From positions 1,408,001 through 1,472,000 of the forward strand of contig OY762007.1 in assembly GCA_963665115.1 (NCBI GenBank): a stretch of DNA of 64,000 nucleotides. Direction: 5' to 3'. The position numbers were made by a program, and so were the translations under genes. Below the pieces are notes generated by a model that saw only the letters and a program-made list of their open reading frames with translations, did not search any database and was not told the origin of the DNA. Positions 1-64,000 of the stretch are shown here, piece by piece. Position 1 is the stretch's first letter. Each line of letters starts with the position of its first letter. The stretch comes from an uncultured Rivularia sp. Lineage in GTDB: Bacteria; Cyanobacteriota; Cyanobacteriia; Cyanobacteriales; Nostocaceae.

Positions 1-2481
1 AATCTATATCTCAAACCTCCTTGATTGCGAACGACAAAGCGAATCTACCTCAAATGCAATTTGACTTGGGTAAAGTCTTATTTGAAAAAGCAGACTTTGG
101 TAAAGCGGCTGAAGTTTGGCGGGATGCTGCTGCTGGTTTTGAACGTCAGGGAGATAAAATCAATCAAGCTTGGAGTCTGAGTCTTGTTTCTTTAGCTTTG
201 CAGAATCTGGGAGAAACTACAACAAGCCCAAACAGCTATCGATAAAAGTTTGATGTTGCTGCAAAACCAAAAAGGTAATACTGAAGTTTTGGCAGTAGCT
301 CTCAATACTAAAGGAAGTTTAAAAATTAAAATGGGGCAAGCCAACGAAGCCCTCAAAGCTTGGAAAGAAGCAGAACGCATTTACATAAAGCTCCATGACA
401 ACGATGGTAAAATAGGTAGTCAAATTAACCAAGCCCAAGCACTACAAGCAATGGGATTTTATCGGCGATCGCAAAAGTTGTTGGAGTCGGTAAATCAGAC
501 TTTACTTTCCCAGCCAGATTCTCAATTAAAGGTTCAAGGTTTGCAAACTTTGGGAGTGGCTTTACAACTGGTGGGAGATTTGAGTAAATCTCAGGAAGTT
601 TTAAAGCAAAGTTTAACTATATCCGAACGTCTTTCTCTCGATACCAGCGATATTTTATTTAGTTTGGGAAACACCGCTAGAGATTTAAAGCAAACTGAAG
701 CAGCTTTTAATTACTATCAACAAGCAGCAAATAACCCAAAAAATCCTTTCATACAAGTTGAAGCGCGACTCAACCAACTGAGCTTACATATCGAACAGTC
801 ACAATGGCAGCAAGCTTTTAGTCTACTACCACAAATTCAATCCCAGTTAGATACCATTCCTCCCAGTCGCAGTTCGATTTACGCCCTAGTCAATCTTAGC
901 AAAAGTCTTTCCAAATTAATGCAGGCTCCCGGCGCTAAAGCTTCCCTAAATCAAGATGCAGCAAGAATTTTAGCCAGTGCGATCGAACAAGCAGAAACCC
1001 TTAAAGACTCACGCTCTCAAGCATACGCTTTAACTCAACTAGGAAGCTTATACGAACAAACAAATCAATTCAGCGAAGCCTTAAAACTTTCCCGTCAAGC
1101 TTTACAAATAGCTCAAAATATAAATGCTTCTGACATCACTTATCAAGCAGCTTGGCAAGTTGGACGAATTCTTAAAAATAAAGGAAAAAATCAAGAGGCA
1201 ATTTCAGCTTACGATTCGTCGATCAAAATTCTGAAAACTCTACGCAGCGACTTAGTAGCAATCAACCGAGACGTACAATTCGACTTCCAAGAAAGCGTAG
1301 AACCAGTTTACCGCCAATTCGTTGACTTATTATTACAACCCGAATCATCTCTAACCAAAGGAATCTCCCAAAAAAATCTCAAACAAGCCCGCAATACCCT
1401 CGAAGCACTACAGCTAGCCGAACTAGATAACTTCTTCCGCGAAGCTTGTATCGATGCAAAACCAGAACAAATCGATCGAATCGACAAAACAGCAGCAATA
1501 ATTTACCCAATTATTTTAGATAACCGTTTGGAAGTAATCGCATCAATTCCCGGCAAACCTTTAACCAGCTACAAAACTAATTTACCAGAAGCAAAGATCG
1601 AGGCGACAATTAAGCGATTAAGATTCTCCTTAAACCCTGCTTACTCGCAACAACAAAGATTAAAAGTATATCAACAAGCATACGACTGGTTAATTAAACC
1701 GATAGAAACAGACTTAGCAGCAAACAACATCAAAACCCTAGCATTCGTATTAGATGGTTCCATGCGAAACATCCCGATGGCTGCTTTATACGATGGCAAA
1801 CAATACCTCGTAGAAAAGTATAGCGTTGCTCTATCTCCGGGATTGCAGCTAATGCAAGCGCGACAATTGAAAGGTAATAACCTCAACGTAATTGCAGCAG
1901 GATTAAGCGAAGCCCGTCAAGGATTCAAAGCCCTACCTGGCGTAAAATCAGAAGTAAAAGAAATATCGAACCAGGTAAAATCAACCTTGCTTGTCAACGA
2001 AAGTTTTACCGACAAAAACTTAGCAAAAAGTATTAAAACAACTCCATTTTCAATCTTACATTTAGCCACCCACGGGCAATTTAGCAGCAACTCAGAAGAG
2101 ACTTTTATACTTACCTGGGATGGAAAAATAAACGTCAAACAACTCAGCGAATTTCTCCGCTTCCGAGACTTGTCCGAATCCGAACCAGTAGAATTAATGG
2201 TACTCAGCGCTTGTCAGACAGCCAAAGGCGACAAACGAGCCATATTAGGATTAGCAGGAGTAGCAGTACGTTCCGGCGCACGCAGCACATTAGCTACATT
2301 GTGGGCAGTAAAGGACGAATCCACAGCCAAATTTATGGTTGAATTTTACAAACAACTTAATAAACCAGGAATTAGTAAAGCCGAAGCCCTACGACAAACT
2401 CAAATAACTTTTTTAAGAGACGAAACCTTAACCCACCCCTTTTATTGGGCACCGTTTATATTAGTTGGGAATTGGATTTAA
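1..2481 (+). CDS. TPR-repeat + CHAT domain protein, 5'-truncated by window edge, frameshifted near 213-216
   Basis: TPR-like repeats followed by CHAT motifs ILHLATHGQF, LMVLSACQTAKGD, HPFYWAPFILVGNW. ORFs 21..245 and 250..2481 join if one A is removed from gaaa (reads GELQQAQTAIDKSLMLLQ). The frame is open back to position 3. Confidence 0.9.
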
Positions 2482-2495
2482 TTGGGCATAAGGGA

Positions 2496-2533
2496 TTGGT
2501 AATTGGTAATTGGTAATTGGTAATTGATAATTG
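2496..2533. repeat. Heptameric short tandem repeat (TTGGTAA)n, STRR-like
   Basis: About 5 tandem copies. The same unit or its complement recurs at ~6436-6470, ~19201-19272 and ~20500-20541. Confidence 0.85.
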
Positions 2534-2590
2534 AGTAGCTAGTAATTCTTGTTTATGATAGTAGGAATGTAAATACAAATTCCTCAATCC

Positions 2591-3445
2591 ATGCAGGCAA
2601 TAAATGGCATCAGTCAACGCGAACTTTGTGAGTTGTTAGGGCTGGATTATCAAGCCGTTGCAGCTTCAGCCAAAGAGCAGGGAATAAGTCAAAATGCTTA
2701 TCTTCAACAAGAAACTGGCTGGGTTTTCAAAGACGAACTTTATTATCCACCAGATACGGATAGGGAAACCGAAACCGCTCAAAACAAACCAAAATCCCCA
2801 TCCCGACGCAAAAAATGGGTTGATATTTTGGGATTTGTTTGTGTGGGAATCGCTCTGGTTGGGGCCATAACTTTTGTCAATCAGGTGGGTATTGAGCAAA
2901 TTCGTGCCAATGTAGATAAATTAGGAATTTGGGCACCTATTGCTTTATTATTGCTGCGAACGGTAAGCGTTGTGATTCCGGCAATTCCTAGTACCGCTTA
3001 TTCGGTTTTAGCAGGTACTTTATTTGGCTTTTGGAAAGGAATTATTGTAATTTTCATCGCCGATTTTGCTGCTTGCTGTTTAAATTTTTATATTGCTAAA
3101 CGTTTTGGTCGTAAAATTGTCCAAAGGTTTGTCGGGGAAAGGTTTATAGATAAAGTTGATAATCTTGCATCGAAGCATCTTGAAGATAATATCTTTTTAG
3201 TAGCTGGATTTTTGATGACTGGATTATTTGATTTTGTTTGCTACGCTGTCGGGCTTACGGAAATGCCTTGGCATAAATTTATCCCAGCTTTGATTTTAGG
3301 AATAGTAGTTTCCACACCTCCGATTGTTGCTTTGGGTGCTGGTGTATTCAATCAAGCAAGATGGATGCTCGTACTTGCGATGTTGGGTATGTTTGGTTTG
3401 GCTATTTTTACGGGATGGTTGAATAAGAAACGCAGTAAAAGTTAG
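2591..3445 (+). CDS. TVP38/TMEM64 (DedA/SNARE-associated) membrane protein with small N-terminal soluble extension
   Basis: Motifs PAIPSTAYSVLAGTLFGFWKG, FYIAKRFGR, FDFVCYAVGLTEMPWHKF; several TM segments. Confidence 0.85.
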   Translation: MQAINGISQRELCELLGLDYQAVAASAKEQGISQNAYLQQETGWVFKDELYYPPDTDRETETAQNKPKSPSRRKKWVDILGFVCVGIALVGAITFVNQVGIEQIRANVDKLGIWAPIALLLLRTVSVVIPAIPSTAYSVLAGTLFGFWKGIIVIFIADFAACCLNFYIAKRFGRKIVQRFVGERFIDKVDNLASKHLEDNIFLVAGFLMTGLFDFVCYAVGLTEMPWHKFIPALILGIVVSTPPIVALGAGVFNQARWMLVLAMLGMFGLAIFTGWLNKKRSKS

Positions 3446-3483
3446 ATGTTTCACGCTTGATAGAATACAAACTCAACCTCTTG

Positions 3484-5883
3484 ATTAAACTCAACGAGGT
3501 TGTCACCAACCCCGTTGGTCTTCAAAACCGGACATGAAACTTTCACTTCATCCGGCTCCTCAATATCTCGGTGCTTGTTACACACACCTCGTACCGCGCT
3601 TATCTGTGGCGGTTTTTTCATCGTGGCAATGTCGATGTAATAATTGGAAATTTTTGTATTCATCCTTACCACCTTGAAAGCGGGGAATGATATGGTCGAT
3701 TTCCATTAAATCATCTTCTTTAAAGTAGAGTCCACAATGAGAACATTTACCTTTTTGCTTTTTGAGAAGTAATGAAATTCTCTTGTTAGCTTCCGGGTGT
3801 TTTCCCATTCTGGAACTCCAGTAGACCCAATCTCCGTCAAAAGGACTTCTTTTTGCTTGCACTTTTATATGCCTTAAAATAGAAGTTTCTGTATGTCGGG
3901 AAATCTTTTTAAATGAGTCTTTTTCAGTCTTTGCGAATCTCCAACCACCACCTTTATCAATCAGCCAGTATTTGTTAGATATCCAATATTGGCTTTTTGT
4001 TGGGTGGCGGTGAACTGCCCAGTTTTTTAATTGCTGGTACATCCAGTTATCTAGCGTCGAATATGCCTCACTACTTACTACTGAGGAAAAATAATTAGAC
4101 CATCCCGTTATTACCGGATTGAGTTCATTAATAAGTTTCAACTGTGTTGATGCTTTATGAACGTTGATGATTTTCTTAATTTTCTGTCGGTGTTTCTTAA
4201 GGCTTTCGTTACTAGGTTTGATAAGTGTTTTAAACCCAAGTGGTTTTCCAACAGTGTTCTTTCCTGATTGATATTTCCCAACCGGAAACTGCCTGATGGT
4301 GTGTCCCAAGAAGTTGAAACCCGTGCTTCCCTCATACTCTATGGTGTGAGAAATTCTTGTTTTACTAGGTTTAAGTTCTAGTCCCACTTCTTTTAACCAT
4401 TCAGATATTATTATTTGACATTGCTGTACTACCTCTAAATCTTCGTGTAAAATTACGAAGTCATCGGCAAAGCGAATTAGATGAGCGGCATTACGACGGG
4501 CTGCCACTTTGTTCTTTTCCCAGAAAACCTTTTCCGGAAAAGCTTGTCTAATTCGTTCTTCCATTCCATGAAGGGCAATGTTTGCTAATAATGGCGAACA
4601 AATGCCACCTTGTGGTGTACCTTCTTCTGTTGGAAATAGCTTTTTACTGTCTATCACCCCTGACTTTAGCCATGCTTTAATTTGACGGCGTATAGTAGGG
4701 GAGGTATTCAGTTTTGTCAATAATTTTGAATGGTCAATTCGGTCAAAACATTTCGCAATATCCGCGTCAAGCACATATTTGGCTTTAGTTTTTATTGCTA
4801 AAAATATCGCGCCGATTGCATCATGGGGTGAACGTCCCGGTCTAAAACCGTATGAATTTGGCTCAAATTTAGCTTCCCATTCGGGTTCCAGAGCCATTTT
4901 CACTAATGCTTGTAATGAGCGGTCTTTTATTGTGGGTATTCCTAAAGGGCGTTTTTCATCTGTTCCCGGTTTAGGAATCCAAATTCTACGTGTAGGTTTG
5001 GATTTTCCGGTTAAATTTAATCGCCTAACTAGCTTTAAACGTGCTTCTGGGGATAGTAGTTTAATCCCATCCACTCCTGCCGTCTTTTTACCAGTATTAT
5101 CTTGTGTTACCCGACGTACCGCTAAACATTTTGATGACCAAGACCTTATCAAAGTTCTTTGGAGTCGCCTGACTGTTTTGACATCGCCACGTTCTGAGGC
5201 TTTGAATATGCGTTTTTGCAGCTTAAAAACTCTCCTTTCTAGCTTACGCCAGGGGATGTTTTTCCATTCCATCATCGGGTTTTCAATCCGTGCTTTAGAC
5301 ATATATACTGCTACTCATACCTATTCAATCCAAGACATCGTGTCTACGTCTGCTTATCCCAATAATTACTTTGGGCATTGGCTTCTTAGACAATCTTTCC
5401 GCCTTGTTGCATCCGGTTAGTACCTACTCATGGTTTCGACCTACACATGAGAGCGAACAAGGGGTTACTTCGTTCCTGATAATCGTTAGTTGAATCGTTA
5501 GGATGATGCTCTTTGCCGGGTTTATTGGGAGTGCATATTGGTCGGAAGTGTAACCGCCAATCCCGTTATCCTTTACCTTTTGGTTATAGCCTATCAGCTT
5601 TATTTGGCTATTGACCTGTGACGACAATTCGGACACATCTTTGCTTTTGCTATCCATAGATTCATGCTCGATGGGAACCAGATTAAGCTTCCAGTTTTAC
5701 CACCTTTTCACCCCGCTTTACGGATTGATGACTAGTCGCTACCGTAGGGGTGATGCTGTTACCCCGGCACCTGGGGAGAAGGACTTACACCTTCACGATT
5801 ATCAAGTTGTCAAGGTTCAGTTTTTATCCTTTCCTTGCCACCCGTCCCTGAGTTTTTGCTCATTTAGGATGAACGAATCGCAC
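3484..5883 (-). mobile_element. Group II intron (IIB-like), full length, 2400 nt
   Basis: 5' end GTGCGATTCGTT at 5883. Domain V/VI GAGCCGGATGAAGTGAAAGTTTCATGTCCGGTT...GTTGAGTTTAAT ends at 3484. Internal RT ORF. Candidate EBS1 ACACUU (5551-5546, in a CGG/CCG stem-loop) pairs with the 5' exon end GAGUGU. Confidence 0.92.
3578..5302 (-). CDS. ltrA: Group II intron reverse transcriptase/maturase with C-terminal HNH endonuclease
   Basis: KRPLGIPTIKDR, SYGFRPGRSPHDAI, GTPQGGICSPLLANIALH, RFADD, domain X LNPVITGWSNYF, HNH EIDHIIPR...LLHRHCHDEKT. Confidence 0.96.
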   Translation of the reverse strand: MSKARIENPMMEWKNIPWRKLERRVFKLQKRIFKASERGDVKTVRRLQRTLIRSWSSKCLAVRRVTQDNTGKKTAGVDGIKLLSPEARLKLVRRLNLTGKSKPTRRIWIPKPGTDEKRPLGIPTIKDRSLQALVKMALEPEWEAKFEPNSYGFRPGRSPHDAIGAIFLAIKTKAKYVLDADIAKCFDRIDHSKLLTKLNTSPTIRRQIKAWLKSGVIDSKKLFPTEEGTPQGGICSPLLANIALHGMEERIRQAFPEKVFWEKNKVAARRNAAHLIRFADDFVILHEDLEVVQQCQIIISEWLKEVGLELKPSKTRISHTIEYEGSTGFNFLGHTIRQFPVGKYQSGKNTVGKPLGFKTLIKPSNESLKKHRQKIKKIINVHKASTQLKLINELNPVITGWSNYFSSVVSSEAYSTLDNWMYQQLKNWAVHRHPTKSQYWISNKYWLIDKGGGWRFAKTEKDSFKKISRHTETSILRHIKVQAKRSPFDGDWVYWSSRMGKHPEANKRISLLLKKQKGKCSHCGLYFKEDDLMEIDHIIPRFQGGKDEYKNFQLLHRHCHDEKTATDKRGTRCV

Positions 5884-5966
5884 ACACTCCCCATGTCTAA
5901 AGACAAGGGGATTCTTAGTTCGCAGGGACACCAAATGTGGTGAAGTACTACTACTCCGCCACATTA
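5884..5966 (-). mobile_element. IS200/IS605-family right-end remnant (tnpB omegaRNA-like/PATE), interrupted by the intron; last 3 nt CAA lie at 3483-3481
   Basis: Joined exons read GAACTAAGAATCCCCTTGTCTTTAGACATGGGGAGTGT|CAA, a subterminal hairpin plus TCAA end typical of IS605-group right ends. An upstream ATGTGG...CCACAT hairpin is present. No tnpA/tnpB ORF. Confidence 0.65.
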
Positions 5967-6481
5967 ATTTTGATGGTACTGTTGACATAAAGAATCTTTT
6001 CACCATATTATTTCGTGTTGAAAAGATATTTTTTAAGATAGAAATACTTTTGTGTTTTAAGAGATTTATAGTAACAACTATTAAGCTAGATCGGTAATTT
6101 AACGTATAAATAATCGATCGTTAAATGCTCGCTAAATCTGATACAAATATCACTGTTAAATGGTGATAAATTTAATATATATAAAAGTGTAGTTTTTTAA
6201 TATTGTAGGATATTCCTCTTTAATCGCTCGTTATAAATAGATTAAGGAGCCTACTTGTACAATAAAATAATCAGTGATAATGGTGCGTTGGGCACCAAAA
6301 TACATATTTCACAATCCGAATTAGCTCTCACTCCATAACACAATGGCAATCTTAAGGTTCGTAAATCTACATCCGAACACTTGCTATCTTTTTGCGGAAA
6401 CGCTCCGCTAACAACCATAGTGTTCTTCGCCAATTTACCAATTACCAATTACCAATTACCCATTACCCATTACCCTTTATC

Positions 6482-8332
6482 GTGTTAATTTGCCAAGTTC
6501 CTAATTGTTCAAATCCCTTCAATGTAGAAGGTAATAAACATTGTATCAGTTGTGGAGGAAGCAATTTTGGTAAATTTTTGAGGAACCGTTATCGCGTATT
6601 AAAATTGTTGGGAGAAGGTGGTTTTAGTAAAACTTATGCTGCTGTTGATGCAGATAGATTAGATGCACCTTGCGTTATTAAGCAGTTTTTCCCTCAAGTG
6701 CAAGGAACGAAAGCACGGGCTAAAGCAGCTCAGTTATTTCGAGAAGAAGCATTTCGTTTGTACGATTTGGGCGAAAATCATTGGCAAATTCCCAGATTAT
6801 TGGCTTTCTTTGAACAAGGTTCGAGTCTGTATTTGGTGCAGGAGTTAATTGAAGGGCAAACTCTTCTAGATGAACTTGATGATTTTACTTTTGATGAGGA
6901 ACGAATTAGAGGAATTTTGACCGATTTATTGCCAGTTTTAAATTTTATTCATTCTAATAAAGTAATTCATCGCGATATCAAACCCGAAAACATTATTCGT
7001 CGCAAGAGCGACGGAAAACTGGTATTAATTGACTTCGGTGGAGCAAAGCAAGTTACACAAACAAGTTTAGCAAGACAAGCTACAGTAATTTATACGATTG
7101 GTTATGCACCTGCCGAACAAATGGCTGGATTTGTATTTCCCGCAAGCGATTTATATGCTTTGGGGGTAACTTGCGTAAGGCTTTTAACTAAATGTTTACC
7201 TTTTCCAGATGATAGCGGACAATTTGATGACCGTATTTATGATGCCATGAATGGTGAATGGTTGTGGCGAAATATTCTACAAGAAAAAGGTATTACAATT
7301 AGCGAGCAATTAGGAAGAATTTTAGATAAATTGCTGCAACATTTAGTTAAAAATCGATATCAATCGGCAGCAGAAGTACTTGAAGATTTAGAACTTGAAA
7401 AATTAAAGTCGCCATTACCATCCAATAAAAAGCTTGAAACTTCAACAATTTTCCAAGCAGTTTCATCAATACCACAACCAGCATCACCCAGCTTGCAAAG
7501 CTTTGAATTTAATGTGGTAAAAGTAGACGAAACGGGTAGTTTAATTAAACGCTGGCGTAGAAAAGCAGACTTATTTATACAAAATTTGGTTGGTGAAATA
7601 AACCTGGAAATGATATCAATTCCCGGCGGTAGCTTTATCATGGGTTCGCCTTTGAATGAAGGAGATACAGACGAACGTCCGCAACATATCGTCACTTTAA
7701 AACCATTTTTTATGGGTAAATACCCAATAACTCAAGCTCAATGGAAAGCCGTCGCATCATTACCAAAAGTCAATCGTGCTATAAATCCCAACCCATCAAA
7801 ATTTAAAGGTGGGATTTTACCAGTTGAAAACGTATCTTGGTACGAAGCACAGGAATTTTGTGCGAGACTGCGAGAAAAAACCGGACGAGAATATCGTTTA
7901 CCCAGCGAAGCAGAATGGGAATATGCTTGCCGTGCAGGTACTAGCACCCCCTTTAACTTCGGTAAAAGCATTAATCCCGAATTGATCAACTGCAACATCG
8001 ATAAATATCATTCAATAGAAGCAATAAAAAAACACTATAAACAACCAAAACCCGTAGGCAGCTCCGGGCTAGCTAACGACTTTGGATTATACGATATGCA
8101 CGGGCAGGTATGGGAATGGTGCGCCGATCCTTGGCATAAAAATTACGAGAAAGCACCCACAGACGGAGCCGTTTGGCACTCCGGTGGAGACTTACATCGT
8201 CGAGTACTTCGCGGAGGCTCGTGGAATTTCAGTTCCTATTGTTGCCGTAGCGCTAGTCGTAGCTGGAACGAAACTGAAGGAGGGTTGAGGATGTGCGGTT
8301 TTCGATTGGTTGTTGGGAATGGGCATTGTTAA
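6482..8332 (+). CDS. Ser/Thr protein kinase fused to formylglycine-generating enzyme (SUMF1/FGE) domain
   Basis: N-terminal Cys ribbon, LGEGGFSKTY, HRDIKPEN, LIDFGG, then RLPSEAEWEYACRAG, FGLYDMHGQVWEWC, VLRGGSW. Start placed at GTG 6482 because the upstream part of the ORF runs through a heptamer repeat. Confidence 0.93.
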   Translation: MLICQVPNCSNPFNVEGNKHCISCGGSNFGKFLRNRYRVLKLLGEGGFSKTYAAVDADRLDAPCVIKQFFPQVQGTKARAKAAQLFREEAFRLYDLGENHWQIPRLLAFFEQGSSLYLVQELIEGQTLLDELDDFTFDEERIRGILTDLLPVLNFIHSNKVIHRDIKPENIIRRKSDGKLVLIDFGGAKQVTQTSLARQATVIYTIGYAPAEQMAGFVFPASDLYALGVTCVRLLTKCLPFPDDSGQFDDRIYDAMNGEWLWRNILQEKGITISEQLGRILDKLLQHLVKNRYQSAAEVLEDLELEKLKSPLPSNKKLETSTIFQAVSSIPQPASPSLQSFEFNVVKVDETGSLIKRWRRKADLFIQNLVGEINLEMISIPGGSFIMGSPLNEGDTDERPQHIVTLKPFFMGKYPITQAQWKAVASLPKVNRAINPNPSKFKGGILPVENVSWYEAQEFCARLREKTGREYRLPSEAEWEYACRAGTSTPFNFGKSINPELINCNIDKYHSIEAIKKHYKQPKPVGSSGLANDFGLYDMHGQVWEWCADPWHKNYEKAPTDGAVWHSGGDLHRRVLRGGSWNFSSYCCRSASRSWNETEGGLRMCGFRLVVGNGHC

Positions 8333-8932
8333 GAGTAGAAAGTAGAGAGTAGAGAGTTAATCACTTTTTATTATTGTCATAAATGTCGCTACTCATTACT
8401 CATTACTCATTACTTTCTTATACTTATCTGCTGAAATTGGGAAACCTATAATTAAGCGATTTTGTATACAAATTTATGAATAAACCTTTGGCAAATAAAT
8501 ATAAGTCAGCGGTTGCTTTTAGTGCTTCATTTTCAAGTTTATCCCAATTCGACAGAAGCCATTGAAAAGGAAATTAGGTATGACAGAAGAAGTACGCGCA
8601 AAAATTTTCAATCCCTTCTATACAACAAAACCAGTCGGAAAAGGGACTGGTTTAGGGTTAGCAATTAGTTATCAAGTTGTTGTTGATAGACACCACGGAG
8701 AGTTGAACCGTTCTTCCACTCCGGGAGAAGGTACGGAATTTGCGATCGAGATTCCGGTTAAGCAGGTGAGTGGGTGAGGGGGAGATGGGGAGACAAGAGG
8801 ACATTATTAAAGTAGTGAGTAATGAGTAATAAGTAGTGAGTAGCGACATTTATGACAATAATAAAAAGTGATTAACTCTCTACTCTCTACTCTCTACTCT
8901 CTACTCTCTACTCTTAACAATGCCCAATTCCC
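8315..8932. repeat. Long inverted repeat pair (arms 8315-8416 and 8809-8932) around a ~390-bp spacer
   Basis: Left gggcattgttaagagtag...gttaatcactttttattattgtcataaatgtcgctactca is the reverse complement of right tgagtagcgacatttatgacaataataaaaagtgattaac...ctactcttaacaatgccc; arms differ mainly in heptamer copy number. Confidence 0.9.
8577..8777 (+). pseudogene. Histidine kinase HATPase_c C-terminal fragment
   Basis: GMTEEVRAKIFNPFYTTKPVGKGTGLGLAISYQVVVDRHHG...GEGTEFAIEIP (F and G2 boxes only, no H/N box). Confidence 0.85.
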
Positions 8933-8936
8933 ATTC

Positions 8937-9911
8937 TTAAACCAATTTCAAGTCAGCATACTCGGCTAATAAATCATCGCTGGTTAAGGTGTCACCATTA
9001 GCTTGGGGTGTCCACAATATCTCGAATGCGAGCAGTTTATCGCTGGGAATACCGCCAAATTGACTTAGTGCTTGACGCAAATCGTCGGAACTGTTGATGT
9101 TGGGAATTTCGGTTTTACCTAAAGTTGCTGCGAGTAAGGTAACAACTATATATTCTCCGGGACCTTGGGTAATTAAATCGGTGGGATTTTCTAGTTCTCC
9201 GGTGGATGGTAAAGCGTTTTTGGCTGTAGCAGATTTCAACTGGTTGTTGACGTTGGTTAATGTTTCTTCACTAAACTTGCTACGCTCTGCTAAGGATAAA
9301 CGGTTAAATTCTGATTCTGCTGAATTCAAACGTGCTTGTTTTGTACCGCCTCCTGCATAAACCCAATATTCGGGGTGACGCATTAAAGCAAGACTGGCTT
9401 CTTGTAATACTTGCGCTCTACCAATTGAGGACTCGGTATCGGCAGTTTCGGCAAGGTGATTTAGCTCGGTTTGTAGATCGCGGGCTTGAGCTAATAAGCC
9501 TACCTGCAAGCGAGTTACGGAAATTTGAGGGTTGCTGCTGTAGCCCATTTCTTCCCCTCCATCGCTAGCAACTCTACGGAAGGTTTGTACTGCAAAGTTA
9601 GCTAAAGCAAAGAAAATTAAGATCCCAAATAAACCTCCGAATCCTCCACCTATACCTATAAAGGGGAATAGGAAAGGAAAACCAAATCCACCTCCGGGAT
9701 AACCTCGATATCCACCTCCGGGAGGAGCATATGTGCGAGGAGATGAGTAACCACGGCTTGAAGGCATTCTGAAGGAACCGCCCCCAATTCTTCCTCCGCT
9801 ACCACGGGCTAAGGCTCCGGGTGCTTGGCTAAATACCAATGTAAACGCGAGGAACAGAACTAAGAGGGGTTTGGAAAGCCGTTTGATGGCATTTTGTAGT
9901 TTTTTACGCAT
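8937..9911 (-). CDS. DUF1517 family membrane protein (FLAP1-like)
   Basis: Signal peptide, ARGSGGRIGGGSF Gly-rich segment, TM, LQVGLLA, LMRHPEYW, EILWTPQ...DTLTSDDLLAEY. Confidence 0.9.
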   Translation of the reverse strand: MRKKLQNAIKRLSKPLLVLFLAFTLVFSQAPGALARGSGGRIGGGSFRMPSSRGYSSPRTYAPPGGGYRGYPGGGFGFPFLFPFIGIGGGFGGLFGILIFFALANFAVQTFRRVASDGGEEMGYSSNPQISVTRLQVGLLAQARDLQTELNHLAETADTESSIGRAQVLQEASLALMRHPEYWVYAGGGTKQARLNSAESEFNRLSLAERSKFSEETLTNVNNQLKSATAKNALPSTGELENPTDLITQGPGEYIVVTLLAATLGKTEIPNINSSDDLRQALSQFGGIPSDKLLAFEILWTPQANGDTLTSDDLLAEYADLKLV

Positions 9912-10982
9912 GATACAGTCAGTTAAAAACGATATTATCTATAGTTGATGTTGATGCCAATTTTATTAACAATTTAAAGGATATATTCTTTAATTTTGCT
10001 TGCTGTCTTCCGTTCTTAACAGCGCGGCTGATTGGCACTTTTACTTTTACTTTTAGTTGCTTTACTGGCTACATATTTAATTTATCGCTTCTGACTATGG
10101 TTAGACAGTGACCCTTGGAGGGAAATCCACTGTAGATAACCGTACCTTAATAGTTCAACAGAACGAGCATAACTTCACTTTTTTTTAGCTAACCGCTTGC
10201 TCTTAATCAATTTAGTGGTAGTAATAGCCACTTTTTACTATCTTGTTATGTCATTCAGTACTTATCTATATTGATATTTGTAATGAGAAGGACTGAAAGC
10301 AATCTACTAGTATATTTTATTACCTCTTGTTTCTAAGAGATTTATGTATCTAGGAATACAATTATATTTAAAATTTTGATGAAGTAAGATTAATTAAATT
10401 TTAGCTAATTATAACAGCACTACGCAGGAGCAACCGTAAATACACTATTCTAGACATTGATAACTCCTTAACTTGGCTGTTTGAAGCGATATTTTTCTAA
10501 GTACTGTATAAGAAATATTACTCTCCGTATTAAATTTGTGTGTAGCAAGCTTGTTATGCAAGTGGCGATTACTAATTTATTTGCGCGTGAGTTTACTGAT
10601 TCGGTCAACAAGCTTTTTTTCTCTGGCATTACGTATATAGACTATTTTTGAGTTAACATCAAGCAAGTATATCTTTCAGGTAAATTATGAACGTAATTAT
10701 TTGTAAGTAGTAATTCTTATTTATATCGATCTAACTATACTAAACGTAAATGCAGTATCGCTTACCGGAGGATAAATCTACTTTTATTTGGGGTTGGCAT
10801 CAATAGCTTTGGGCAGACAGCTTTAAGAGTGGAAAACTAGCGTACAAGCTTATTATTCAAGCAATTTGTAATCCTTGAATGCTATACCTTTCCTAGACTA
10901 AAGCGTGGTTATCAAGATATTAACGTTGCACCATCCCTTGTGGATCAACGTGTTTGTCAAGTATCAGAAGGGTGAAAAGCTA

Positions 10983-11429
10983 ATGAAGCTAATGTTGGTA
11001 TGTACTTCCGGAGGTCATTTTTCAACTATGAGAAGATTAGAGTCGTTTTGGTCAAATCACGAGCGGGTATGGGTGACTGACTGGAAAAAAGATACAAATT
11101 TATTGGAGGATGAGGAAAAAGTTCATTGGTTGCCTTATCAAGCTCCCAGAGATATTTGGGCTTTTTTGCATAATCTTCCTCGGGTGTTTAAGTTAGTTCA
11201 TTTTGAACAACCGGATATAGTCGTTTCAACTGGAGCTAGTATCGCCGTTGGCTTTGCTTTTGCAGCTAAATTATTTGGTAAACGGTTTGTCTATGTCGAA
11301 AGTATATCTCGTTCAGAGGAACTGAGTTTATCTGGAAAATTGGTTTATAAATTGAGCGATGAATTTTATGTTCAGTGGCCTAATTTATGTCGTAAGTATC
11401 CAAAAGCAATTTTTAAAGGGTATGCTTAG
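10983..11429 (+). CDS. pssD: Alg14/PssD/Cps14F-like glycosyltransferase subunit
   Basis: LVCTSGGH, PDIVVSTGASIA, VYVESISR...LSLSGKL, FYVQWP; likely start ATG 10983. Confidence 0.88.
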   Translation: MKLMLVCTSGGHFSTMRRLESFWSNHERVWVTDWKKDTNLLEDEEKVHWLPYQAPRDIWAFLHNLPRVFKLVHFEQPDIVVSTGASIAVGFAFAAKLFGKRFVYVESISRSEELSLSGKLVYKLSDEFYVQWPNLCRKYPKAIFKGYA

Positions 11430-11472
11430 AGGCTTTTATTAAGGTACAAAAATCAATTTGATTTAAAAAAAA

Positions 11473-11957
11473 ATGATTACAGTAACATTAGGAACGATTC
11501 CCTTTTCTTTCGATCGAGCTATTAATTGGCTAGATAGTCTTTTAGACTCTGGGGTAATTTCGGAAAGTATTTTTGTGCAACATGGAACGACTGATGTATC
11601 TAAGCTGGCAAAATATCCTTTCGTAAAAACTACACCAATAGTTGAAACGAGCTTTTTAATGAAGACAATACAAGAGTCTCGGTTGACTATATCTCATGCA
11701 GGGCAGGGGTTAACTCGGGGATTAGCAGATAGGGGAGCGTGTTTTATTTTAGTACCGCGTTTATCTTGTTACAACGAGCATATAGACGACCATCAATTAT
11801 GGTTTGCGCGAGGAGTAGAGAAAATGGGGATACCTTACTGTACTAGTTTAGATAATTTAGAGCAGGCAATAAAATGTCCGCCACCTAGTTTTAAAGGACA
11901 AATATTCGAGGGGGCCCTAGATTAGCAGAGCATTTGATGCAGATATATCCGGCATGA
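11473..11957 (+). CDS. pssE: Alg13/PssE/Cps14G-like glycosyltransferase (GT28 C-terminal), probable G-run frameshift near 3' end
   Basis: MITVTLGT, FVQHG, ISHAGQG, LVPR...EHIDDHQL. An alternative frame after the G run at ~11910-11914 continues PRLAEHLMQIYPA* to 11957. Confidence 0.82.
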
Positions 11958-12036
11958 GTCGCAATAATGCAATAATAAAATATTGAAAAACAGAATATAG
12001 CTTAAAAATATTTAAAGATTTGGAGCAAGAGTTCGT

Positions 12037-14076
12037 ATGAATAGAATTGCCAAAATAGCAATACATCACTGGAAACTTCTCTTAGCTTGGAATGTTTTAG
12101 TGCTGGGAATAACTGCGATTAATATCGCGATAACGCCCAAGGTTTGGAATAGCCAAGCACAATTGATATTACCCAACATTACTAGCGATAGTGACGCAGA
12201 TTTAGGGAAATTGGGTAGCGTTAGGGATGGCGGAGTCGTTTTTTCTCAACAGATAAATCCGCTAAATATCCTTTCTTCCATTGCCATGAGCGACGATGTT
12301 GTTGAAAAAGTATGGCAAAATGATCCAGAGAAAGATGAATTTTCTCGATTGAGCAATTTTAAGAAGCTGTTTGAAATTTCCCCCGAAAAAGAATCTACCG
12401 TTATATCTCTCTCTGCTGAAGGTTCTAGCCCCGAATTAGCCAGAAAGCGAGCAACTGCATTAATTGCAGCATTTCGCGATCGCGTACAGGAATTGCGTTT
12501 GGATGAAGCACAACAGCGATCGCAATTTATGCAGCCGGAAGTCAAGCTCGCTGCACAGAAGTTGCTGAAGGCACAACAAGCATTAAGTGAATTCAAGCAA
12601 AAAACTAATTTGGTCAACTCCGAGGAGCAGACGAAAGAAATTATTTCAGCTATCAATACTTTGAAAACGGAACAAGCTCAAGCAATAGCCCAAGCCAAAG
12701 CCGCTGAAGCTACGGTAAATACGCTATCGGCTCGGGTAAATATGAGTCCGGGGGCAGCAGTAAATTCTGTCAAACTCAAAGAATATAAGGAGTATCAATT
12801 AGTTCGGGACAAATTAAGTGAAGTTGAAGTTGAGTTGGTAGAGAGCTTAGGAAAATTAACCGGCAATCATCCCGAAGTGCAGAATTTACAGTATCAACGG
12901 GCTGTTTTACGCAACCAACTCAACCAGTTTATTAATGCTGCGAAATCTGATGCAGGAGCCATTAATAATGTGAATAAAATTATGGGCGACAACAGCGCTA
13001 ATTTAGCTGAAAGGCTGATTGTGGCAGAAAGTGAAGCTGTAGGAATGGTGGAAAAAGTAGGACAACTGCAACCCCAGATCGATGGATTGAATGCAAGTTT
13101 AAATTCTTTACCTAAAAAACAAGCCAAATTACTCGAATTGCAACGACAATATGATATCGCCGAAGGGGTTTACAACGGAGTAGTTGCACAAGCCGAACAA
13201 TCAAAACTCGGTGCTTTCAGCGCTTATCCCAGCACTCAAGTATTAGCTAAACCTTTACTAAATACTAAACCAACCGGACCTAAATTAAGATTGATGATAC
13301 TTGGAGCATTGCTAGCTTCCGGTTTTGGTAGTGCTGCGATCGTACTGTTTTTGGAAAACCGCAATCCTTTACTCAGCCCCAAAGATATTCAGCAAACCAA
13401 CATTCCGGTACTTGCGAGCATTCCCTACATCAAAAACATCAATGTCAAATCCGAGCAAAAACTCGGAGGAGAAATCGAGTTTCAGCGCTTGGCTTCCGCA
13501 GTCAGCTTGATGCAGCTAGATTCTGGCAGGTTGATGATTGCTAGTGCTACCACCTCGGAAGGTAAAACTACAACTAGTTTGGGGTTAGCGAATTCGTTAA
13601 TAAATTTGGGTTTTAAAGTATTACTTGTTGACGGAGATTTCCGCAGAAGCGAACTTTCACAATCTTTAGGTTATCAACTACAACAAACAAAATTGGATTC
13701 GCGATTTGTACATCATCAAGTTCGTCCCAATTTAGATTTGTTATCGGTTAACATTACCGAAGATAAAATTTCCGAGTTTGTTGCTCGTGGAGAATTTGAA
13801 CAACATTTGAATTTCGTACAAACTAATAATAACTACGATTATGTATTAGTTGATAGTTCTCCAGTTACTCTGACACCCGAAGCAGCATTACTGGCAAAAA
13901 TAATTAAACAAGTTCTGTTTGTAGTCCGTTCCACTAGCAGCCATCGGAACTATTTTTGCGACAGTATTGAACAATTAACCAGACATAAAGCAGAAATTGC
14001 TGGATTAGTAGTTAACGGTGTAGAAACAAGAGCGCAAGGCTATATGTACGGTCAAAATGTTGCTCAAGTAGACTAA
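12037..14076 (+). CDS. wzc: GumC/Wzc polysaccharide co-polymerase with BY-kinase domain
   Basis: Two TM segments flanking a coiled-coil, HPEV motif, Walker A-like SEGKTT, VLLVDGDFR, DYVLVDSSP. Confidence 0.9.
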   Translation: MNRIAKIAIHHWKLLLAWNVLVLGITAINIAITPKVWNSQAQLILPNITSDSDADLGKLGSVRDGGVVFSQQINPLNILSSIAMSDDVVEKVWQNDPEKDEFSRLSNFKKLFEISPEKESTVISLSAEGSSPELARKRATALIAAFRDRVQELRLDEAQQRSQFMQPEVKLAAQKLLKAQQALSEFKQKTNLVNSEEQTKEIISAINTLKTEQAQAIAQAKAAEATVNTLSARVNMSPGAAVNSVKLKEYKEYQLVRDKLSEVEVELVESLGKLTGNHPEVQNLQYQRAVLRNQLNQFINAAKSDAGAINNVNKIMGDNSANLAERLIVAESEAVGMVEKVGQLQPQIDGLNASLNSLPKKQAKLLELQRQYDIAEGVYNGVVAQAEQSKLGAFSAYPSTQVLAKPLLNTKPTGPKLRLMILGALLASGFGSAAIVLFLENRNPLLSPKDIQQTNIPVLASIPYIKNINVKSEQKLGGEIEFQRLASAVSLMQLDSGRLMIASATTSEGKTTTSLGLANSLINLGFKVLLVDGDFRRSELSQSLGYQLQQTKLDSRFVHHQVRPNLDLLSVNITEDKISEFVARGEFEQHLNFVQTNNNYDYVLVDSSPVTLTPEAALLAKIIKQVLFVVRSTSSHRNYFCDSIEQLTRHKAEIAGLVVNGVETRAQGYMYGQNVAQVD

Positions 14077-14104
14077 GCAAGTAGTTAATTAATAAAAAAA
14101 ATTA

Positions 14105-15487
14105 ATGAACCAGCAATTGGGGTTAAAATCTATTTCTAAAAACACACCGGAGGATAGTAATTTATTCTCCGGAATGTGGATTCGTTGGGAAAAATTAACG
14201 CTCGCAGAAAAGATTGTTTGTGCGAACATAACTTTAATCCCTTTATGGTGGATGTGGGGTTGGAGGCTTTATTTTATCTTTTTGGTAGCGGGTATTGTTA
14301 TTTATGAATGGTATAACAATAAAGAAATCCGTCTTTCCCGTCCGAGTATTGCTGCCGTTGGAATTATCGCATACGGTTTATATGTTTTAATCGTGCGATA
14401 TTTTTATGCACAAATGGAGGGTTTACCGCTAAATTTTCATACTGTAATGTCACCTATAAATGACGTAGTTTTCTTCGGTTTATCGCTATGGTACGTTCAA
14501 GATAGAAAAATACGTATTCGTCTTTCTACTGTTTGTTGGGCTTTTACAGTTTTAATCGCCACGATGTTGGTAACATGGGCGGTAATTTATTTTGGCTTAA
14601 ATCAAGCAGACTATGCAGTTCCTCATTCAATTTATGGTATTTTAACTGGTAAATCAGGAGAGTTTACACCAGGAGACGGTAATCGCAATTACTTAATGCC
14701 TTACTTTCCTACAGATGAATCTATAGGGGGAATGGTTCGTTATTTATACTTTTTTAGTGGCCCGGAAGCTTTAGCTTTAGCAATGGGTTTTATTTGCTTA
14801 TTATCGCTGGATATTAAAAATCGTTTTTGGTCAGTTTTTTTATTATTAGGTTCTGCCTTTTTACTACTTACAAGTGGAACTCGTTCGGTTTGGGTTAGTT
14901 TACCAATTGTTTTAAGTTTGCGATATTTATTCACTGCGGGTAAGATTTTTGGTCCTGCATTTATTTGCGGATTATTAGCAATTGTCAGCTTGAGTTCTTT
15001 GTCGGTTCCTGTTATTAGTAATGCAATAGTAGATAATATCACGAATACCGCCGAAAAAACAGCAAATGCTCGTGCAGATTCTACAGAAGTTCGTGGCGAA
15101 ATTTATAGATTGACAATCAAAGGTATAGAAGATGCCGATAATTCACAATTCATTTTTGGTCATGTATTTAATGGAGAAGGAGTTTTACCAGGATATAAAC
15201 CGGCACAAGTTGGAACTCATAGCTTTATTTTAGGAACCTTACTTTATCGAGGAGGTTTGTTAGGAACTACATTTTTCTTAACTTTTTGGATATCGCTACT
15301 TTGGGGGTTATATAAAACGCGATATGACAGACCTTCATGTCTTTTTGTGTTTGTACTTTTTAGCTTAACATTTGTCACAATGGAGTTAGAAATGCCCGTT
15401 TTACCGATTAGTCTTCTCTGTATTATGCTTCGTACAAATACAGATTCTTCTCAACGAGAGATTAAAGCTTTTTATTCAGGTTTGTAG
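14105..15487 (+). CDS. O-antigen ligase/Wzy-like polysaccharide polymerase
   Basis: Multi-TM protein, TSGTRS, STEVRGEIY, GTHSFILG motifs; position in the EPS cluster. Confidence 0.75.
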   Translation: MNQQLGLKSISKNTPEDSNLFSGMWIRWEKLTLAEKIVCANITLIPLWWMWGWRLYFIFLVAGIVIYEWYNNKEIRLSRPSIAAVGIIAYGLYVLIVRYFYAQMEGLPLNFHTVMSPINDVVFFGLSLWYVQDRKIRIRLSTVCWAFTVLIATMLVTWAVIYFGLNQADYAVPHSIYGILTGKSGEFTPGDGNRNYLMPYFPTDESIGGMVRYLYFFSGPEALALAMGFICLLSLDIKNRFWSVFLLLGSAFLLLTSGTRSVWVSLPIVLSLRYLFTAGKIFGPAFICGLLAIVSLSSLSVPVISNAIVDNITNTAEKTANARADSTEVRGEIYRLTIKGIEDADNSQFIFGHVFNGEGVLPGYKPAQVGTHSFILGTLLYRGGLLGTTFFLTFWISLLWGLYKTRYDRPSCLFVFVLFSLTFVTMELEMPVLPISLLCIMLRTNTDSSQREIKAFYSGL

Positions 15488-15602
15488 TAAGCGATTTATC
15501 GCTTTGTCTAAGGGCTGAAGCCCTGACTACGAACCTTTATTTCTGATGGTGTAGTCAGGATTTTAATTCTTGGGAAAGAGACGCTAAAGCGCTTACTACG
15601 AA
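15483..15602. repeat. REP-like palindromic repeat cluster (GTAGT...ACTAC)
   Basis: gtagtaagcg...agggctgaagccctgactac and gtagtcagg...gcgcttactac; a related palindrome lies at 31361-31405. Confidence 0.55.
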
Positions 15603-15631
15603 ACTTTTTAACTAGTATGCGGAGGAAATAA

Positions 15632-16741
15632 ATGTTAGATGAATATGCAAGCAGCAATCAAATAAATGCTGATTCAGAAAATCCTTTAGTCAGCGTAATT
15701 ATTGGCAACTATAACTACGGTGGCTTTATTGCTGAAGCAATCGAAAGCGTTTTGCATCAAACATACAAAAATTTTGAATTAATAGTTGTAGATGATGGTT
15801 CAACAGATAATTCGCGAGAGATTATAAGCAGTTATCAAGATAAATTAACGGCGATATTTCAGAAAAATGGAGGGCAAGGTGCGGCATTTAATGCTGGATT
15901 TGCAGCTTCAAAAGGTGAGATTATTTGTTTTTTAGATTCAGATGATTATTATTACAAAACAAAATTAGCAAAAGTTGTAGAAGTGTTTAATCAAAATCCC
16001 GATTGGGTGCAAATTTCTCACGGTAGAACTTCAGTTAAGGCAGATGGAACAATTATCGGACGAGATCCAACTTTTTGCAATCAAGGTGATGTTACTCCTC
16101 TATTATTAAAATGGGGTAGATATGCTTGGGCGGTGACTTCAGCTTTAGCATATAGACGTTCGGTGTTAGAGAAAGTTTTACCTTTTCCCAAACGTCCCCG
16201 TGGAGGAGATACTTATTTAACTGCAACAGTACCTTTTTATGGAAACATCGGATATGTCAAAGAACCTTTAATGTTTTACCGACATCACGGTAATAATATG
16301 AATGCGGGAACCAATAATTTACAACATCTAATCGAACAGCGGGAAGATACAGCTAAATGTATAAATAAAGCTGCTCGTAAAATAGGAATAACAGAAACTT
16401 TTGATATTGCAAGAGATGCCGATTATCGCAGTTTAAAAGTAATAGAAAAAGGTGTGAGTTCTCCAAAAGAGGCGATTAAAATATTTTGGATAACCTGTCT
16501 CGAAAGTAGAGCTATAGGTCATAGTAGTAAAGATACTATCGAAAGATTTGTAAGAAGAGGTATATGTAGTTTATTTCCTCAAGAAGCAGATTTGTATTTA
16601 CGTTTAAAACTCCGGCTTTATCTCCATTTAAAGCTGATGGAATATCGCAATTTACTGTTGAGTCGAATACATCTGAAACCTCACCCTGATTCCCTTTCCT
16701 TGTTAAAAAGAAAGATGTCTAAAAGTGAGGCAAAGAAGTAA
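15632..16741 (+). CDS. Glycosyltransferase family 2
   Basis: PLVSVII, IVVDDGSTDNS, FLDSDD. Confidence 0.93.
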   Translation: MLDEYASSNQINADSENPLVSVIIGNYNYGGFIAEAIESVLHQTYKNFELIVVDDGSTDNSREIISSYQDKLTAIFQKNGGQGAAFNAGFAASKGEIICFLDSDDYYYKTKLAKVVEVFNQNPDWVQISHGRTSVKADGTIIGRDPTFCNQGDVTPLLLKWGRYAWAVTSALAYRRSVLEKVLPFPKRPRGGDTYLTATVPFYGNIGYVKEPLMFYRHHGNNMNAGTNNLQHLIEQREDTAKCINKAARKIGITETFDIARDADYRSLKVIEKGVSSPKEAIKIFWITCLESRAIGHSSKDTIERFVRRGICSLFPQEADLYLRLKLRLYLHLKLMEYRNLLLSRIHLKPHPDSLSLLKRKMSKSEAKK

Positions 16742-16800
16742 ATGTCGCGTATCCAAATCAAACAACTAAACATTAGTGTATTTTTATTAAAAAGGCATCT

Positions 16801-18001
16801 ATGACAACTTCACTATCTAAAAATATAATATTTGATCAAAAGCAACCTCTAGCACAGAAACTATTAATCATACCGGGATATTGCGATGTTTTGGGAGGTA
16901 CAAATGTTAGTCTTTTAATGCTGGCTAAAGGATTTGCACTCTGTGGATTATCAGACAATTTATGCGTTTTAATTCAGAAAGATTCATTTCTGGAACATTA
17001 TTTTCGAGATGCAGGTTTGGATAATTGTGTAAAACTGATTGAAGCAGTTAATGCCAATCAATTTTTAAAAAAAGCACTGCGATGGGTAGGAAGACAACCG
17101 CAGGAATTTCCTTTACTGTTAGACAATTGTGTTTGGCGGAATTACTTACCAATACTGACATTATTCTCGCCATATCTTCGTTTGAGCGGGCGTAAACTCT
17201 ATCATTTTTGTCACGATTTGGCGTTGTCTTACAATAAACTGGGATATTTAGCCAGAAAGATAACTTTTGCCAGTCTTTCTCCCGGTGCCATTTGTAATTC
17301 ACAATTTACAGCAGAACATATTCGTGGTTTCATGCCGGATATTCGAGGAATTCTTTATCAACCTGTAGATTTTGAAAAGTTTAATATCCAAAGTGCAAGT
17401 AGCGCTCCTCCCGATAATTTGAAATCTATAATAAATTCTGGTGCGAGGATAATCCTTACTCCTTCGCGAATTAACAAACCTAAAATTGTTAACGACAAAA
17501 ATTTACGAGCATTAATTCCGGTATTGGCACATTTAAAAACAATGGGTGAAAATTATCATGCAGTTACTATGGGTGAAGATCAATCTCCCGGAAAGATTTA
17601 CAGCCAGGATTTAAGAGAAAGCGCCATTAATGCAGGAGTTGCAGACAGATTCACGATTTTACCCGCTGCTTTAAATATTGAAGATTATTACAAACGTGCA
17701 GATATAGTAGTTACCCTTGCTCCGCGAGAAACCCTTTGGGCGCACGGTTGTAGAAGCAATTGCTTGTAATGTGCCGGTAGTTGGTAGCAATACGGGTGGC
17801 ATTAACGAGATTTTGCAAAATTTTGCTCCTGAATGGACTGTCAACCCCGATGATTCTATGGAAGTAGCCAAAACCATTATTGATGTCACGAAAAATTCTC
17901 ATAAACAAGAGCTTTTAATAAAAGGTCAAAATTGGGTTGAAAATCAATGTAGCTTAGAAAATTATGCTTTAGGGATGATAAAGTTTACGGGTTTAAATTA
18001 G
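16801..18001 (+). CDS. Glycosyltransferase family 4, frameshifted at an A run (~17729)
   Basis: ORFs 16801..17769 and 17717..18001 join to give REPFGRTVVEAIACNVPVVGSNTGG (EX7E motif). Confidence 0.85.
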
Positions 18002-18063
18002 TTATCGCTGACAAAATAATATTTAAATTTACGAATTATCCTAATTAAAGATATATTCTTTCT

Positions 18064-19194
18064 ATGAATAAAGTTATTTTTTTTTCAGGTGCAAATCCTC
18101 CCCAAACAGGAGGGGAACTCTACAACTTTAAACTTTCGCAATATCTAGAACAGCAAGGATGGCAACAAGAGTATGTCAGCTTGCATGAAAAAAGACATTA
18201 TTTGAGACTTAGCAAAATACCACTTTTTGGAGATATTATAGCTTCGCTTATATTCGCGATAATTTTGTTTAAATATAGGGGAAAAGGTATTTTAGTTGAA
18301 GATCATTATTTCAGTAAATATCTATTTTTAACAAATATTCTTCACCGCGTTTTATTTAAAAGTAAAATTGTTGTTATCGTACATCTTTTTTACAGTTATG
18401 ACAGTAGCGATAAATTTTTTATCAGAAGGTTTATTAACAGAACAATAGAAAAAATTAAATTATCCTTTGCCGATGTAATTATTACTAGCAGCGAATATTC
18501 TAAAAGCGAAATAGTTTCCGTAGGAATTAATCCCGACTCAGTTCATGTTTTATCACCTGGACTCGATCGAGAAAAATATAATATTTCATATTCATCTAAT
18601 AGATCGGATAGTAAAAAAATCTTATGTGTCGGTAATTACGTTCCGAGGAAAGGTATAATCTATGCGATCGAAGCTTTATCGCAAATAGAACGTCAAAATT
18701 ACAGCTTACATTTAGTAGGAAATCGTAAAAATAATTCTAGTTATTACAATCAATTAAACAATGCTGTAGAAAAACTTAAGTTAACAGAATGCGTCGTTTT
18801 TCACGATGGTTCAGATCAAGAAAATATTAAACAGTTGTATGCTTCTGCCGATATTTTTGTTCTGCCTTCATTCAAAGAAACCTTTGGGATTGTCTTTTTA
18901 GAAGCGATGCATTACGGATTACCAATAATTACAACAAATGTTTCGGCAATGCCAGAATTAATTGAAGAAGGTAAAAATGGTTTTTTAGTTCCACCCGCCG
19001 ATTCACAAGCTTTAGCCAAAGCTATATCAACATTAATTGAAAACCCTGATTTACGCAAACAAATGGGGGAGGCAGGGCGTAAGAAAGTTGCGGATTCTTA
19101 TTATTGGGAGCAGAGTGGTTTTAAGTTTGTTGCTATTCTTGAAAGTTTGAAGGGAGAGGGGGGAGAGGGGGGAGAGGGGAAAATTAATTTATAA
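18064..19194 (+). CDS. Glycosyltransferase family 4
   Basis: RKG, DIFVLPSFKETFGIVFLEAMHYGLP. Confidence 0.93.
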   Translation: MNKVIFFSGANPPQTGGELYNFKLSQYLEQQGWQQEYVSLHEKRHYLRLSKIPLFGDIIASLIFAIILFKYRGKGILVEDHYFSKYLFLTNILHRVLFKSKIVVIVHLFYSYDSSDKFFIRRFINRTIEKIKLSFADVIITSSEYSKSEIVSVGINPDSVHVLSPGLDREKYNISYSSNRSDSKKILCVGNYVPRKGIIYAIEALSQIERQNYSLHLVGNRKNNSSYYNQLNNAVEKLKLTECVVFHDGSDQENIKQLYASADIFVLPSFKETFGIVFLEAMHYGLPIITTNVSAMPELIEEGKNGFLVPPADSQALAKAISTLIENPDLRKQMGEAGRKKVADSYYWEQSGFKFVAILESLKGEGGEGGEGKINL

Positions 19195-19283
19195 TTTATA
19201 ATTACCAATTACCAATTACCAATTACCAATTACCAATTACCAATTACCAATCCCCAATTACCAATTACCAATTCTTAACTAAA

Positions 19284-20489
19284 ATGCAAATTTCGTCACT
19301 TGAGAAGACTGCAATTAAAGAAAAAACTTTTTCGCGGGATATTTTGGTTGTTTCGCGTACTTTTTTTCCGAAGGAAGGTGGTATTGAAGAGTATGTATAT
19401 AACCGCTGTCTGCAAAATCCTCAAGGAACAATTTTGTTAACAGCAACTTTTGCAGGTTATCAAGATTTTGATAAAAATCAAGAGTTTCCCATACATCGTT
19501 GGTATTTACCAAAAATACCTCGTTTGTTTGGTTTGGGAGCGATAATCAAACAAGTTTGGAATATGTTTTGGTCGTTTATTTTAGCAATTAAACTTTATTT
19601 TCGCTATGGCTATAGATGTATTGAGTGGGGACACGGTTACGATTTTCCTGCTATTTTCCTGTTAAGCTATATTCTACCTATTGAATTTTTTATCTACGTA
19701 CATGGCAACGATATTCTTTGTCCTTTGCGTAATCCCATATTGAAAAAATTATTTGAATTAACTTTGCAACGCAGTACGGGTATTGTTTGCAATAGTTCTT
19801 TCACGAGGGATTATCTCAGCGAAAAGTTTAATTTTAATTCTCCTACTTATGTAATTAATCCTATAGTTAGAGCAGACAAATTTGGCGTTAATGCTACAAA
19901 TCAACAGTATCTTGAAAATTCGCGGTTGAATATCCGTAAAAAATACAATATTCCTGAAAATGCAATCGTAATTCTTTCTGTGGGAAGATTGGTAAAACGT
20001 AAAGGTTTCGGACAAGTAATCGATAATCTAAATCAACTTTTAGAGCGAGGTTTAGATGTCCACTATATAATTTGTGGCAGAGGAAAAATGCAGTCCGAGT
20101 TAGAACAAAAAGCTTCTCAATTACAGCTTGCACAAAGAGTACATTTTGCCGGATTCGTATCTGATGCAGACTTAGCTGATTATTACGCAGCCTGTGACAT
20201 CTTCGCCATGCTGACGTTTTTTGATACCGAAAGCGCCAGTATAGAAGGATTTGGCATAGTTTACGCCGAAGCAGGTTATTTTGGTAAACCCGTAATCGCC
20301 TCCCGCGTCGGTGGTGTAGAAGATGCAGTACATCACGAAGAAAACGGTTTATTAGTCACTCCAAATTCCCCAGAAAAGATTTCCCAAGCATTGATTCGGT
20401 TGTGTGAAGACAAGCAACTTCGCGAAAAATTAGGAAGTAAAGGGATGGAGTTGGCAAGACAGTTAGCAGTTAACAGTGAGCAGTTATAA
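19284..20489 (+). CDS. Glycosyltransferase family 4
   Basis: FPKEGGIE, SVGRLVKRKG, EGFGIVYAEAG. Confidence 0.93.
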   Translation: MQISSLEKTAIKEKTFSRDILVVSRTFFPKEGGIEEYVYNRCLQNPQGTILLTATFAGYQDFDKNQEFPIHRWYLPKIPRLFGLGAIIKQVWNMFWSFILAIKLYFRYGYRCIEWGHGYDFPAIFLLSYILPIEFFIYVHGNDILCPLRNPILKKLFELTLQRSTGIVCNSSFTRDYLSEKFNFNSPTYVINPIVRADKFGVNATNQQYLENSRLNIRKKYNIPENAIVILSVGRLVKRKGFGQVIDNLNQLLERGLDVHYIICGRGKMQSELEQKASQLQLAQRVHFAGFVSDADLADYYAACDIFAMLTFFDTESASIEGFGIVYAEAGYFGKPVIASRVGGVEDAVHHEENGLLVTPNSPEKISQALIRLCEDKQLREKLGSKGMELARQLAVNSEQL

Positions 20490-20615
20490 ATTGGGCATGG
20501 GTAATTGGTAATTGGTAATTGGTAATTGGTAATTGGTAATTATAAATTAAATTTCCCCCCCCTCTCCCCCCTCTCCCCCATCTTCCCCCTCTTCCCCCTC
20601 TCTCCCCTCTCCATC

Positions 20616-22073
20616 ATGACTAAAATAAGTACTAAAAAAATAGCTTCAAGCGGCTTGTGGCTGACTGCTAGTTTCGGTTTTGCCAAAGTTTCTCAACTAG
20701 TTGCTCAAATATTTCTGGCGCGTCTTTTATCTCCTGAAGACTTTGGTGTTTGGGGTATGGTGCTGATTGTGACAACTCTTTCGGCTTTGTTTAAAGATGC
20801 TGCGATCGCGATGGTTTTGGTGCAGCGGGGTTTGGATGATAAAAAGCTGGTGAATGCTGTTTATAGCTTGGGTGTGAATATCTCTGTGGTGATGTTTGTT
20901 ATCCAAGCTTTGGCTGGTTTTCCCTTATCGAAATTTTTTGATGAACCTTTAGTCTTTCCGCTGACTTTAACTGTAGCCTGTATCTTTTTAATCGGTGCGG
21001 GTGCGGGTTCTCACGGTGCTGTATTGCAGCGACAAATGAAATTTAGGGAGTTGGCGATCGCCGATAGTTGTGCGGGATTTGCACGTTTTGCGGCTGCGGT
21101 GGTTTGTGCGTTTTTCGGTGGTGGAGTTTGGTGTTTTGCGGTTGCGGAAGTATTGATGTCTATAGTTGATGCTTTATTAAAACGTTATTTTAGCCGATAT
21201 CATTTTCAATATCATTTCAAACCAGATAAGCAAGCAATTCGTGAGGTGCGTGCTTATATTAGCAGCTTAATCGGAATTAATTTAGCTGTTTACGTCAATA
21301 CTAATGCCGATAATTTAATTATTGGTAGATTAATTGGAGCTACGTCTTTAGGTTACTACAATTTGGCTTATCAACTGGCTATGTTACCAACATTTGCTCT
21401 CTCGCAAATTAACCGCATTAACTTGTCGGTAATGTCGCAGCGAGATGATGATGGTAGAAAAATATACCTTTGTCAGATGTTGGAAATGTATGCTGTATTG
21501 TATGCTGCGGTTTACGGTGTGGGGTTTGTTGTTGCACCGTGGATTATTCCTTTAGTATATGGCAAGCAATGGATGGCAGCAGTAAGCATCTTTCAAATAG
21601 TGATGATTTTCGCTTATGCAAGAGGTTTTATGTCAATTCTTGGTACGGCTTTGAATGCTATAGATAAACCAAATATCAATGCTGCGATTAACTGGATTTT
21701 AGTACCGCTTTCCATTACGGCATTCTTTGTAGGAGCTAACTTGGGAGGAGTCAGAGGAGTGGCGATCGCTGTTGCTACGGTGATGGGTATTGGTGCAAGC
21801 GTCTGGTTTTGGTTGGCAGTAAGTTATGCTGCAAAATGGAATATTATGGACTTGTTTAAACCAGTAATATTACCAACTTTAACTATTACAATAGCGTTAT
21901 TAACTGTAATTAATCTTCCCCTATCAGCATCTGTACAAACTTTTATTCAACCATTTTTACTAATTTTAGTTTATGTAGTGGGATTATCAATATTTTCTAT
22001 GGGTAGAATTCCCAAATCATTCGTTAATTTAATTAAAGGTTCTTTAAATACCAAACAAGAGAGTAGCGAGTAG
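20616..22073 (+). CDS. wzx: Wzx oligosaccharide flippase
   Basis: LARLLSPEDFG, NADNLIIGRLIGATSLGYYNLAY, about 12 TMs; start at ATG 20616 after repeat-derived sequence. Confidence 0.9.
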   Translation: MTKISTKKIASSGLWLTASFGFAKVSQLVAQIFLARLLSPEDFGVWGMVLIVTTLSALFKDAAIAMVLVQRGLDDKKLVNAVYSLGVNISVVMFVIQALAGFPLSKFFDEPLVFPLTLTVACIFLIGAGAGSHGAVLQRQMKFRELAIADSCAGFARFAAAVVCAFFGGGVWCFAVAEVLMSIVDALLKRYFSRYHFQYHFKPDKQAIREVRAYISSLIGINLAVYVNTNADNLIIGRLIGATSLGYYNLAYQLAMLPTFALSQINRINLSVMSQRDDDGRKIYLCQMLEMYAVLYAAVYGVGFVVAPWIIPLVYGKQWMAAVSIFQIVMIFAYARGFMSILGTALNAIDKPNINAAINWILVPLSITAFFVGANLGGVRGVAIAVATVMGIGASVWFWLAVSYAAKWNIMDLFKPVILPTLTITIALLTVINLPLSASVQTFIQPFLLILVYVVGLSIFSMGRIPKSFVNLIKGSLNTKQESSE

Positions 22074-22290
22074 GGTGAAAAAGTAAAAGTTCGCAATAAG
22101 TTAACAGTTAACAATTAACAAAATTTGACAGCCATACAATAAGTTTATAAATCAATACAAACTCAAACGTATTTCTTAGCTCATATATCTAAAAAAAAAG
22201 TGCCTGATAAGCATATATAGAACCATCTAATTTCATGGTTCTAATTTTATATGTATTGCAAGATGTAACCTAATTATTCTATTTACTTAC

Positions 22291-23379
22291 ATGAAACAGC
22301 CCATAGTTGAGCAACCTTCTCAAGCTTCAGATAGACTTTTTTTCTTAGATTTTCTTAAAGCCTTAAGTATTATTGCAGTAGTATCATTTCATGCAATTTT
22401 TCTTCCTCGCACTACTTTTATAACCAGTGCTGGAACTATAGAAACTTTGTTTGCTCCCTTGAGATTCTGCGTTCCAGTTTTTCTAACTATTTCGATGTTC
22501 CTTTTTGAAAGACAAATTGCTAATTCTCCAGAAGAGCCAAAATTACTATTTAAAACACGTTTTAATCGTTTGGGAATTCCTATTTTATTTTGGTTTAGTA
22601 TTGCAGCAGGATTAAAGCTGATCGTTGGGAATTCTATTATAGAAGTTATCGTATCAATTTTCCAAGGAGAAATATTTACGGGTGCTTATTATTTTTTAAT
22701 AATTTTGCAGCTACTATGGAATTTTGTATTAGTTAGAGATTGGATAATTCAAGAAAAAAATATTGTCACCACATTGATTATTCAAGCAGTATGTTTATTG
22801 TTTGTTTATGCTACTATTAGCGGTTTTTTTGTAGATGAAGTTTTACAAGTTTTAGTATTTCTGGAACGTCCCTTAATTATTTATTGGCTTGCTTACATAG
22901 CTTTTGGCGTATATATTTATCAAAATTTTGACCGGATAGAGAGGATATCTCGTTCTTTAAGTAAAACCAATAAAATTTTGCTTTTATGCTTGACTGCGGC
23001 AACAATGATGGCTGAATACAGAGTATTAACTTTCTTTTTAGCAGATTCCTTACGTCCTTTCGATTATGCGGCATTTTCCTGTATCTTGAGCGTACCAACG
23101 ATGTTTATATGTTTTGCATCAGTCAACGAAAAAAGCTTTCCGTCACCAATAGTTAAACTAACAAAACTATTATCAAAATACAGCTTAGGGATATTTTGTA
23201 TAAACGGTATTTTAGCGCAAATATTTTTATCTATAGGTACAAGATTATTTAGTCAGGTAAATTTCAATCTTGCCGAAATACTTGGAATCAAAATTATCGG
23301 TTGGATTGGATTACTTTTATTATCGTTACTATTATCAATTATATTAAAACAATTGGGATTAAAAAAAGTTGTTTGTTAG
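22291..23379 (+). CDS. Acyltransferase family 3 (polysaccharide O-acyltransferase)
   Basis: LDFLKALSIIAVVSFH, RFCVPVFLTIS, LSKYSLGIF; polytopic. Confidence 0.88.
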   Translation: MKQPIVEQPSQASDRLFFLDFLKALSIIAVVSFHAIFLPRTTFITSAGTIETLFAPLRFCVPVFLTISMFLFERQIANSPEEPKLLFKTRFNRLGIPILFWFSIAAGLKLIVGNSIIEVIVSIFQGEIFTGAYYFLIILQLLWNFVLVRDWIIQEKNIVTTLIIQAVCLLFVYATISGFFVDEVLQVLVFLERPLIIYWLAYIAFGVYIYQNFDRIERISRSLSKTNKILLLCLTAATMMAEYRVLTFFLADSLRPFDYAAFSCILSVPTMFICFASVNEKSFPSPIVKLTKLLSKYSLGIFCINGILAQIFLSIGTRLFSQVNFNLAEILGIKIIGWIGLLLLSLLLSIILKQLGLKKVVC

Positions 23380-23422
23380 TAGGGAGTAGAGAAGGAGAAG
23401 GCTCCTAACTCTTAACTCCTTC

Positions 23423-24664
23423 CTAATCCCACTCTAATTTAAGACTTGCATAACCACGGTCTATTAATGTGGGAACACGATTTAATTCTTGGTTGGGAGT
23501 AATTCGTAAATTAGGCAATCTCTGAGATAATACTTCTAAAGTAATACGCGTTTCTCGACGAGCTAAGTCGAAACCCGTACAGTGATGTTTTCCATGACTG
23601 AATGCGAGATGGTTGACCGGAGCGTCTTTGAAACGTTCGATATCAAAGCGTTCGCTATCTTTGAATTGCTCGGAATCCCGGTTTGCTGAACCGAAAAGTA
23701 AAACCACCCGGCTATCTTTTGGTATTGTCGTTCCTGATACACTAACTTCTTGAGTGGTAACTCGAACCATTGATTGAACTGGTGTATCGTATCTCAGGAC
23801 TTCTTCAAGAGCAATGGGAATCAATGATGGATTTTCGTGTAAACTTTGCCATGTTTTCTGATCTTCTACTAACAGTTTGATTGCGGTTTCAATTAAACTT
23901 GCAGTTGTCTTATGTCCGGCTATAATAACTTCACATAAAAGTAAAACTTGTTCCGGTAATGTGAGGTCGCTGCTTTGTAGTTGGCCGATTAAATCGTTGC
24001 TAGGAGTGGAACTTTGTTTTTCGATTAAGCTAGCAAAATAATATTGTAACTCAACAAAGCTTTTAGCACATTCGATTTGACGTTCCGGTGTTAAAGGTGT
24101 TGAAAATAAAGCTGAGGTGCTATTTCCACAATGTTTTACGAATTCCATTTTTTCTAAAGGTACTCCGCACATTGTAAAAATAACTTCGAGGGGTAGTGGA
24201 TGAGCAAATTGCGATACGATTTCTACTTTGCCATCATTAATAAAATTATCTACCAATCTCGACGTAATAGTACGAATGGAGTCTTCTTCTTTGATCAGCC
24301 GCTCTGGTGCGAATGCTTTTGCAAAAGGAGTGCGTAACCGTTTATGTTGTTTCCCATCGCTATTAATTACTGAAACGAAGGGAAATCCTTGATGCATCAC
24401 TTCTATCACTTCTGGAGTTAAATCTCCAGCATTCTGAAGACTCTTAGCTGAAGAATATATTTTAGGATTTTTTAATATATTTAAAACATCTTCGTATCTT
24501 GTTATTACGTAAGCTTTCAATAATTCGCTGTAAAATACTGGTTGCTCATTTCTGGCACGTTGATAAAACGGATAGGGATTTTCAAGTTGTGGATTGGAAA
24601 AAGGTTGATATTCTTCTCCTGCATGAAAAGGGCAAATATTCTTTGTCATTTTATTGGTATCCAT
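23423..24664 (-). CDS. Cytochrome P450 (paralog A)
   Basis: EEVLRYD (ExxR), SANRD, heme motif FSHGKHHCTG; I-helix AGHKTT. Confidence 0.95.
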   Translation of the reverse strand: MDTNKMTKNICPFHAGEEYQPFSNPQLENPYPFYQRARNEQPVFYSELLKAYVITRYEDVLNILKNPKIYSSAKSLQNAGDLTPEVIEVMHQGFPFVSVINSDGKQHKRLRTPFAKAFAPERLIKEEDSIRTITSRLVDNFINDGKVEIVSQFAHPLPLEVIFTMCGVPLEKMEFVKHCGNSTSALFSTPLTPERQIECAKSFVELQYYFASLIEKQSSTPSNDLIGQLQSSDLTLPEQVLLLCEVIIAGHKTTASLIETAIKLLVEDQKTWQSLHENPSLIPIALEEVLRYDTPVQSMVRVTTQEVSVSGTTIPKDSRVVLLFGSANRDSEQFKDSERFDIERFKDAPVNHLAFSHGKHHCTGFDLARRETRITLEVLSQRLPNLRITPNQELNRVPTLIDRGYASLKLEWD

Positions 24665-24752
24665 TGTTCAATAGTATGAAAGTTTATTAATAGTTTTTAG
24701 CGATTCCAGATTCTGCATACCTCTTTAAACTTATAGAGGTGTAAATTTTCAA

Positions 24753-25304
24753 TTATTCATTGACGCTTGAAGATTGTGAAGTTTGAACGTTGATAGAGGT
24801 ATTACCTTTGGCTTTACTTAAACCATGCATCATCATAAAAGCGCCTAAGAGGATAAACACGCTTACAGTTCTCAAACCTATAGTTGCTAAAATTTCCATC
24901 CAAAATACTCCTCCGGGATAACCCTTGGCGGTAACGACAAAGCTTTGGGTAAGACCAAATATGGCAGCAAAAACTTGGATTGTAAGACCTGTGTAGGCAC
25001 TGGGGACAAAAAACCAAAATAATAGTTTAGTCCGTAATTGGGTGAAGCAACCGTAGGGAATAGCCATCCCCACAGCCATAGTCAGCAGTCCTAACATTAC
25101 GCCCAAAGTATGAGCAGAAAGTCCTCCTCTGGGATTGATATAAAAAGGTATGAACAAAGGTGCAATACAGCCTAATGAAAAAATACTAAAACCATGCCAT
25201 AGAAATCTACGTCGATACTCCCCAATCTCAAGTTGGCTCAATAAATTGGGCGTTGTAGATGATGAATTTATATTATTAGTTTGGTCAAATGTATTAGCTT
25301 GCAT
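24753..25304 (-). CDS. Four-TM membrane protein resembling styrene-oxide isomerase StyC-like family
   Basis: RRFLWHGFSI and NPRGGLSAHTLGVMLGLLTMAVGMAIP resemble StyC helices 1-2 including the His; similarity judged from memory. Confidence 0.5.
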   Translation of the reverse strand: MQANTFDQTNNINSSSTTPNLLSQLEIGEYRRRFLWHGFSIFSLGCIAPLFIPFYINPRGGLSAHTLGVMLGLLTMAVGMAIPYGCFTQLRTKLLFWFFVPSAYTGLTIQVFAAIFGLTQSFVVTAKGYPGGVFWMEILATIGLRTVSVFILLGAFMMMHGLSKAKGNTSINVQTSQSSSVNE

Positions 25305-25354
25305 TTTTTACCTCAAATGATTATTTGTTATTGTTCAATTGTAGAAATCGGAAA

Positions 25355-26377
25355 TTACCCATGCTGACATTCAATAATGGTGCAGGGGGATTGAGTTTTT
25401 ATAATGTTGGTAACTTGTAAACCTGCTTTTTGTGCAAGTTTTACCAACTCATCTTGAGTGCGTACCCACGCCCCTGGATGGGTAATTAACAACTGCAAAT
25501 CTAGAAAGGTTGCAAAAGATGATTCTTGAGAACAAACAATCGGATCTATAATTAATAGTCTGCTATCCTTGGGCATCGCCTGTTTACAGTTGCATAAAAT
25601 TTTTATGGCTTGTTCGTCGTTCCAATTGTGGATAATTTGCTTGAGAACATAAATATTCCCTCCCGTGGGTACGGAAGTAAAAAAGTCTCCCTCAACCATC
25701 TCATAGCTTTTATGACTACTGGCTTGATTCCGGGCAATAACTGATGGTAGTTCAAATAAAACACCACTCATGGTAGAGTCAGCTTCTAAAATCGAAACTA
25801 ATAAACTTCCGTCTCCCCCGCCCAAATCAATTATTTTAGACTCGGAGGGGAAATCATAAGCTGCTAAGACAGCACGATTAATAATAGTGGAATAGTTTTT
25901 TAATCCCGCTTTGAAAGTCGCAAACTGTTCTGGATTTTGCTTGAAGTAGTCAGGCAGCGGCATTCCTAATTGAGCGCTTACACCAGAAGCCCCAGTTTTG
26001 AGGGCAGTAAACATACCTCCCCAAGCCTGCCATAACCATTGCTCGCCTTCTAAGATAACCGCATCACGTACCGAATCTGGAAAATCCGATTGCAAATATT
26101 CCGTCATCTGGGTGTTGGCAAAGTATGAAGGAGCGGATTCGGTAAAAATACCGTTACTTGCTAAGGCTCGCAGTATACGATATAGAGATTGGGTTTCGAC
26201 TTCTGTAGATTGGGCTAGCTCATCGATAGCTTTTGCACCATCTTTGAGTAAATCGGCAATGCCAAGTTTAGCGGCAACGTAAATTCCTTGACTAATGTGA
26301 TGACCAGTTAGCATTTGCATTAACTGTTCGGGAAATTGTTTTACGTTTTTGTCATCGCTCGTTTTGAGTGTAAACAT
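25355..26377 (-). CDS. SAM-dependent O-/N-methyltransferase (Methyltransf_2 with dimerisation domain)
   Basis: IYVAAKLGIADLL, IIDLGGGDG, GDFF, LKQIIHNWND. Confidence 0.93.
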   Translation of the reverse strand: MFTLKTSDDKNVKQFPEQLMQMLTGHHISQGIYVAAKLGIADLLKDGAKAIDELAQSTEVETQSLYRILRALASNGIFTESAPSYFANTQMTEYLQSDFPDSVRDAVILEGEQWLWQAWGGMFTALKTGASGVSAQLGMPLPDYFKQNPEQFATFKAGLKNYSTIINRAVLAAYDFPSESKIIDLGGGDGSLLVSILEADSTMSGVLFELPSVIARNQASSHKSYEMVEGDFFTSVPTGGNIYVLKQIIHNWNDEQAIKILCNCKQAMPKDSRLLIIDPIVCSQESSFATFLDLQLLITHPGAWVRTQDELVKLAQKAGLQVTNIIKTQSPCTIIECQHG

Positions 26378-26596
26378 TTTAATTAGTATTTCATAAGTGA
26401 ATTACGACAGATTATGGTTAGCGATATTTAATGTATTCGCGTTTGCCTTACTGGTTTATTTACCGCTTTATATTAGTAGAGGTAGGTTTTTTTATTTATG
26501 CTCCATTTCTATTTGAAATAACTACGATTCTCCGGAGCATCCCAATTGTGGAAAAATGCAAATTTGGGATGCTCCTTGATTCTCTTCAAAGCTGCA

Positions 26597-27844
26597 TTAA
26601 TCCCACTCTAAATTAAGACTTAGATAACCACGATTGGTTAATATTGGCGAATGATGCAATTCTTGGTTAGGAGTAATTCGTAAATTTGGCAATCTTTGAG
26701 ATAGTACTTCCAGAGAAATTCTTACTTCTCTTCGAGCCAGGTTGAAACCCGTACAGTGATGGGTTCCGTGACCAAATGCTAAATGGTCAACCGGAGCATC
26801 TTTGAAACGTTCGATATCGAAGCGATCGCCATTTTCATACTTTTGAGAATCTCGGTTAGCCGAAGCATATTGTATAAGCAAGCGACTATCTTCAGGGATT
26901 GTTACTCCTGAGATGGTGACTTCTTGAGTTGCAACCCGAACCATTGATTGGGCTGGTGAATCGTATCGGAGTACTTCTTCGAGAGCTATAGGAATCATTG
27001 ATGGGTTTTGATGTAAGCTTTGCCATGTATCTGGATTATCTAAAAGTAATTTCAAAGCTTTACTCATTAAATTTGCACTGGTTTTATGTCCGGCTATAAT
27101 CATTTCACATAACAGTAAACCGATTTCCATTGCTGTCAGTTCGCTTGTTAGTAATTCACTAATTAAGTCGTCACCGGGAGCCGAACGTCGTTTTTCGACT
27201 AAACTTACTATGTAATGCTGTAAAGTAACAAAACTTCTAGCGCATTCTATTTGACGTTCTGGTGTTAATTTTGACGAGAAGAACAGCCCTACATCATTAC
27301 CACTCTTTTTTACCTGTTCCATCTTTTCTAAAGGTATCCCATACATACTTAAGATGACTTCGAGGGGTAATGGATGACCAAATTTTGATACAATTTCTAC
27401 ACTGCCATCATTAATAAAATTATCTACTAATCTATTCGCGATCGCATAAATTGAATCTTCTTTTTTAGCTAAGTTCTCTGGTGCAAATACTTTGAGAAAA
27501 GGGGCACGCAAACGTCTATGTTGTTCGCCATCACTATTAATTAAAGATGTAAAAGGAAAGCCTTCTTCTAATACTTTTTGGGTTTCTGGAGTCACATTTT
27601 GAGCGGTTTGCAGACTTTTCGCTGATGAAAATACTGTAGGACTTTTAAGGATATGTAATACATCTTCGTACCGTGTAATTACATAAGCATCTACCACCGG
27701 GCTATAAAATACAGGTTGTTCATTTCTGGCTCTTTGTAAAAATGGGTAAGGATTTTCAAGTTGCTCCCCAACAAAAGGTTGAAATTCTTTTCCATGAAAC
27801 GGACAAGCACTAGTCGCAGATTGTGTCTTATTTTGTTCAATCAT
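26597..27844 (-). CDS. Cytochrome P450 (paralog B, close to 23423..24664)
   Basis: EEVLRYD, FGHGTHHCTG, I-helix AGHKTS; long near-identical blocks with paralog A. Confidence 0.95.
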   Translation of the reverse strand: MIEQNKTQSATSACPFHGKEFQPFVGEQLENPYPFLQRARNEQPVFYSPVVDAYVITRYEDVLHILKSPTVFSSAKSLQTAQNVTPETQKVLEEGFPFTSLINSDGEQHRRLRAPFLKVFAPENLAKKEDSIYAIANRLVDNFINDGSVEIVSKFGHPLPLEVILSMYGIPLEKMEQVKKSGNDVGLFFSSKLTPERQIECARSFVTLQHYIVSLVEKRRSAPGDDLISELLTSELTAMEIGLLLCEMIIAGHKTSANLMSKALKLLLDNPDTWQSLHQNPSMIPIALEEVLRYDSPAQSMVRVATQEVTISGVTIPEDSRLLIQYASANRDSQKYENGDRFDIERFKDAPVDHLAFGHGTHHCTGFNLARREVRISLEVLSQRLPNLRITPNQELHHSPILTNRGYLSLNLEWD

Positions 27845-27924
27845 TTCTATTTATTGGTAGTTGGTAATTGGTCAAAGGTCACAAATATTAACTAACTATC
27901 TGTAATTCTGTTCTTAATTAATCT

Positions 27925-27953
27925 ATAGGGGTGAGAAAATTTATTTATGCAAT
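27925..27953 (-). promoter_or_regulatory. Shared upstream motif TTGCATAA-N16-CTAT
   Basis: ATTGCATAAATAAATTTTCTCACCCCTAT, ~80 bp upstream of P450 paralog B. Confidence 0.6.
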
Positions 27954-28100
27954 CAATCTGCTGTAAATTATTCAATTATTTCAACTTCTCCTACAGTTTT
28001 TTCTATTACCACTATTAACTAAAAATCCCTACATCTTTATTAGACAACGGAGGGGGTAGAAATCCAATTACCAACTCCCAATGCCCAATCCCCAATTTAT

Positions 28101-29381
28101 TCATACACTATCGTGTCCCCACAAACCTTTTGCATCCCTGGGCGAACTAAAGCCTACTTGTAAATGCTTTGGCCCGTGGAAGACTATATTATTTGCCCAT
28201 TCAATTGATTCTTCTTTCAAAGTCAAATTCGGCAATCGATTTATTAAAGTGTTTAATGCAATGGTGACTTCAGCACGGGCTAAACTTGAACCCAAGCAGA
28301 AATGAATACCGCTTCCGAAACCGCTATGCTTAGTTGCTTCTCGTTGAAAATTTAATTCGTCGGGGTTTTCAAACTGTTCCTCATCTCTATTAGCGGAACC
28401 CAAAATCAAACCAACGCTATCGCCGCGCTTAATTATCTTCCCGTCAATTTCAAAATCTTCATAAGCCCAACGACTAACCATTTGCACCGGGGAATCATAT
28501 CGAACCAACTCTTCTACTGCTGCGGGAATTAATTCGGGGTGCGATCGCAACAGTTTCAACTGCTTGGGATGACGCAATAGAGCCAATATTCCCTTACTTA
28601 TCAAATTAACTGTAGTTTCGTGACCTGCTGTTAATAAGTGTATGCAGGTAGCTAATATTTCCTCGTCATTTAATTTATTTCCTTCATCTCTTGCCTTAAC
28701 TAAAGCTGTAATTAAATCCTTTCCCGGCTCAACGTGTCTTTTAGCAATTTCCTTTTTGAAATATTCAATAAATCCTTGAGTTGCTGCTTCAGCTTGTTCG
28801 TACACTTCCGGGGATGGTGTCAAACGACTGGCGCTAGCGTGTTGTAGAGCTAAGGCCCATTGTCGGAATAGTGGTCTGTCCTTGGGGTCAACACCCAACA
28901 TATCGGCAATTACCATAATCGGTAAAGGGAAAGCAAAATCTTCAACTAAATCCATTTCCCCTTGCAGATGAACTTTATCTAATAGACAATCAGCTATTCC
29001 GATAATGGCAGGCCTCAAATTTTCCACCATCTTGGCAGAAAATACTTTATTAACAATAGTTCTTAATCTTGTATGAGTTGGTGGATCTCGGAACACCATC
29101 CAATTACTCACCATCGAACTAAATCCCCGATAAGCCTTCGGTACGGGTGCCCCTTCACCATCATCTCGTACCTTGCTAGCTTCTCTACCAAACTTCGGAC
29201 TTTCCATTACTTTCATCACATCCCGGTATCGGAATAGATACCAAGCACCATCTAATTTAGGATTTGCAGAAAGCCCCCAATGTACTGGATCTTCTTTTCT
29301 ATAAAGACTGTAATAAGTATAAGGGTCGCTAATTACTTCTTTGACAAATGGATTTAATCTTTCAATTGTAGAAATTGACAT
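28101..29381 (-). CDS. staP: StaP/RebP-like cytochrome P450 (CYP245-type indolocarbazole aryl-aryl coupling)
   Basis: Shares StaP-characteristic segments as recalled: NWMVFRDPP, ALQHAS, EAATQGFIEYF, TCIHLLTAGHETT, VQMVSRWAYED, IVFHGP; heme motif FGSGIHFCLG. Confidence 0.82.
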   Translation of the reverse strand: MSISTIERLNPFVKEVISDPYTYYSLYRKEDPVHWGLSANPKLDGAWYLFRYRDVMKVMESPKFGREASKVRDDGEGAPVPKAYRGFSSMVSNWMVFRDPPTHTRLRTIVNKVFSAKMVENLRPAIIGIADCLLDKVHLQGEMDLVEDFAFPLPIMVIADMLGVDPKDRPLFRQWALALQHASASRLTPSPEVYEQAEAATQGFIEYFKKEIAKRHVEPGKDLITALVKARDEGNKLNDEEILATCIHLLTAGHETTVNLISKGILALLRHPKQLKLLRSHPELIPAAVEELVRYDSPVQMVSRWAYEDFEIDGKIIKRGDSVGLILGSANRDEEQFENPDELNFQREATKHSGFGSGIHFCLGSSLARAEVTIALNTLINRLPNLTLKEESIEWANNIVFHGPKHLQVGFSSPRDAKGLWGHDSV

Positions 29382-29417
29382 TTTTGCTCGCAGAGATTTT
29401 TTATTCCTTATTTATTC

Positions 29418-29448
29418 ATAGGGGGTGAGGGGTTGGAGATTATGCAAT
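29418..29448 (-). promoter_or_regulatory. Shared upstream motif TTGCATAA-N18-CTAT
   Basis: ATTGCATAATCTCCAACCCCTCACCCCCTAT, ~37 bp upstream of the staP-like gene. Confidence 0.6.
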
Positions 29449-29723
29449 TTTTAGTTGGGAGTTAGGAGTTAGGAGTTAGGAGTTAGGTATTAAGAATGAA
29501 AAAATTAGTTTGTAGGTTGGGTTAAAAGCACGAATAATATGTCTGCTCCCACTCAATATTTAACTCACGCTTTTAACCCAACATCCAGATTTTGGTTATA
29601 GATTATGAAGTGGCGATCGCCGCATTATGGTGATGTTGGTTAATTTTATTTTTCGGAGCCAGATGGTAAGTGCGTCTTTAACCCAACTTACTTTCCTATT
29701 TTCTATACAACCTCAAATACAAG

Positions 29724-29748
29724 AGAGACGTAGCAGTGCTACGTCTCT
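29724..29748. repeat. REP-like palindrome AGAGACGTAGCAGTGCTACGTCTCT
   Basis: 12-bp perfect arms; identical copy at 57625-57649. Confidence 0.8.
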
Positions 29749-29821
29749 ACAACATGGTGGGTTATTTACGAATAATTTTATTTCTGTTCCCCGTTCCCTT
29801 TTTCTGTAATTATCATATATG

Positions 29822-31059
29822 CTAAAATTTACCAGATTTGACATTGATGAATAAGCTGAAGATTACGATTGAGATTATACTCACAGCAGCACCGATGAAA
29901 CAAACTGCTGCGATTCCTCCGATACCAAATATGATTCCTGCAAATACCGGGGGCCGATTGCTCTACCAAGTGATTGAGTTGTGACGTTGAGAGACATGAA
30001 ACCAGAACGGTATTCTTGAGGAGCAAGTTTAGCGATGGATGATTGAAGGGTAGGAAATGCTAGAGCTTCAACTAATCCGATGAGTACAGAGGGGATTACC
30101 AACATAGGAATTGAATCAACTGTGGGAATGATGCATAAAGCAACTGCGAAGATGACGAAGGATACTTGAATTAATTTGATTTCAGAAACTTTGTGAGCGA
30201 ATAAGGTGACGAAGAAGGAGAAGACTGCTAAAGATAAAGCGTTTGTCGTTAATACCATTCCAATTACCGCGCTCGTTGCTCCCAGATTCTCTCCTGCGAA
30301 GACTGGAGTGAAGGTATAGAATGCTCCAAATTCAACCATGAATAAGGTAATTACCGCAGAAAACAACAGTAAAACATTTCGATTTTGAATACTTTTAAAT
30401 ATATTTTTAACGTAGCTACCAAGTTGAAATTTCTCAGTATGCTTTTGTGTTTTAGGCAATTTAAGTTTTAAGCCTACTAGTAATGCAACCGGAATAGCTA
30501 ATAATGATAGTGCGAACGGGTATCTCCAATTTAAAGAAGCTAACACTCCTCCTAACATAGGATAAATAGTTGAACCCACACCGATTGCACCTCCATTGAA
30601 AGCCATTGCAGCCGTTAATTTGTTCCCACTATATGAGCTACTAATTATTGAAAGTACCAGAGCCTCTAAAGAAGCACCACCAAGTCCCTGTAAAATTCTC
30701 CATTCTATAAGAGAGCGGAAGTTGGGAGCGAAAGCACATAAAACACCACCCAGAGCAAATACAAGTAAGGAAGGAATCAAAATTTTCTTAAAGCCAAAAC
30801 GGTCAGCTAAAACCCCGAATATTGGTGTTCCAATTGCAACTGGCATTAGATAAGCTGCCATAATCAATCCCGATTGTTGGGGAGAAATATTTAATCCTGT
30901 AGCTATAGTAGAAAGAATTGGACTTATGCTGAACAAAGGCATAATTGCTATCATCGTTATACTGACAACAAATAACAGATTTTTATCTTGAAAAATATTG
31001 CCTTTTGATTGTTCTGCTCTACCTGCTTGAGAATTAATTGGTTTTAATGGTGTAGTCAT
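29822..31059 (-). CDS. MFS transporter (probable exporter), frameshift at C/G run ~29949-29953
   Basis: MFS motif A GVLADRFGFK, WRILQGLG. Another frame supplies the last TMs GPVFAGIIFGIGGIAAVCFIGAAVSIISIVIFSLF...KF* ending at 29822. Confidence 0.9.
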
Positions 31060-31117
31060 TTTCCTTATTTACCTTAGTATTTTTTTCTAATTGATTTGTT
31101 TTTTGCGTTATTAATTC

Positions 31118-31143
31118 ATAGGGAATAAGAAAAATATTTATGC
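31118..31143 (-). promoter_or_regulatory. Shared upstream motif GCATAA-N16-CTAT
   Basis: GCATAAATATTTTTCTTATTCCCTAT, ~59 bp upstream of the MFS gene. Confidence 0.5.
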
Positions 31144-31524
31144 TTTCGATATAGCTTGAGCTAAAATTATTTTTATGCATACACCACCTAATTCTTTACT
31201 CAGTAAAGGTTTTAACTATATATTGCGAAATGTTAATACATCAAGCAGAGTCTTTTAATAAGTAGTTATAAGAATAAAAAAAACTGCGTCTATTTGTTTG
31301 ACGCAGGCTTAAAAATAATATTGGTTTAAAACTTAGTATTCCACCACACTAATTTTAAAGGGTTCGTAGTAGCGTGCCCGCCAGGGCATAGCGCTACTAC
31401 GAACCTAATTTATTGCAATCGGAATTACAGCAAGTGCCATAACACACCCTACTCTAGACGTAATAATCTCTTTTCTTTACACTGATGAGATAAAGAAATA
31501 AATTTTCATTTATAGAGATGATTT

Positions 31525-32385
31525 ATGGTTGCGTCAATTAAACGAGTTGCTTTAGTCGGTGGAACTCATGGTGGGGAACTTACGGGAGTATTTTTAGTTA
31601 ATAAATTTCAACAATCTCCGCAACTGATTCAACGAGATGGGATTGAAACAATTAGTTTAATTGCTAACGAAAAAGCTGTTGCTATAGGGACAAGATATAT
31701 AGATACAGATTTGAATCGAGCTTTCAACCGTCAAGAATTAGAAAATCCCCAATTAACCAATCACGAGCAATCATTAGCCAAAAAAATAACTCGCCGAATT
31801 AAAGAAGAGAAAATTGATTTAATCATTGACTTGCACAGCACAACAGCAAATATGGGATTAACGATAATTTTGCACTCGAATCATCCTTATTTAACCAAAT
31901 TGGCTGCATATCTTACACAAATTAATTCTAAAGTCAGAATATTACAACACACTCTTAATAAAGAATCATCTTACTTGATAAGCTCAGCGGAATTCGGAAT
32001 CACCATCGAAGTGGGAGCAGTTGCCAATGGTTTATTGGATGCAAAATTATTTCAAGAAACCGAGAATTTAGTTCACGCTATTTTAGATTATCTCGAAGCC
32101 GAGAACAAAGGACAACCGTTATCAACTCCCCCCAGTTTTACTAAATATTCTGCCATCGGAACAGTTGATTTTCCCAGAAATGAGCAAGGAGAAATCCAAG
32201 CTATGATTCACCCCCAATTGCAATTTCAAGATTACCAACCTTTACATCCCGGCAATCCAATATTTATTACCTTTGATGGAGAAGAAATTTTTTATCAAGG
32301 AAATGAAACGGTATATCCGGTATTTATCAATGAAGCAGCATATTACGAAAAAGGAACTGCTATGTGTTTGACAGTGAGCAATTAG
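31525..32385 (+). CDS. Aspartoacylase (AstE/AspA family)
   Basis: GGTHGGE, RYIDTDLNRAF, DLHSTT, IEVG, PVFINEAAYYEK. Confidence 0.92.
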   Translation: MVASIKRVALVGGTHGGELTGVFLVNKFQQSPQLIQRDGIETISLIANEKAVAIGTRYIDTDLNRAFNRQELENPQLTNHEQSLAKKITRRIKEEKIDLIIDLHSTTANMGLTIILHSNHPYLTKLAAYLTQINSKVRILQHTLNKESSYLISSAEFGITIEVGAVANGLLDAKLFQETENLVHAILDYLEAENKGQPLSTPPSFTKYSAIGTVDFPRNEQGEIQAMIHPQLQFQDYQPLHPGNPIFITFDGEEIFYQGNETVYPVFINEAAYYEKGTAMCLTVSN

Positions 32386-32480
32386 GAGTTAGGAGTTAAG
32401 AGTTAGGAATTAAGAGTTAGTTTCACCTTGTCCCCCCATCTCCCTCTCTCCCCATCTCCCCATCTCCCCCTCTCCATTAA

Positions 32481-32514
32481 TAAAAAGCGGGTTAAATAAT
32501 CAACCCGCTTTTTA
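32481..32514. terminator. Bidirectional intrinsic terminator
   Basis: taaaaagcgggtt-aaataatc-aacccgcttttta between convergent genes. Confidence 0.75.
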
Positions 32515-32532
32515 ATCATCTGAAATTTAAGT

Positions 32533-32748
32533 TTAAGCAGCAGGAGCGCCTAATTTAGGACCAGTTTCGGCTCCAACAACTCCATCTACCGTTACATTGT
32601 TATCCTTTTGAAATGCTTTGACTGCATTTTCGGTAGCTTCGTCGAAGTTTCCATCAACGTTAAGTTGATATCCTTTTGCAGATAAGTCCTTTTGTAAGCG
32701 TTCTACTTCCGAACCATTCATTCCACGACTTAAAGTTTGTGGTGCCAT
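32533..32748 (-). CDS. Stand-alone peptidoglycan-binding domain protein (PG_binding_1)
   Basis: LSRGMNGSEVERLQKDL, DGNFDEATENAVKAFQ, VDGVVGAET; RBS GGAG. Confidence 0.88.
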   Translation of the reverse strand: MAPQTLSRGMNGSEVERLQKDLSAKGYQLNVDGNFDEATENAVKAFQKDNNVTVDGVVGAETGPKLGAPAA

Positions 32749-32818
32749 TTTTAAATTCTCCTTTTTTAATTAATTGATAGTTAACTGTTTGGGGTTAACT
32801 TGCTGTCTTATTAAATAT

Positions 32819-32848
32819 GTAGGGATGGGGTTATTTGGTTTATGCAAT
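32819..32848 (-). promoter_or_regulatory. Shared upstream motif TTGCATAA-N17-CTAC
   Basis: ATTGCATAAACCAAATAACCCCATCCCTAC, ~71 bp upstream of the PG-binding gene. Confidence 0.5.
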
Positions 32849-32973
32849 TTTGAAATCAATTATCAGTGAGCAGTTAGCAGTGAGCAATTTAAAATAATCT
32901 ATTCTCCCCCCTCTTCCCCCTCTCCCATCATTTATAATTCCACTAACACTTTCATCATGGAGATACAGGTAAA

Positions 32974-33270
32974 ATGACCGATCAATCGAATGCATTTGTG
33001 CAAATCAATGAAGACGATAGTGCATTTGTCACTACCGATAAAGGAACTGCATATGTTTCTGATGAAATGAATGTTGTTTTGGAAGAGGTGATGCTCGAAG
33101 TGGTAAATTCTGCTAAATCTATTCAATCTCTCGATCCAGAAATTAGTCAAGTTGAAGCTCATAGCATTTTAGTAAAAGTGATGTCCAATTTTTTTGCCAA
33201 ACTTGAAGATGATACGCAAGCTAAAACCGAAATATTAAATTTAATTCAAGAATTTAAGAATAATCGTTAA
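32974..33270 (+). CDS. Hypothetical acidic protein
   Basis: 98-aa ORF with AGGT RBS-like site and plausible helical composition; no family recognised. Confidence 0.6.
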   Translation: MTDQSNAFVQINEDDSAFVTTDKGTAYVSDEMNVVLEEVMLEVVNSAKSIQSLDPEISQVEAHSILVKVMSNFFAKLEDDTQAKTEILNLIQEFKNNR

Positions 33271-33344
33271 TCAACATAAATTTGTTTTATGGGGGATATT
33301 ATTCTTCCCTATTTAGACTCGCGACGATTAAACTAAATAATAAT

Positions 33345-34172
33345 ATGAGTATAAATTTAAAGGATGATCCAAGAAGCACGGAAGAAATAATTCAACTAGC
33401 TTCTAATGAAGAAAATGAGCATATTTACTGGGATTATGTTTCTATTTTAAATTTCCGTGGTAGTGATAAAGAATTTATAGCCGCGTCAATATTATGTGAA
33501 AGTCAAAGTGCAAAAGAAAGAAGTTTAGGAGTTCGTATATTATCACAATTAGGAATACCGGAAAGAACTTTTCTCGTTCAATCTGGAGATATTCTTTTAA
33601 AGTTATTATTGACTGAAGAAAATAACAGTGTTTTGGCTTCGATAGGATTTGCATTCGGACATTTACATGATTCCAGAGGTATTTTACCTTTAATAAAATT
33701 GAAAAATCATCACGATGCCGATGTGCGGATGGGTGTTGTTTCTGGTTTAAGCCAACAAGAGGATGAATTAGCAATTCAAGCATTAATTGATTTATCCAGC
33801 GATGAAGAAGAAGATATCAGAAATTGGGCAACTTTTGGTTTGGGTTCCCAGATAGAAGCCGATACATCAGCTATTCGAGATGCTTTGTTTGCTCGGGTAA
33901 TTTCAGAAACAGCAGATTCGGATACTATCGCTGAAATTCGTGGTGAAGCATTAGTAGGTTTAGCAATTAGAAAAGATCGACGGGTAATTGATCCGTTAAT
34001 TTCAGAGCTTGAAAACCGGCGTGTTGGTATATTAACCGTTGAAGCAGCCAAAGAAATCGGAGATGCAAGACTTTATCAAGCTTTAATTAATTTACAGGAA
34101 TGGTGGGATATGAATATTGAGTTACTGCAAGAGGCAATATCTAGTTGTAATCCTAAAATCGGTTTAAATTAA
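33345..34172 (+). CDS. HEAT-repeat (PBS-lyase-like) protein
   Basis: DADVRMGVVSGL, DIRNWATFGLG, EIRGEALVGLA repeats; likely start ATG 33345. Confidence 0.85.
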   Translation: MSINLKDDPRSTEEIIQLASNEENEHIYWDYVSILNFRGSDKEFIAASILCESQSAKERSLGVRILSQLGIPERTFLVQSGDILLKLLLTEENNSVLASIGFAFGHLHDSRGILPLIKLKNHHDADVRMGVVSGLSQQEDELAIQALIDLSSDEEEDIRNWATFGLGSQIEADTSAIRDALFARVISETADSDTIAEIRGEALVGLAIRKDRRVIDPLISELENRRVGILTVEAAKEIGDARLYQALINLQEWWDMNIELLQEAISSCNPKIGLN

Positions 34173-34312
34173 TTTTCCACGGCAACTTTGCTTCATTCTT
34201 GAAATCGAAACGGCATTTATCTGCTTATCAATTAAAACCTCTATATTCTAAGCTTATTGTAAAATCCGATAAATTAAAGCTGTAATCAACCAACAATCAT
34301 TTTTAAATTTTC

Positions 34313-34673
34313 ATGGAATTTCAAGACATCAGTTTAATTAGCGGATACCACGCTCACGTTTATTTTGATGAATCCACGTGCGAACAAGCAACGGTTTTAT
34401 GTGAGGAAGCAGGAAAGCAATTTTCAGTACAAGTAGGTAGAGTACATCGTAAGAATGTAGGCCCCTCATCCCTGTTGGAGTTGTCAGCTGGCTTTTGATA
34501 AAAATCAATATGCCGATTTAATGACTTGGCTGGCTTTGAATAGAAAAGGTTTAACAATTTTAATTCATCCACTCACCGGAGATGATTTAATCGATCATAC
34601 CGATTACGCTTCTTGGATGGGAGAGCAGCAGGTTTTGAATCTTGATTTTTTACGTGGTTTACAAAAGTCGTAG
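34313..34673 (+). CDS. DOPA 4,5-dioxygenase family protein, frameshift at C run ~34463-34466
   Basis: YHAHVYFD then, after removing one C, GPHPCWSCQLAF...WLALNRKGLTILIHPLTG...DHT...WMG. Confidence 0.88.
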
Positions 34674-34871
34674 AAATTAGGGAGAGGGGGAGATTGGGGG
34701 GATGGGGGGATGGGGAGATGGGGAGATGGTGAATCCACTCTCGTGCGCGGGTTCCCCGCGTTGAGAGAAGTGGTGAACCCGTTCACGCGGAGCGTGCGGC
34801 TCAGGGGGAGATGGGGGGGGGACAAGGAGACAAGGAGACAAGGGAAAATAACTCGCTACTCCAATGCCCAA

Positions 34872-35534
34872 TTACCAATTACTTATTACCGGATATTTCA
34901 ATGTAGATAACATCTGTTTCATTTGCTCTCTTCCAGATGCAAAGACTTTTGCAACAGATGGTTTCTCCGACAACCTTTTAAAATAAGCTGTCAAATTCTT
35001 TAAATGTTGGTAATCGTAAACAATTCGTAGATAAGAAAGAGTAGGGGCAGCGCTGCAATCGGAAGCAGTAAACGCATCCCCTACCAACCAATTACGACTT
35101 GCTAGTTTTTCATCAAGTAAATTACAAGCTGACTCTAATAATCCCTTGGCTTTGATAACTTCCTTACTACCTCTTTCGTTGGGCGATCGCTGACTATCCT
35201 TAAATAATGCTTCTCTTCCCCCATTAACGTAAACATCAATAATCCGTTCGAGCATTCGCATTTCTAAATTTGCGTTAATATCCTTGGGAATTAAGGGAAT
35301 TTGGTTTTGATAGCTGTCGAGATATTCAATTATGATGCTTGCTTCTAAAAGTATTTCCCCATCATCCGTTATTAGAGTCGGGATTTTACCAAAGCGATTT
35401 ATCTGTAAGTATTCATTTCTCGATTCTGCATCAAATAAGTTTATTTCAATAGGGGTAAATTCTAACTCTTTTTCGTTCATAGCGATTAATACCCGTTGGG
35501 AATAGGAAGAAGCTGGTGCGTAATAGAGTTTCAT
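34872..35534 (-). CDS. Glutathione S-transferase
   Basis: LYYAPASSYSQRV, FGKIPTL, EASIIIEYLD, WLVGDAFTASD. Confidence 0.92.
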   Translation of the reverse strand: MKLYYAPASSYSQRVLIAMNEKELEFTPIEINLFDAESRNEYLQINRFGKIPTLITDDGEILLEASIIIEYLDSYQNQIPLIPKDINANLEMRMLERIIDVYVNGGREALFKDSQRSPNERGSKEVIKAKGLLESACNLLDEKLASRNWLVGDAFTASDCSAAPTLSYLRIVYDYQHLKNLTAYFKRLSEKPSVAKVFASGREQMKQMLSTLKYPVISNW

Positions 35535-35548
35535 TATGATTATTTTCC

Positions 35549-35719
35549 TTAATTTTTAACTACTCTTGGATTAATTAACCGCAGAGGGCGCTGAGGGCGC
35601 TGAGGAAGAGGGGGAGAGAGAGAGGAAGATTTAATAATTAATTTTTAACTACTCTTGGATTAATTAACCGCAGAGGGCGCTGAGGGCGCGGAGGAAGAAG
35701 GGGAGAGAGAGGAGGAAGA
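35549..35719. repeat. ~80-bp direct tandem duplication between the synthase and GST genes
   Basis: ttaatttttaactactcttggattaattaaccgcagagggcgctgagggcgc.gaggaaga... at 35549 and 35638. Confidence 0.85.
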
Positions 35720-35735
35720 AATAATTTTTAACTGG

Positions 35736-38700
35736 TTACTGGTTACTGTTCACTGAAAAAAAGTTATCGTAAAAATCAAACATTTGTGAAACGGCTTCGG
35801 GGATAACTTCGCAGTTATGAGAACGTTTTGCTAAAATTCCGAATTGATTTGATATTGTTGAAGCTGCAATTTCTGGATTAGGAATATATTCGGGTGTGGG
35901 AATATCAAAGGATGGCCCTGCTGTTTTTCCGCGTTTACCCGAAGGTAGGGTCATTAATAGTTCTCCCAAGGGACGCATCATTCCTGTCATAATATCTATG
36001 CTGGCGTTCATTAGTTTGGAGCGTCTTAAGCTTCCTTGGGGATTTGAACCGAAGTGTTGAACCATTAATTGCATCATCAGGAAGTAACTTTGGTTGAATA
36101 TTTCCATCACTGTTCTGGTTTGGGGAACGGTAACAACGTTGGAATTATGGTCTTGATGATTCAAGCTGGGATTACGAACAGATGGGTATGAAGGATTCCA
36201 AGTTCTTTTTTCTCCTTTTTTAGATTGATTAATTTGTTCTAAAGAAAGAGCGTCTGCTAAATTGCGGAATTTTTGATAATGGGATTTTGCAAATGTTTCT
36301 GTTTCAATTTCGCTTCCTTCTCCATGTTCTACAATTACGTCTACTGCAAATAAGGCGCTTTTAACGTCATACACCTGCATTTGATAATCTGGATGTTGTT
36401 TATTCAAGTTGTCTCGCATGAATAAACGGTGTTCTCCACCAACTTTGTTTTTATCAACTGTAAATAAGTCGGGAATATTTTGTAATCCATCGCGGATTTG
36501 ACCGTACAATTCGCTTAAGGAACCATATGTATGTAACTGTTCCGATATCGGAATAGTTTCGTTTACAAGGTCTTCGTTAAGAAAATCGGGCATTTCCAAC
36601 CGCATAAAATACTGTAGTGATAAAGCATTTAATGGTTCTAAAGCAAAGTCAATATCTATGGGGAATTTGGCGTTGAGTTGTTTGAAATCGGGAACTGCTG
36701 GATAAAATGGTTCGGCGATCGCCATCAATATATTGTTAACTAAAAGAAAATGAATCATTTCTTCGCGGGCAATTTCCATTAATACTCCCCGCATTCCATA
36801 ATTATCAACTTCTTTGTTATCACCACAAGCTAAATGTAATTGTTCTTGCGTCCATAATCCCCGACGAACGTATTCTTCCCCAGTGACGTAGTTGGGAACC
36901 GAATATCCGGCGTAGATATATTGCAGCATCACGGCAACTTCTAATTCTGCTGCTTGTTTTAATGCTGTGATTAATTCTTCTTTGGTTTTAATTTGATATT
37001 TAGTTTGCTCTGGTTGTTTCTGTTCCGATGGCGGAATATAACCAATTTGCTGTTGATTTTGCAGAAATTTGAGTAAAAGTTGTGATTTAGCTTCGGACAT
37101 ATCTCTTGTGGGGGGCATATAGTAAGTTTTGCTTTTATTTTTGGGGTCGGACATCTGCCACATTAAGCGAGCGTAGGTAGCAACTTTGCATTTATCTGCC
37201 AAGCTAAAAACTTCGGCTTTCATAAACGAGAAGCTGGCTTCGTAGAAAGATAATATATGTTCGTAAATTAAATTAAAATCAACATCTTGTTGCGGAATTT
37301 TATCTAAGTGCCAATCATCACCCATGACTCTTACAGCTAAGAAGCCGGAACTGTTCCAAAATCCCAGTTTATTATCGTTGTCGTAAGCAATTTCCGCTTC
37401 ATCTAAGTTATCGTAGCCACAAGCAATCTCGTTTAAGGAATTAGAAATTAATATTTTGCAAGTTCCGGCTTTGGCTCCTTTTAAAGTAAACCAACCTCTT
37501 CCTTGTTTATTGGTGGAAATTTCGCAACTTGAATTAAATTCTCCTTTATCTAAAAGTTTTCCAGGTTTTAAGCCAACGATTTGAATTTCTGAGCTATGAG
37601 GATAATGAAAAGTTTTATCTGTATTATTACTATCCCTTTCAAATTGATATCGTAATTGAGGAAAAGCTCTAGGATTATAAAATTGATTTACATATATTGA
37701 CTGTACCGATGTCGGAACACCTCTAACAAAAGAGCGCACTTCTAATTCAACAGCGTTATCTTCTCCTTTATCAAGGTTGGGAAATTCGACAAATAAACAA
37801 GCGTCATCAACTTGAAGATTAATTTCCTTCTCTTTTACTAAAACTCTTCTTTCACCATCAACGGTTCCGATAATACACAAACCTTGATTTTCAACGTCAG
37901 AACGTAAATCTTGCCAATTTTTAGAGGGGTAAAAAGGAATATCTACCAAACCGCTAGTTAACTGATGAGCTTGCTTGTTGTATGCTTCTGAAGGGATTTT
38001 TCCGATTAATCTATGACTGTTAACGGTACGAATTTCTAAATCACCTAAATTCAACTTTGAAAAAATCTTGTGAAATCCAGCTTTAGATTCAGGCGATCGC
38101 CCTACATTAGGAATCGCTGTAATCATATTTAAGCTTATCCCCTGAGAATTTAACTTCAACGTCAGATTCCCGATTGCTTTATATTCCGATTCGGGAATTA
38201 ATAACCTTCCACTGGGATAAGTTTTCAATTCCGAAAGACACCATAAACCAATAGTTCCATGTAATTCCCAGAAACTTGGTGCATCAGGTTGAACTGGTGC
38301 AGACATATTGCTGATACTAAACTGCACCACCAAACCCAAAACGTCTTCTCGCTGCATCGCTTCCTTTAACAAAGCAACCGTGGGAGAAATATTTACCTCA
38401 TCATTCCAGAGAAAATCTTCAGCATCCTTGGAAATAGCAAACTGATAAACAGCAGCTTTGCCAAACTCATCATTTAAAATATGGTCTGGTAAATCGCGAA
38501 TATAATCAAAATCTTGCCAGCGAGCTAACTGATAACCTTGTATCGGGGCAGTTACCATATAAGGAACTTGATTGGAATCACCCAACCTACCAAAAGCTAA
38601 CTGACCTAACATAATCGTATTAGTCCAATTAGAAGCCGGGGTCGCATTCAAATATCCTGGCACGATTGACGCTGGTTTTTACATACTCGTTATAATGACC

Positions 38701-39054
38701 CCAAAAATCAACGCTTCTGCCAATAACCGGGTCATTTAAATTAACTTTGCCAAACTCTGTTTGAGTACTAGTAATTTTGGCATCAATTGAAAAATGACCG
38801 TTACCACCGAAATTCCAACCCATTGCTTTACTAAAAGGGCCATTTTCATCTAATTTCCCTTCAGCATTAAATTTTGGGCCTTGATTATAAAGATATTCGT
38901 GATATTCCGAAGCCGAATGATTTTCTTTATAAGGAAGACCATTCATATAACAGGTATTGTCGCTGATGTCGATTAAACCGTTTTTATATCCCGTAGGGGC
39001 ATGAATGCGGGCTAAACCTTGGAAATGTAAGCGAGGGAAATCTAAAACGCTCAT
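35736..39054 (-). CDS. staD: Chromopyrrolic acid synthase family (StaD/RebD/VioB) heme protein, ~1105 aa, frameshift at ~38638-38641
   Basis: N-terminus MSVLDFPRLHF...APTG..NGLID, GPFSKAMGWNFGGNGHF, YYMPPTRD, ferritin-like AAELEVAVMLQYIYA/EEMIH, GKTAGPSF. The two ORFs join as FECDPASNWT after removing one C. Confidence 0.9.
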
Positions 39055-39104
39055 GTTAATTGATTATCTATATATATAGCAATTTCAACTTGTCCTATAT
39101 TTAT

Positions 39105-39134
39105 ATAGAGGTGAGCGGAGGGGGATTATGCAAT
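39105..39134 (-). promoter_or_regulatory. Shared upstream motif TTGCATAA-N17-CTAT
   Basis: ATTGCATAATCCCCCTCCGCTCACCTCTAT, ~51 bp upstream of the staD-like gene. Confidence 0.6.
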
Positions 39135-39255
39135 TCTTTATGTCAAAGGTGAAGTTTGAATGATTTGTATTTTTTACTTCTAAAATCCCCTCAAGGGGAC
39201 TAAAAAATATAATATATAAAATATCAAGTATCAAATCAGTAAATCAAATGTTGCT

Positions 39256-40371
39256 ATGCTCCGACGTACTCGCAAGAAGTCAAGTGCTTCTTCATCTAAC
39301 TTAAAATGGTCGTCAAAAACTGAGTTAGTTGGCTTAGAATTTGAGTTATCGCCAGAAAAAGATGGTTATCTTTTCCCACAGTACACTATTGGACTCCATG
39401 CTTGGTTTTTGGATCAAGTACGGCAAGTGGACGCAGAATTTTCTACTTATCTCCATAATGGAGAGTCAGAAAAACCTTTTACCGTCTCTGCTTTCAATGG
39501 AGAAATGATTAGTAGCGGTAGACAAATTCAAGTATTTGCGAATAATAAATATCGCTGGTATCTCACTGCTTTATCTCAACCACTACAGCAATGGATGGCA
39601 GAATGGGTAAAAAAAATGCCTTCTACGATTGATTTACGGACTGTAAGTTTTAAAATTAATGCTTGTAATATTGTTCATGCTCCCACAACTTATGCTCAGT
39701 TGTTAAAGTCGGAAGATAATAAAAATATCACTTTAAAATTTATCAGCCCTACTAGTTTTCGTCGCAAAGGACATCATTTTCCCCTACCATTACCTACGAA
39801 TATTTTTCATAGCTATCTGCGACGCTGGAATAATTTTTCTGGGATTACTTTTGAGCAAGATGATTTTTTGGCTTGGGTGGATGAATGTGTATTGGTAAAT
39901 CGCTGTCAAATCTCAACCGATAAAGTATTGGCAGGTAAAAAAGGAGCGGTGACGGGATTCACTGGTGCAATTGAATTGAGTTTAACTAGAGAAGCAGCCA
40001 AACAACCACAATATCAACAATTATTCTACGCTCTAGGAAAACTCGCACCCTATTGCGGAACCGGACATAAAACCACCTTTGGATTGGGGCAAACCCGGTT
40101 AGGATGGACATCAAAAGTTGTACAAGATATACCCGAAGTAGAAAACCTACTAGCTAAACGCATCGAAGATTTAACAGAAACTTTCAAAGCACAACGCAAG
40201 CGCACCGGGGGAAACAGAGCTAGCGAAATTGCTTCAAAATGGGCGACAATTTTAGCAAGACGAGAAATGGGAGATTCTTTACAAGCAATTGCCCAAGATT
40301 TAGAGATGCCTTACGAAACCGTGAAAACTTATGCTAAGTTAGCGCGACGGGAGTTGAAAAAGCTGGAGTAG
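39256..40371 (+). CDS. cas6: CRISPR endoribonuclease Cas6 with C-terminal HTH-like extension
   Basis: LHAWFL, KPFTVS, FISPTSFR, G-loop YCGTGHKTTFGLG, then ~90 extra aa ending SLQAIAQDLEMPYETVKTY. Confidence 0.93.
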   Translation: MLRRTRKKSSASSSNLKWSSKTELVGLEFELSPEKDGYLFPQYTIGLHAWFLDQVRQVDAEFSTYLHNGESEKPFTVSAFNGEMISSGRQIQVFANNKYRWYLTALSQPLQQWMAEWVKKMPSTIDLRTVSFKINACNIVHAPTTYAQLLKSEDNKNITLKFISPTSFRRKGHHFPLPLPTNIFHSYLRRWNNFSGITFEQDDFLAWVDECVLVNRCQISTDKVLAGKKGAVTGFTGAIELSLTREAAKQPQYQQLFYALGKLAPYCGTGHKTTFGLGQTRLGWTSKVVQDIPEVENLLAKRIEDLTETFKAQRKRTGGNRASEIASKWATILARREMGDSLQAIAQDLEMPYETVKTYAKLARRELKKLE

Positions 40372-40399
40372 TTTTGTATACTTTGTTTTATTGAAATCC

Positions 40400-40668
40400 G
40401 AACCTTGAAAAATGAATATTAAGTTTCCTGGTGAAAGCGAATGTGTTTATGTTTGCTGTTCACACGCAAGTTTTTAGCGGAGGTATGGCGATGTTTGAAA
40501 CGCTTATTCTTCCGTTACCCCCCGCTAATTGCCTGCTATATGGTGCTTTGAAGATGGTGCTTGGGTTAGTTTTTATCGATAATTTTGGTTTGTTGGTAGT
40601 TAAGTTACACCCCCCCGCTAAAATGGCACCTTGGAATCCAGTTATAGTAAGGGTTCTGGAATGGTAGG
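40400..40668 (+). promoter_or_regulatory. CRISPR leader 1
   Basis: Adjacent to the first repeat; colinear and highly similar to the reverse complement of 52144-52411. Confidence 0.85.
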
Positions 40669-41210
40669 GTTTTAATTCCTTTACCCCTCACGGGGATGGA
40701 AACACCTGTTAAGGTCTGACTATTTGTATTATACGCAATATGTTTTAATTCTTTAACCCCTCACGGGGATGGAAACTTTTTTGCAAAGATATCTCTTAAG
40801 ATTATCTCCAATATTAGTTTTAATTCCTTTACCCCTCACGGGGATGGAAACGTACCCGAACGTCAACATTGAAGTCAGAGTAGTAAAAAGTTTTAATTCC
40901 TTTACCCCTCACGGGGATGGAAACGTGCTAAGATTAGGATCACGAACGTAGGTTTTTTTGTTTTAATTCCTTTACCCCTCACGGGGATGGAAACAAGAAA
41001 ACCCTCTCTGAACTTCCCTCTGGAAATTTCTGAGTTTTAATTCCTTTACCCCTCACGGGGATGGAAACCTTCCGTGATATCATTTAGCTTCTGAGTCAGT
41101 CTGGTTTTAATTCCTTTACCCCTCACGGGGATGGAAACGCTAGCTCACCAAACAAAACTGACATTTCAGCTTTATGTTTTAATTTCTTAACCCCTCACGG
41201 GGATTGAAAG
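40669..41210 (+). CRISPR. CRISPR array 1: 8 repeats (GTTTTAATTCCTTTACCCCTCACGGGGATGGAAAC, 35 nt), 7 spacers of 35-40 nt
   Basis: Repeats start at 40669, 40742, 40817, 40890, 40960, 41034, 41104 and 41176 (last degenerate). Confidence 0.98.
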
Positions 41211-41318
41211 AAATAAAAAATATTAACTTTAAAATAGGATAAAAAGAAAATGAATATTAAAGAGTCTATCAGCCGTATTAATATAAAGTGATTAGTACGA
41301 TGGATTATAAAATATCTT

Positions 41319-42128
41319 ATGGATTTACTAACTTCAATTGATATATCTCACGTTTGGGATATAGTTATCGCTCAAACTCCAACCCCAACTCCAACACCTT
41401 CACCAACATTAAATCCTGCGAAAGCTGCGAATGAAATTGAATTACTCAAAAGTCAATTAGAGTTTTTAAAAGCAACTAACGGACAATTAGGTCAAAGCTT
41501 CACTCGATTTGTTAGTGCGATGCAGTTTACTTTAGTTGCATTTGGTTTTTTGGGTGCATTTTTAACTTATATTTTTGGTAAAAATTTAGAAGACGCAAAG
41601 AAAGTTGCTAGCCAGACAATTCAACAAGAAATTGATAGCCATATTGCTGGTTTAGTACAAAAAGAAGTTAGAAATGTAAAACGAACGTTATCACGCGAAC
41701 GAGTTATTAGTTCAACTGTAGTAGATTATTATCTACCATCACCAGAAGGAGAAACAAATGAATATAAGTTACTGCAAGCAAGAGAATTCCAAGATGTAAT
41801 GTTTTGGAATAACATCAATCTTCCCCAGAGATTTACTGGTGATGTATGTGTTTTAGATTTAGAAAATTCAATTGACTCTAATAATCAAAAGTTTTCTCAA
41901 TTACCACAAGATAAACGAGAAGAAACTGCTAAACAAATTTTTGATGGATTTATTAAAATGTTGCCGTCAACCAAGACGATAGTGATTTATGTTGCTCCAC
42001 CAGCACTGAGAGCAATTAATAGTGAAAGATTTAAGGGTATATATTATGCACCTGCAAATACACCAATTACTTTAGTGGGTATGGTGGCTGATGCTGCTTA
42101 TGTAGCAAACGGACAAATTGCTCCGTAA
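41319..42128 (+). CDS. CRISPR-linked membrane protein: PT linker, coiled coil, TM helix, C-terminal Rossmann/REC-like domain; candidate type III effector
   Basis: TM MQFTLVAFGFLGAFLTYIFG; alternating beta/alpha C-terminus (VVDYY, VCVLDL, IVIYV, YYAPANTPITL); lies inside the cas locus. Confidence 0.6.
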   Translation: MDLLTSIDISHVWDIVIAQTPTPTPTPSPTLNPAKAANEIELLKSQLEFLKATNGQLGQSFTRFVSAMQFTLVAFGFLGAFLTYIFGKNLEDAKKVASQTIQQEIDSHIAGLVQKEVRNVKRTLSRERVISSTVVDYYLPSPEGETNEYKLLQAREFQDVMFWNNINLPQRFTGDVCVLDLENSIDSNNQKFSQLPQDKREETAKQIFDGFIKMLPSTKTIVIYVAPPALRAINSERFKGIYYAPANTPITLVGMVADAAYVANGQIAP

Positions 42129-42163
42129 AATTTGCCTTTAACTTTTGACTTTTTTCCCGGCTA

Positions 42164-42820
42164 TTACTTATGTCTTATATATTTTACTTTTTTCGGAACT
42201 CCATTTTCAGTTTCAGTTATTTTGACGATTACTTGTTGTCCGAGTTCAAGTAATTGAGATTTTTTCGGTTCTTTAACAGTTTTTGTAAAAGTATTAAACA
42301 TTTTATAGGTAACTTTATTCCCACTTTTATTAGTAATCTCGGCTTCTATTTCATCATCAAGTTTTAAATCTTGAGATTTAGCGGCTGTTTGAATTTCTAG
42401 TTTACGATTTAATGCTGATAATTCTTCAAAATCTTCTAAAGGAGTAACTTTAAAGTAGTTAAATAAACGAAATGTCCAACCCAATATTTCTAATATTTGA
42501 TCGGGATTTGATTGGAATTCGATGAGATGCTGATTGCAAGCTTTATGGATACTACGATAGTAACTGGGTGTTTTTTCGCTATGTTTAATGCTTTGGCTGT
42601 TATCAACTAATGCTTTTAAATATTTAAAAAAACTTGTACCAGCTTCAGATTTATTCCGATTTATCGCAGCACGTAAATAAGCTACAATTTTTCCTAATTC
42701 AGAGCGAATTCCATCTTTATTCGCTTCAATATTTTGCTGTTCTTGAACTAGTATTTTCGCAATTTCGTGAGCAGTATTCCACATTTTATCTTCTGAGCAA
42801 GATCCTTTGACTTCCACCAT
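42164..42820 (-). CDS. Type III-D operon terminal protein: helical N-domain plus S1/OB-like C-terminus
   Basis: Co-oriented 15 bp after the last RAMP gene; C-terminal IEAEITNKSGNKVTYK...LELGQQVIVKITE pattern. Confidence 0.6.
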   Translation of the reverse strand: MVEVKGSCSEDKMWNTAHEIAKILVQEQQNIEANKDGIRSELGKIVAYLRAAINRNKSEAGTSFFKYLKALVDNSQSIKHSEKTPSYYRSIHKACNQHLIEFQSNPDQILEILGWTFRLFNYFKVTPLEDFEELSALNRKLEIQTAAKSQDLKLDDEIEAEITNKSGNKVTYKMFNTFTKTVKEPKKSQLLELGQQVIVKITETENGVPKKVKYIRHK

Positions 42821-42835
42821 TTATTTTCCTCTAAT

Positions 42836-43918
42836 TTAGTTGTTAATTCTTAGTATTGCTGTTAATTCCTGTAGCTGCTGAGTTTGTATTAATGGTCTGT
42901 TACCCGGTTTAATCGGTTTTTTTAATTGATTATTATTTGTTGTTACTGGGGTTTGAGGTTTAGCGGATTGGATAGCATCTAATATAAACTGTTTTAATGT
43001 ATTTTCTTCTAAAACCGAATTGTTTGGATTATAGGATAAGTAACGATTAATTTCTAACTGTTCTATTTTAACTATATCAATTTTCATAGTTCCCATTCCT
43101 ACAGCTTTACCGCTACCAATTTTTAATCCCAGTCGGTTTTCTGGATCTTGTCCGAGAGCAATTAATAATGCTCCTAATTGCATTTTTGTTAGGTTGCTAT
43201 AATTCACATAAGTTGTAAATCTTTTTCCTAATTCTGCTTGTTGAATACGAATTGTAGGTGTGACTTCTTCATCTTCTTGGTAGGAATGAGGATAAAACTT
43301 TCTACCGCGAATTTTGTTATTGTTATCGTAATAAATTTTTTCCTGAGTTTCACGATTTTCAGCTTTAGGTTTAGGAGAAAATAAAGCAGGAATCAATCCT
43401 GTATCGAAACCTGATTTATCGTTATCGGGGTCATATTTCGCATCATAAAAATGTACTAATCCCAGCCAATTCATTGCTCCAAATATGACGCAAGCCGGAC
43501 AAAGTTCTGATGTATCTTTACATTCACTGTAATTATTAGGAATCTCTTCTCTTCTGGCATCAGTTTTGCACAAACAACTTCTTGTAATTGCTTCATAAAT
43601 TGAACGTACAACCCCCTTGAGCGAACTACCGGGAATAATAAGTCTGTGGTTTTGCTGTACGGAAGATTGAATTAAGCTTAATTTAGCGACATATCTTGCT
43701 GAAACAGTATCTATTTGCTGTGCTAAATCGCTACCCATGACGGTAATACCTGAATTTACGGATACAGGTGAAACAACTGTTAAATTCAAATATAATTTAC
43801 CGCTAAAACGTTTATTAGTTAGTTGATATTTATTGTGACCAAACTTTTGATTACCTTGAATGTTTATTCTGTCAGGTGCTGTTTGAGGAAGAGAAATAAA
43901 ATTATAGTTACTAGGCAT
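42836..43918 (-). CDS. Cas7-group RAMP (type III-D)
   Basis: IIPGSSLKGVVRSIYEAIT, CPACVIFG, IRGRKFY, KIGSGKAVGMG. Confidence 0.9.
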   Translation of the reverse strand: MPSNYNFISLPQTAPDRINIQGNQKFGHNKYQLTNKRFSGKLYLNLTVVSPVSVNSGITVMGSDLAQQIDTVSARYVAKLSLIQSSVQQNHRLIIPGSSLKGVVRSIYEAITRSCLCKTDARREEIPNNYSECKDTSELCPACVIFGAMNWLGLVHFYDAKYDPDNDKSGFDTGLIPALFSPKPKAENRETQEKIYYDNNNKIRGRKFYPHSYQEDEEVTPTIRIQQAELGKRFTTYVNYSNLTKMQLGALLIALGQDPENRLGLKIGSGKAVGMGTMKIDIVKIEQLEINRYLSYNPNNSVLEENTLKQFILDAIQSAKPQTPVTTNNNQLKKPIKPGNRPLIQTQQLQELTAILRINN

Positions 43919-43953
43919 ATTTTTTGAGATTTTTTTAAATTAAAGTTCACAAA

Positions 43954-44418
43954 TTACTTGTTTATAGTTAGAGCGACAAAATGCACTGTTGAAGTTTGAA
44001 CATCTTGAAAATAACGCTGAGCTAAAGATATTTTTTTCGGCTCTATATTATCTTGAGATTCATTTTTGTAAGTAAACCCTTGAGGGAATTTAGTTTCATC
44101 AATATCATAAAAATATGCATTGCGATCGCAAGTTTTCCAATGTTTACCAATAGAGTTAAATTCTAATTCCTTATTTGGCTGATTTTGACTGAGCAACAAC
44201 ACTTGATACCCGCTACTATTTTTTTTCCAGCGTAACTCTAATTCCACGTTAAACATTTGCCCTTCTGCACTAATAAATTCGGGTGGTAAATAAGTTAAAA
44301 TACCACTAACCTTGTGTTTCCAACGCAGAAAATAATAACTGGGTTGCCGATAACAATCTTTGAGTAATGTTTGTAATTTTTCAGAAGATGAAACTTGTTT
44401 ACAACCAACAAAAGTCAT
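43954..44418 (-). CDS. csx19: Csx19-like type III-D subunit
   Basis: EGQMFNVELELRWKK, LAQRYF...VHFVAL; size and position between RAMPs. Confidence 0.7.
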   Translation of the reverse strand: MTFVGCKQVSSSEKLQTLLKDCYRQPSYYFLRWKHKVSGILTYLPPEFISAEGQMFNVELELRWKKNSSGYQVLLLSQNQPNKELEFNSIGKHWKTCDRNAYFYDIDETKFPQGFTYKNESQDNIEPKKISLAQRYFQDVQTSTVHFVALTINK

Positions 44419-45386
44419 GCACTAACTCCCTGTGGTAAGATATCACGCCATTGACGAACAGCACGCTCAAATAAATCTGGGACACCCCTTTCACTATCAC
44501 CTTCCCAAATAAGCTGTACTCCAAAACCATAAGACATTTCTTCTGCTGTAATTATTGAGTCCTGTTTATCATCAATCGGAAATCCATACAGGTTTTCTTC
44601 TTGTAAAAATTCTCCTGCTCCTAATAAAAACGTTTTTGGCCAATTTAATTCTTTCCCAATGGCGTAGATTTTATCATCTCGCAACTCACAACCAGGATAT
44701 TGCACTACTGCTGAGTGAAGTTGTAGTTTGACTGTACCCATACCGCGAGATTTGGCAAAACCAATACCAAACCAACCGTCATTTAAGTCACGCAATACTA
44801 AACCAATTAAACCCAACTGTGCTAAAGAGAAATTTTTCAGGTGAATTTTTGTGCGAAAATCTCCAGATGTACAAACTTCGTAGTTAAATAATGCACCCCT
44901 GACAGCAGAGCCAAATACTCTATCGATCGCGACTCCATTACGTTCTTCAATTTTCAATGGTTGGGATGGATTGGGATAAGCATCTTCGATACGAAGCCGA
45001 CTAGCTATGATAGTACTGCCAAATAATTGGTCGGTAAACGAAGATTTTTTGTAGATTTCATGGGGAAGTAACTTCTTTTTTAATTCTTCTTGATTTCTAA
45101 TATTTTGCTTATCTAATGGATTACTAGCCCAAATAGTTGTACTATTTTCTGATGGTGGTTTATCATCACCTACAGTTCTGACAATGCGTTCGGCATGAGC
45201 GCGAATTGCCCCTTTAAGCGAACTTCCTGGTAAAAAAATCGAACGTCCACCAGCATGATAAGTTTCCACAAATTCCATATCAGGTTTAGTTGGGTTTGCA
45301 CCTTCTTTTCCCGACTTAATTAAAATTGGCCCATCGGGAATTATGCTGAGTTCAATAGTGCATTGGTTAACTAATCGCTTATGCAT
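44415..45386 (-). CDS. Cas7-group RAMP (Csm3-like)
   Basis: LPGSSLKGAIRAHAERI, RNGVAIDR, GFAKSRGMG. Confidence 0.9.
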   Translation of the reverse strand: MHKRLVNQCTIELSIIPDGPILIKSGKEGANPTKPDMEFVETYHAGGRSIFLPGSSLKGAIRAHAERIVRTVGDDKPPSENSTTIWASNPLDKQNIRNQEELKKKLLPHEIYKKSSFTDQLFGSTIIASRLRIEDAYPNPSQPLKIEERNGVAIDRVFGSAVRGALFNYEVCTSGDFRTKIHLKNFSLAQLGLIGLVLRDLNDGWFGIGFAKSRGMGTVKLQLHSAVVQYPGCELRDDKIYAIGKELNWPKTFLLGAGEFLQEENLYGFPIDDKQDSIITAEEMSYGFGVQLIWEGDSERGVPDLFERAVRQWRDILPQGVSA

Positions 45387-45388
45387 GA

Positions 45389-46255
45389 CTAATTTTCTCC
45401 GCTTGTGGTATTAGCTATAGATTTTTCTGGAATTAAACACCTCAAGTACCAAAGTAGAGCTTCAGTCCATTTCTTCTTGAAATCATTAATTTCTTCTCCT
45501 CGATACTGATATTCATCCATATTTCCTGCAACTTGATTTTGCATATATGTTAATAACTTTCCAGAATCACCTTCTGCATCAAACCACTGCATTTGGTCAA
45601 TTTCCAAACGCACAACTCCTAAACCACGAGAACGCCCACCTCCGAGCGGTATCTGTTCGCTTTCAAACTGATGTAAACCAATCGCCAACAAACCTAGTTC
45701 CCACTTTTCGGCATTTTCTACTACTACTTTCATATCAAAACTAGTACCAGAAGGAACTACCTGAAAATCATATAGTTTTCCATCTGCTGCTGTTTCAGTA
45801 TCCCTATCAATTGCAACACCATCTCGTTCTTGATATTGTCCAAACCATGTATCGGCAACTACGGTTAAATCCCGCACTTGAAATTTACTAGCAAACCAAG
45901 GAGAACCGAATAAACGAGAAATTGAATCAGTTTGCTCTAATAATTGATCTGTTAAAACAGCATCATCTTGATAATCTTCCTTTAACTTTTTTATTGCTTG
46001 GTTACGAGCTTGACTGGTAAAATTAGCTGGATCTTCTGCTAAATTGATATTAATCCCCCGCAAAAAACTTTCAAGACGCGATCGCAATGCACCTTTGAAG
46101 CTGGCACCAGGAATTAATGGTCTATCTAATGCATCTTTTATTACAGGTAAATCGGCTCCAATTGGTTCGGTAGAACGACCGGAACTAATACGTAATGCGG
46201 TGACTGTAGAAAGTTTTCCAGTTATTTCTAAACGATTTTTAAACACATCAAACAT
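45389..46255 (-). CDS. csm3: Cas7-group RAMP Csm3 (Csx7-type)
   Basis: ADLPVIKD, IPGASFKGALRS, RDGVAIDRDTETA, LGGGRSRGLG. Confidence 0.9.
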   Translation of the reverse strand: MFDVFKNRLEITGKLSTVTALRISSGRSTEPIGADLPVIKDALDRPLIPGASFKGALRSRLESFLRGININLAEDPANFTSQARNQAIKKLKEDYQDDAVLTDQLLEQTDSISRLFGSPWFASKFQVRDLTVVADTWFGQYQERDGVAIDRDTETAADGKLYDFQVVPSGTSFDMKVVVENAEKWELGLLAIGLHQFESEQIPLGGGRSRGLGVVRLEIDQMQWFDAEGDSGKLLTYMQNQVAGNMDEYQYRGEEINDFKKKWTEALLWYLRCLIPEKSIANTTSGEN

Positions 46256-46260
46256 AATTA

Positions 46261-46758
46261 TTATCCGGTTTGATTATTTTCTTCAACATTTTGTAAGTCA
46301 ATACGAGCGTCTATAATAGATGAATCTTTTTCTGTTTTTATTTTGTTGAGATACGTTAAATAGCGAGAACCATAACCAATATAACGACGAATTAACTGTA
46401 TCCAAATATATTTAAAATCCGCACCGGGGTTATCCGTTTCTATTTGTTTAGCTTTAACTTTGATAGAAACATCTATATCCTGAATGATTCGAGCAGCAAG
46501 AGAATCTTTACCTCTTCCCCATTTTTCATCCCTACCAACTTGATAACAAATAAAATTTTTAATCACTTCTGCGCTATCAGTTGTGTCAGCAACGCGGAGT
46601 AAATTATTAAACTGCGATTCCTCTAATTTTTTATTCCCAGATTTAGTATATTTACAATTATCTAAAGCGGTTTCTATTGCAATCACTAAATCATCTTCTG
46701 ATTGACGAATTGCTTGCTGTACTTTTAGCGCAATCTTTGGATCTAATATTTGAGTCAT
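46261..46758 (-). CDS. Probable small subunit (Cas11/Csm2-like)
   Basis: Small helical protein, ESQFNNLL...NFICYQVGR, position in operon. Confidence 0.65.
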   Translation of the reverse strand: MTQILDPKIALKVQQAIRQSEDDLVIAIETALDNCKYTKSGNKKLEESQFNNLLRVADTTDSAEVIKNFICYQVGRDEKWGRGKDSLAARIIQDIDVSIKVKAKQIETDNPGADFKYIWIQLIRRYIGYGSRYLTYLNKIKTEKDSSIIDARIDLQNVEENNQTG

Positions 46759-48032
46759 TTAGCCTCCTCTCGAAAAACTTGATGAAATTCATTACAAACT
46801 TCCACCTGTCCAAAACCTTCACAAGTGCGATCGCCTATTCCCGTTTTTGATAAATTTTCTAATGCTAAATACCATTTTTCTGGTTGCTTTGTACTAAATA
46901 AGTATACAGAACCTTTATTAGTAACTAATTCCACGTCTTTCATCAATCCCCAAGCGGAATTCCATCCACTACGGTAGTCATAGCTACTGTAAGCAACGTG
47001 CATTTCCAGCGATGAATCGTCAACATTGGTAAAATCTTTGAGCATACACTTTGAAATAACCGTAGTTCGCTGCCAGTTTTCGCTTAAAATAGCATCAGAT
47101 TGTAAATCGATAGTGAAATAAGTTTTACCTGTTAATAAATCATTTTCACATTTACCGAAAATAGACCAAAGTCCCCATCTAGTTTGCAACGTTTGATTAA
47201 ATTCTTCAATTCGATTTTGAATTCTTTTGATTGATGTTTCTTGTCTGCTAACTTCAATTTTGACTTTACCTAAACCCCTAGAAACAGAACCACCTATGCG
47301 AAAGTTATTTTTATTTCTTTGAATAAAATCTTGCAACTTTCCAGCTAAAGATTCATCAGAAACCCGCACAAAACCGCGAAAAACAAAATTATTCCATTCA
47401 TCCGTTTTAGTACTTTTCAAAAAAGACTCATTTAAAACTTGAATGCTGTAAAGAATTTCTTCTTCCGAAGTTGCACGACGGCGATTAATTCCCACCCGCG
47501 TTAAAAAACGGCTACTTGCATCATGACTGTAATAATGACTATCTACTAAGCTATAAAAACTACCGTAAGTTTCCACCTGGGGGTTTGTTCCTTGGGCGAT
47601 CGCTCTTGGATCGCTCGACTCAAAAGGTTGATTATAAGCTGCTGCACAAAAAGCATCAATAAGAGTATCAAAAACTCCATGTCCATTGCTACACTTAAAA
47701 CCCGGATTGGTTTTGGAACTAACAGCAGTTGCTGGTAAAACCTTGATTTGACTACTGACAGCTATCGATTCATCATTGATTTTCCTCACTGCTGGATAAG
47801 CATTGCCAAAAATAGCCGGACTTTCATCTAAAAATAAACTTTGAAAATCACCTCCATTTTCCGCTAGATTTGCAGAATATCGACCGGATAAATGTAAAAT
47901 TTGAGAGGCGATCGCACCCCGCAAAACCGAACCAGAAATATAGTTTTCTACCTCGCTAACGGAAGTACCGGGTTTTAGTTTTCCTAGTGCCAGGGGAGAT
48001 AAAGCTGTAATAGTTAATTCCAGTTGCGTCAT
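46755..48032 (-). CDS. csx10: Csx10 (Cas5-group RAMP)
   Basis: ALSPL, YISGSVLRGAIA, RVGINRRR, IGGSVSRGLG, GIGDRTCEGFG; start ATG 48032 overlaps upstream TGA. Confidence 0.85.
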   Translation of the reverse strand: MTQLELTITALSPLALGKLKPGTSVSEVENYISGSVLRGAIASQILHLSGRYSANLAENGGDFQSLFLDESPAIFGNAYPAVRKINDESIAVSSQIKVLPATAVSSKTNPGFKCSNGHGVFDTLIDAFCAAAYNQPFESSDPRAIAQGTNPQVETYGSFYSLVDSHYYSHDASSRFLTRVGINRRRATSEEEILYSIQVLNESFLKSTKTDEWNNFVFRGFVRVSDESLAGKLQDFIQRNKNNFRIGGSVSRGLGKVKIEVSRQETSIKRIQNRIEEFNQTLQTRWGLWSIFGKCENDLLTGKTYFTIDLQSDAILSENWQRTTVISKCMLKDFTNVDDSSLEMHVAYSSYDYRSGWNSAWGLMKDVELVTNKGSVYLFSTKQPEKWYLALENLSKTGIGDRTCEGFGQVEVCNEFHQVFREEAK

Positions 48033-48742
48033 GGCTTTACCTCTGGTAATAAACTTAACCAAGCCTCATCGTTTTTCGTAATTTTTGGTAATCCTTTCCA
48101 GCGCAACCAACCCAACCCCGCAGACTTGCTACCACCCAGAGCATGAATATGATGTAAAGCTGCAATTATCAAAGGTTTAGCATAATTTGGGCAGTCTGGT
48201 TGTAGATGAATTTCTCCTTTAAAACTTAGTTGAGCATTTGCGGGAGAAGTTTCTAATAAATATAATTTTTTCTCATCTGCGGTACGTCTTCTGCGGTTAA
48301 TTGTCACCCCCGGACGCAATACTTCTGGTAAATCTACTGAGGCAAAATCACAAATTAGGTCATCAACAATAATTCGTGAAGGTAAAATCGGATTGCCAAA
48401 TATCTGAGAAACCAAACAGTGATATCCTCGATAGCCAGAAACTTGATAAGCTGTTCTAAACTGACTAGAAACTTCCGTTTCTTGAGGGCAAAGTGATTTA
48501 GCTGTGGGTGCAGAAAAGATTTGCCATCCCAAACAACGCGCCAATTTCTCGCATTCATGACGCAATCTGCCTTTAAGTTGAGAAGCTGGAATCAATAGTT
48601 GCCCTTGTGCATTACGCACAATAGGTTTGTCAGCTAAAGAACCACTCGATCCACCTGCACCTACACACAATGCACTATCAATTACAGCATTGAGAATAAT
48701 AGTATCAGTTTCTATTGAAGTAAGGTTATCCAAATCAATCAT
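48029..48742 (-). CDS. Cas7-group RAMP (Csm3-like)
   Basis: SALCVGAGG...ADKPIVR, IPASQLKGRLRH, RPGVTINR, LGGSKSAGLG. Confidence 0.9.
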   Translation of the reverse strand: MIDLDNLTSIETDTIILNAVIDSALCVGAGGSSGSLADKPIVRNAQGQLLIPASQLKGRLRHECEKLARCLGWQIFSAPTAKSLCPQETEVSSQFRTAYQVSGYRGYHCLVSQIFGNPILPSRIIVDDLICDFASVDLPEVLRPGVTINRRRRTADEKKLYLLETSPANAQLSFKGEIHLQPDCPNYAKPLIIAALHHIHALGGSKSAGLGWLRWKGLPKITKNDEAWLSLLPEVKP

Positions 48743-51108
48743 TAATTTACCTCCCGTGGAGATGATTCCTCTGCAATAAATTCATCTGCTTCTTCTGGAA
48801 TAAATGGATATAAATCAACTAATTCTCGCCAAATCGTTTCGTAGGTCATTTTCGATTTTTCTGCTTCTTGTGATTCTTCTTGTAAAGACATCCAAGGTGC
48901 TAAATTTCCATGATTAGATGATTCTTTTGGTTGACACCAAGCTAATTCAAATCTTTCCTGTAATTCTTGTCTAGCCAATTCGTTTGTTAAACGAACGCGA
49001 AAATAGCGATAATTAAGGATAGCTGTACGCTTACCTTTTTCCAGTAAACTGCGAATTTGATAAAGTTGCGAACGAGGAAATTTAGCTTTTTTAAAAGCAT
49101 GAGCAGTTTCCAAAAGTCCTCCTAATTCATGTAGAGTATAGGGAGAAGCATAAAGCTTTAATTTGGATTGTCCATCTTTATTCTTAATTAATCCCTGCTC
49201 CCGAAATTCCTTGATATTAGAAGAAATCATCGTTACAGCTTTCATTACTAAAAAATCTACAGTTCCACTATAATATTGATGGTCTTTCTTCAATTCTTTA
49301 GCATATTTTTTCGCAGATTTTAATAATTGACTAACTAATTTATCTGCATAGTATATCGGTGTATCTTGCGCTGTAATTAAAACCCCAGTTGACATACTCA
49401 ACAGACATTTAGAAGCTGGGATATTATCTGTAATGTAACGATGTGTAAATGAATTATATTTCTCTTCTTTTAATGAATAATTTCGAGTTTGTAGTAATAA
49501 CCTTTCAAATTCATCGCCAATCATCTTAGCAATTTCTAAAGCCTTGTCAGCCGGTACAACTAAGAGTACATCATCACCACCAATAGTAATAATTTCAAAA
49601 GGATGAATTAAAACGGATTCTTTTTTCCTTCTGCTAGATTTAGCATCAGGTGTATATTTAGAAGGATGTAAATAACTTGCTAAAGCTTTGTAAACAGATT
49701 TCTCGGTAGCATTAAAAATATCTTGACTAAAAAGTCGATAGCTCTGGGATGTTTTAATCTTTTGACGAATATAGCCACCCATATTATTACCATCAGCATA
49801 GATATAAGCAACAAATCCTGATGGATTACTTGAGGAAGCAATTTCTCTTAAAGAGCGTGCTTCTTCTACTTTGTCTTTCTCACTAACACCAACAGAGCTA
49901 TAATATCGATTTGCTAATTCTTGGTTCCCTTCTTCTTCAAGAAACTTCTTAAACTTATCTACCCAACTAGGAATCCAAATATCACCAGGTTTCCATTCCA
50001 AACCAGCATTGTTATACCATGCATGAGAACTTTCCCGTTTAGCAACCTCTCCTACTAAACGTTTTCGCGCTAAAGGCTCCGATAAAAAGCGAGTATTTGG
50101 CAACTCTGCCGTCATGATTGCACAACGGCGATCGCTTTCATCTCGTCGTAGATAAGGATGAGTTTCAAACATCGGTGGGTAGCAACGACTGGGACGATTT
50201 TCAACAGAATTACCGTTCTGACGAGGAGTGAATTCGTTATTTTCAACAGAATTACCATTCCGACGACGGGTGAATTCGTTAGCCAATTTTCCCACCAATT
50301 CATTAAAATTCTTACGGTTGTGAAACCTTTGCAAAGGATTGCTAACTTCCGACTGCTCGAAATAACTTTTAACTATGGGATTTTCTTGATTTTTCTCATA
50401 CTTATCAAACCAAAAAGTATCTTCAATATTGTCTTGCAATAATCCAAATCGAAATTCCAACAACCGGAAAGTATCGCCAACCGCACAGGAATTTGCTGTT
50501 AAAGTTTCATCGGTATAGCGTTTTTCAATTGCATTCGCCAAATCATCAACAAAAGCTGCCGGACAAAATGCGAGAATATTACCACCTGTAGAGTAGACGA
50601 TCAATTCCGGAATTAAAGCTTGTCTTAGATTTAGATTAGGAAAATTTCTATCCAACCACTGCTCAATTGTAATTGACTTCTGACCTTCACCAAAAAAAGC
50701 AGGTAAATCAACCAAATTTATTCTATCGAGAAGCGCAGAAGCACCGCGTATATCATGGAGTTTAGCAGCTTCAAACACATATTGTTTAATCTTTGTCGCA
50801 CCACCATAAACCAAACCGATAGGTGTATCTTCATCCCAAAGATTTGGATATTTATCTTTTAATTGTAAAAGTGTCTGAGGTTGATATTCTTCACCAATAT
50901 CATAAAGTTGCTCTGCCAGCTTTACAAAACGTTGCACCTCATCAGGTAAAACCTGCTTTTCACCCTCACTTGCGCTTGTAGGAGCTAATAATACCTGTCG
51001 CATTTTCTTCAATTCACTGAGTTCATCCTGAACCAAAGTGTGCTTTTTGCCCCAAGCGAGACACCAAGCAAAAGCAGTGATTGTGCGCGTGCGAGAGTCG
51101 TTTGTCAT
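48742..51108 (-). CDS. cas10: Cas10, no HD domain evident, intact palm GGDD
   Basis: KIKQYVF...IRGASALLD, YSTGGN, YIYADGNNMG, IITIGGDDV, MSTGV, FPRSQLY. Confidence 0.95.
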   Translation of the reverse strand: MTNDSRTRTITAFAWCLAWGKKHTLVQDELSELKKMRQVLLAPTSASEGEKQVLPDEVQRFVKLAEQLYDIGEEYQPQTLLQLKDKYPNLWDEDTPIGLVYGGATKIKQYVFEAAKLHDIRGASALLDRINLVDLPAFFGEGQKSITIEQWLDRNFPNLNLRQALIPELIVYSTGGNILAFCPAAFVDDLANAIEKRYTDETLTANSCAVGDTFRLLEFRFGLLQDNIEDTFWFDKYEKNQENPIVKSYFEQSEVSNPLQRFHNRKNFNELVGKLANEFTRRRNGNSVENNEFTPRQNGNSVENRPSRCYPPMFETHPYLRRDESDRRCAIMTAELPNTRFLSEPLARKRLVGEVAKRESSHAWYNNAGLEWKPGDIWIPSWVDKFKKFLEEEGNQELANRYYSSVGVSEKDKVEEARSLREIASSSNPSGFVAYIYADGNNMGGYIRQKIKTSQSYRLFSQDIFNATEKSVYKALASYLHPSKYTPDAKSSRRKKESVLIHPFEIITIGGDDVLLVVPADKALEIAKMIGDEFERLLLQTRNYSLKEEKYNSFTHRYITDNIPASKCLLSMSTGVLITAQDTPIYYADKLVSQLLKSAKKYAKELKKDHQYYSGTVDFLVMKAVTMISSNIKEFREQGLIKNKDGQSKLKLYASPYTLHELGGLLETAHAFKKAKFPRSQLYQIRSLLEKGKRTAILNYRYFRVRLTNELARQELQERFELAWCQPKESSNHGNLAPWMSLQEESQEAEKSKMTYETIWRELVDLYPFIPEEADEFIAEESSPREVN

Positions 51109-51318
51109 CCAGTTATATTAGGAATTTTACTGATTTTATGTAACGCGATGCCAGATGACTTTCCGCCAATAGGCATTCGTTAGATGTGATATTTATATCA
51201 TTACTAGTTTCCGAATTCAAGAAAAAATTTCCGTATTTTTCAATTATGAAGTCGCAAATAGGCTTTTTATCGGAAGAATACGTTTAGTGGTTAGTTGTTA
51301 CTTTTCTCAGAAGAACTA

Positions 51319-52143
51319 GTTTTCATCCCCGTGAGGGGTTAAAGAATTAAAACTAATGCTCGATCAAGGTGGAACAGCTTCTGTTGCTGAGTTTCCATCC
51401 CCGTGAGGGGCTAAGGAATTAAAACCATGTCTGCTTTCCCCGGAGCGAAAGATGCTGGACAGTTTCCATCCCCGTGAGGGGTTAAAGAATTAAAACCAGA
51501 TTTGTAAGAATACATCAAAATAGCGAGGGAAAAGTTTCCATCCCCGTGAGGGGTTAAAGAATTAAAATAAAGAGTTGGAGGAATAGGAATTATCCTTGCT
51601 TCAGTTTCCATCCCCGTGAGGGGTTAAAGAATTAAAACCTTTTCTCCGGCTCTTGCTGGTAGCAATGGGATTAAGTTTCCATCCCCGTGAGGGGTTAAAG
51701 AATTAAAACACCTAGTGGAAAATATGGCAGTGGAACTCGCTAATTTGTTTCCATCCCCGTGAGGGGTTAAAGAATTAAAACGACTTGATTGACTTTCGCC
51801 CCATCGCTTGCAAGATGTTTCCATCCCCGTGAGGGGTTAAAGAATTAAAACACGAATATCTGGAACTGGAGCACACGTTGTGCATTCAGTGGTTTCCATC
51901 CCCGTGAGGGGTTAAAGAATTAAAACCAGTTTATTTTAGATATTTTTTCTGGATGTGGTAAAGATTGTTTCCATCCCCGTGAGGGGTTAAAGAATTAAAA
52001 CCGTTGATTGGGATTGCGATAAGAATGGAACTTTCTCGTTTCCATCCCCGTGAGGGGTTAAAGAATTAAAACAAGTTACAAGTAATAAATTCGCTATATT
52101 TGCGGATCGTTTCCATCCCCGTGAGGGGTTAAAGAATTAAAAC
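51319..52143 (-). CRISPR. CRISPR array 2: 12 repeats (GTTTTAATTCTTTAACCCCTCACGGGGATGGAAAC), 11 spacers of 35-40 nt
   Basis: Plus-strand repeat starts at 51319, 51391, 51462, 51534, 51604, 51675, 51747, 51817, 51892, 51967, 52038, 52109; variant repeats cluster at the leader-distal (left) end. Confidence 0.98.
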
Positions 52144-52411
52144 CCTACCTATTTAGAACCCTTACTATAACTGGATTCCAAGGTGCCATTTTAGCGGGGG
52201 GTCTAATTTAACTACCAATAAACCGAAGTTATCGATAAAAACTAACCCAAACACCAGCTTCAAAGCACCATGCAATAGTCAATTAGCGGGGGGTAACGGA
52301 AGAATCATTGTTATGGCGATCGCCCTACCCCCGCTAAAATCTTACGTATACTCTGTCAAAACAAACACTGCTGTTTTGAATTGGAAACGTATAATTAAGT
52401 TGTCAAGGTTC
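52144..52411 (-). promoter_or_regulatory. CRISPR leader 2
   Basis: Inverted homologue of 40400-40668 (e.g. ccgctaaaatggcaccttggaatccagttatagtaagggttct identical). Confidence 0.85.
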
Positions 52412-52516
52412 TGTAATTTCCTTGATAGAGTATAACAAAAAACTCTAAAATTTTTACAGCAAAATAACAAATTTAAGATTATATTTTTTTACCATACCCA
52501 ATGCCCCATGCCACAT

Positions 52517-52660
52517 CTTTTGGTATGGGTTTGCAGTTGCTTAGGGGAGATAATTTCCGCGCTCGTCTTGATTGGGGTATTCCTTTAGTATCGGTAAATT
52601 CAAGGAAGAGGACATGCCAAGAAAACGGTATTTATTTTACGTTGCAGTACAATCCTTATT
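52517..52660 (+). pseudogene. TpsB/ShlB-FhaC outer-membrane transporter C-terminal fragment
   Basis: GMGLQL...FRARLDWGIPLVSV...QENGIYFTLQYNP matches the end of cyanobacterial TpsB proteins. Confidence 0.75.
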
Positions 52661-52714
52661 TGTTAAAGTTATTGGCATATCAGATGTTGACAGTTCTACC
52701 GTTAGTCGCATAAC

Positions 52715-52986
52715 CACTGAAAGTAGAGATAGAAACCAGCGATGGTGATTCCGGGGATATCAAAATTGCCACACCAGAATTAACTATAAAAGATGGTGCA
52801 AATATTGCAGTTAATAGCCTAAGCAGAGGAATTGGTGGGAATATTGAACTAGAAACAGATGCTTTAAACCTTGATAATGGCTTGATAGATGCGACAACTC
52901 GCAGCACTACAGGTGGCAATATTAATGTTGAAGCAGATGATATTCTTACCATGCGTCGAGATAGTCAAATATCCACCCCGGAATAA
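52715..52986 (+). pseudogene. Filamentous haemagglutinin (TpsA) internal fragment
   Basis: Manual translation: GDSGDIKIATPELTIKDGANIAVNSLSRGIGGNIELETDALNLDNGLIDATTRSTTGGNINVEADDILTMRRDSQIST. Confidence 0.75.
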
Positions 52987-53126
52987 TAATACTAATCGCA
53001 GAAATAATTTTATCACTACTTTAGCCTGTCAAGAGCGTTAGAATCAACGTTCAGCAAACAAAAGGTAAAAAATTATATCTTGTAGATTCTCAACAAATTT
53101 AGCTTAATACAATATTTTGAGAATGT

Positions 53127-53219
53127 TAGGACTTACGCAGCAATCACGGAAAATATAGTGTTCCAGACATTCTAGATCCCCTTAGCCCCCCTTTTTTAGG
53201 GGGGCTTGCGTGAGTCCTG
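53127..53219. mobile_element. 93-bp MITE with ~13-bp TIRs and 5-bp target duplication
   Basis: TAGGACTTACGCA...TGCGTGAGTCCTG flanked by AATGT (53122-53126 and 53220-53224). Confidence 0.7.
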
Positions 53220-53404
53220 AATGTATTAAGAATTAAGCATTGCTATTGACAATATACACTCGCCCTGAATTAAAAATCCAGTTAAAGTTGACTTGGTGGA
53301 GCACTAGTTTGTCAAGCATAAAAATGCAAATAATTATGCATTAACTAGCTGGACTTAGGAATTAAAAAATTAGCATAATACAAATATTGTCGCAAAGCGG
53401 TTAA

Positions 53405-53594
53405 AGAAGATGTTTTAAAAGTATTCGGCGGTTAAAACCGCTACTACATAGGCTAAGTCCACCTCCGTGGACTAATTGTTTTTAACCCACGTTCACCGAG
53501 TGTGCCCTAAAAGGGCATAGTAAGGCTCAGCGTGCCCGGAGGGTATATTAAATTGCCAGATGAATTATTAAATTACACTTTTAAAACATTCTCT
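53405..53594. mobile_element. MITE-like element with ~18-bp imperfect TIRs carrying REP-like palindromes
   Basis: AGAAGATGTTTTAAAAGT ... ACTTTTAAAACATTCTCT; internal hairpins gcggttaaaaccgc, agtccacctccgtggact. Confidence 0.5.
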
Positions 53595-53833
53595 AAAGAG
53601 TATCGCTTACCGACAGAATTATTATTTACTTATTAAGTAAGTCATCTGGCTGCAAACTTACTAGTACGAGGTAAATAGAGCAACCATCTGAAATAGATGA
53701 AAGCTTTATAATATAAGTCTTTTTATTTTTGCCTTTTTACAACCAAATTGTGAATAATAATTCGATATTAATCAACTAATAAATCATATTTTTATTGATG
53801 TCCATTCTCATATAATGACAATAAAATAAATCC

Positions 53834-55336
53834 ATGAAAACTGACGTAAAAAGCCAAAATTATTCATCATTAAAATCCCATAAAAACTATAGCCACAAAA
53901 ATAAAAATCGTTTTCTATTCTGGCTATTGGGGTGTGCTTTTTTGGGTGGAACATTCTATGCAGTACAACATTTTGTGGTTGCGAATATTCCTCGAACCCA
54001 AAGTAAATTATTGACTGCTCCAGTCAGAAAGCAAAATCTAAACATTACGGTGTCGGCTAACGGCACTATTCAACCAGAGCGCACGGTGAATTTAAGTCCA
54101 AAAAATGCTGGTATTTTAAAAGAGTTATTAGTAAACGAAGGTGATTTAGTCAAGCAAGGGCAAATTATTGCTTATATGGATGATTTAAACCTACAAGGTG
54201 AACTGATTCAGTCAAAAGCAAAATTAGCTTCAGCAGAGGCGAATTTACAAAAATTGAAATCGGGAAATCGTCCTGAAGATATTATTCAAGCACAAGCACA
54301 ATTAGAAGAAAGCCAAGCAAATCTGACCAAATTAATTGCAGGGAATCGTCGTGAAGAAATCACTCAAGCCGAAGCGCGTTTAAAACAAGCAGACTTAGCT
54401 TTTAAGCAAGCAAAGGAGGAATTTCAGCGCTACGAACGATTATTTAAAGTTGGCGCAATATCCCGCCAAAATTTCAGCGATTATCAAACAAAGCGGGATA
54501 CAAGTATGTTGCAATTACAAGAATCTCAACAAGCTTTAGCATTAAAAAAATCGGGTACGCGAAGGGAAGATATTCAACAAGCACAAGCAAGAGTTAAACA
54601 GTTACAACAAGCTTTCAAATTAAGTCAAGTGGGAGCGCGAAAAGAAGATATTGCACAAGCACGAGCTGAAGTTAACTCTGCACAAGGTTCTTTAAAGACT
54701 ATTCAAGCCAGAATTGATGATACAGTAATCCGCGCACCATTTAATGGCTTGATAGCAAAAATATACGCGGAGCCTGGTTCTTTTGTCACACCAACAACTT
54801 CTGGAAGTGTTGTTTCTTCAGCGCTTTCATCTTCGATTTTATCATTAACATCAAAAAATCAAGTAGTGGCTAATGTCGCTGAATCGAGTATCTCAAAAAT
54901 TAAGATTGGTCAAAAAGTTAAAATCTTGGTAGATGCTTATCCAGAAAAAGTTTTTGAGGGGAAAGTATCGCAAATTGCAGCGAAGGCAACTATTGAGCAA
55001 AATGTGACTAGTTTTGAAGTCAAAATAGCGATTGTTTCTGAGGAAGAACAATTATTAAAATCTGGAATGAATGTAAGTGCGGAATTTCAAGTTGGTCAAT
55101 TAGAAAATACTTTGGTTGTCCCGACTGTTGCTATTATACGTCAACAAAATCAAAGCGGTGTATATATTGTTGACGCAGATAATAAACCACAATTTATCCC
55201 AGTGAAAACTGGCGTTACTGTTAAAAGTAAAACTCAGATACTTTCTGGAATAACTTCTGATAAACAAGTTTTAATTAGTTCTCCACCAGGAATGAAAACT
55301 AATTCACCACAAGGTATTTTTCCTCCTGCTCCATAA
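53834..55336 (+). CDS. MacA/HlyD-family periplasmic adaptor
   Basis: N-terminal TM, lipoyl halves (LVNEGDLVKQGQII; IRAPFNGLI), long coiled coil, LKSGMNV. Confidence 0.92.
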   Translation: MKTDVKSQNYSSLKSHKNYSHKNKNRFLFWLLGCAFLGGTFYAVQHFVVANIPRTQSKLLTAPVRKQNLNITVSANGTIQPERTVNLSPKNAGILKELLVNEGDLVKQGQIIAYMDDLNLQGELIQSKAKLASAEANLQKLKSGNRPEDIIQAQAQLEESQANLTKLIAGNRREEITQAEARLKQADLAFKQAKEEFQRYERLFKVGAISRQNFSDYQTKRDTSMLQLQESQQALALKKSGTRREDIQQAQARVKQLQQAFKLSQVGARKEDIAQARAEVNSAQGSLKTIQARIDDTVIRAPFNGLIAKIYAEPGSFVTPTTSGSVVSSALSSSILSLTSKNQVVANVAESSISKIKIGQKVKILVDAYPEKVFEGKVSQIAAKATIEQNVTSFEVKIAIVSEEEQLLKSGMNVSAEFQVGQLENTLVVPTVAIIRQQNQSGVYIVDADNKPQFIPVKTGVTVKSKTQILSGITSDKQVLISSPPGMKTNSPQGIFPPAP

Positions 55337-55427
55337 AATGTACGGAAATAATTACCTAAATAATTCAATAGTTAAGAGCAGAAATAAAATTGCGAACATC
55401 AAATATATAAATTTAGGAAGATAGTAA

Positions 55428-56693
55428 ATGGCTTTTAATTCAAAAAAACCCCAAGTTTCGATTTATTATGTAGATATTTTTTCAATGGCAGTAGAAGTGC
55501 TGTGGAGTAATAAATTACGCACGGGGCTAACTATGTTAGGGATGATTATTGGTATTTCTTCTGTTATTGGTATTACTTCTATAGGACAAGGTGTGCAGAA
55601 AGCAACGGAAGAAGAAATTAAGTCATTAGGCACAAATGTATTACAGATATTCCCCGGTGACGCAGCTAGAGGAAATGTGAGTCAAGGATTGGGTTCGACA
55701 AGTACTTTAACTTGGGAAGATGCGAAGGAAATTGCTGCACAAGCGCCATCAGCAGAAGTTGTTTCTGCTTATTTACAACATCAAGGACAAGTGGTTTATG
55801 AAGAAAAAAACACTTCTACAACTATTTATGGTGCAGATTTAAATTATTCCGAAGCTAGAAATACTTATCCACAAATAGGAAGATATTTTAATCAAGAAGA
55901 ATTGAATGCTAGTAAGCAGGTAGCGGTGTTAGCTCCTACTGTTAAGCGTAATCTATTTGGGAATAAAAATGACGTTGTTGGTAAAACAATTAGGATTCAG
56001 GGTGAAGCTTATGAAGTGATTGGAATTATGGAAGCAAAGGGTTCCCAAGGTCCTATAGATAGAGATGATGGAGTATATATTCCACTCACAACTATGTCAG
56101 CACGAATTGTGGGTAACAATGCTTTATCTGGTATTTCAGTTAATACTATTTTTGTCAAATCGAGGAATCAAGAACAGCTTCTTGCTGCTCAATTTCAAAT
56201 TCAAAATTTGTTACGGATTCGTCATAATATCTACCCACCTCAAGGTGATGATTTCCGAATAACAAATCAAGCTGATATTATCAAAACTTTTACAAATATA
56301 GTTGGTTTATTGACTGTTATGGTGGTTGCAATCGCCGGAATCTCTTTGGTGGTTGGTGGGATTGGAATTGCCAACATTATGTTAGTGTCGGTGGTGGAAA
56401 GAACGCGGGAAATTGGGATTCGTAAAGCTGTTGGAGCAAAGAATTCTGCGATTTTAAATCAATTCTTGGCTGAGGCGATTATTATTTCTAGTTTGGGAGG
56501 TGTAATTGGCATGGGAGGAGGTATTTTAATTGCCTTTGGTGCGGCAACTGTTTTTAATATTCCTTTGGTTATTTCGGTTTATTCAATTGCTGTTGGTTCT
56601 GGACTTTCCTTTAGTGTTGGTTTATTAGCTGGAGTAATCCCCGCACGTAATGCTGCTAAGTTAGACCCAATAACGGCTTTGCGTAGCGATTAA
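55428..56693 (+). CDS. MacB/FtsX-family ABC permease
   Basis: NKLRTGLTMLGMIIG, VGGIGIANIMLVSVVERTREIGIRKAVGA, PARNAAKLDPITALR. Confidence 0.95.
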   Translation: MAFNSKKPQVSIYYVDIFSMAVEVLWSNKLRTGLTMLGMIIGISSVIGITSIGQGVQKATEEEIKSLGTNVLQIFPGDAARGNVSQGLGSTSTLTWEDAKEIAAQAPSAEVVSAYLQHQGQVVYEEKNTSTTIYGADLNYSEARNTYPQIGRYFNQEELNASKQVAVLAPTVKRNLFGNKNDVVGKTIRIQGEAYEVIGIMEAKGSQGPIDRDDGVYIPLTTMSARIVGNNALSGISVNTIFVKSRNQEQLLAAQFQIQNLLRIRHNIYPPQGDDFRITNQADIIKTFTNIVGLLTVMVVAIAGISLVVGGIGIANIMLVSVVERTREIGIRKAVGAKNSAILNQFLAEAIIISSLGGVIGMGGGILIAFGAATVFNIPLVISVYSIAVGSGLSFSVGLLAGVIPARNAAKLDPITALRSD

Positions 56694-56933
56694 AAATACC
56701 CGCAGCCTAGAAGGCTAGGGCTAATATTACAAAGCCCACCTGCGTGGGCTAAATTCAGCGCATTATTATAAAGTATGTTAACTACACTTTTACATTTAAT
56801 TTTTGATAATAACTGAAAATAGTCTAACGTATCATCAATGTAATCATAATTTACGACAAATATTGATATTGAATTTACCGATTTACTTAAACATATTTAC
56901 TCAAAGTTTGTAATCTTTTTTTTTGCAAAAATT

Positions 56934-57593
56934 ATGATTTATCTAGAATCTATTTCAAAAAACTATCGTTTAGGAGAAGTGGAGATTGCTGTACTCAAAG
57001 GCATTAACTTGTCTATAAAAGAAGGGGAATATATCGCTATCATGGGTGCATCTGGTTCTGGCAAATCTACTTTAATGAATATTCTTGGTTGCTTGGATCG
57101 TCCAACAGCGGGAGAATATATTTTTGAAGATAGAAATTTAAGTAGTTTTGATGATGATGAGTTAGCATATATCCGCAATCAACGGATAGGTTTTATATTT
57201 CAACAATTTAATTTATTACCCCGCTCAACTGCAATAGAAAATGTGATGTTGCCAATGATTTATGCTAATGTTCCGCAGCAAAAACGCCGCGAATATGCAG
57301 AACAAGCATTAGTAAAAGTCGGATTGGCAGAACGCATATTTAACCGTCCAAATCAACTCTCTGGGGGACAACAGCAAAGAGTGGCGATCGCACGAGCATT
57401 AGTTAATCAACCAGCTTTAGTTTTAGCGGATGAACCCACGGGTGCATTAGATAGTCAAACATCCCAAGAAGTAATGGATTTGCTATCAGAATTAAATCAA
57501 CAGGGAATCACAATTGCTATCGTAACTCACGAACAAGAGATTGCCGCTCAAACAAAGCGAATTATTAAAGTTCAAGATGGTTTGATTATCTAA
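56934..57593 (+). CDS. MacB/LolD-family ABC ATP-binding protein
   Basis: GASGSGKST, LSGGQQQRVAIARAL, LADEPTGALD. Confidence 0.95.
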   Translation: MIYLESISKNYRLGEVEIAVLKGINLSIKEGEYIAIMGASGSGKSTLMNILGCLDRPTAGEYIFEDRNLSSFDDDELAYIRNQRIGFIFQQFNLLPRSTAIENVMLPMIYANVPQQKRREYAEQALVKVGLAERIFNRPNQLSGGQQQRVAIARALVNQPALVLADEPTGALDSQTSQEVMDLLSELNQQGITIAIVTHEQEIAAQTKRIIKVQDGLII

Positions 57594-57623
57594 AATTAAT
57601 GTATTGAATCACCGAAAATCTTG

Positions 57624-57650
57624 TAGAGACGTAGCAGTGCTACGTCTCTA
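57624..57650. repeat. REP-like palindrome between convergent genes
   Basis: TAGAGACGTAGCAGTGCTACGTCTCTA, same core as 29724-29748. Confidence 0.8.
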
Positions 57651-57664
57651 ATAGTGTGAAAGCA

Positions 57665-59480
57665 TCACTTCATATTATGATTTACCAAGGTCATATCAGT
57701 CTTAATATTATTTGCCAATTGTAGGGAATAGAGATTTGCATATACTCTGTTTTGACTGATTAATTCTCTATGGGTACCCTCTTCGACAATTTGTCCTTGC
57801 TGAATAACTAGTATCCTATCTACACTGGTGACAGTAGATAACCGATGAGCAATAATAAAGCTGGTACGTCCTTTGAGCAAATTCGCTATAGCTTGTTGAA
57901 CTAACTGCTCTGTTTGGCTGTCGATGTTACTCGTTGCTTCGTCTAAAATCAAGATTCGCGGGTTTACCAAAACTGCACGGGCTATACTGATTAACTGTTG
58001 TTGTCCTTTACTCAGATTTATTCCACGTTCTCCTAATTGAGTATCGTAACCTTGGGGTAAGGTCAAGATAAAGTCATGAATATTTGCAATCTTTGCAGCC
58101 ATTTCAATTTCTGTTGCTGTTGCTTGGGGATTTCCGAAAGCAATATTTTCGGCAATGCTACAGCTAAAAATCACGGTTTCTTGGGAGACTATACCAATTT
58201 GACGACGTAAACTTGCTTGAGTGACTTTTCTAATATCTATTCCATCAATTTTGATTGCACCATCTGTAACATCATAGAAGCGAGAAAGTAAACTGATTAT
58301 GGTCGTTTTCCCTGCACCTGTTGCTCCAACTAATGCAATTGATTGTCCCTGGTTGAGCATGAAAGTTCACTTTATCTATAACTTTTTGACTGGGTTTATA
58401 CTCGAAAGACACTTGCTCGAACTCTACTTTACCCTGAATTGATGGCATTGTAATTGCATCTGTAGCATCTTGAAGTTTGACTGGTTGATCTAAAAGTAAA
58501 AAAATTCTTTCTAATCCGGCTAATGCAGATTGTGCTTGAGTATAGAAGTGGCTGATAATTTGGATGGGTTGAAAAAATTGCTGCACGTAAATTACAAATG
58601 CGGTGACTGCTCCTACTGTCATGACATTTGTGTAAGCTAGAAATCCTCCACAGGCTAATACAATAGCAAGAGCAAGTGTATTTAGAAAATCGATTGTTGG
58701 TAAAAAAGCAGAAGTAATTGCTGTAGCTTGAATATTCGCATTGCGGTTATTTGCGTTAAGTTGACGAAATTCTTGAAAGCTCAGTTGTATGCGGTTAAAT
58801 CCTTGAACTTCCTGAATATTGCTAATATCTTCTTCCACTTTGCTAGAAAGTTGAGAAATTGTTTGTCTGGTGACTCGAAATTTTTCCCTAGCTAAACGTG
58901 CAAAAAATGCTGTTGCTAATAACATTATAGGTATCATTAAGTTTGTGAATAAACCTAATTTTAAGTTGATGGAAAGCATAACTATTGCGCTTGTCAATAA
59001 GCCAAAAAAGCTGCCAATAACTTGTGGTAATATAGGGCTGAGTAACTGATTTAATGTATTGATATCGCTCAGTAATCGACTCATTAAATCACCAGCTTTA
59101 CTGTTATCGAAAAAGCTGAGAGGTAATGCTTGTAATTTGTTCATAATATCTTGCCGTAATTGAGCGAGTATACGCTGCATGATTACACCAACACGAGCAA
59201 TCAAAATACGACTACATATAAATCCAATTAAATACAATATTGCCAGCAGCAATAACATCCAAGCGAGTCCAGATAAGTTGTTTTTAATAACTAAGTTATC
59301 TATTGACCAACCAAAAATAAAAGGTGGAATTGCTTGGGTAATAGAGCTAACAAGAATTAAACCAAAAATTAACGGAATCTCTTTCAAATATGGATGGAAG
59401 TATTTAGCAAAACGATGGATAACAGGTAATGATTGATTTACCTTAGAAGTCGATTTAACAAAAATGTGAGATTTATTCAT
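57665..59480 (-). CDS. ABC exporter half-transporter (TMD+NBD), frameshift at ~58347-58349
   Basis: ORFs 58272..59480 and 57665..58360 join as HAQPGQSIALVGATGAGKT; LILDEATS; signature LSKGQQQ. Confidence 0.9.
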
Positions 59481-59640
59481 GAGTTAAAATATCCTATGAA
59501 CACGTTTACTTATCACTACATTAAAACTCTCTAATTACCAATTCTTCTCTAACTCTTTCCTCTGCGGTTTTTTAAATTAATAATCTTCTCCTAAAAGGAA
59601 GCAAAATATCTGTTAAATGAGAAGTATTTATTTCCCTCGA

Positions 59641-61362
59641 TTAAAAACCTGAATATTGCATTGCGGTGAGTTTATCTTTTACAACTAATTCCCCTTCATC
59701 AATAATAAATATTTTGTCGGCTTGACTAATTGTATTGTTGATACGTTGGGTGAGATAAATTAAGGTATATTCACGCTGTTGCTTGAGAATATTTAAAGAG
59801 TTCTGAATTAATGCTCCTGTCTTGGCATCAACCGCAGACAAACTATCATCTACAATCAATATTTTATAGTCGTTTAGTAAAACACGAGCGATAGCAATTC
59901 TTTGTCTTTGTCCCCCCGATAAACCAATTCCTCTTTCTCCAATCACAGTATCGTAACCATCCGATTGGGTAATAATAAAATCGTGGATTTGAGCAAATTT
60001 AGCTGCTTCAATTACTTTTGATAAAGGAGCATCTGGCATTCCATAAGCGATATTTTCACGGATAGTTCCAGAAAATAAATTAGCGTCTTGAGAAATAAAA
60101 CCGATGTGAGAGCGTAAATCAATTAAATTTAAACAGCGAACGTCATACCCATCAATCCTTACCGTTCCATTGGTTGCATCGTAAAAGCGTGGTATCAATT
60201 TAGCAATTGTACTTTTACCTGCTCCCGTCATACCTAGAATTGCGACTGTTTCTCCTGGCTGAATTTCAAATGAAATATTTTTGAGAGTATTTTCTTGCAC
60301 TTCAGAATAGCAAAAATTAACATTCTCAAAAGAAATTTTACCTTTACATCTATTCAAACTAATTGCATTTGTAGATTCTTTAATTTCAACCACAGTATCT
60401 ATTACTTGATAAACCCTAGTGACTGATGCTGCGGCTTGAGCAACCGATGAAAAAGCTAAACTAATTTGAAGAATTGGTTGAACCATGAATAATAGATATG
60501 AATTAAATGCAATCAATTTACCAATCGAAAATTCACTGCGAATTACTTCAAAACCTCCAAATCCAAAAATCGCCACTCCCAGCAAATTAGTTAATAAAAA
60601 GATGACAGGAAAAGTATCTCTAAGGACATAAATTGTTTTGATGCTTGTGGAAAGGAATTCCTGGTTGAACGCAGCATAACGTTTTATTTCTGTTTCTTCC
60701 CGTACAAAAGCTTTGATTGCACGCACTCCCAGTAAATTTTCTTTTAAAACTGTATTTAGCTCATCTAATTGTATCTGCACCTTATTAAATAATGGAGCAT
60801 TTTTATGAAAAAAACCGCCCAGCAATATCAATGACATTGGTATAACTAACAATGCTATTAAAGCTAACTTCCAATTCATTAATAGTAAGATGATTGCGCT
60901 GCTCAATAACATAATCGCAGCACCGAAAATTTGTAATAGTGTTGTAGCAATGAAAATGCGAATTTGTTCGATATCATTACTAATACGGGTAAGTAATTGG
61001 GATGTAGAGGTACGTTCTTGATAAGCTAAATCGAGATTTTGAGTTTTGTGAAAAAACTGATTTCTCAAGTCATAAGCAACACCTTGAGATACCGTCTCAC
61101 TCAAAAAACTTTGACCAAAATTGAATAATCCCCTTACTAAAGCCAGTAAAAGCATTAATCCCCCACAAGTCAGAATCACTCGTAAGTCATTTTCTTTTAT
61201 ACCCGCATCAATACCCCAGCCAATCAGTTGAGGAGTCAAAATATTCGCAACACTCAGCATTAACAAACTGGCGATCGCACCGAATACCATTCTGGGGTAT
61301 TTCTGCAACATTGCTACAACTCGTTTGAGTGATTCGATTGGTATATCTGGTTTCTGTTTCAT
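59641..61362 (-). CDS. ABC exporter half-transporter, degenerate-site partner of a heterodimer
   Basis: GMTGAGKST, LSGGQRQR, Walker B ILIVDD (Asp for Glu), H-switch replaced by Gln (LTQR). Confidence 0.92.
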   Translation of the reverse strand: MKQKPDIPIESLKRVVAMLQKYPRMVFGAIASLLMLSVANILTPQLIGWGIDAGIKENDLRVILTCGGLMLLLALVRGLFNFGQSFLSETVSQGVAYDLRNQFFHKTQNLDLAYQERTSTSQLLTRISNDIEQIRIFIATTLLQIFGAAIMLLSSAIILLLMNWKLALIALLVIPMSLILLGGFFHKNAPLFNKVQIQLDELNTVLKENLLGVRAIKAFVREETEIKRYAAFNQEFLSTSIKTIYVLRDTFPVIFLLTNLLGVAIFGFGGFEVIRSEFSIGKLIAFNSYLLFMVQPILQISLAFSSVAQAAASVTRVYQVIDTVVEIKESTNAISLNRCKGKISFENVNFCYSEVQENTLKNISFEIQPGETVAILGMTGAGKSTIAKLIPRFYDATNGTVRIDGYDVRCLNLIDLRSHIGFISQDANLFSGTIRENIAYGMPDAPLSKVIEAAKFAQIHDFIITQSDGYDTVIGERGIGLSGGQRQRIAIARVLLNDYKILIVDDSLSAVDAKTGALIQNSLNILKQQREYTLIYLTQRINNTISQADKIFIIDEGELVVKDKLTAMQYSGF

Positions 61363-61472
61363 AATTTCTCCTGACTATAGTTTAAGTTGACTAACTAAAT
61401 CGCATTACAATTTTTAATTACCAAGCCAACTTCTTACACTTAAAAACCCGGTTTCTTTTGGTGAAAGCATTA

Positions 61473-62663
61473 TTATCTCGTTTTCAAATCAGCAAGAAAC
61501 CGGGTTTCTTTGGCTTGTTGAGAATGGTGTAAGATATCAGATAAACCAACTTTTTCTTTGTGGATTGATGTTTGACTTATTTTGTTAGATGCTTGCTTTA
61601 CTTCATTCGCAGTTAATAGCGCAGTCAGTGCATCGATAACATAGTTGCTTTCCGCAAAACTATCGGTAGCTTCTTCTTTAAAAAAGCGTTGCACCTTTTG
61701 CAATTCGGAAACTAAAGAATCTCTATCTCCTTGGATTACCAACTGTGCTAAGCGGTTATTAGTGTTTGCAAATCTAGCAATCGCGTTTCGTCTTTCTTCT
61801 GTTGTTAGGATGATATCGACAATCATTGGTGCAGACTGAGCAATTAAACGGCTAATAATGCCAATTTCTTGTCTATAAACGGGAGTAGAAAAATCTAAGC
61901 TTCTATCTATTTTGACAGCTTCTTCTGATAAAAAAGTACCTAAACTCAAGGTTGTAAAGTGGCGAATTGCTTGAACGATTACCATTATCTGGTCGTGTTC
62001 TTCCGATGTTGAAAAAATTAATTTACCACCTTCATTTTTAATCAAATCTAAAAACCATTGGAAACTTTCTTGCATCCGACCCGGACATACGATAATTTTT
62101 TGAGATAAGAAGGATTCAACCCCAGGAGCAAACATTGGATGTAAGCCAATTACAGCCCCGCTATGATGGGAAAGCATAGCTTGCAAAACCGGAGATTTAA
62201 TACTAGTTATATCGGCTAAAGCTGTTGTGGGAGAAAGATATTGAGAGGCTTTTTTAATTACTTCTAAAGTACAATCAATGGGAACGCAAATTAAAACTAA
62301 ATCTACTTGACTGAGTAAATATTCAGCTTTATCCCAATCGTCATTATCTAGGATATTAACATCATGTCCGGCAGTAAGTAATTGTTGAGAAAAAAAGCGT
62401 CCCATTGCGCCTTTTCCACCAATTACAGTTACCCGTCGCGGTTTTGTTAGGCTTAAAGTTGCTTTTTTACGAGCAAGAGCAGCGGTACAACCTACAACTA
62501 TATTTTGCCAAATTAAATTAGGAACACCAGCCTGTTGAAGCATTATTTGATAATTATGTAATGTTGTTTCTAAATCAAAGGTAGATGATTCATTTAAAGC
62601 CGCGATTCTTTTACCTAATAGCTGAATTATTTCTCGGTCAATTTGTCTAAGTTCTTGTTGCAT
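61473..62663 (-). CDS. tyrA: Bifunctional-type chorismate mutase/prephenate dehydrogenase (CM part shortened)
   Basis: LRQIDREIIQLLGKR, VIGGKGAMG, DITSIK, GLHPMFAP, EHDQIMVIVQAIRHF. Confidence 0.88.
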   Translation of the reverse strand: MQQELRQIDREIIQLLGKRIAALNESSTFDLETTLHNYQIMLQQAGVPNLIWQNIVVGCTAALARKKATLSLTKPRRVTVIGGKGAMGRFFSQQLLTAGHDVNILDNDDWDKAEYLLSQVDLVLICVPIDCTLEVIKKASQYLSPTTALADITSIKSPVLQAMLSHHSGAVIGLHPMFAPGVESFLSQKIIVCPGRMQESFQWFLDLIKNEGGKLIFSTSEEHDQIMVIVQAIRHFTTLSLGTFLSEEAVKIDRSLDFSTPVYRQEIGIISRLIAQSAPMIVDIILTTEERRNAIARFANTNNRLAQLVIQGDRDSLVSELQKVQRFFKEEATDSFAESNYVIDALTALLTANEVKQASNKISQTSIHKEKVGLSDILHHSQQAKETRFLADLKTR

Positions 62664-62901
62664 TTTATCAATTACCTAGTGATATTTATTATGAGTTATT
62701 CGCTAGCAGAAGATTTATAACAATAAACCGCAGAGAGCGCAGCGAAAAGTATGGTCTTGGGGGTTTCCCCCATGAAAAACTTTTCAAGACAGAGGAAGAA
62801 GTTTAAGAGAGATGGCTGTAAAAATCTTTTTTCTCTCCCCCTCTTCCTCCTCTCAATAAAATTCGTTAATCTTCTATTACTACAAAAGTAATTATTGACG
62901 T

Positions 62902-63498
62902 TTAAGAAACATCTTCAATTTCAGTTTGGACGGTTTCTTCAAATTTTACGGGTCCCATAGTAATAGGAAAGTTCCAGTAGGGATGAACGGATATTAACGC
63001 TTGATTTGGAACGTTTTTTGGTTGAGCTACGGAGTTGTTAAAGGTATTCTGTGGATATCGAAAACGAACTGATAATGCATATTTTGATTTGCGAGCAACT
63101 TTTGGTACAAAAAGAATAAACTCATCATCTTGGGGAGAGTCTGAAGAAAGATTGGGAGAAGCTTTGACTAATTCCGGACGGAGTAAACTTACAATAGTTC
63201 GAGCTTCATCATGAGTTGTTCTTTCAGGACTTTGGAAACCATGTTCGGAAATTTCATCTTCAATATTGAGGTTATATTCTGGAACGGAAGCATAATATTC
63301 ACTCAACATATCGGGACGAATTGGCGCTCCTCCTTTAATTGAATCATCAAAGATAAAATAGCCATTTACTTTATCACCGTTGAAATTAAATTTGTGTAGA
63401 GCAGCGTGGGCTGGGAGGTTAATCATAATTCCCTGAATCAAAAAGATTGCGACACCTAAAAATAATACAAATGTGATTTTTTGCCAGATTTTCATCAT
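62902..63498 (-). CDS. Secreted hypothetical protein
   Basis: Signal peptide ending PAHA-A; paralogous to the adjacent ORF. Confidence 0.75.
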   Translation of the reverse strand: MMKIWQKITFVLFLGVAIFLIQGIMINLPAHAALHKFNFNGDKVNGYFIFDDSIKGGAPIRPDMLSEYYASVPEYNLNIEDEISEHGFQSPERTTHDEARTIVSLLRPELVKASPNLSSDSPQDDEFILFVPKVARKSKYALSVRFRYPQNTFNNSVAQPKNVPNQALISVHPYWNFPITMGPVKFEETVQTEIEDVS

Positions 63499-63594
63499 TC
63501 TTTCTCCTATTAGTTAAAAATTAGATTCGTATCAATTATTGATAATCAAAGATACTTAGAGGGGAATTATTAATCTTGAATTCCCCTGAAATAA

Positions 63595-64000
63595 TTAATC
63601 GGAAATCTTTTCAATCTTAGTTTTCACTTGTCCCTTAAATAATGCTTTACCCAATGTTCTGGGGAAGTTTACTTTGGGAAATATTTCAACTTCAGCAGTA
63701 CTTGGAAAACTAGTTGGTAACTCAGTTGAACCATGAAACGTTTCTACTGGATACTTAAAATAACTTACCAAGGAATATTTCGACTTTGGCTGTCTTTCAA
63801 AACTGCGTACTTGTAATAGGAAAAGGTCCTTTGGTTCAAAATCTTGACGCTTCTCTTCTTTTCCGTATGCTTTATCGTGTTCTGCTTTGATTTTTGCTAG
63901 GGTTTTATCTTCTTTACGTGCTAACATCACTACCGCATTACTAACTGTTCCGTCGAAAACTCCTTTTTCACCTAAATCAATTTTGTAATCCCTTCCTCCA
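63595..64000 (-). CDS. Hypothetical protein (partial, starts beyond window), paralog of 62902..63498
   Basis: KSKYSL...FKYPVETFHGS..LP...NFPRTLG..FKGQVKTKIE aligns with KSKYAL...FRYPQNTFNNS..QP...NFPITMG..FEETVQTEIE. Confidence 0.75.
   Translation of the reverse strand, partial: GGRDYKIDLGEKGVFDGTVSNAVVMLARKEDKTLAKIKAEHDKAYGKEEKRQDFEPKDLFLLQVRSFERQPKSKYSLVSYFKYPVETFHGSTELPTSFPSTAEVEIFPKVNFPRTLGKALFKGQVKTKIEKISD

Follow-up and report, generated by a model that had tools for sequence, protein, structure and literature searches.

Introns residing in IS200/IS605 elements are known, and several described systems bear on the one reported here. The family F4 group II introns of Thermosynechococcus elongatus occupy a conserved site in ISEL1 (PMC2882425), and introns with a reverse transcriptase and an HNH domain are reported in cyanobacterial IS605 elements, where the accessible text of that paper names them just as a possible source of the HNH domain for IscB (PMC4810608). 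IStrons, which join a group I intron to an IS605 or IS607 element, bring splicing and the TnpB omegaRNA together at the right end (10.1101/2023.11.20.567912; PMC13565253), and class IIC introns, IIC-attC introns and the IIB1 intron UHB.I2 at attC lie 3' of a DNA hairpin that serves a single-strand recombinase (PMC7923331). IS605 is not mentioned in the accessible text of two further papers (PMC12584367 and PMC7306698). A literature search weighted to papers available without subscription, and to text rather than figures, found no description of an intron site at T|CAA of a right end.

Here we describe a group IIB retro-intron at such a site in an uncultured Rivularia sp., in a 64,000-nt stretch of contig OY762007.1 (positions 1,408,001 to 1,472,000; referred to as the window, in whose numbering all coordinates are given). 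It is of the same intron kind, in the same transposon family and in the same phylum as the cyanobacterial introns with an HNH domain (PMC4810608). It differs from the F4 introns of ISEL1, which are ORF-less and for which the accessible text refers neither to an omegaRNA nor to a right-end site (PMC2882425). In IStrons a group I intron extends over the entire element and splicing discards the guide, whereas this group II intron sits within the end and its splicing would restore the joint between scaffold and guide. It shares with the hairpin-targeting IIC and attC introns a position 3' of a hairpin, but it is a group IIB intron with a 6-nt EBS1, EBS2, EBS2a, an HNH domain and an IS605-end target. 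We are confident that the intron entered T|CAA of the right end of an IS605-family element, likely by retrohoming, and that deletion has likely reduced the host element since then to a stub of 59 nt, which would not give a functional omegaRNA. The intron is thus likely a parasite of OMEGA transposons, with an exact and recurring retrohoming target inside sequence on which IS605 elements depend both for cleavage by TnpA and for a predicted pseudoknot of the TnpB guide RNA.

The intron, its junctions and the remnant element

The intron occupies 2,400 nt of the minus strand, from its 5' end at 5883 (GTGCG) to its 3' end at 3484 (AT), and is present once in the 8.69-Mb genome. It has the sequence hallmarks of a group IIB (chloroplast-like) intron: a 5' end of the form GUGYG, a domain V, a domain VI that carries a bulged A, and an AY 3' end. 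Domains V and VI are placed at 3484 to 3561 (minus strand) from their fold and from an Rfam Intron_gpII match to the intron's 3' part (3560 to 3484, 52.1 bits), and the branch-point A is predicted at 3491. EBS1, EBS2, EBS3 and EBS2a are complementary to the exons, as is typical of group IIB; the short EBS1 and missing EBS2 pairing of class IIC are not found, nor is the mark of an IStron, a group I ribozyme that covers the element and has its 3' splice site in the right end. The intron-encoded protein (3578 to 5302, minus strand; 574 amino acids in an uninterrupted frame) has RVT_N, RVT_1, GIIM maturase and HNH domains, and the closest solved structure is 6ME0_C (E value of 2e-108), which we take to be the T. 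elongatus enzyme. Its reverse transcriptase motif is FADD, not YADD, a feature shared by the four closest relatives that were compared.

GAGTGT closes the 5' exon and CAA opens the 3' exon, and joining the two exons gives GAAT, a hairpin and GAGTGT|CAA, the restored right end that an earlier note on this DNA had read from the sequence. The exon thus has the GAAT guide, the subterminal hairpin and the terminal TCAA of an IS200/IS605 right end; GAAT is the right-end guide motif of IS608 and TCAA its cleavage motif (PMC5934647). The intron splits the terminal T|CAA, three bases ahead of the boundary between scaffold and guide. The T of TCAA is at 5884 and the three remaining bases, CAA, are at 3481 to 3483 (minus strand), as identified from the junction and by comparison with relatives. 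The last base of the intron, a T, together with this CAA recreates TCAA at the far (3') junction. EBS1 (ACACUU, 5546 to 5551, minus strand) pairs with IBS1 (5889 to 5884) through five Watson-Crick pairs and one G-U pair, in agreement with the complementarity that the earlier note had pointed out, and EBS3 (G, 5511, minus strand) pairs with the first base of the 3' exon, C at 3483. EBS2 (5618 to 5614, minus strand) forms four of five pairs with exon positions -9 to -13, and EBS2a (5620, minus strand) places a C opposite the G at exon position -14; the positions of these two are assigned from an alignment.

Homology to tnpB elements of relatives identifies 5884 to 5939 (minus strand) as the remnant of a tnpB-only (IS1341-type) element, including the last tnpB codons with their stop (5917 to 5915), the GAAT motif (5914 to 5911) and the right-end hairpin (5911 to 5888). 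The exon tail is 93 to 97% identical over 36 to 56 nt to the right ends of tnpB-only elements in genomes of the same genus, and by this measure the resemblance is beyond chance; the assignment of the exon to an IS200/IS605 right end made in the earlier note therefore holds. The protein of these parent elements scores above the NCBIfam TnpB cut-off. Comparison of the exon with other genomes, a check that the note had proposed for the joined exon, finds the last 62 nt of the 5' exon matched in 128 of 389 same-family genomes; at the best 24 loci CAA follows in every case and tnpB similarity is nearby in 20, with one locus too short.

Only the last 59 nt of the element, positions -59 to -1, survive. 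The left end of a complete IS200/IS605 element is absent, and so are tnpA and tnpB at the locus; for tnpB, which the earlier note had also missed here, none of the 15 best tblastn matches listed lies in the window. Similarity to the tnpB elements ends at 5939, where six bases (5939 to 5934) are shared with a truncated palindromic host repeat (5934 to 5972, minus strand), which suggests a deletion by microhomology with its joint at these bases. This repeat has about 100 BLAST matches in the genome, and it is expanded at the same locus in a second genome, G003. In the parent family CTAC precedes the left-end motif in all seven loci that have the motif (10 were examined, and two of these CTAC loci are probably one insertion). 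The orthologous locus in G003 has neither element nor intron, and there CTAC is directly followed by the 3' flank of the window. By this comparison with the empty site, TCAA is the true end of the element, and the sequence that the earlier note took to be a guide (here 16 nt, 3465 to 3480, minus strand) is the flank of the original insertion. The first 7 nt of this flank are also complementary to part of domain VI (within 3465 to 3510) and could compete with its folding; the complementarity is probably due to chance, because the flank is native host DNA in G003.

Recurrence of the target and how it is read

An exon-blind survey with the first 23 to 25 nt of the intron retrieved 50 loci (39 and 11), 11 of which have a 5' exon ending in GAGTGT; the rest are mostly attC-like, and they include five copies from Hymenobacter and two copies with no 5' exon, one of which is also from Hymenobacter. 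Seven introns with any 5' exon match that of the window at 80% identity or better across a span exceeding 800 nt (L107, L113, L121, L127, L129, L178 and L179), and all seven follow the hexamer. GAAT and the hairpin are present in every clade member whose exon ends in the hexamer and is 30 nt or longer, 12 of 12 (the window, L107, L113, L124, L127, L128, L129, L169, L175, L178, L179 and L222, with duplicate records counted once and L101 and L121 excluded for having too little exon), and all 12 flanks differ. As background, about 9 of the 216 GAGTGTC sites in the window's own genome are right ends. The 3' exon starts with CAA in 11 of 13 copies, the exceptions being L179 (CAT) and the 5'-truncated L069 (TAT). 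Judged from these sites, right-end targeting is a lineage trait of the clade to which the window intron belongs, and the earlier note's reading, that this intron lineage targets IS605 right ends, holds for all 12 members.

The interrupted elements are in varied states. At right-end sites with enough flank, tnpB is complete at L175, open to the contig edge at L124 and L128, broken at L178 and at L063 (the same site as L107), where the frame stops before the last RuvC motif, a fragment at L169, and not detected at the window, L064 (the same as L127), L129, L143 (the same as L179) or L222. The L113 intron, 94.6% identical to that of the window, is on a 2.5-kb contig titled Flavobacteriaceae and has a right end of cyanobacterial type, which may reflect misbinning or horizontal transfer. 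At L101 and L064 the junction is preceded by another group II intron, which ends 7 nt and about 80 nt upstream, respectively, and the L179 intron carries a nested insertion of 2.4 kb.

The recurrence is likely explained by base pairing of intron RNA loops with the conserved right end. EBS1 and EBS3 vary with the class of target, EBS3 being G before C at right ends and mostly A before T at attC-like sites, and EBS2 and EBS2a co-vary with the variable 3' arm of each right-end hairpin. Cognate EBS2 and EBS2a pairings score 50, compared with 38.2 ± 2.7 for shuffled pairings, and none of 20,000 shuffles scores as high (n = 11), a figure that overstates independence since the best of two registers was allowed and the sites come from related introns; a 6-nt version of the EBS2 pairing test gives p = 0.0007 (n = 10). 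Pairing of EBS2 is weak in L124 (two of five), and EBS2a is Watson-Crick paired in 10 of 11 copies, as C-G, G-C or A-T. The EBS2a-IBS2a pair is needed for DNA mobility and not for splicing (PMC8643678), and its conservation thus points to retrohoming at the DNA level. None of nine empty right ends in the window's own genome matches both EBS2 and EBS2a well, which accords with the single intron copy.

The order of events that we infer starts with insertion of a tnpB-only element 3' of CTAC. The intron RNP would have recognized its end, reading the near-invariant GAGTGT|C with EBS1 and EBS3 and the variable 3' arm of the hairpin with EBS2 and EBS2a, and reverse-spliced into it; before or after this, a deletion via the 6-nt microhomology would have taken away the left end, almost the whole of tnpB and the omegaRNA's 5' half. 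The strong conservation of the target likely reflects a double role, as the TnpA cleavage site and as the 3' strand of the predicted omegaRNA pseudoknot. The right end would thus offer the intron a landing site that is multicopy and neutral for the host, with excision by TnpA and the unspliced omegaRNA likely crippled.

In a quick tree of 30 proteins, without L121, L178 and L219, which have too little protein, a 21-row branch (support 99) comprises 11 introns at right ends, 8 at attC-like sites and 2 from Hymenobacter; the attC rows group together (support 98), the right-end rows do not resolve as a single clade and require three label changes, and another quick tree is similar. The right-end introns may have a single origin. 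The sister branch (L100, L112, L114, L123, L136 and about 20 more) occupies the top strand of attC-like sites, within the GTT core, and has EBS1 and EBS3 retuned; complementary core boxes and a long hairpin are found at three of the five such sites with both exons. The kinship with IIB introns directed at attC is close and suggests a switch of targets between two sites of single-strand recombination. The Hymenobacter members L102, L115, L122 and L135 interrupt one conserved coding position, whose flanking peptide may be that of a DNA methyltransferase. Genome G322 contains a very distant group II intron (loci L221, L224, L225 and L226; EBS1 candidate ACACUC) that shares this 5' junction at three tnpB elements, all different, and at one place outside such an element; the likeness covers the 5' junctions only and looks like convergent targeting of tnpB right ends. 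Two introns of genome G887 use the hexamer outside right ends, and other chloroplast-like introns at L095, L162 and L164 start right after the 3' arm of hairpins resembling IS605 ends.

Alternative readings and the omegaRNA question

Whether in an IS605 right end or in an attC-like site, the clade's two principal targets, the intron lies just 3' of a DNA hairpin, and one could suppose that the RNP reads the hairpin structure in single-stranded DNA in the manner of class IIC introns, with base pairing secondary. Weak EBS2 pairing in some copies and the lack of any conserved base at +5 would fit this, but the hairpin has to be open for its 3' arm to pair, as it does, with EBS2 and EBS2a, and the HNH domain is retained; we regard this reading as unlikely. 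Insertion at many GAGTGT|C sites, followed by selection sparing only those copies that lie in dispensable IS ends, would account for the distant introns L219, L220 and L226 at the same hexamer outside right ends, and mobile elements are a frequent hiding place of group II introns (PMC7306698). It would not be expected, however, to make EBS2 and EBS2a follow each hairpin arm, and other neutral intergenic sites exist, yet right ends are hit in 12 of 12 cases, so that we consider survival bias improbable. Movement of the IS together with the intron as cargo is also to be considered, and bears on what the insertion does to the element. At the DNA level, 2.4 kb of intron separates the hairpin from the terminal bases and likely hinders TnpA. 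The earlier note had spoken of a block to end recognition, which is likely but may not be complete, as TCAA is recreated and IS608 tolerates a doubling of the right-end linker from 10 to 20 nt at the cost of about 7-fold lower transposition (PMC3597680). That tolerance and the T|CAA 3' junction of 11 of 13 copies would allow TnpA to cut at the recreated TCAA. Against co-movement, the linker would be 2.4 kb, no identical composite of IS and intron is seen at two sites in the few genomes checked, the L063 element has no second near-identical copy in its genome (G004), the three right-end introns of G322 are in different elements, and the window locus has no left end, although its genome has 10 TnpA-family matches; we hold co-movement to be very improbable.

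The last alternative is that the stub is an orphan omegaRNA gene whose splicing yields a guide RNA for a TnpB encoded elsewhere, as the earlier note had proposed. The intron runs in the same sense as the omegaRNA, and its splicing would bring the hairpin, UGUCAA and the flank back together; the genome has 32 TnpB-domain matches, and the omegaRNA of an IStron functions in trans in E. coli (10.1101/2023.11.20.567912). The remaining 59 nt speak against it. The core scaffold of ISDra2 measures 116 nt, with a pseudoknot between bases -5 to -3 and -103 to -105 (PMC10097598). For 12 ends of the parent family the predicted fold comprises stem-loop 1, another stem and the hairpin of the right end; eight of its pairs are changed on both sides, and a loop at -91 to -87 can pair with -6 to -3 (paired in 97.9% of cells, with no two-sided change). 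A pseudoknot is predicted for the parent family by analogy with ISDra2, and the intron cuts its 3' strand. The window retains, on sequence, the terminal hairpin, the 3' pseudoknot strand and a flank that would follow as guide after splicing; it lacks nexus stem-loop 1, together with its pseudoknot loop, and stem 2's 5' strand, and so falls short of the omegaRNA set of a nexus with pseudoknot partner plus stems 2 and 3. Because -59 to -1 alone is retained, splicing here would give a hairpin and flank without the pseudoknot partner, and 'omegaRNA-like', as the note had called the element, is too strong for the part that survives.

Other observations agree. A scan with an omegaRNA family model, one of the proposed checks, gives 38.6 bits at the window, compared with 136 for a training member and 83.5 for a truncated copy outside the training set. 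No cognate TnpB is found in the genome, the best match being 36% identical to the parent protein. The search for a guide target flanked by the transposon-associated motif, another proposed check, finds in this genome neither CTAC with an 8-nt match nor CTAC with a 10-nt match at up to one mismatch; a candidate at 5798117 (21 of 22 matched) is preceded by GGGT, not CTAC, and none of 13 other 16-mer guide matches with up to two mismatches follows CTAC. Promoter-like sites on the minus strand number 3 against 3.4 expected, with none above chance. We therefore find a splicing-gated guide RNA acting in trans extremely improbable at this locus, and retain retrohoming into a right end since reduced to a stub. 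A host hairpin tried as a replacement nexus has no GGRCA-type loop, and loose right-end patterns gave matches that are mostly noise. The exon-exon joint is not seen in contigs of RNA-library runs X1 to X4 and X8 or of runs X10 to X12, whose type is unrecorded (8 of the 12 runs listed, none on record as RNA of this strain); related introns with exon ends attached occur in contigs from these runs and may be DNA.

A splicing-dependent omegaRNA is conceivable not at this locus, which is a relic, and rather at related copies that keep tnpB and the full scaffold; the gene is complete in L175 and, in L124 and L128, runs unbroken to the end of the contig. At copies of this type TnpB might be guided only after splicing, and loaded TnpB might then cut IS-free alleles and drive in the IS together with its intron, leaving the window as a dead relic of such a cycle; we offer this tentatively and think it doubtful. 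If true, it would be the reverse of an IStron, with a group II intron gating RNA-guided transposon homing and hitch-hiking on it, and the tnpB-intact copies provide a natural, testable case of a splicing-dependent guide RNA. Elsewhere in the window there are two CRISPR arrays (Rfam CRISPR-DR37) in opposite orientations, at 40669 to 41138 (minus strand; 7 repeats) and 51319 to 52143 (plus strand; 12 repeats).

Follow-up and report, generated by a model that had tools for sequence, protein, structure and literature searches.

A candidate split indolocarbazole pathway with a styrene oxide isomerase-like protein and without RebC in an uncultured Rivularia

The locus described here raises the question of what a cyanobacterial bisindole cluster could make when several of the genes that normally accompany its synthase are not beside it. 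The window analysed is a stretch of 64,000 nucleotides from one contig (C1) of the genome of an uncultured Rivularia sp. (G000; other genomes of the family carry G-numbers and related loci L-numbers). Its 46 ORFs were scanned by Pfam and profile searches, and the locus was compared across 27 genomes of the genus, 371 genomes of the family and 66 loci. The reading that we favor, at a probability of roughly 0.55, is that the genes would specify a working but split pathway to an indolo[2,3-a]carbazole that is O-methylated and free of chlorine, with the oxidase encoded off-site and a protein of the styrene oxide isomerase (SOI) family, together with two P450s, replacing RebC.

A sequence-only reading of the window had described a co-oriented set made up of a synthase, a StaP-type P450, two further P450s, a methyltransferase, a membrane protein, an MFS exporter and a GST. 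The ORF and profile check found all eight in place and on the minus strand (Table 1), although the run is broken by three plus-strand genes, encoding the aspartoacylase, a 98-aa ORF and a HEAT-repeat protein (33282-34172), and by a 71-aa ORF for a peptidoglycan-binding-like protein, which recurs inside related clusters (L119, L121-L125). The aspartoacylase is probably a bystander. Purifying selection was found on all cluster genes tested (dN/dS), and promoter and terminator counts in the window were not above those in shuffled sequence. The glycosyltransferases at 10905-22073 were rejected as cluster parts, since they form part of a Wzx/Wzy polysaccharide locus.

Table 1. Features of the bisindole locus and their positions in the window
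Feature	Position	Strand	Basis or remark
Tailoring P450 c	23423..24664	-	69% identical to P450 b
Four-helix membrane protein, SOI / hydroxylaminobenzene mutase family, counterpart of Tjp5	24753..25304	-	PF26512 on homologs
COMT-type SAM methyltransferase, predicted O-methylation	25355..26377	-	Methyltransf_2 and dimerisation domain
Tailoring P450 b, predicted aromatic or N oxygenase	26597..27844	-	Resembles heme domain of P450 RhF-type enzymes
StaP/RebP-type P450, CYP245-like, predicted aryl-aryl coupling of chromopyrrolic acid	28101..29381	-	PDB 2z3t match
MFS exporter	29881..31059	-	Pfam MFS_1
Aspartoacylase	31525..32385	+	NF002601 over cut-off; place conserved in genus (synteny)
71-aa peptidoglycan-binding-like protein	32533..32748	-	65% to PG_binding_1 protein of L020
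Glutathione S-transferase (GST), counterpart of Tjp3	34872..35534	-	Pfam
Two 74-nt direct repeats (family D7)	35549..35711	.	Between synthase and GST
StaD/RebD/VioB-family synthase (chromopyrrolic-acid / indolepyruvate-imine-dimer synthase)	35736..39054	-	TIGR04492 in two pieces

Enzymes of the StaD family make chromopyrrolic acid, in which StaP then joins the indole C2 atoms. The synthase of the window, which had no match among PDB sequences and was present in 2 of the 401 genomes of a phylum-wide draw, is carried by two overlapping ORFs (38629-39054 and 35736-38663), and the protein of its relatives has about 1100 aa; an intact synthase from one relative is 93% identical. The two pieces score 151 and 744 bits against TIGR04492, below the cut-off of 1250, and cover nearly the whole model. 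What separates them is a single additional base near 38638, in a run of C that reads CCCC in the window and CCC in relatives. This frameshift is probably an assembly error, since the relatives have the shorter run, a contig of run X4 lacks the extra base, insertions in G/C runs are common in G000 and both pieces are under purifying selection (dN/dS 0.08-0.15). Frameshifts affect 10 of 75 tested genes of G000 (13%), and seven of the other nine clearly come from insertions in G/C runs, trpA included. The MFS gene is likely to carry an assembly error as well, judging from a C run around 29920 that is two bases too long, which shifts the C-terminus and leaves a 2-base gap against three of four relatives.

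The StaP-type P450 had been singled out by its characteristic segments, and the assignment is upheld by its best PDB match, 2z3t (369 bits; next match 288), which is StaP, a CYP245A enzyme. Its identity to StaP, as counted by eye in the alignment, is about 46%, close to the 47% of its tjipanazole-cluster counterpart, and it retains the Arg67, His250 and Arg306 positions; identity above 40% marks a StaP/RebP P450, in which His250 has a role. The gene was found in 22 of the 27 genus genomes (21 besides G000, at 90-97%), with a dN/dS of 0.04-0.05. A third StaP-like match in the genome (G000:C1:3711428-3712624; 36%) was rejected because it adjoins Coq4-like genes. P450 RhF is among the PDB matches of P450 b, whose clade was confined to these clusters among the rows treed in a quick tree. 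Moreover, a GST was present in 37 of 37 loci with StaP and in 0 of 6 VioE loci, and is likely to assist the StaP step as a carrier or helper.

Of the 46 window ORFs scanned, none matched an amino oxidase, a RebC-type monooxygenase, a Trp halogenase or the GT1 family. The earlier statement that these four usual genes are not visible in the window holds, but the oxidase is not missing from the genome: a genome-wide search for a StaO/VioA-like Trp oxidase found two RebO-like genes in G000, both outside the window cluster. One of these (G000:C1:1154116-1155621), 290 kb away, heads a run of DAHP synthase, trpEG, trpA and trpB genes. Both nest in the tree among synthase-adjacent oxidases, to which they are 71-76% identical, and one is 91% identical to the L009 oxidase located one gene from its synthase; Trp is their putative substrate. 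Absence of a Trp halogenase was borne out genome-wide (PF04820, 0 matches in G000; positive in 6 of 14 controls), as was that of RebC, for which an ortholog query that scores 576 bits to PDB RebC and finds orthologs in 19 of the 27 genus genomes had no match in G000. The prediction of a non-glycosylated product is supported in part: the cluster has no N-glycosyltransferase, but two PF06722 (GT1-family) genes lie over the cut-off elsewhere in the genome. Taken together, the oxidase, synthase and StaP-type P450 very probably constitute a core indolocarbazole pathway.

The small membrane protein, previously called StyC-like, does belong with the SOI/HabB group: PF26512, a family named SOI, was found on 10 of 10 homologs, which are annotated as hydroxylaminobenzene mutases, while the local Pfam copy gave no match on the protein itself. 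A search of PDB sequences gave no match either, and the top fold match was SOI (PDB 8pnu; Foldseek E 0.012, 16% identity), a modest one at Z 12.7 versus 11.9 for unrelated helical bundles. His65 and Tyr104 are invariant in 20 of 20 homologs, with the His early in helix 2 as in SOI. SOI has His58 as heme ligand and an N64/N99/Y103 network, of which the N64/N99 part is not evidently retained in the window protein. A trimer model scored 0.94 (best control 0.00; 96% contact agreement; pLDDT at least 89). The mark on this scale, which leaves heme outside the scoring, is one that 20 of 30 true pairs attained, compared with 1 of 23 single chains. The protein is predicted to be a heme homotrimer, although the result may stem from resemblance to the known SOI trimer structure.

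Comparison across the family links this protein to the pathway. Of the 371 genomes, 64 have StaP-type pathways, whose genes are often dispersed along the chromosome. The SOI-like gene was found in 24 of the 371, all 24 of which carry synthase and StaP, and in none of 301 synthase-negative genomes. It was present in 11 of 11 RebC-less but only 13 of 53 RebC-bearing StaP-type genomes, some of the RebC absences resting on fragmented assemblies (e.g., G472, 800 contigs). Among nine independent pairs for this contrast, 6-7 pointed in the same direction and none in the opposite one (median p 0.03). Genome-level counts were used because rebC sits outside the examined locus in several genomes; for the same reason, a seemingly strong locus-level exclusion between RebC and the SOI-like gene was dropped. 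Since 13 of the 24 SOI-bearing genomes retain RebC, as does the tjp cluster, the SOI-like protein is not a simple swap for RebC. We are confident that it acts in the indolocarbazole pathway; that it opens the pyrrole falls somewhat short of an even chance.

The methyltransferase narrows the choice of product. Its best PDB match, 6c5b, is the phenol O-methyltransferase LaPhzM (PMC10784701, Table 2). Its five closest family homologs all lie within bisindole clusters, and a metagenome scan returned one close locus (L080) among 16. Outside the genus, the methyltransferase has its nearest homologs in Nostoc clusters with two methyltransferases, where the nearest homologs of the window SOI copy are also located; this supports a methoxy-indolo[2,3-a]carbazole, already proposed, as the leading candidate. 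The compound of Nostoc sphaericum carries O- and N-methyl groups, which these two methyltransferases match, and those clusters may belong to it. The SOI clade has two parts, and the window copy falls with the Nostoc clusters in the methyltransferase-linked clade (100/100 support), apart from the RidA-linked Calothrix type; the Rieske oxygenase of the Nostoc clusters was not found in G000 (best match 32-36%). Against G013, dS was 0.16-0.18 for the methyltransferase, SOI and MFS genes and 0.54-0.61 for GST, StaP and aspartoacylase; the first three genes thus look recently shared, which would mean gain as well as loss. Most likely, the product is an indolo[2,3-a]carbazole aglycone that is O-methylated and not halogenated, and its pyrrole may be opened.

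In the pathway that we propose, the RebO-like oxidase at the head of the trp gene run would convert Trp to the indolepyruvate imine, as its homology and its linkage in relatives suggest, and the synthase, provided that its frameshift is an artefact, would dimerise the imine to chromopyrrolic acid, the substrate in which the StaP-type P450 would join the indole C2 atoms. Without RebC or StaC, the product of the StaP step breaks down into a mixture in which 7-hydroxy-K252c predominates (PMC11350588), and it is here that the SOI-family protein and the two P450s would take over. A P450 would oxygenate the pyrrole or the central ring; in what is the weakest step, the SOI-like protein, acting as a ferric-heme Lewis acid, might rearrange or fragment an N-O or epoxide species so that the pyrrole is opened and a phenol left. 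The methyltransferase would then cap the phenol and the MFS protein export the product.

Several other explanations have to be weighed against this pathway. The same core could operate with the pyrrole kept, the methyltransferase trapping the StaP product by carboxyl or N methylation, as in the RebC-less erdasporine (reportedly through EspM) and reductasporine clusters, and a P450 and the SOI-like mutase hydroxylating the indole via an N-hydroxy intermediate to give methoxy- or hydroxy-K252c/arcyriaflavin-type aglycones. This is rather unlikely but has support: redODPEMT also lacks a C-type enzyme and its RedM is of the COMT type, the mutase annotation of the SOI-like homologs fits, and both RebC-less synthase-bearing genomes of the genus carry the methyltransferase. 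Across the family, however, 8 of the 11 RebC-less genomes do without the window-type methyltransferase while all have the SOI-like gene, and RedM is not among the best 60 PDB matches of the methyltransferase. It is improbable that the cluster is instead decaying, with real frameshifts and an inactive pathway in this strain. Two genes are frameshifted, G000 lacks RebC, RidA and the clade-1 P450 of its close relatives, losses that could represent decay, and the frameshift site is outside the cover of the closest runs, X1-X3 (no cover from X1 and X2, and from X3 only 35803-36161); yet the assembly-wide frequency of such frameshifts, the low dN/dS (pairwise, so that a very recent loss would stay invisible) and the apparent gain of genes shared with G013 all argue against decay.

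A calothrixin-type rearranged product had also been named as a candidate; it would be an indolophenanthridine quinone formed by opening and re-closure of a formyl-hydroxy-indolocarbazole. The locus does hold oxygenases and a potential rearranging enzyme, and the intermediate of a biomimetic calothrixin synthesis is said to be just such a formyl-hydroxy-indolocarbazole. Calothrixins are not known to carry a methyl group, though, and the locus has a methyltransferase, whereas clusters of the Calothrix type combine glyoxalase, P450, SOI and often RidA without one. No glyoxalase or RidA ortholog of these clusters was found in G000 and the window SOI copy is in the other clade, and calothrixin is an unlikely product of this locus, even with indolo[2,3-a]carbazole being a key intermediate in the biomimetic synthesis (PMC4728514). 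A violacein-type pathway is far less probable still. The synthase matches the VioB model TIGR04492, and in its tree VioE-linked synthases are interspersed among the others, but the match is below the cut-off, StaP and GST are both missing from VioE loci, and VioE was not found in G000 by a search positive in four of four control genomes, which largely refutes violacein chemistry and agrees with the original call of indolocarbazole chemistry from the StaP-type P450.

Among known systems, the tjipanazole cluster tjp1-10 of Symphyonema bifilamentata (formerly Fischerella ambigua 108b; PMC7497240, PMC8065813) is similar in its StaD-like synthase, StaP-like P450, GST (Tjp3), methyltransferase (Tjp4) and HabB-like protein (Tjp5), with orthology at the family level, by description and via BAZ41887.1, the best match of Tjp5, to which the window protein is 40% identical. 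The tailoring set is thus less unusual than first claimed; what is new here is the RebC/SOI comparison. The window differs in lacking the halogenase (Tjp10), RebC (including Tjp7/8-type halves) and a Tjp6-type azoreductase in the cluster, Flavodoxin_2 genes occurring in G000 only far away, in its off-site oxidase, and in adding two P450s and the MFS gene. With the sta and reb clusters it shares the O, D and P core chemistry but not StaC/RebC, N-glycosyltransferase, sugar genes or halogenase. Reductasporine (red) and, reportedly, erdasporine (esp) clusters also combine an O-D-P core without a C-type enzyme with a methyltransferase; the window cluster has no RedE-type imine reductase and has the SOI-like protein, GST and extra P450s. 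SOI itself (PMC11374702) and HabB share PF26512, four transmembrane helices, the helix 2 His and the predicted trimer, but SOI is catabolic and the window context biosynthetic.

Loss of the pyrrole ring in tjipanazole D/I has been stated as open, with Tjp3-6 proposed for the cleavage (PMC7497240), and the present comparison singles out a small protein as candidate enzyme, along with compact clusters such as L105 and L134 of Nostoc. Tentatively, and with the odds against it, the SOI-family heme membrane protein might have a so far unrecognised role in the indolocarbazole pathways of cyanobacteria, as an enzyme that opens the pyrrole or carries out a rearrangement and makes RebC dispensable, its two clades marking the clusters behind two orphan families of compounds: methoxy/cyano-indolo[2,3-a]carbazoles for the methyltransferase-linked clade (window, G013, G578, G614) and calothrixins for the glyoxalase/RidA-linked one. 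Among the papers searched, neither calothrixins nor the Nostoc cyano-methoxy-indolocarbazoles had a gene cluster assigned. If true, such a biosynthetic role for an SOI-family protein would add a function to a biocatalyst family that is known for its part in styrene catabolism, and would offer a lead on how cyanobacteria make ring-opened alkaloids. The full tjp cluster is reported from one strain only (PMC8065813), whereas the comparison shows StaP-type pathways in 64 genomes of the family. Finally, the two direct repeats occupy the site that holds rebC in most relatives; in L001 and L008 a single 74-nt copy is followed by rebC.

The locus is a real feature and a variant on known indolocarbazole pathways; its main interest lies in a testable pattern linking RebC to a gene for a styrene oxide isomerase (SOI)-like membrane protein, the locus itself being less exotic than previously scored. 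All eight genes named in the sequence-only reading were found within 23423-39054, every one on the minus strand. They do not form an unbroken run: three plus-strand genes (an aspartoacylase, a 98-aa ORF and a HEAT-repeat protein) lie among them, as does a 71-aa peptidoglycan-binding-like ORF. The synthase, single copy in this genome (G000), consists of two overlapping ORFs that jointly cover TIGR04492 (151 and 744 bits; cut-off 1250). The P450 at 28101-29381 matched PDB 2z3t (StaP) with 369 bits (runner-up match, 288) and about 183 identities over about 400 columns (46%, counted from the alignment); among residues with roles in StaP, Arg67, His250 and Arg306 are conserved and Thr305 is replaced by Ser. 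The other two P450s belong to one clade, of which the other genus members shown in the tree have a single copy.

Coordinates of the features discussed (window positions unless a contig or fetched locus is named)
Feature	Location	Strand	Remarks
Group II intron	3484-5302		reverse transcriptase, maturase, HNH domains
Wzx/Wzy polysaccharide locus	10905-23379		abuts cluster; several glycosyltransferases, acyltransferase
Further P450	23423-24664	-
SOI-like protein	24753-25304	-
Methyltransferase	25355-26377	-
Further P450	26597-27844	-
StaP-type P450	28101-29381	-
MFS exporter	29881-31059	-
GST	34872-35534	-
Synthase	35736-39054	-
Type III CRISPR-Cas locus	39256-52143		Cas6, Cas10, RAMP genes, two arrays; directly upstream of synthase
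Split ABC transporter	58272-59480 / 57665-58360
RebO-like oxidase	C1:1154116-1155621		heads DAHP synthase-trpEG-trpA-trpB run
Second RebO-like oxidase	L037:10938-14194 (G000:C1:8538937-8542187)		followed by P450; no synthase nearby
RebC ortholog of genus	L001:13163-14794		Val at RebC 216 (StaC-like), Arg at 239 (RebC-like): mixed signature, from alignment
Compact Nostoc clusters	L105:4673-15921; L134:2175-16249		synthase, SOI-like gene, Rieske oxygenase, GST, two methyltransferases, StaP
Synthase in two ORFs (~690 and ~415 aa), divergent VioE	L135:3670-17033		also in G552 and G508

As the sequence-only reading noted, the window has no StaO/RebO-type oxidase, but a genome search found two RebO-like oxidases elsewhere. 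Both are 71-76% identical to synthase-flanking oxidases of other cyanobacteria and nest inside their clade; the trp-linked enzyme has a 91% ortholog one gene away from the synthase in L009, a locus of a relative. The second oxidase and its P450, with orthologs at 81-98% in 14 other genus genomes, possibly represent a separate indole pathway. In the genus, the pathway is commonly split across the chromosome, StaP occurring in 22 of 27 genomes and being frequently separated from the synthase by hundreds of kb. The pathway shares with those for tjipanazole, sta and reb a core of oxidase, synthase and StaP-type P450, an assignment that protein comparisons support well, and such a set yields a dicarboxy-indolocarbazole (PMC10851217). 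It falls outside each named cluster type, lacking RebC, halogenase, azoreductase and VioE.

A RebC ortholog (576 bits to PDB RebC) sits right after the synthase in most relatives and is present in 19 of the 27 genus genomes. None was found in G000, extending the earlier observation genome-wide, and two 74-nt repeats occupy the usual place of rebC; the noted lack of a Trp halogenase likewise holds across the genome. Without StaC/RebC, the StaP product is reported to decay to 7-hydroxy-K252c (mainly), K252c and arcyriaflavin A (PMC11350588); RebC loss therefore does not block the pathway. A SOI-clade profile (built from cluster-linked members, nine candidates scored per genome) detected the gene in 24 of 371 family genomes, every one among the 64 of StaP type. 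It was present in 11/11 StaP-type genomes without RebC versus 13/53 with RebC (Fisher p 3e-6, kinship ignored), although the 13 genomes with both count against a simple pattern and part of the RebC absences fall in fragmented assemblies. On a synthase tree of the 55 of 64 StaP-type genomes with a full synthase fetched, nine independent pairs show a difference in RebC, which the SOI gene tracks in 6-7 and runs against in none (median p 0.03).

The named SOI family, PF26512, was found on 10 of 10 homologs of the SOI-like protein. Its four-helix model matched styrene oxide isomerase 8pnu best, although weakly (Z 12.7 and E 0.012 over 130 aligned positions at rmsd 3.8; an unrelated fold followed with Z 11.9). 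SOI has heme ligand His58 at the trimer interface (PMC11374702), and His65 is invariant in 20/20 SOI-like sequences. A three-copy model scored 0.94 versus 0.00 for the best control (contact agreement 96%, pLDDT at least 89; heme not part of the score), which may reflect only likeness to the solved trimer; the mark used was attained by 20/30 true pairs and 1/23 single chains.

The SOI tree splits into two clades (100/100 support, midpoint root). One is tied to the methyltransferase (the window, G013, L080, G578 and G614) and the other mostly to a glyoxalase, often with RidA (Calothrix, Tolypothrix, Scytonematopsis, Iningainema and Cyanomargarita records and several more genomes or loci). The methyltransferase has seven homologs at E 1e-85 in 370 other genomes, the top five in bisindole clusters. 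Low dS to G013 for methyltransferase, SOI and MFS (0.16-0.18, versus 0.54-0.61 for GST, StaP and aspartoacylase), together with nesting of the window synthase among RebC-bearing Rivularia records, suggests recent exchange of the tailoring cassette.

For all steps beyond StaP, we infer that a P450 would oxygenate the pyrrole or central ring, that the SOI-like heme protein would then rearrange or fragment the oxygenated species, and that the methyltransferase would cap the phenol so formed. Tjp3-6 are proposed to cleave the pyrrole in tjipanazoles (PMC7497240), and the SOI-like protein is 40% identical to BAZ41887.1, the best match listed there for Tjp5; the tjp cluster is reported from one strain only (PMC8065813). 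A product with the pyrrole retained and a ring methoxylated is possible, though doubtful. The methoxylated compound of Nostoc sphaericum, 6-cyano-5-methoxy-12-methylindolo[2,3-a]carbazole (PMC6572111), may fit the gene set of G578 and G614 (proteins filed under Nostoc), where StaP, the synthase and the SOI gene occur with a Rieske gene, a GST and two methyltransferases; L105 and L134 are candidates for it. Calothrixin is quite unlikely as the product of this locus: its candidate clusters (L023, L036, L114, L118, L120, L121 and L123-L125) share StaP, a P450 and a SOI-like gene but carry a glyoxalase-fold protein, RidA and an MFS-FHA fusion and no methyltransferase, and G000 has no ortholog of the cluster-type glyoxalase or of RidA. 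The Rieske oxygenase and the clade-1 P450 likewise have no ortholog in G000. A violacein pathway, which would share the synthase family, is scarcely credible, as no VioE was found in G000 and GST occurs in 37/37 StaP-holding loci versus 0/6 VioE loci. In literature listings and abstract starts with few subscription journals among them, no paper assigning the window gene set to a compound was found, nor any cluster assigned to calothrixin or the Nostoc compounds.

Decay of the cluster, to which the split synthase and an MFS gene with the same type of fault (insertion in a run) could point, is improbable. The synthase site reads CCCC in the window and CCC, or an equivalent codon pair, in the six relatives aligned; a contig from sequencing run X4, which differs by 54 other letters over 2.6 kb, has no extra C, and three closer runs lack cover there. 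Frameshifts affect 10 of 75 testable G000 genes (compared with 314 proteins of relatives), and seven of the nine besides the synthase, including trpA, clearly carry one or two extra bases within a G/C run, the other two alignments being noisy. The synthase frameshift is thus likely an assembly error. Pairwise dN/dS was 0.08-0.15 for the synthase, 0.04-0.05 for StaP, 0.14-0.23 for most other genes, and 0.20 and 0.45 for the SOI-like gene. Because such insertions are frequent in this assembly, pseudogene calls in G000 deserve doubt; the split ABC transporter may be a further case.

Across the family, the synthase was found in 70 of 371 genomes, whereas a draw across the phylum yielded it in 2 of 401. 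A StaP ortholog accompanied it in 64 (18/18 in the genus, two partial; 46/52 outside), and the remaining six are VioE-type. The slot after StaP holds RhF-like P450s, another P450 class or a Rieske oxygenase, which suggests that oxygenation steps after StaP may be interchangeable. Violacein-type cyanobacterial loci (L103, L106, L108, L111 and L126) carry synthase and VioE; most also have flavin monooxygenases, and three encode both a cytochrome-b5 protein and a type III polyketide synthase. L135 further holds three methyltransferases, a glycosyltransferase, an acyl-CoA-dehydrogenase-like enzyme and a P450.

Follow-up and report, generated by a model that had tools for sequence, protein, structure and literature searches.

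A module comprising an ECF sigma factor, DUF1822 and a caspase (EACC2) was predicted by Kaur et al. (2021, PMC8195603), whose account of these neighbourhoods suggests that proteolysis activates the system and that it regulates "a multiplicity of genes", and gives no promoter or targets. The candidate sigma gene described below likewise adjoins DUF1822 and a caspase-family gene, but here a promoter is predicted, with a natural-product pathway among its targets, and the linked protease matches Peptidase_C14; in the published systems an EACC2 domain precedes the caspase. Sigma-HetZ, described with PatU3 by Hu et al. (2026, PMC13342950), reads a -35 element TCCGGA and a -10 element TGnA; going by that description, it shares with our system a large cyanobacterial sigma factor with insertions, a co-encoded putative anti-sigma factor and a bipartite promoter with 16-17 nt spacing. 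The Streptomyces orphan ECF factor sigma-AntA serves two operons within one cluster, that of antimycin (Seipke et al. 2014, PMC3933326), and as presented there it too is an alternative sigma factor situated in a cluster, governs biosynthetic and precursor genes and has conserved -35/-10 boxes; in contrast, the sigma factor here is large, has DUF1822 and caspase partners and a motif common to its paralogues, and its predicted targets lie chromosome-wide. The tjipanazole, staurosporine and rebeccamycin clusters, as compared by Chilczuk et al. (2020, PMC7497240), have the same core of Trp oxidase, chromopyrrolic acid synthase and StaP-type P450, but here the genes are dispersed, StaC/RebC is missing from the genome and a halogenase from the cluster, and two P450s, an O-methyltransferase and a peptidoglycan (PG)-binding protein are added; the main text of that paper contains neither "promoter" nor "regulat". 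Our literature search, restricted to main texts, returned no report of this promoter, of a link between the sigma module and alkaloid synthesis or of the regulation of a cyanobacterial indolocarbazole cluster; the HetZ datasets and the ECF/cyanobacterial sigma classification tables could list such proteins.

The DNA studied here (the window) is a 64,000-nt stretch from an uncultured Rivularia sp., and its relevant features, all on the minus strand, are given in Table 1. A first-pass annotation had read a bipartite motif upstream of six genes as a promoter (-35/-10) that an alternative sigma factor uses and that defines a regulon. All six sites were present on the minus strand where it had placed them, including the weaker copy ahead of P450-A, and CTCACC does occur in three; only its distances to the start codons (37-81 bp) need correction, as the real gaps are 36-80, one base less. 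Two sites had been overlooked, one ahead of the O-methyltransferase gene and a weaker second copy ahead of the MFS exporter gene.

Table 1. Genes and promoter-like sites of the window (positions in the 64,000-nt stretch; gap, nt from site to start codon).
Feature	Position	Strand	Remarks
Site ahead of staD/vioB	39105..39134	-	spacer 17, 50 nt upstream
StaD/VioB-like chromopyrrolic acid synthase	35736..39054	-	TIGR04492 matches on both pieces
Glutathione S-transferase	34872..35534	-	adjoins staD/staP in most related loci
Site ahead of PG-binding gene	32819..32848	-	spacer 17, CTAC, gap 70
Stand-alone PG_binding_1 protein, 71 aa	32533..32748	-	conserved cluster member
Site ahead of MFS exporter	31118..31143	-	spacer 16, gap 58; weaker copy 31151-31178
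MFS exporter	29881..31059	-	3' end apparently frameshifted at a C run, judging from the sequence
Site ahead of staP	29418..29448	-	spacer 18 inside C run, gap 36
StaP-like cytochrome P450	28101..29381	-	best PDB match 2z3t, E 1.8e-109
Site ahead of P450-B	27925..27953	-	spacer 16, gap 80
Tailoring P450-B	26597..27844	-	
Site ahead of O-methyltransferase	26476..26501	-	spacer 16, CTAC, 98 nt upstream; also in related locus L124
O-methyltransferase	25355..26377	-	
Membrane protein, 183 aa, without Pfam family	24753..25304	-	homologues in several related clusters
Weak site GAATAA-N16-CTAT ahead of P450-A	24733..24758	-	gap 68; under genome-scan threshold
Tailoring P450-A	23423..24664	-	

In the window, this genome and its relatives, the motif has the consensus TGCATAA-N17(16)-CTA-NNN-A, in which CTAT is loose at its fourth position, whereas the A three positions further on is fixed. 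The pattern GCATAA-N14-20-CTAY occurs nine times in the window, always on the minus strand and twice within genes; shuffled windows (n = 100) contained 2.3 +/- 1.5 matches, and none reached nine. When the genome was scanned with a matrix seeded with six window sites and intergenic matches were counted for each spacer, spacer 17 gave 41, spacer 16 gave 15 and spacer 18 gave 9, whereas eight control spacers gave 2-12 apiece; the motif is indeed more frequent than chance. The 45 strong sites lie ahead of a co-oriented gene in 32 cases and of an opposed one in 9 (2132:1828 for random intergenic points). Relatives contributed 87 sense sites, 15-252 nt upstream of genes (median 49), and 3 antisense ones; the sense spacers were 17 in 64, 16 in 22 and 18 in 1. 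Two conserved boxes held 16-18 nt apart, upstream of co-oriented genes with room left for a leader, are what is expected of an alternative sigma-70-family promoter, and with conservation across genera this spacing and orientation support the reading of the motif as such a promoter with a regulon, as far as sequence can indicate it. RNA data comprised a single run with a 0.05 share, available as contigs.

From its genes, the pathway is predicted to make a staurosporine-type (indolocarbazole) alkaloid. The best PDB match of the P450 encoded by staP is to the structure of StaP itself, and its homologues (67-97% identical) are located in staD clusters. StaD is split here into ORFs of 141 and 975 aa at a C run near 38640, whereas most relatives have one ORF of 1116-1169 aa; the combined score of the two pieces falls below the VioB cut-off, as do the scores of intact relatives. 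The glutathione S-transferase gene has no motif site upstream and is likely co-transcribed with staD. The PG-binding gene, which the annotation had tied to the pathway, does belong with it: 22 of the 48 related staP loci include this gene, frequently immediately behind a P450 gene. Its product shares 58% identity with the G329 copy. Outside the window, sites in this genome precede both Trp oxidases, DAHP synthase, trpEG, trpA, aroC and a second MFS exporter. The annotation had suggested that a genome scan might reveal the absent Trp oxidase and the regulator; through the motif, the two Trp oxidases missing from the window and the precursor genes were indeed found, at distances of 250 kb to 7 Mb from the cluster, and it pointed to a candidate regulator family. 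The core of Trp oxidase, StaD and StaP is complete, and a relative's StaC-like protein gave no tblastn match for the StaC/RebC flavoprotein in this genome. A stand-alone glycosyltransferase gene with a site (6.73 Mb) was not assigned to the pathway, having no homologue in related cluster loci, and aroC as a pathway-specific recruit is not supported, its site being genus-wide. Sites also occur in this genome at two lipoxygenases, a cyanovirin-type lectin, a cholesterol-oxidase-like enzyme, TPR-CHAT proteases and TPS exoproteins. The staP gene is present in 21 of 27 genomes of the genus, and we found no product of its indolocarbazole pathway in print; calothrixin is a putative lead, and a literature search for calothrixin genes found nothing.

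The sites are conserved in relatives. Among Rivularia-type relatives a site lies ahead of staP in 19/20, of the PG-binding gene in 9/9 and of the second MFS exporter in 7/7, with no antisense site; it also precedes staO2 in 7/7 relatives and the window's MFS exporter in 9 of 15 Rivularia-type loci. The staD site is kept too, and is the best-conserved block in the 490-nt staD upstream region. For staP, the spacer is 17 in all 20 sites of relatives, compared with 18 here. In G329, sigma, DUF1822 and the cluster are adjacent and carry the same motif.

The motif extends beyond the cluster, being common to the whole family of DUF1822-paired sigma loci. The candidate reader is a sigma-70-family protein of ~400 aa paired with DUF1822 and a caspase, whose gene lies here at genome positions 1,170,288-1,171,482, ~260 kb from the window, beside a Peptidase_C14 gene (CHAT at other loci). 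All 12 DUF1822 genes of the genome lie directly behind a partner of 215-511 aa, and five partners match TIGR02937; linked sigma and DUF1822 pairs were also found in relatives. Of the 45 sites, 8 lie no more than 5 kb from one of the seven long sigma loci (0.36 expected), and none lies near the five short ones, for which reason we rejected the short sigmas (215-375 aa) as readers. The long sigmas fall into class A, which includes the linked gene, and class B, which are homologous (HHalign 95.6%). In other genomes, matrix matches occur upstream of 16/29 class A genes, facing away, and 12/27 class B genes, facing the gene, with 0-2 for controls; at two linked class A loci the site faces the sigma gene. 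Class A proteins match TIGR02937 and sigma-4, with a clear sigma-4 domain, a weak sigma-2 domain (E 9e-4) and a long insertion between them. A PDB sequence search gave only weak HTH matches, and all 50 Foldseek matches listed were sigma-70-family chains or models, from groups 1-3, at TM-scores of only ~0.2. Of five genomes tested, four have a class A sigma gene 9-12 kb away from staP, and this gene is orthologous to the one in the present genome (67-85% identity). Linked-sigma orthologues (at least 71%) form a single clade (SH-aLRT 98) and are present in 19/21 genomes with motif-bearing clusters compared with 0/5 motif-less ones, in counts from related genomes that are not independent and with a motif-less group that was defined once the motif map was known, which makes its 1/72 count partly circular. 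In two near-complete members of the genus, staP, staD and the linked sigma are missing together; G440 has the sigma, and a search for its staD and staP found neither.

We think it probable, from these sequence comparisons, that the motif is the promoter of the DUF1822-adjacent sigma-70-like family of ~400-500 aa, and that the pathway copies are read mainly by the member travelling with the cluster. It is very improbable that the boxes instead arose by chance in AT-rich intergenic sequence, belong to a dispersed repeat or form an ordinary promoter of SigA. The boxes are short, and control spacers 20-22 scored in some Rivularia-type regions (staP 6/20), but they did so because the left box by itself scores high. 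This explanation is largely refuted by the sharp spacer peak, the matches at sigma loci and the sites in relatives, in which boxes stay fixed while spacers vary, as also at staD, where the site outlasts its surroundings; the motif is neither a dyad nor a direct repeat. A SigA promoter has a TTGACA-like -35 some 17 nt ahead of a TAnnnT -10 hexamer; the sites have TAnnnA in 82/87, partly circularly since the matrix favours that A, and TAnnnT in only 2/87, and SigA consensus matches, at 40 against 54 in shuffled sequence, show no enrichment. It is also quite unlikely that an unlinked regulator, such as a standard cyanobacterial group 3/4 sigma or an activator, reads the motif, with the sigma loci and alkaloid genes both as targets. 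Linkage alone does not prove recognition, class A sites point away from the sigma gene, and G040, G107 and family f35 have a motif excess without a class A or B match at E<=1e-20. However, two of three such genomes examined (G121 and G180) have a more divergent long sigma-like ORF and DUF1822 right behind the motif, sites face the sigma gene at class B and the two linked class A loci, and motif-less clusters sit in genomes without the linked sigma, though standard sigmas are presumably kept there. HetZ, which has separate genes of its own in this genome, was rejected as the reader, since the motif differs from TCCGGA/TGnA and HetZ scores HHalign 1.4% and BLAST E 0.15 against class A, in shallow profiles that leave room for remote kinship.

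A closer competitor, which we still regard as unlikely, is that the motif belongs to this sigma family but that other paralogues (class B or other class A) are the main or interchangeable readers of the pathway, with the linked copy dispensable or truly broken here. At least seven paralogues in the genome could share the motif, with recognition helices that visibly differ from class to class; class A and B loci carry the same boxes, the sigma linked to the cluster in G329 is of class B, not A, and the Scytonema and Nostoc staD sites look class-B-like, with G after GCATAA; G432 and G445 retain the aroC site and have neither the pathway nor the linked sigma. Motif excess and class A are only modestly associated in a set of 200 genomes: the ratio is 2.5 where class A alone is present and 1.7 where both classes are absent, with 9 of 14 families as expected, and exact-pattern co-occurrence is weak. 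Against this, motif-bearing clusters and the linked clade occur together, and the base after GCATAA, read by eye, is A/T in 13/13 pathway sites of this genome, resembling class A loci (G at 3/16) and unlike class B (G at 9/12). The linked gene is split in this genome and has only a 316-aa open frame in G411, but the frame of ~400 aa is open in 18 of 19 genomes. This assembly has many frameshifts at C/G runs, and those in staD and the sigma gene are probably sequencing errors.

If the motif is the promoter of the linked sigma, TGCATAA would be its -35 and CTA-NNN-A its -10 element, and RNA polymerase holoenzyme with this sigma would initiate ~10 nt downstream of the CTAT box. The sigma would be kept inactive by DUF1822 until the adjacent caspase frees it upon a signal, and that single signal would switch on precursor supply (DAHP synthase, aroC, trpEG, trpA), Trp oxidation, StaD and StaP, together with tailoring enzymes, exporters and the small PG-binding protein. 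Rivularia-type genomes have the cluster in pieces, with staP and the exporters each having their own motif copy, so that a regulon would replace the operon used elsewhere. More speculatively, the caspase-gated module may be a cyanobacterial response to damage or attack that is in part chemical, with a single promoter code serving the alkaloid, Trp supply and the lipoxygenases, lectin, cholesterol-oxidase-like enzyme, proteases and exoproteins noted above, with the promoter copied in Rivularia ahead of fragments during cluster break-up, a broader account that we hold only tentatively.

A widespread cyanobacterial signalling module would thereby gain a candidate promoter and a concrete output, and the indolocarbazole pathway of this genus a likely regulator. 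The sigma-promoter pairing is testable at once in the E. coli system with Anabaena RNA polymerase described by Hu et al. (PMC13342950), and induction of the sigma could expose the compound. As a sigma promoter, the motif would be a direct handle to locate and activate scattered alkaloid genes, and if it was copied during the break-up of the cluster, it could serve to reassemble split biosynthetic pathways from sequence alone.

The motif is a real feature of the window and of the genome around it. All of the upstream sites that the first-pass annotation had described were found, together with a seventh upstream of the O-methyltransferase, and nine matches were observed in the window against 2.3 expected. 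This stretch (GC about 37%) belongs to a cyanobacterial genome of one 8.69-Mb contig, and its staP is 90-97% identical to records named Rivularia, Calothrix and Richelia; plus-strand genes unrelated to the pathway are scattered among the minus-strand cluster genes. Genome-wide, 31 of 40 exact GCATAA-Nn-CTAY matches at n=17 were intergenic by crude calls (6,903 ORFs of at least 80 aa, so that small genes count as intergenic), and spacers other than 16-18 gave 4-13 intergenic matches each. An iterated matrix found 41 intergenic matches at spacer 17 vs 2-12 at eight control spacers, with noise of about 5 per spacer expected among its 65 matches. Among 45 strong sites, 32 faced a co-oriented gene, nine an opposite gene and four no gene. 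The consensus of 87 sites was TGCATAA, a spacer of 17 or 16, and then a C-rich CC-CTA-NNN-A.

Outside the window, sites preceded precursor-supply genes (DAHP synthase, trpEG, trpA and aroC) and the second MFS exporter, MFS2. The suggestion that a genome-wide scan might reveal the missing Trp oxidase was borne out by a site preceding a flavin amino-acid oxidase; a second oxidase has a GTAT-variant site that the scan missed, and both are 59-64% identical to oxidases within relatives' intact clusters. Further candidate sites lay upstream of TPR-CHAT and CHAT-AAA proteins, two TPS exoproteins, two lipoxygenases, a CVNH protein, a GMC oxidase, a glycosyltransferase and a kinase. The polysaccharide cluster of the window (by eye a chain-length protein, polymerase, flippase, several glycosyltransferases and an acyltransferase) contained no motif sites and therefore lies outside the regulon. 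Between the two CRISPR arrays is a Cas10/RAMP-like operon, its type judged by eye. At locus L018, a stand-alone UDP-glycosyltransferase has a strong site 48 nt upstream, and no homologue of it was found in related clusters.

Positions of genes and other features (genome, the Rivularia contig; L-numbers, individual loci)
Feature	Position	Strand
Split staD/vioB, GST, 71-aa PG_binding_1 protein, MFS exporter	within window 23.4-39.1 kb	minus
StaP-like P450, P450-B, O-methyltransferase, membrane protein, P450-A	within window 23.4-39.1 kb	minus
Polysaccharide cluster	window 10905-23379	
DOPA 4,5-dioxygenase family gene fragment, 61 aa	window 34313-34498	
Tandem duplication of ~95 nt between staD and GST gene	window 35540-35730	
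CRISPR locus	window 39256-52143	
Cas6	window 39256-40371	
DR37 arrays, opposite orientations	window 40669-41138 and 51319-52143	
Second oxidase	genome 1,154,116	
DAHP synthase	genome 1,155,819	
trpEG	genome 1,158,224	
trpA	genome 1,160,654	
Class A sigma gene	genome 1,170,288-1,171,482	
Second MFS	genome 1,179,211	
Class B gene with altered second box	genome 1,607,579-1,608,898	
aroC	genome 5,082,587	
Flavin amino-acid oxidase	genome 8,538,818	
Porin, iron-uptake type, two ORFs (split), between trpB and trpD of pathway-linked trp block	L001:12908-14561	
UDP-glycosyltransferase	L018:3847-5121	
staD promoter, Scytonema/Nostoc	L128:3540-4140	
Rieske oxygenase and glyoxalase-family gene	L128:11930-12901 and related loci	

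We evaluated conservation in 48 of 49 related loci from one scan (a 32% hit was omitted), using a matrix retrained without the window's sites (59/65 kept). At 22 Rivularia-type loci, sense matches within 320 nt upstream were present at staP (19/20), the PG-binding gene (9/9), MFS2 (7/7), the window-type exporter MFS1 (9/15), P450 genes (11/28) and GST (0/5), and antisense matches at the same genes were absent. Control spacers 12-14 gave 0-2 matches there and spacers 20-22 up to six, because the left box scores high by itself. At 14 Nostoc/Scytonema-type loci, staP lies within a staD-staC-GST-staP run and has its own site in only one; staD has a site in 11 of 12 loci checked, nine of these sites lying about 490 nt upstream and forming the best-conserved block there. 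The leader following that promoter (also L130, L151-L160) is partly conserved and is possibly regulatory, and the promoter is doubled at a 39-nt interval in some loci. In a third group of 12 loci (Fischerella, Chlorogloeopsis, Chamaesiphon, some Nostoc/Anabaena), one of 72 upstream regions scored, a count that is partly circular since the groups were drawn after the motif map was seen. The PG-binding gene, present in 22/48 loci and in none of this third group, occurs as 3-5 tandem copies in L151 and L157-L160, several with their own site. Because its position is conserved and it has its own promoter, we argue that its product belongs to the pathway genes' response.

The likely reader is a sigma-70-like family paired with DUF1822. 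All 12 DUF1822 genes of the Rivularia genome have a partner gene upstream, seven long (~395-511 aa) and five shorter; 8/45 strong sites lay within 5 kb of the long pairs vs 0.36 expected, and 0/45 near the shorter ones. The long proteins form two mutually homologous classes, A and B. A model of one class A protein (pLDDT 77) matched sigma-70-family chains in all 50 matches listed, at low TM-scores. Among the best-scoring loci of 200 genomes of the order (after the Rivularia genome, a partial gene and a locus with a short flank had been set aside), matrix matches lay upstream of 16/29 class A and 12-13/27 class B loci, with 0-2 in controls. A class B subgroup (also L084, L085, L087, L088) keeps TGCATAA upstream but differs in its second box (CAGAG/A, then TTA or ATA), which suggests that its -10 specificity has changed.

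Class A is also linked to the pathway. Four of five cluster genomes carry a class A gene 9-12 kb from staP, on the far side of MFS2, Tll0287-HAMP genes and a caspase (the contig ends in the fifth), and these class A genes are orthologous to the Rivularia sigma gene, which has the same neighbours and sits beside the trp genes and the oxidase at genome 1,154,116. Searching 26 of the 48 cluster genomes, we found an orthologue (at least 71% identity) in 19/21 motif-bearing genomes, the query's own counted, and in 0/5 motif-less ones. In a quick tree of 70 rows the orthologues formed one clade (SH-aLRT 98), with a twentieth genome's gene as sister. Two genomes of the same genus (G432, G445) lack staP, staD and the linked sigma alike.

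Several observations count against the linked class A sigma as the main reader. The aroC site is still present in G432 and G445, where it is probably read by other members of the sigma family, unless it is a relic. In G440 the linked sigma is present, yet no pathway was detected. In G329, of another family, a complete cluster (L110 on C23; staO-staD-staC-GST-staP-VOC-P450-PGB) is divergent from a block of CHAT, Tll0287-HAMP, class B sigma and DUF1822, which couples it to class B. Across 200 genomes the exact-pattern excess is tied to class A only modestly (212 vs 86 control with class A alone, 244 vs 140 with neither class; the expected direction in 9/14 families), although G121 and G180 proved to have more divergent family members behind their sites. 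In this assembly staD, the MFS gene, trpA and the linked sigma gene are all split. Comparison of 64 loci with relatives' proteins flagged nine, three of them tandem-paralogue artefacts and six true breaks; since 5/7 break points fall at C/G runs and the orthologous sigma is intact in 18/19 genomes, the splits are likely sequencing errors. About one in ten tested genes was frameshifted, mostly at C/G runs, and apparent pseudogenes in this genome therefore call for caution.

In established sta/reb chemistry, an oxidase, StaD and StaP yield the indolocarbazole core, and the Rivularia enzymes would do the same; PMC7497240 summarises this chemistry. A tblastn search of this genome with a relative's StaC-like protein gave no hit, and its cluster has extra P450s and an O-methyltransferase. 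Nostoc-type clusters include a gene of the glyoxalase family and a Rieske oxygenase, neither of them present in the Rivularia genome, which implies different products. We propose that a sigma-4 helix would read TGCATAA, that CTA-NNN-A would serve as the -10 element, and that transcription would start about 10 nt beyond it, consistent with 95% of sites lying at least 23 nt from the start codon. By analogy with HetZ-PatU3 (PMC13342950) and as proposed in PMC8195603, DUF1822 may act as anti-sigma, with the caspase as trigger.

PMC8195603 already catalogues the sigma/DUF1822/caspase module, as a prediction, and PMC3933326 describes a sigma factor situated in a Streptomyces biosynthetic cluster. 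What is new here is that a candidate promoter class is coupled to a pathway for a natural product and to the supply of its precursors, that a sigma clade is linked to this pathway, and that candidate promoter copies precede the fragments of a broken cluster.

Follow-up and report, generated by a model that had tools for sequence, protein, structure and literature searches.

The gene at positions 41,319 to 42,128 of the window (the whole stretch of 64,000 nt analysed) is a real gene and a fresh member of an already catalogued protein family, and we propose, with a probability of roughly 0.6, that it encodes a Cam2-type effector of an HD-less type III-D CRISPR system, which binds cA3 made by Cas10 and disturbs the membrane. 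The broader statement, that the protein is an effector gated by a nucleotide from Cas10, can be made with good confidence. A membrane disruption gated by cyclic oligoadenylates (cOA), as the preliminary description had suggested for this gene, has already been put forward in print in the description of Cam2 (PMC11229360). The gene itself is not new, since its family entered the catalogues in 2018 and the proposal of a cA3 effector dates from 2024; what is new here is the comparative support, good for the effector role and moderate for cA3.

Table 1. Coordinates and supporting data of the features discussed (positions refer to the window, except for the last row, which refers to homologue loci).
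Feature	Position	Strand	Remark
cas6 with C-terminal HTH domain	39256..40371	+	
CRISPR array 1, 8 repeats of 35 nt, last repeat degenerate	40669..41210	+	
Candidate effector gene, C3a55/Mem_02 family (likely Cam2)	41319..42128	+	269 aa, ATG start
N-terminal helix, residues 33-60, predicted coiled coil outside the membrane	41415..41498	+	part of AF2 helix 33-86
Single predicted transmembrane helix, residues 64-82	41508..41564	+	Kyte-Doolittle peak 1.86
REC/flavodoxin-like domain, residues 131-269, putative pseudo-receiver	41709..42125	+	AF2 pLDDT about 90-98 over most
csx21, final gene of the cas operon	42164..42820	-	PADLOC Csx21 E 2e-69
Type III-D core: Cas7-like RAMP, csx19, two csx7/csm3, csm2, csx10, csm3	42836..48742	-	
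cas10, HD-less, GGDD at 49570-49581 (residue 510)	48742..51108	-	788 aa
CRISPR array 2, 12 repeats, oriented towards cas10	51319..52143	-	
C3a59 genes of homologue loci	L016:1356-1889, L045:1102-1644, and 7 more loci		

The cas genes of the minus strand form an operon in the order cas10, csm3, csx10, csm2, two csx7, csx19, a further RAMP and csx21, and the presence of cas10, csx10, csx19, csm2 and several Cas7-group RAMPs identifies it as type III-D; cas1 and cas2 are absent from this locus. The candidate gene begins about 110 bp downstream of the degenerate last repeat of array 1 and is convergent with csx21, the two stop codons being separated by 35 bp. Promoter and terminator scans stayed at chance level (7 vs 6.0). 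The candidate had been regarded as the only clearly non-core gene between the arrays, which needs some qualification: csx21 is also accessory with no assigned function, yet it is a regular member of III-D control operons (see below) that do not have the candidate gene, and therefore behaves like a core gene. The two arrays face each other across the III-D locus, their leaders (40372-40668 and 52144-52400) have sequence blocks in common, and none of the spacers is matched in full by another part of the genome.

Cas10 was confirmed to keep its GGDD motif and to be devoid of an HD nuclease. Palm1 starts near residue 99, so that fewer than 100 residues precede it and the protein is therefore without an HD domain; the only HD dipeptide, at residue 118, falls within the Palm1 motif, and the Pfam HD_5 profile gave an E value of 0.021, below cut-off. 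Since the Palm motifs are the same as those of related Cas10s accompanied by CARF effectors, the cyclase is probably active, as far as its sequence tells.

In agreement with the preliminary description, no protein of the locus matched Csx1, Csm6, Can, NucC or SAVED, and tblastn with 95 CARF/Csx3 reference proteins found nothing in the whole window at E≤1e-5. The slot between csm2 and cas7, where control III-D loci usually have a CARF effector, is empty here. The further step of taking the candidate for the effector because the locus has no other loses force in this genome, which has Cam1- and Cami1-like effectors at another type III locus. The candidate gene might be dispensable in this genome, with the III-D complex signalling by cA4 to the effectors of this distant III-B locus, since a TM-CARF, a CARF-RelE and a Csx3-AAA protein are encoded at G000:C1 about 1.683-1.694 Mb, about 240 kb away, and the III-B locus' own cas10 is split into ORFs of 222 and 355 aa. 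We consider this improbable, as it leaves unexplained why the gene is retained intact across a whole Cas10 clade of other genomes; moreover, the two routes are compatible, and cas10 may be split by an assembly error. The III-B locus as a whole (L082/L083, G000:C1 about 1683000-1712000) has, besides the three genes just named, which are Cam1-like, Cami1-like and Csx3-AAA, respectively, an E1-like gene, a short CorA-like ORF, a WYL gene, an RT adjoining cas1 and a 90-repeat array.

Family membership of the candidate is straightforward: the PADLOC profiles Mem_02 (E 5e-93) and C3a55 (E 1e-83) matched it at full length, over residues 1-266, so that it belongs to the family C3a55/Mem_02 (PDLC01054, PDLC01156). 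C3a55 is entered for III-B and III-D loci in the type III catalogue of Shah et al. (2019, PMC6546367). The labels "ABC permease" and "2TM" attached to these profiles are a misfit, the candidate and 80 of 106 aligned homologues having one transmembrane (TM) segment plus a REC-like domain. Outside PADLOC, Pfam and NCBIfam gave no match over cut-off, the best match among PDB sequences had an E value of 1.8, Foldseek with the predicted model retrieved only generic alpha/beta and G-alpha structures, an Atlas search with residues 120-269 gave no usable match, and no homologue was found among 50,697 phage records. At E≤0.001, 120 homologues were collected, and a profile search extended the family to 195 clusters at 50% identity, the longest protein among the best 150 of these 195 cluster representatives having 312 aa. 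The named homologues are cyanobacterial; the family is present in 61 of 389 genomes of the window's own taxonomic family and in 11 of 401 genomes of a phylum sample.

The AlphaFold2 model of the protein (91 sequences, mean pLDDT 83, pTM 0.61) consists of a long helix (residues 33-86), a second helix (90-131) and a five-strand alpha/beta domain, thus bearing out the coiled coil, TM and Rossmann/REC-like architecture described at first. Only one hydrophobic segment (64-82) is present, helical in the model, and the preceding part of the helix has conserved positions at L43, Q46, L50 and N54. Lys and Arg are richer after the TM segment than before it in 94 of the 106 aligned homologues and poorer in one; by the positive-inside rule the REC-like domain would therefore be placed in the cytoplasm, with the N-terminal helix outside. 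A second, N-terminal hydrophobic segment found in 24 of the 106 homologues may be a signal peptide. The motif ANTPITL, which the protein was said to end with, is present at residues 246-252 and hence not at the very end of the 269 aa.

When compared with REC domains by VIA-align, the C-terminal domain gave a Z score of 9.8 over 118 aligned residues (rmsd 3.1-3.3 Å); cobalamin-binding-type folds tie with the REC domains (top row Z 10.3), and REC folds with Z about 10 are frequent and tell nothing of function. Taken with the type III context, this score backs the proposed likeness to TM-REC proteins of the Cam2 type. No CARF profile matched the candidate, with PADLOC followed up to an E value of 1, which separates it from the CARF-TM architecture of Cam1.

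Canonical receivers have an acidic pair after strand 1, an Asp after strand 3, a Thr or Ser after strand 4 and a Lys after strand 5. In the candidate only the phospho-acceptor Asp is found: D180 (codon 41856-41858), at the end of strand 3 by the strand order of the model, is invariant in 106 of 106 homologues. The position of the acidic pair is taken by Leu/Pro, the place after strand 4 by Val (Thr in 13 of 106 homologues) and that of the Lys by N247 (Asn in 101 of 106). Together with the conserved R122, R126 and R155, these residues suggest a pseudo-receiver with a possible phosphate-binding patch. The invariant Asp at the acceptor position could instead point to a true phospho-receiver, through which a two-component pathway would regulate the CRISPR locus, but the three missing signature positions speak against it, the protein has no output domain and no histidine kinase occurs among the annotated neighbours of the homologues, so that this explanation is highly improbable.

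The distribution of the family was evaluated on 67 homologue loci, namely 62 of 68 matches from the family scan (leaving out the own genome, the second piece of one gene and four weak matches) and 5 of 6 non-family matches from the phylum sample. Type III genes occur in 53 of them, cas1, cas2 or cas6 only in 4, and no cas gene in the stretch in 10, among which one is next to an array, another next to a CD-NTase, and two more are broken or partial; the homologues are thus not found mostly outside CRISPR loci, which, by the preliminary description, would have spoken against the effector reading. The type III loci cover III-D, III-B and III-A; the protein tree groups by subtype and yet requires 14 label changes. 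Within the four main clusters, every one of the 46 loci that have a cas10 ORF retains GGDD in Cas10, as does the window.

As controls, 40 III-D-sized and 20 III-B-sized cas10 loci, distant from any homologue, were chosen among 150 matches listed. None of these 60 loci has a homologue of the candidate, and CARF effectors of the Cami1, Csx1, Can2 and Cam1 types were present in 35 of the 40 III-D and in all 20 III-B controls. By contrast, the 95 CARF/Csx3 references had no match in the 67 homologue loci or the window, and no CARF domain was found by Pfam scan of the cluster representatives and 104 further neighbours of the homologues. With CARF effectors in 55 of 60 controls versus none of 67 homologue loci, the candidate family stands in the place of CARF effectors. 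The 27 III-D Cas10s linked to the family form a single clade, and the counts are therefore equal to roughly 4-5 independent associations. Csx3 shows the same pattern (26 of 40 III-D controls, none of the 67 homologue loci), although the flank covered past cas10 is about 2 kb in the latter versus 3.5 kb in the III-D controls and could hide an upstream Csx3.

The same loci bear on a non-toxic accessory role, in which the protein would anchor the Cas complex to the membrane or act as a membrane-bound signal sink or off-switch. Anchoring has been suggested by Shmakov et al. (preprint, 10.1101/270033) for membrane proteins of type III loci in which no domain is recognised, and an off-switch could be needed in loci that have SAVED-CHAT and lack a known ring nuclease. 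Such a role would nevertheless leave most loci (the 59 of 67 without SAVED-CHAT) with an intact cyclase but no effector; the family accompanies three complex types, as would hardly be expected of a docking partner, and one homologue lies beside a CD-NTase with no cas genes. An accessory role is therefore quite unlikely, and an effector gated by Cas10 remains the preferred reading.

Some further differences between the two sets of loci were recorded. Arg at position 448 of Cas10 (instead of Gln) appeared diagnostic of the linked proteins (27/27 vs 38/39) and was rejected as such because the sister, CARF-linked Cas10 of L089 has it too; it is not common to III-B Cas10s and was treated as a clade mark. 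One genome (G541) has a III-D locus without recognised effector and, elsewhere, a solitary homologue of the candidate (L108 and L019), which possibly serves that locus in trans. In 32 of the 40 CARF-type III-D loci (L123:8448-9068 and 31 other controls), the two cas7 genes have a 206-aa PD-(D/E)XK gene between them, which was matched in only 2 of the 67 candidate-family loci; it may be part of the cA4 module.

As to the signal, SAVED-CHAT is the only known co-effector of the homologue loci, being present in 8 of 67, in 4 of them within 300 bp of the homologue, with full-length ORFs of 406-444 aa. The annotated plasmid NZ_CP040299.1 has the same adjacency; named plasmids were not counted separately, as they may duplicate homologue loci. 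SAVED-CHAT is described as cA3-activated (PMC11229360). According to PMC12409355, ring nucleases for cA4 are not found together with effectors responding to other signals, and the missing Csx3 of the homologue loci thus fits a non-cA4 signal. In L073, a contig of 2980 bp that has no cas genes, an intact CD-NTase follows a divergent homologue after 12 bp, and in L071 a broken CD-NTase adjoins a homologue. The CD-NTase of L043, from the same cluster as that of L073, had only weak PDB matches (E about 2e-5), among them 6P8U/6P82, a cAAA synthase, and they are too weak for assigning its product. Overall, cA3 is our best guess for the signal, at somewhat better than even odds. In L073 (165-2645), homologue, CD-NTase and a RadC-like JAB gene follow one another on the same strand, possibly as a CBASS-like operon employing a candidate-type effector. 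A search of the window's own genome for SAVED found none, the controls likewise giving no match; tblastn with SAVED-CHAT gave strong matches of CHAT-domain length, read as CHAT-only proteins. The SMODS family search missed a known CD-NTase in one genome (G509), so that such family searches are insensitive.

The mechanism we propose can be outlined as follows. Target RNA would switch on Cas10, which would make cA3; cA3 would bind at the interfaces of an oligomer, for which a trimer would match the symmetry of the ligand, and the putative site is a basic/aromatic patch formed by R122, R126, E127, Y137, R155, F157, D180, Y224 and N247. The 40-residue linker helix could then transmit the change to the TM bundle, which would lead to depolarisation and growth arrest. 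A trimer with one TM helix in each subunit offers rather little for building a pore. Alternatively, the membrane effector could respond to a Cas10 product other than cA3, be it cA4, cA6 or a nucleotide of linear or mixed type, and may then form a tetramer: the exclusion of CARF effectors points to an effector role and says nothing of the ligand, type III complexes produce cOA mixtures according to the products described in PMC11734703, and Csx23 is reported as a tetrameric non-CARF cA4 sensor (PMC11014256). However, cA4 effectors often stack per locus and keep Csx3, neither a cA4 effector nor Csx3 being seen in the 67 loci, and the sole co-effector, SAVED-CHAT, is of the cA3 type; we regard another ligand as unlikely and keep cA3 as the preferred signal.

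The closest published counterpart is Cam2, which Hoikkala et al. (2024, PMC11229360), in their account of it, describe as TM + REC in 26 loci, two of them beside SAVED-CHAT, predict to be a cA3-gated trimer, and compare with REC domains at Z 9.3. The candidate shares with it an N-terminal TM, a REC-fold domain and no kinase, and its locus is, as described for Cam2, an HD-less, cyclase-positive type III locus without known effector. The same account gives three SAVED-CHAT loci, two of which are cyanobacterial III-B with proteins of 438 and 441 aa, and the candidate family adjoins SAVED-CHAT in just such a cyanobacterial III-B setting. Because full-length SAVED-CHAT ORFs adjoin the family as described there, the candidate is very probably identical with Cam2, the two being compared by the published description. 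No experimental test of Cam2, and no further CRISPR paper dealing with it, was found in the literature searched, which has few subscription papers.

The tested cA4-gated membrane effectors Csx23 and Cam1 likewise combine a membrane helix with a cytoplasmic sensor as sole effector, and by analogy their scheme is a likely working model for the candidate; they differ from it in the sensor fold (CARF in Cam1, novel in Csx23), in the cA4 ligand and in being tetramers. Membership in the NARF domain family (nucleotidyltransferase-associated Rossmannoid fold, PF20299), the other affinity mentioned in the preliminary description, did not hold: the query had no match, and only 5 of 106 homologues matched weakly (best E 0.0013), none reaching the Pfam cut-off, while 301 phylum genomes yielded one weak match and none over cut-off. 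The candidate has Atlas neighbours with 30% NARF members (score 0.84-0.86), and a CD-NTase neighbour is occasionally shared; NARF is at most a remote relative.

A second family of similar build, C3a59 (PDLC01057), adjoins cas10 in 9 of the candidate-family III-D loci and in none of the 60 controls. Its model has a TM and a REC-like domain (pLDDT 86, Z 12.2), and the C3a59 and C3a55 profiles are weakly similar (P 2e-4, probability 46%). The two families share this fold, a similar C-terminal motif and III-D loci in common, while C3a59 proteins are of about 180 aa, without outer coiled coil and without the invariant Asp; this points to membrane pseudo-receivers as a broader class. In L043 and L045, C3a59 is followed by a SMODS CD-NTase. 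The "TM of variable length" of Cam2 in PMC11229360 may also cover C3a59.

A more tentative reading, for which we would claim well under even odds, is that the pseudo-receiver represents a class of cyclic-trinucleotide sensors beside CARF and SAVED, found in C3a55/Cam2 and C3a59 and spanning type III and CBASS-like CD-NTase operons, and that a whole cyanobacterial III-D lineage switched from a cA4/CARF to a cA3 membrane route. According to the account of Cam2 in PMC11229360, no REC fold has been linked experimentally to nucleotide sensing. The locus described here, being compact and having an intact cyclase together with only one candidate effector, lends itself to a clean test. Should the result be positive, prokaryotic immunity would gain a sensor fold and type III CRISPR a membrane effector gated by cA3.

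Two minor observations concern genes near these loci. In the window, a vioB-like gene (iminophenyl-pyruvate dimer synthase; 35736-39054, minus strand) is present as two ORFs (141 and 975 aa) that overlap, by frameshift or assembly error; elsewhere in the genome cas3d and cas10 are split and cas6d is short, and these latter cases hint at assembly errors or decay. In L035 (14613-15334) and about 20 related loci, a conserved trio of small ORFs (89, 108 and 84 aa), with no Pfam or PADLOC match, follows cas2; the first two resemble, by eye, a RelE-type toxin and an HTH antitoxin.
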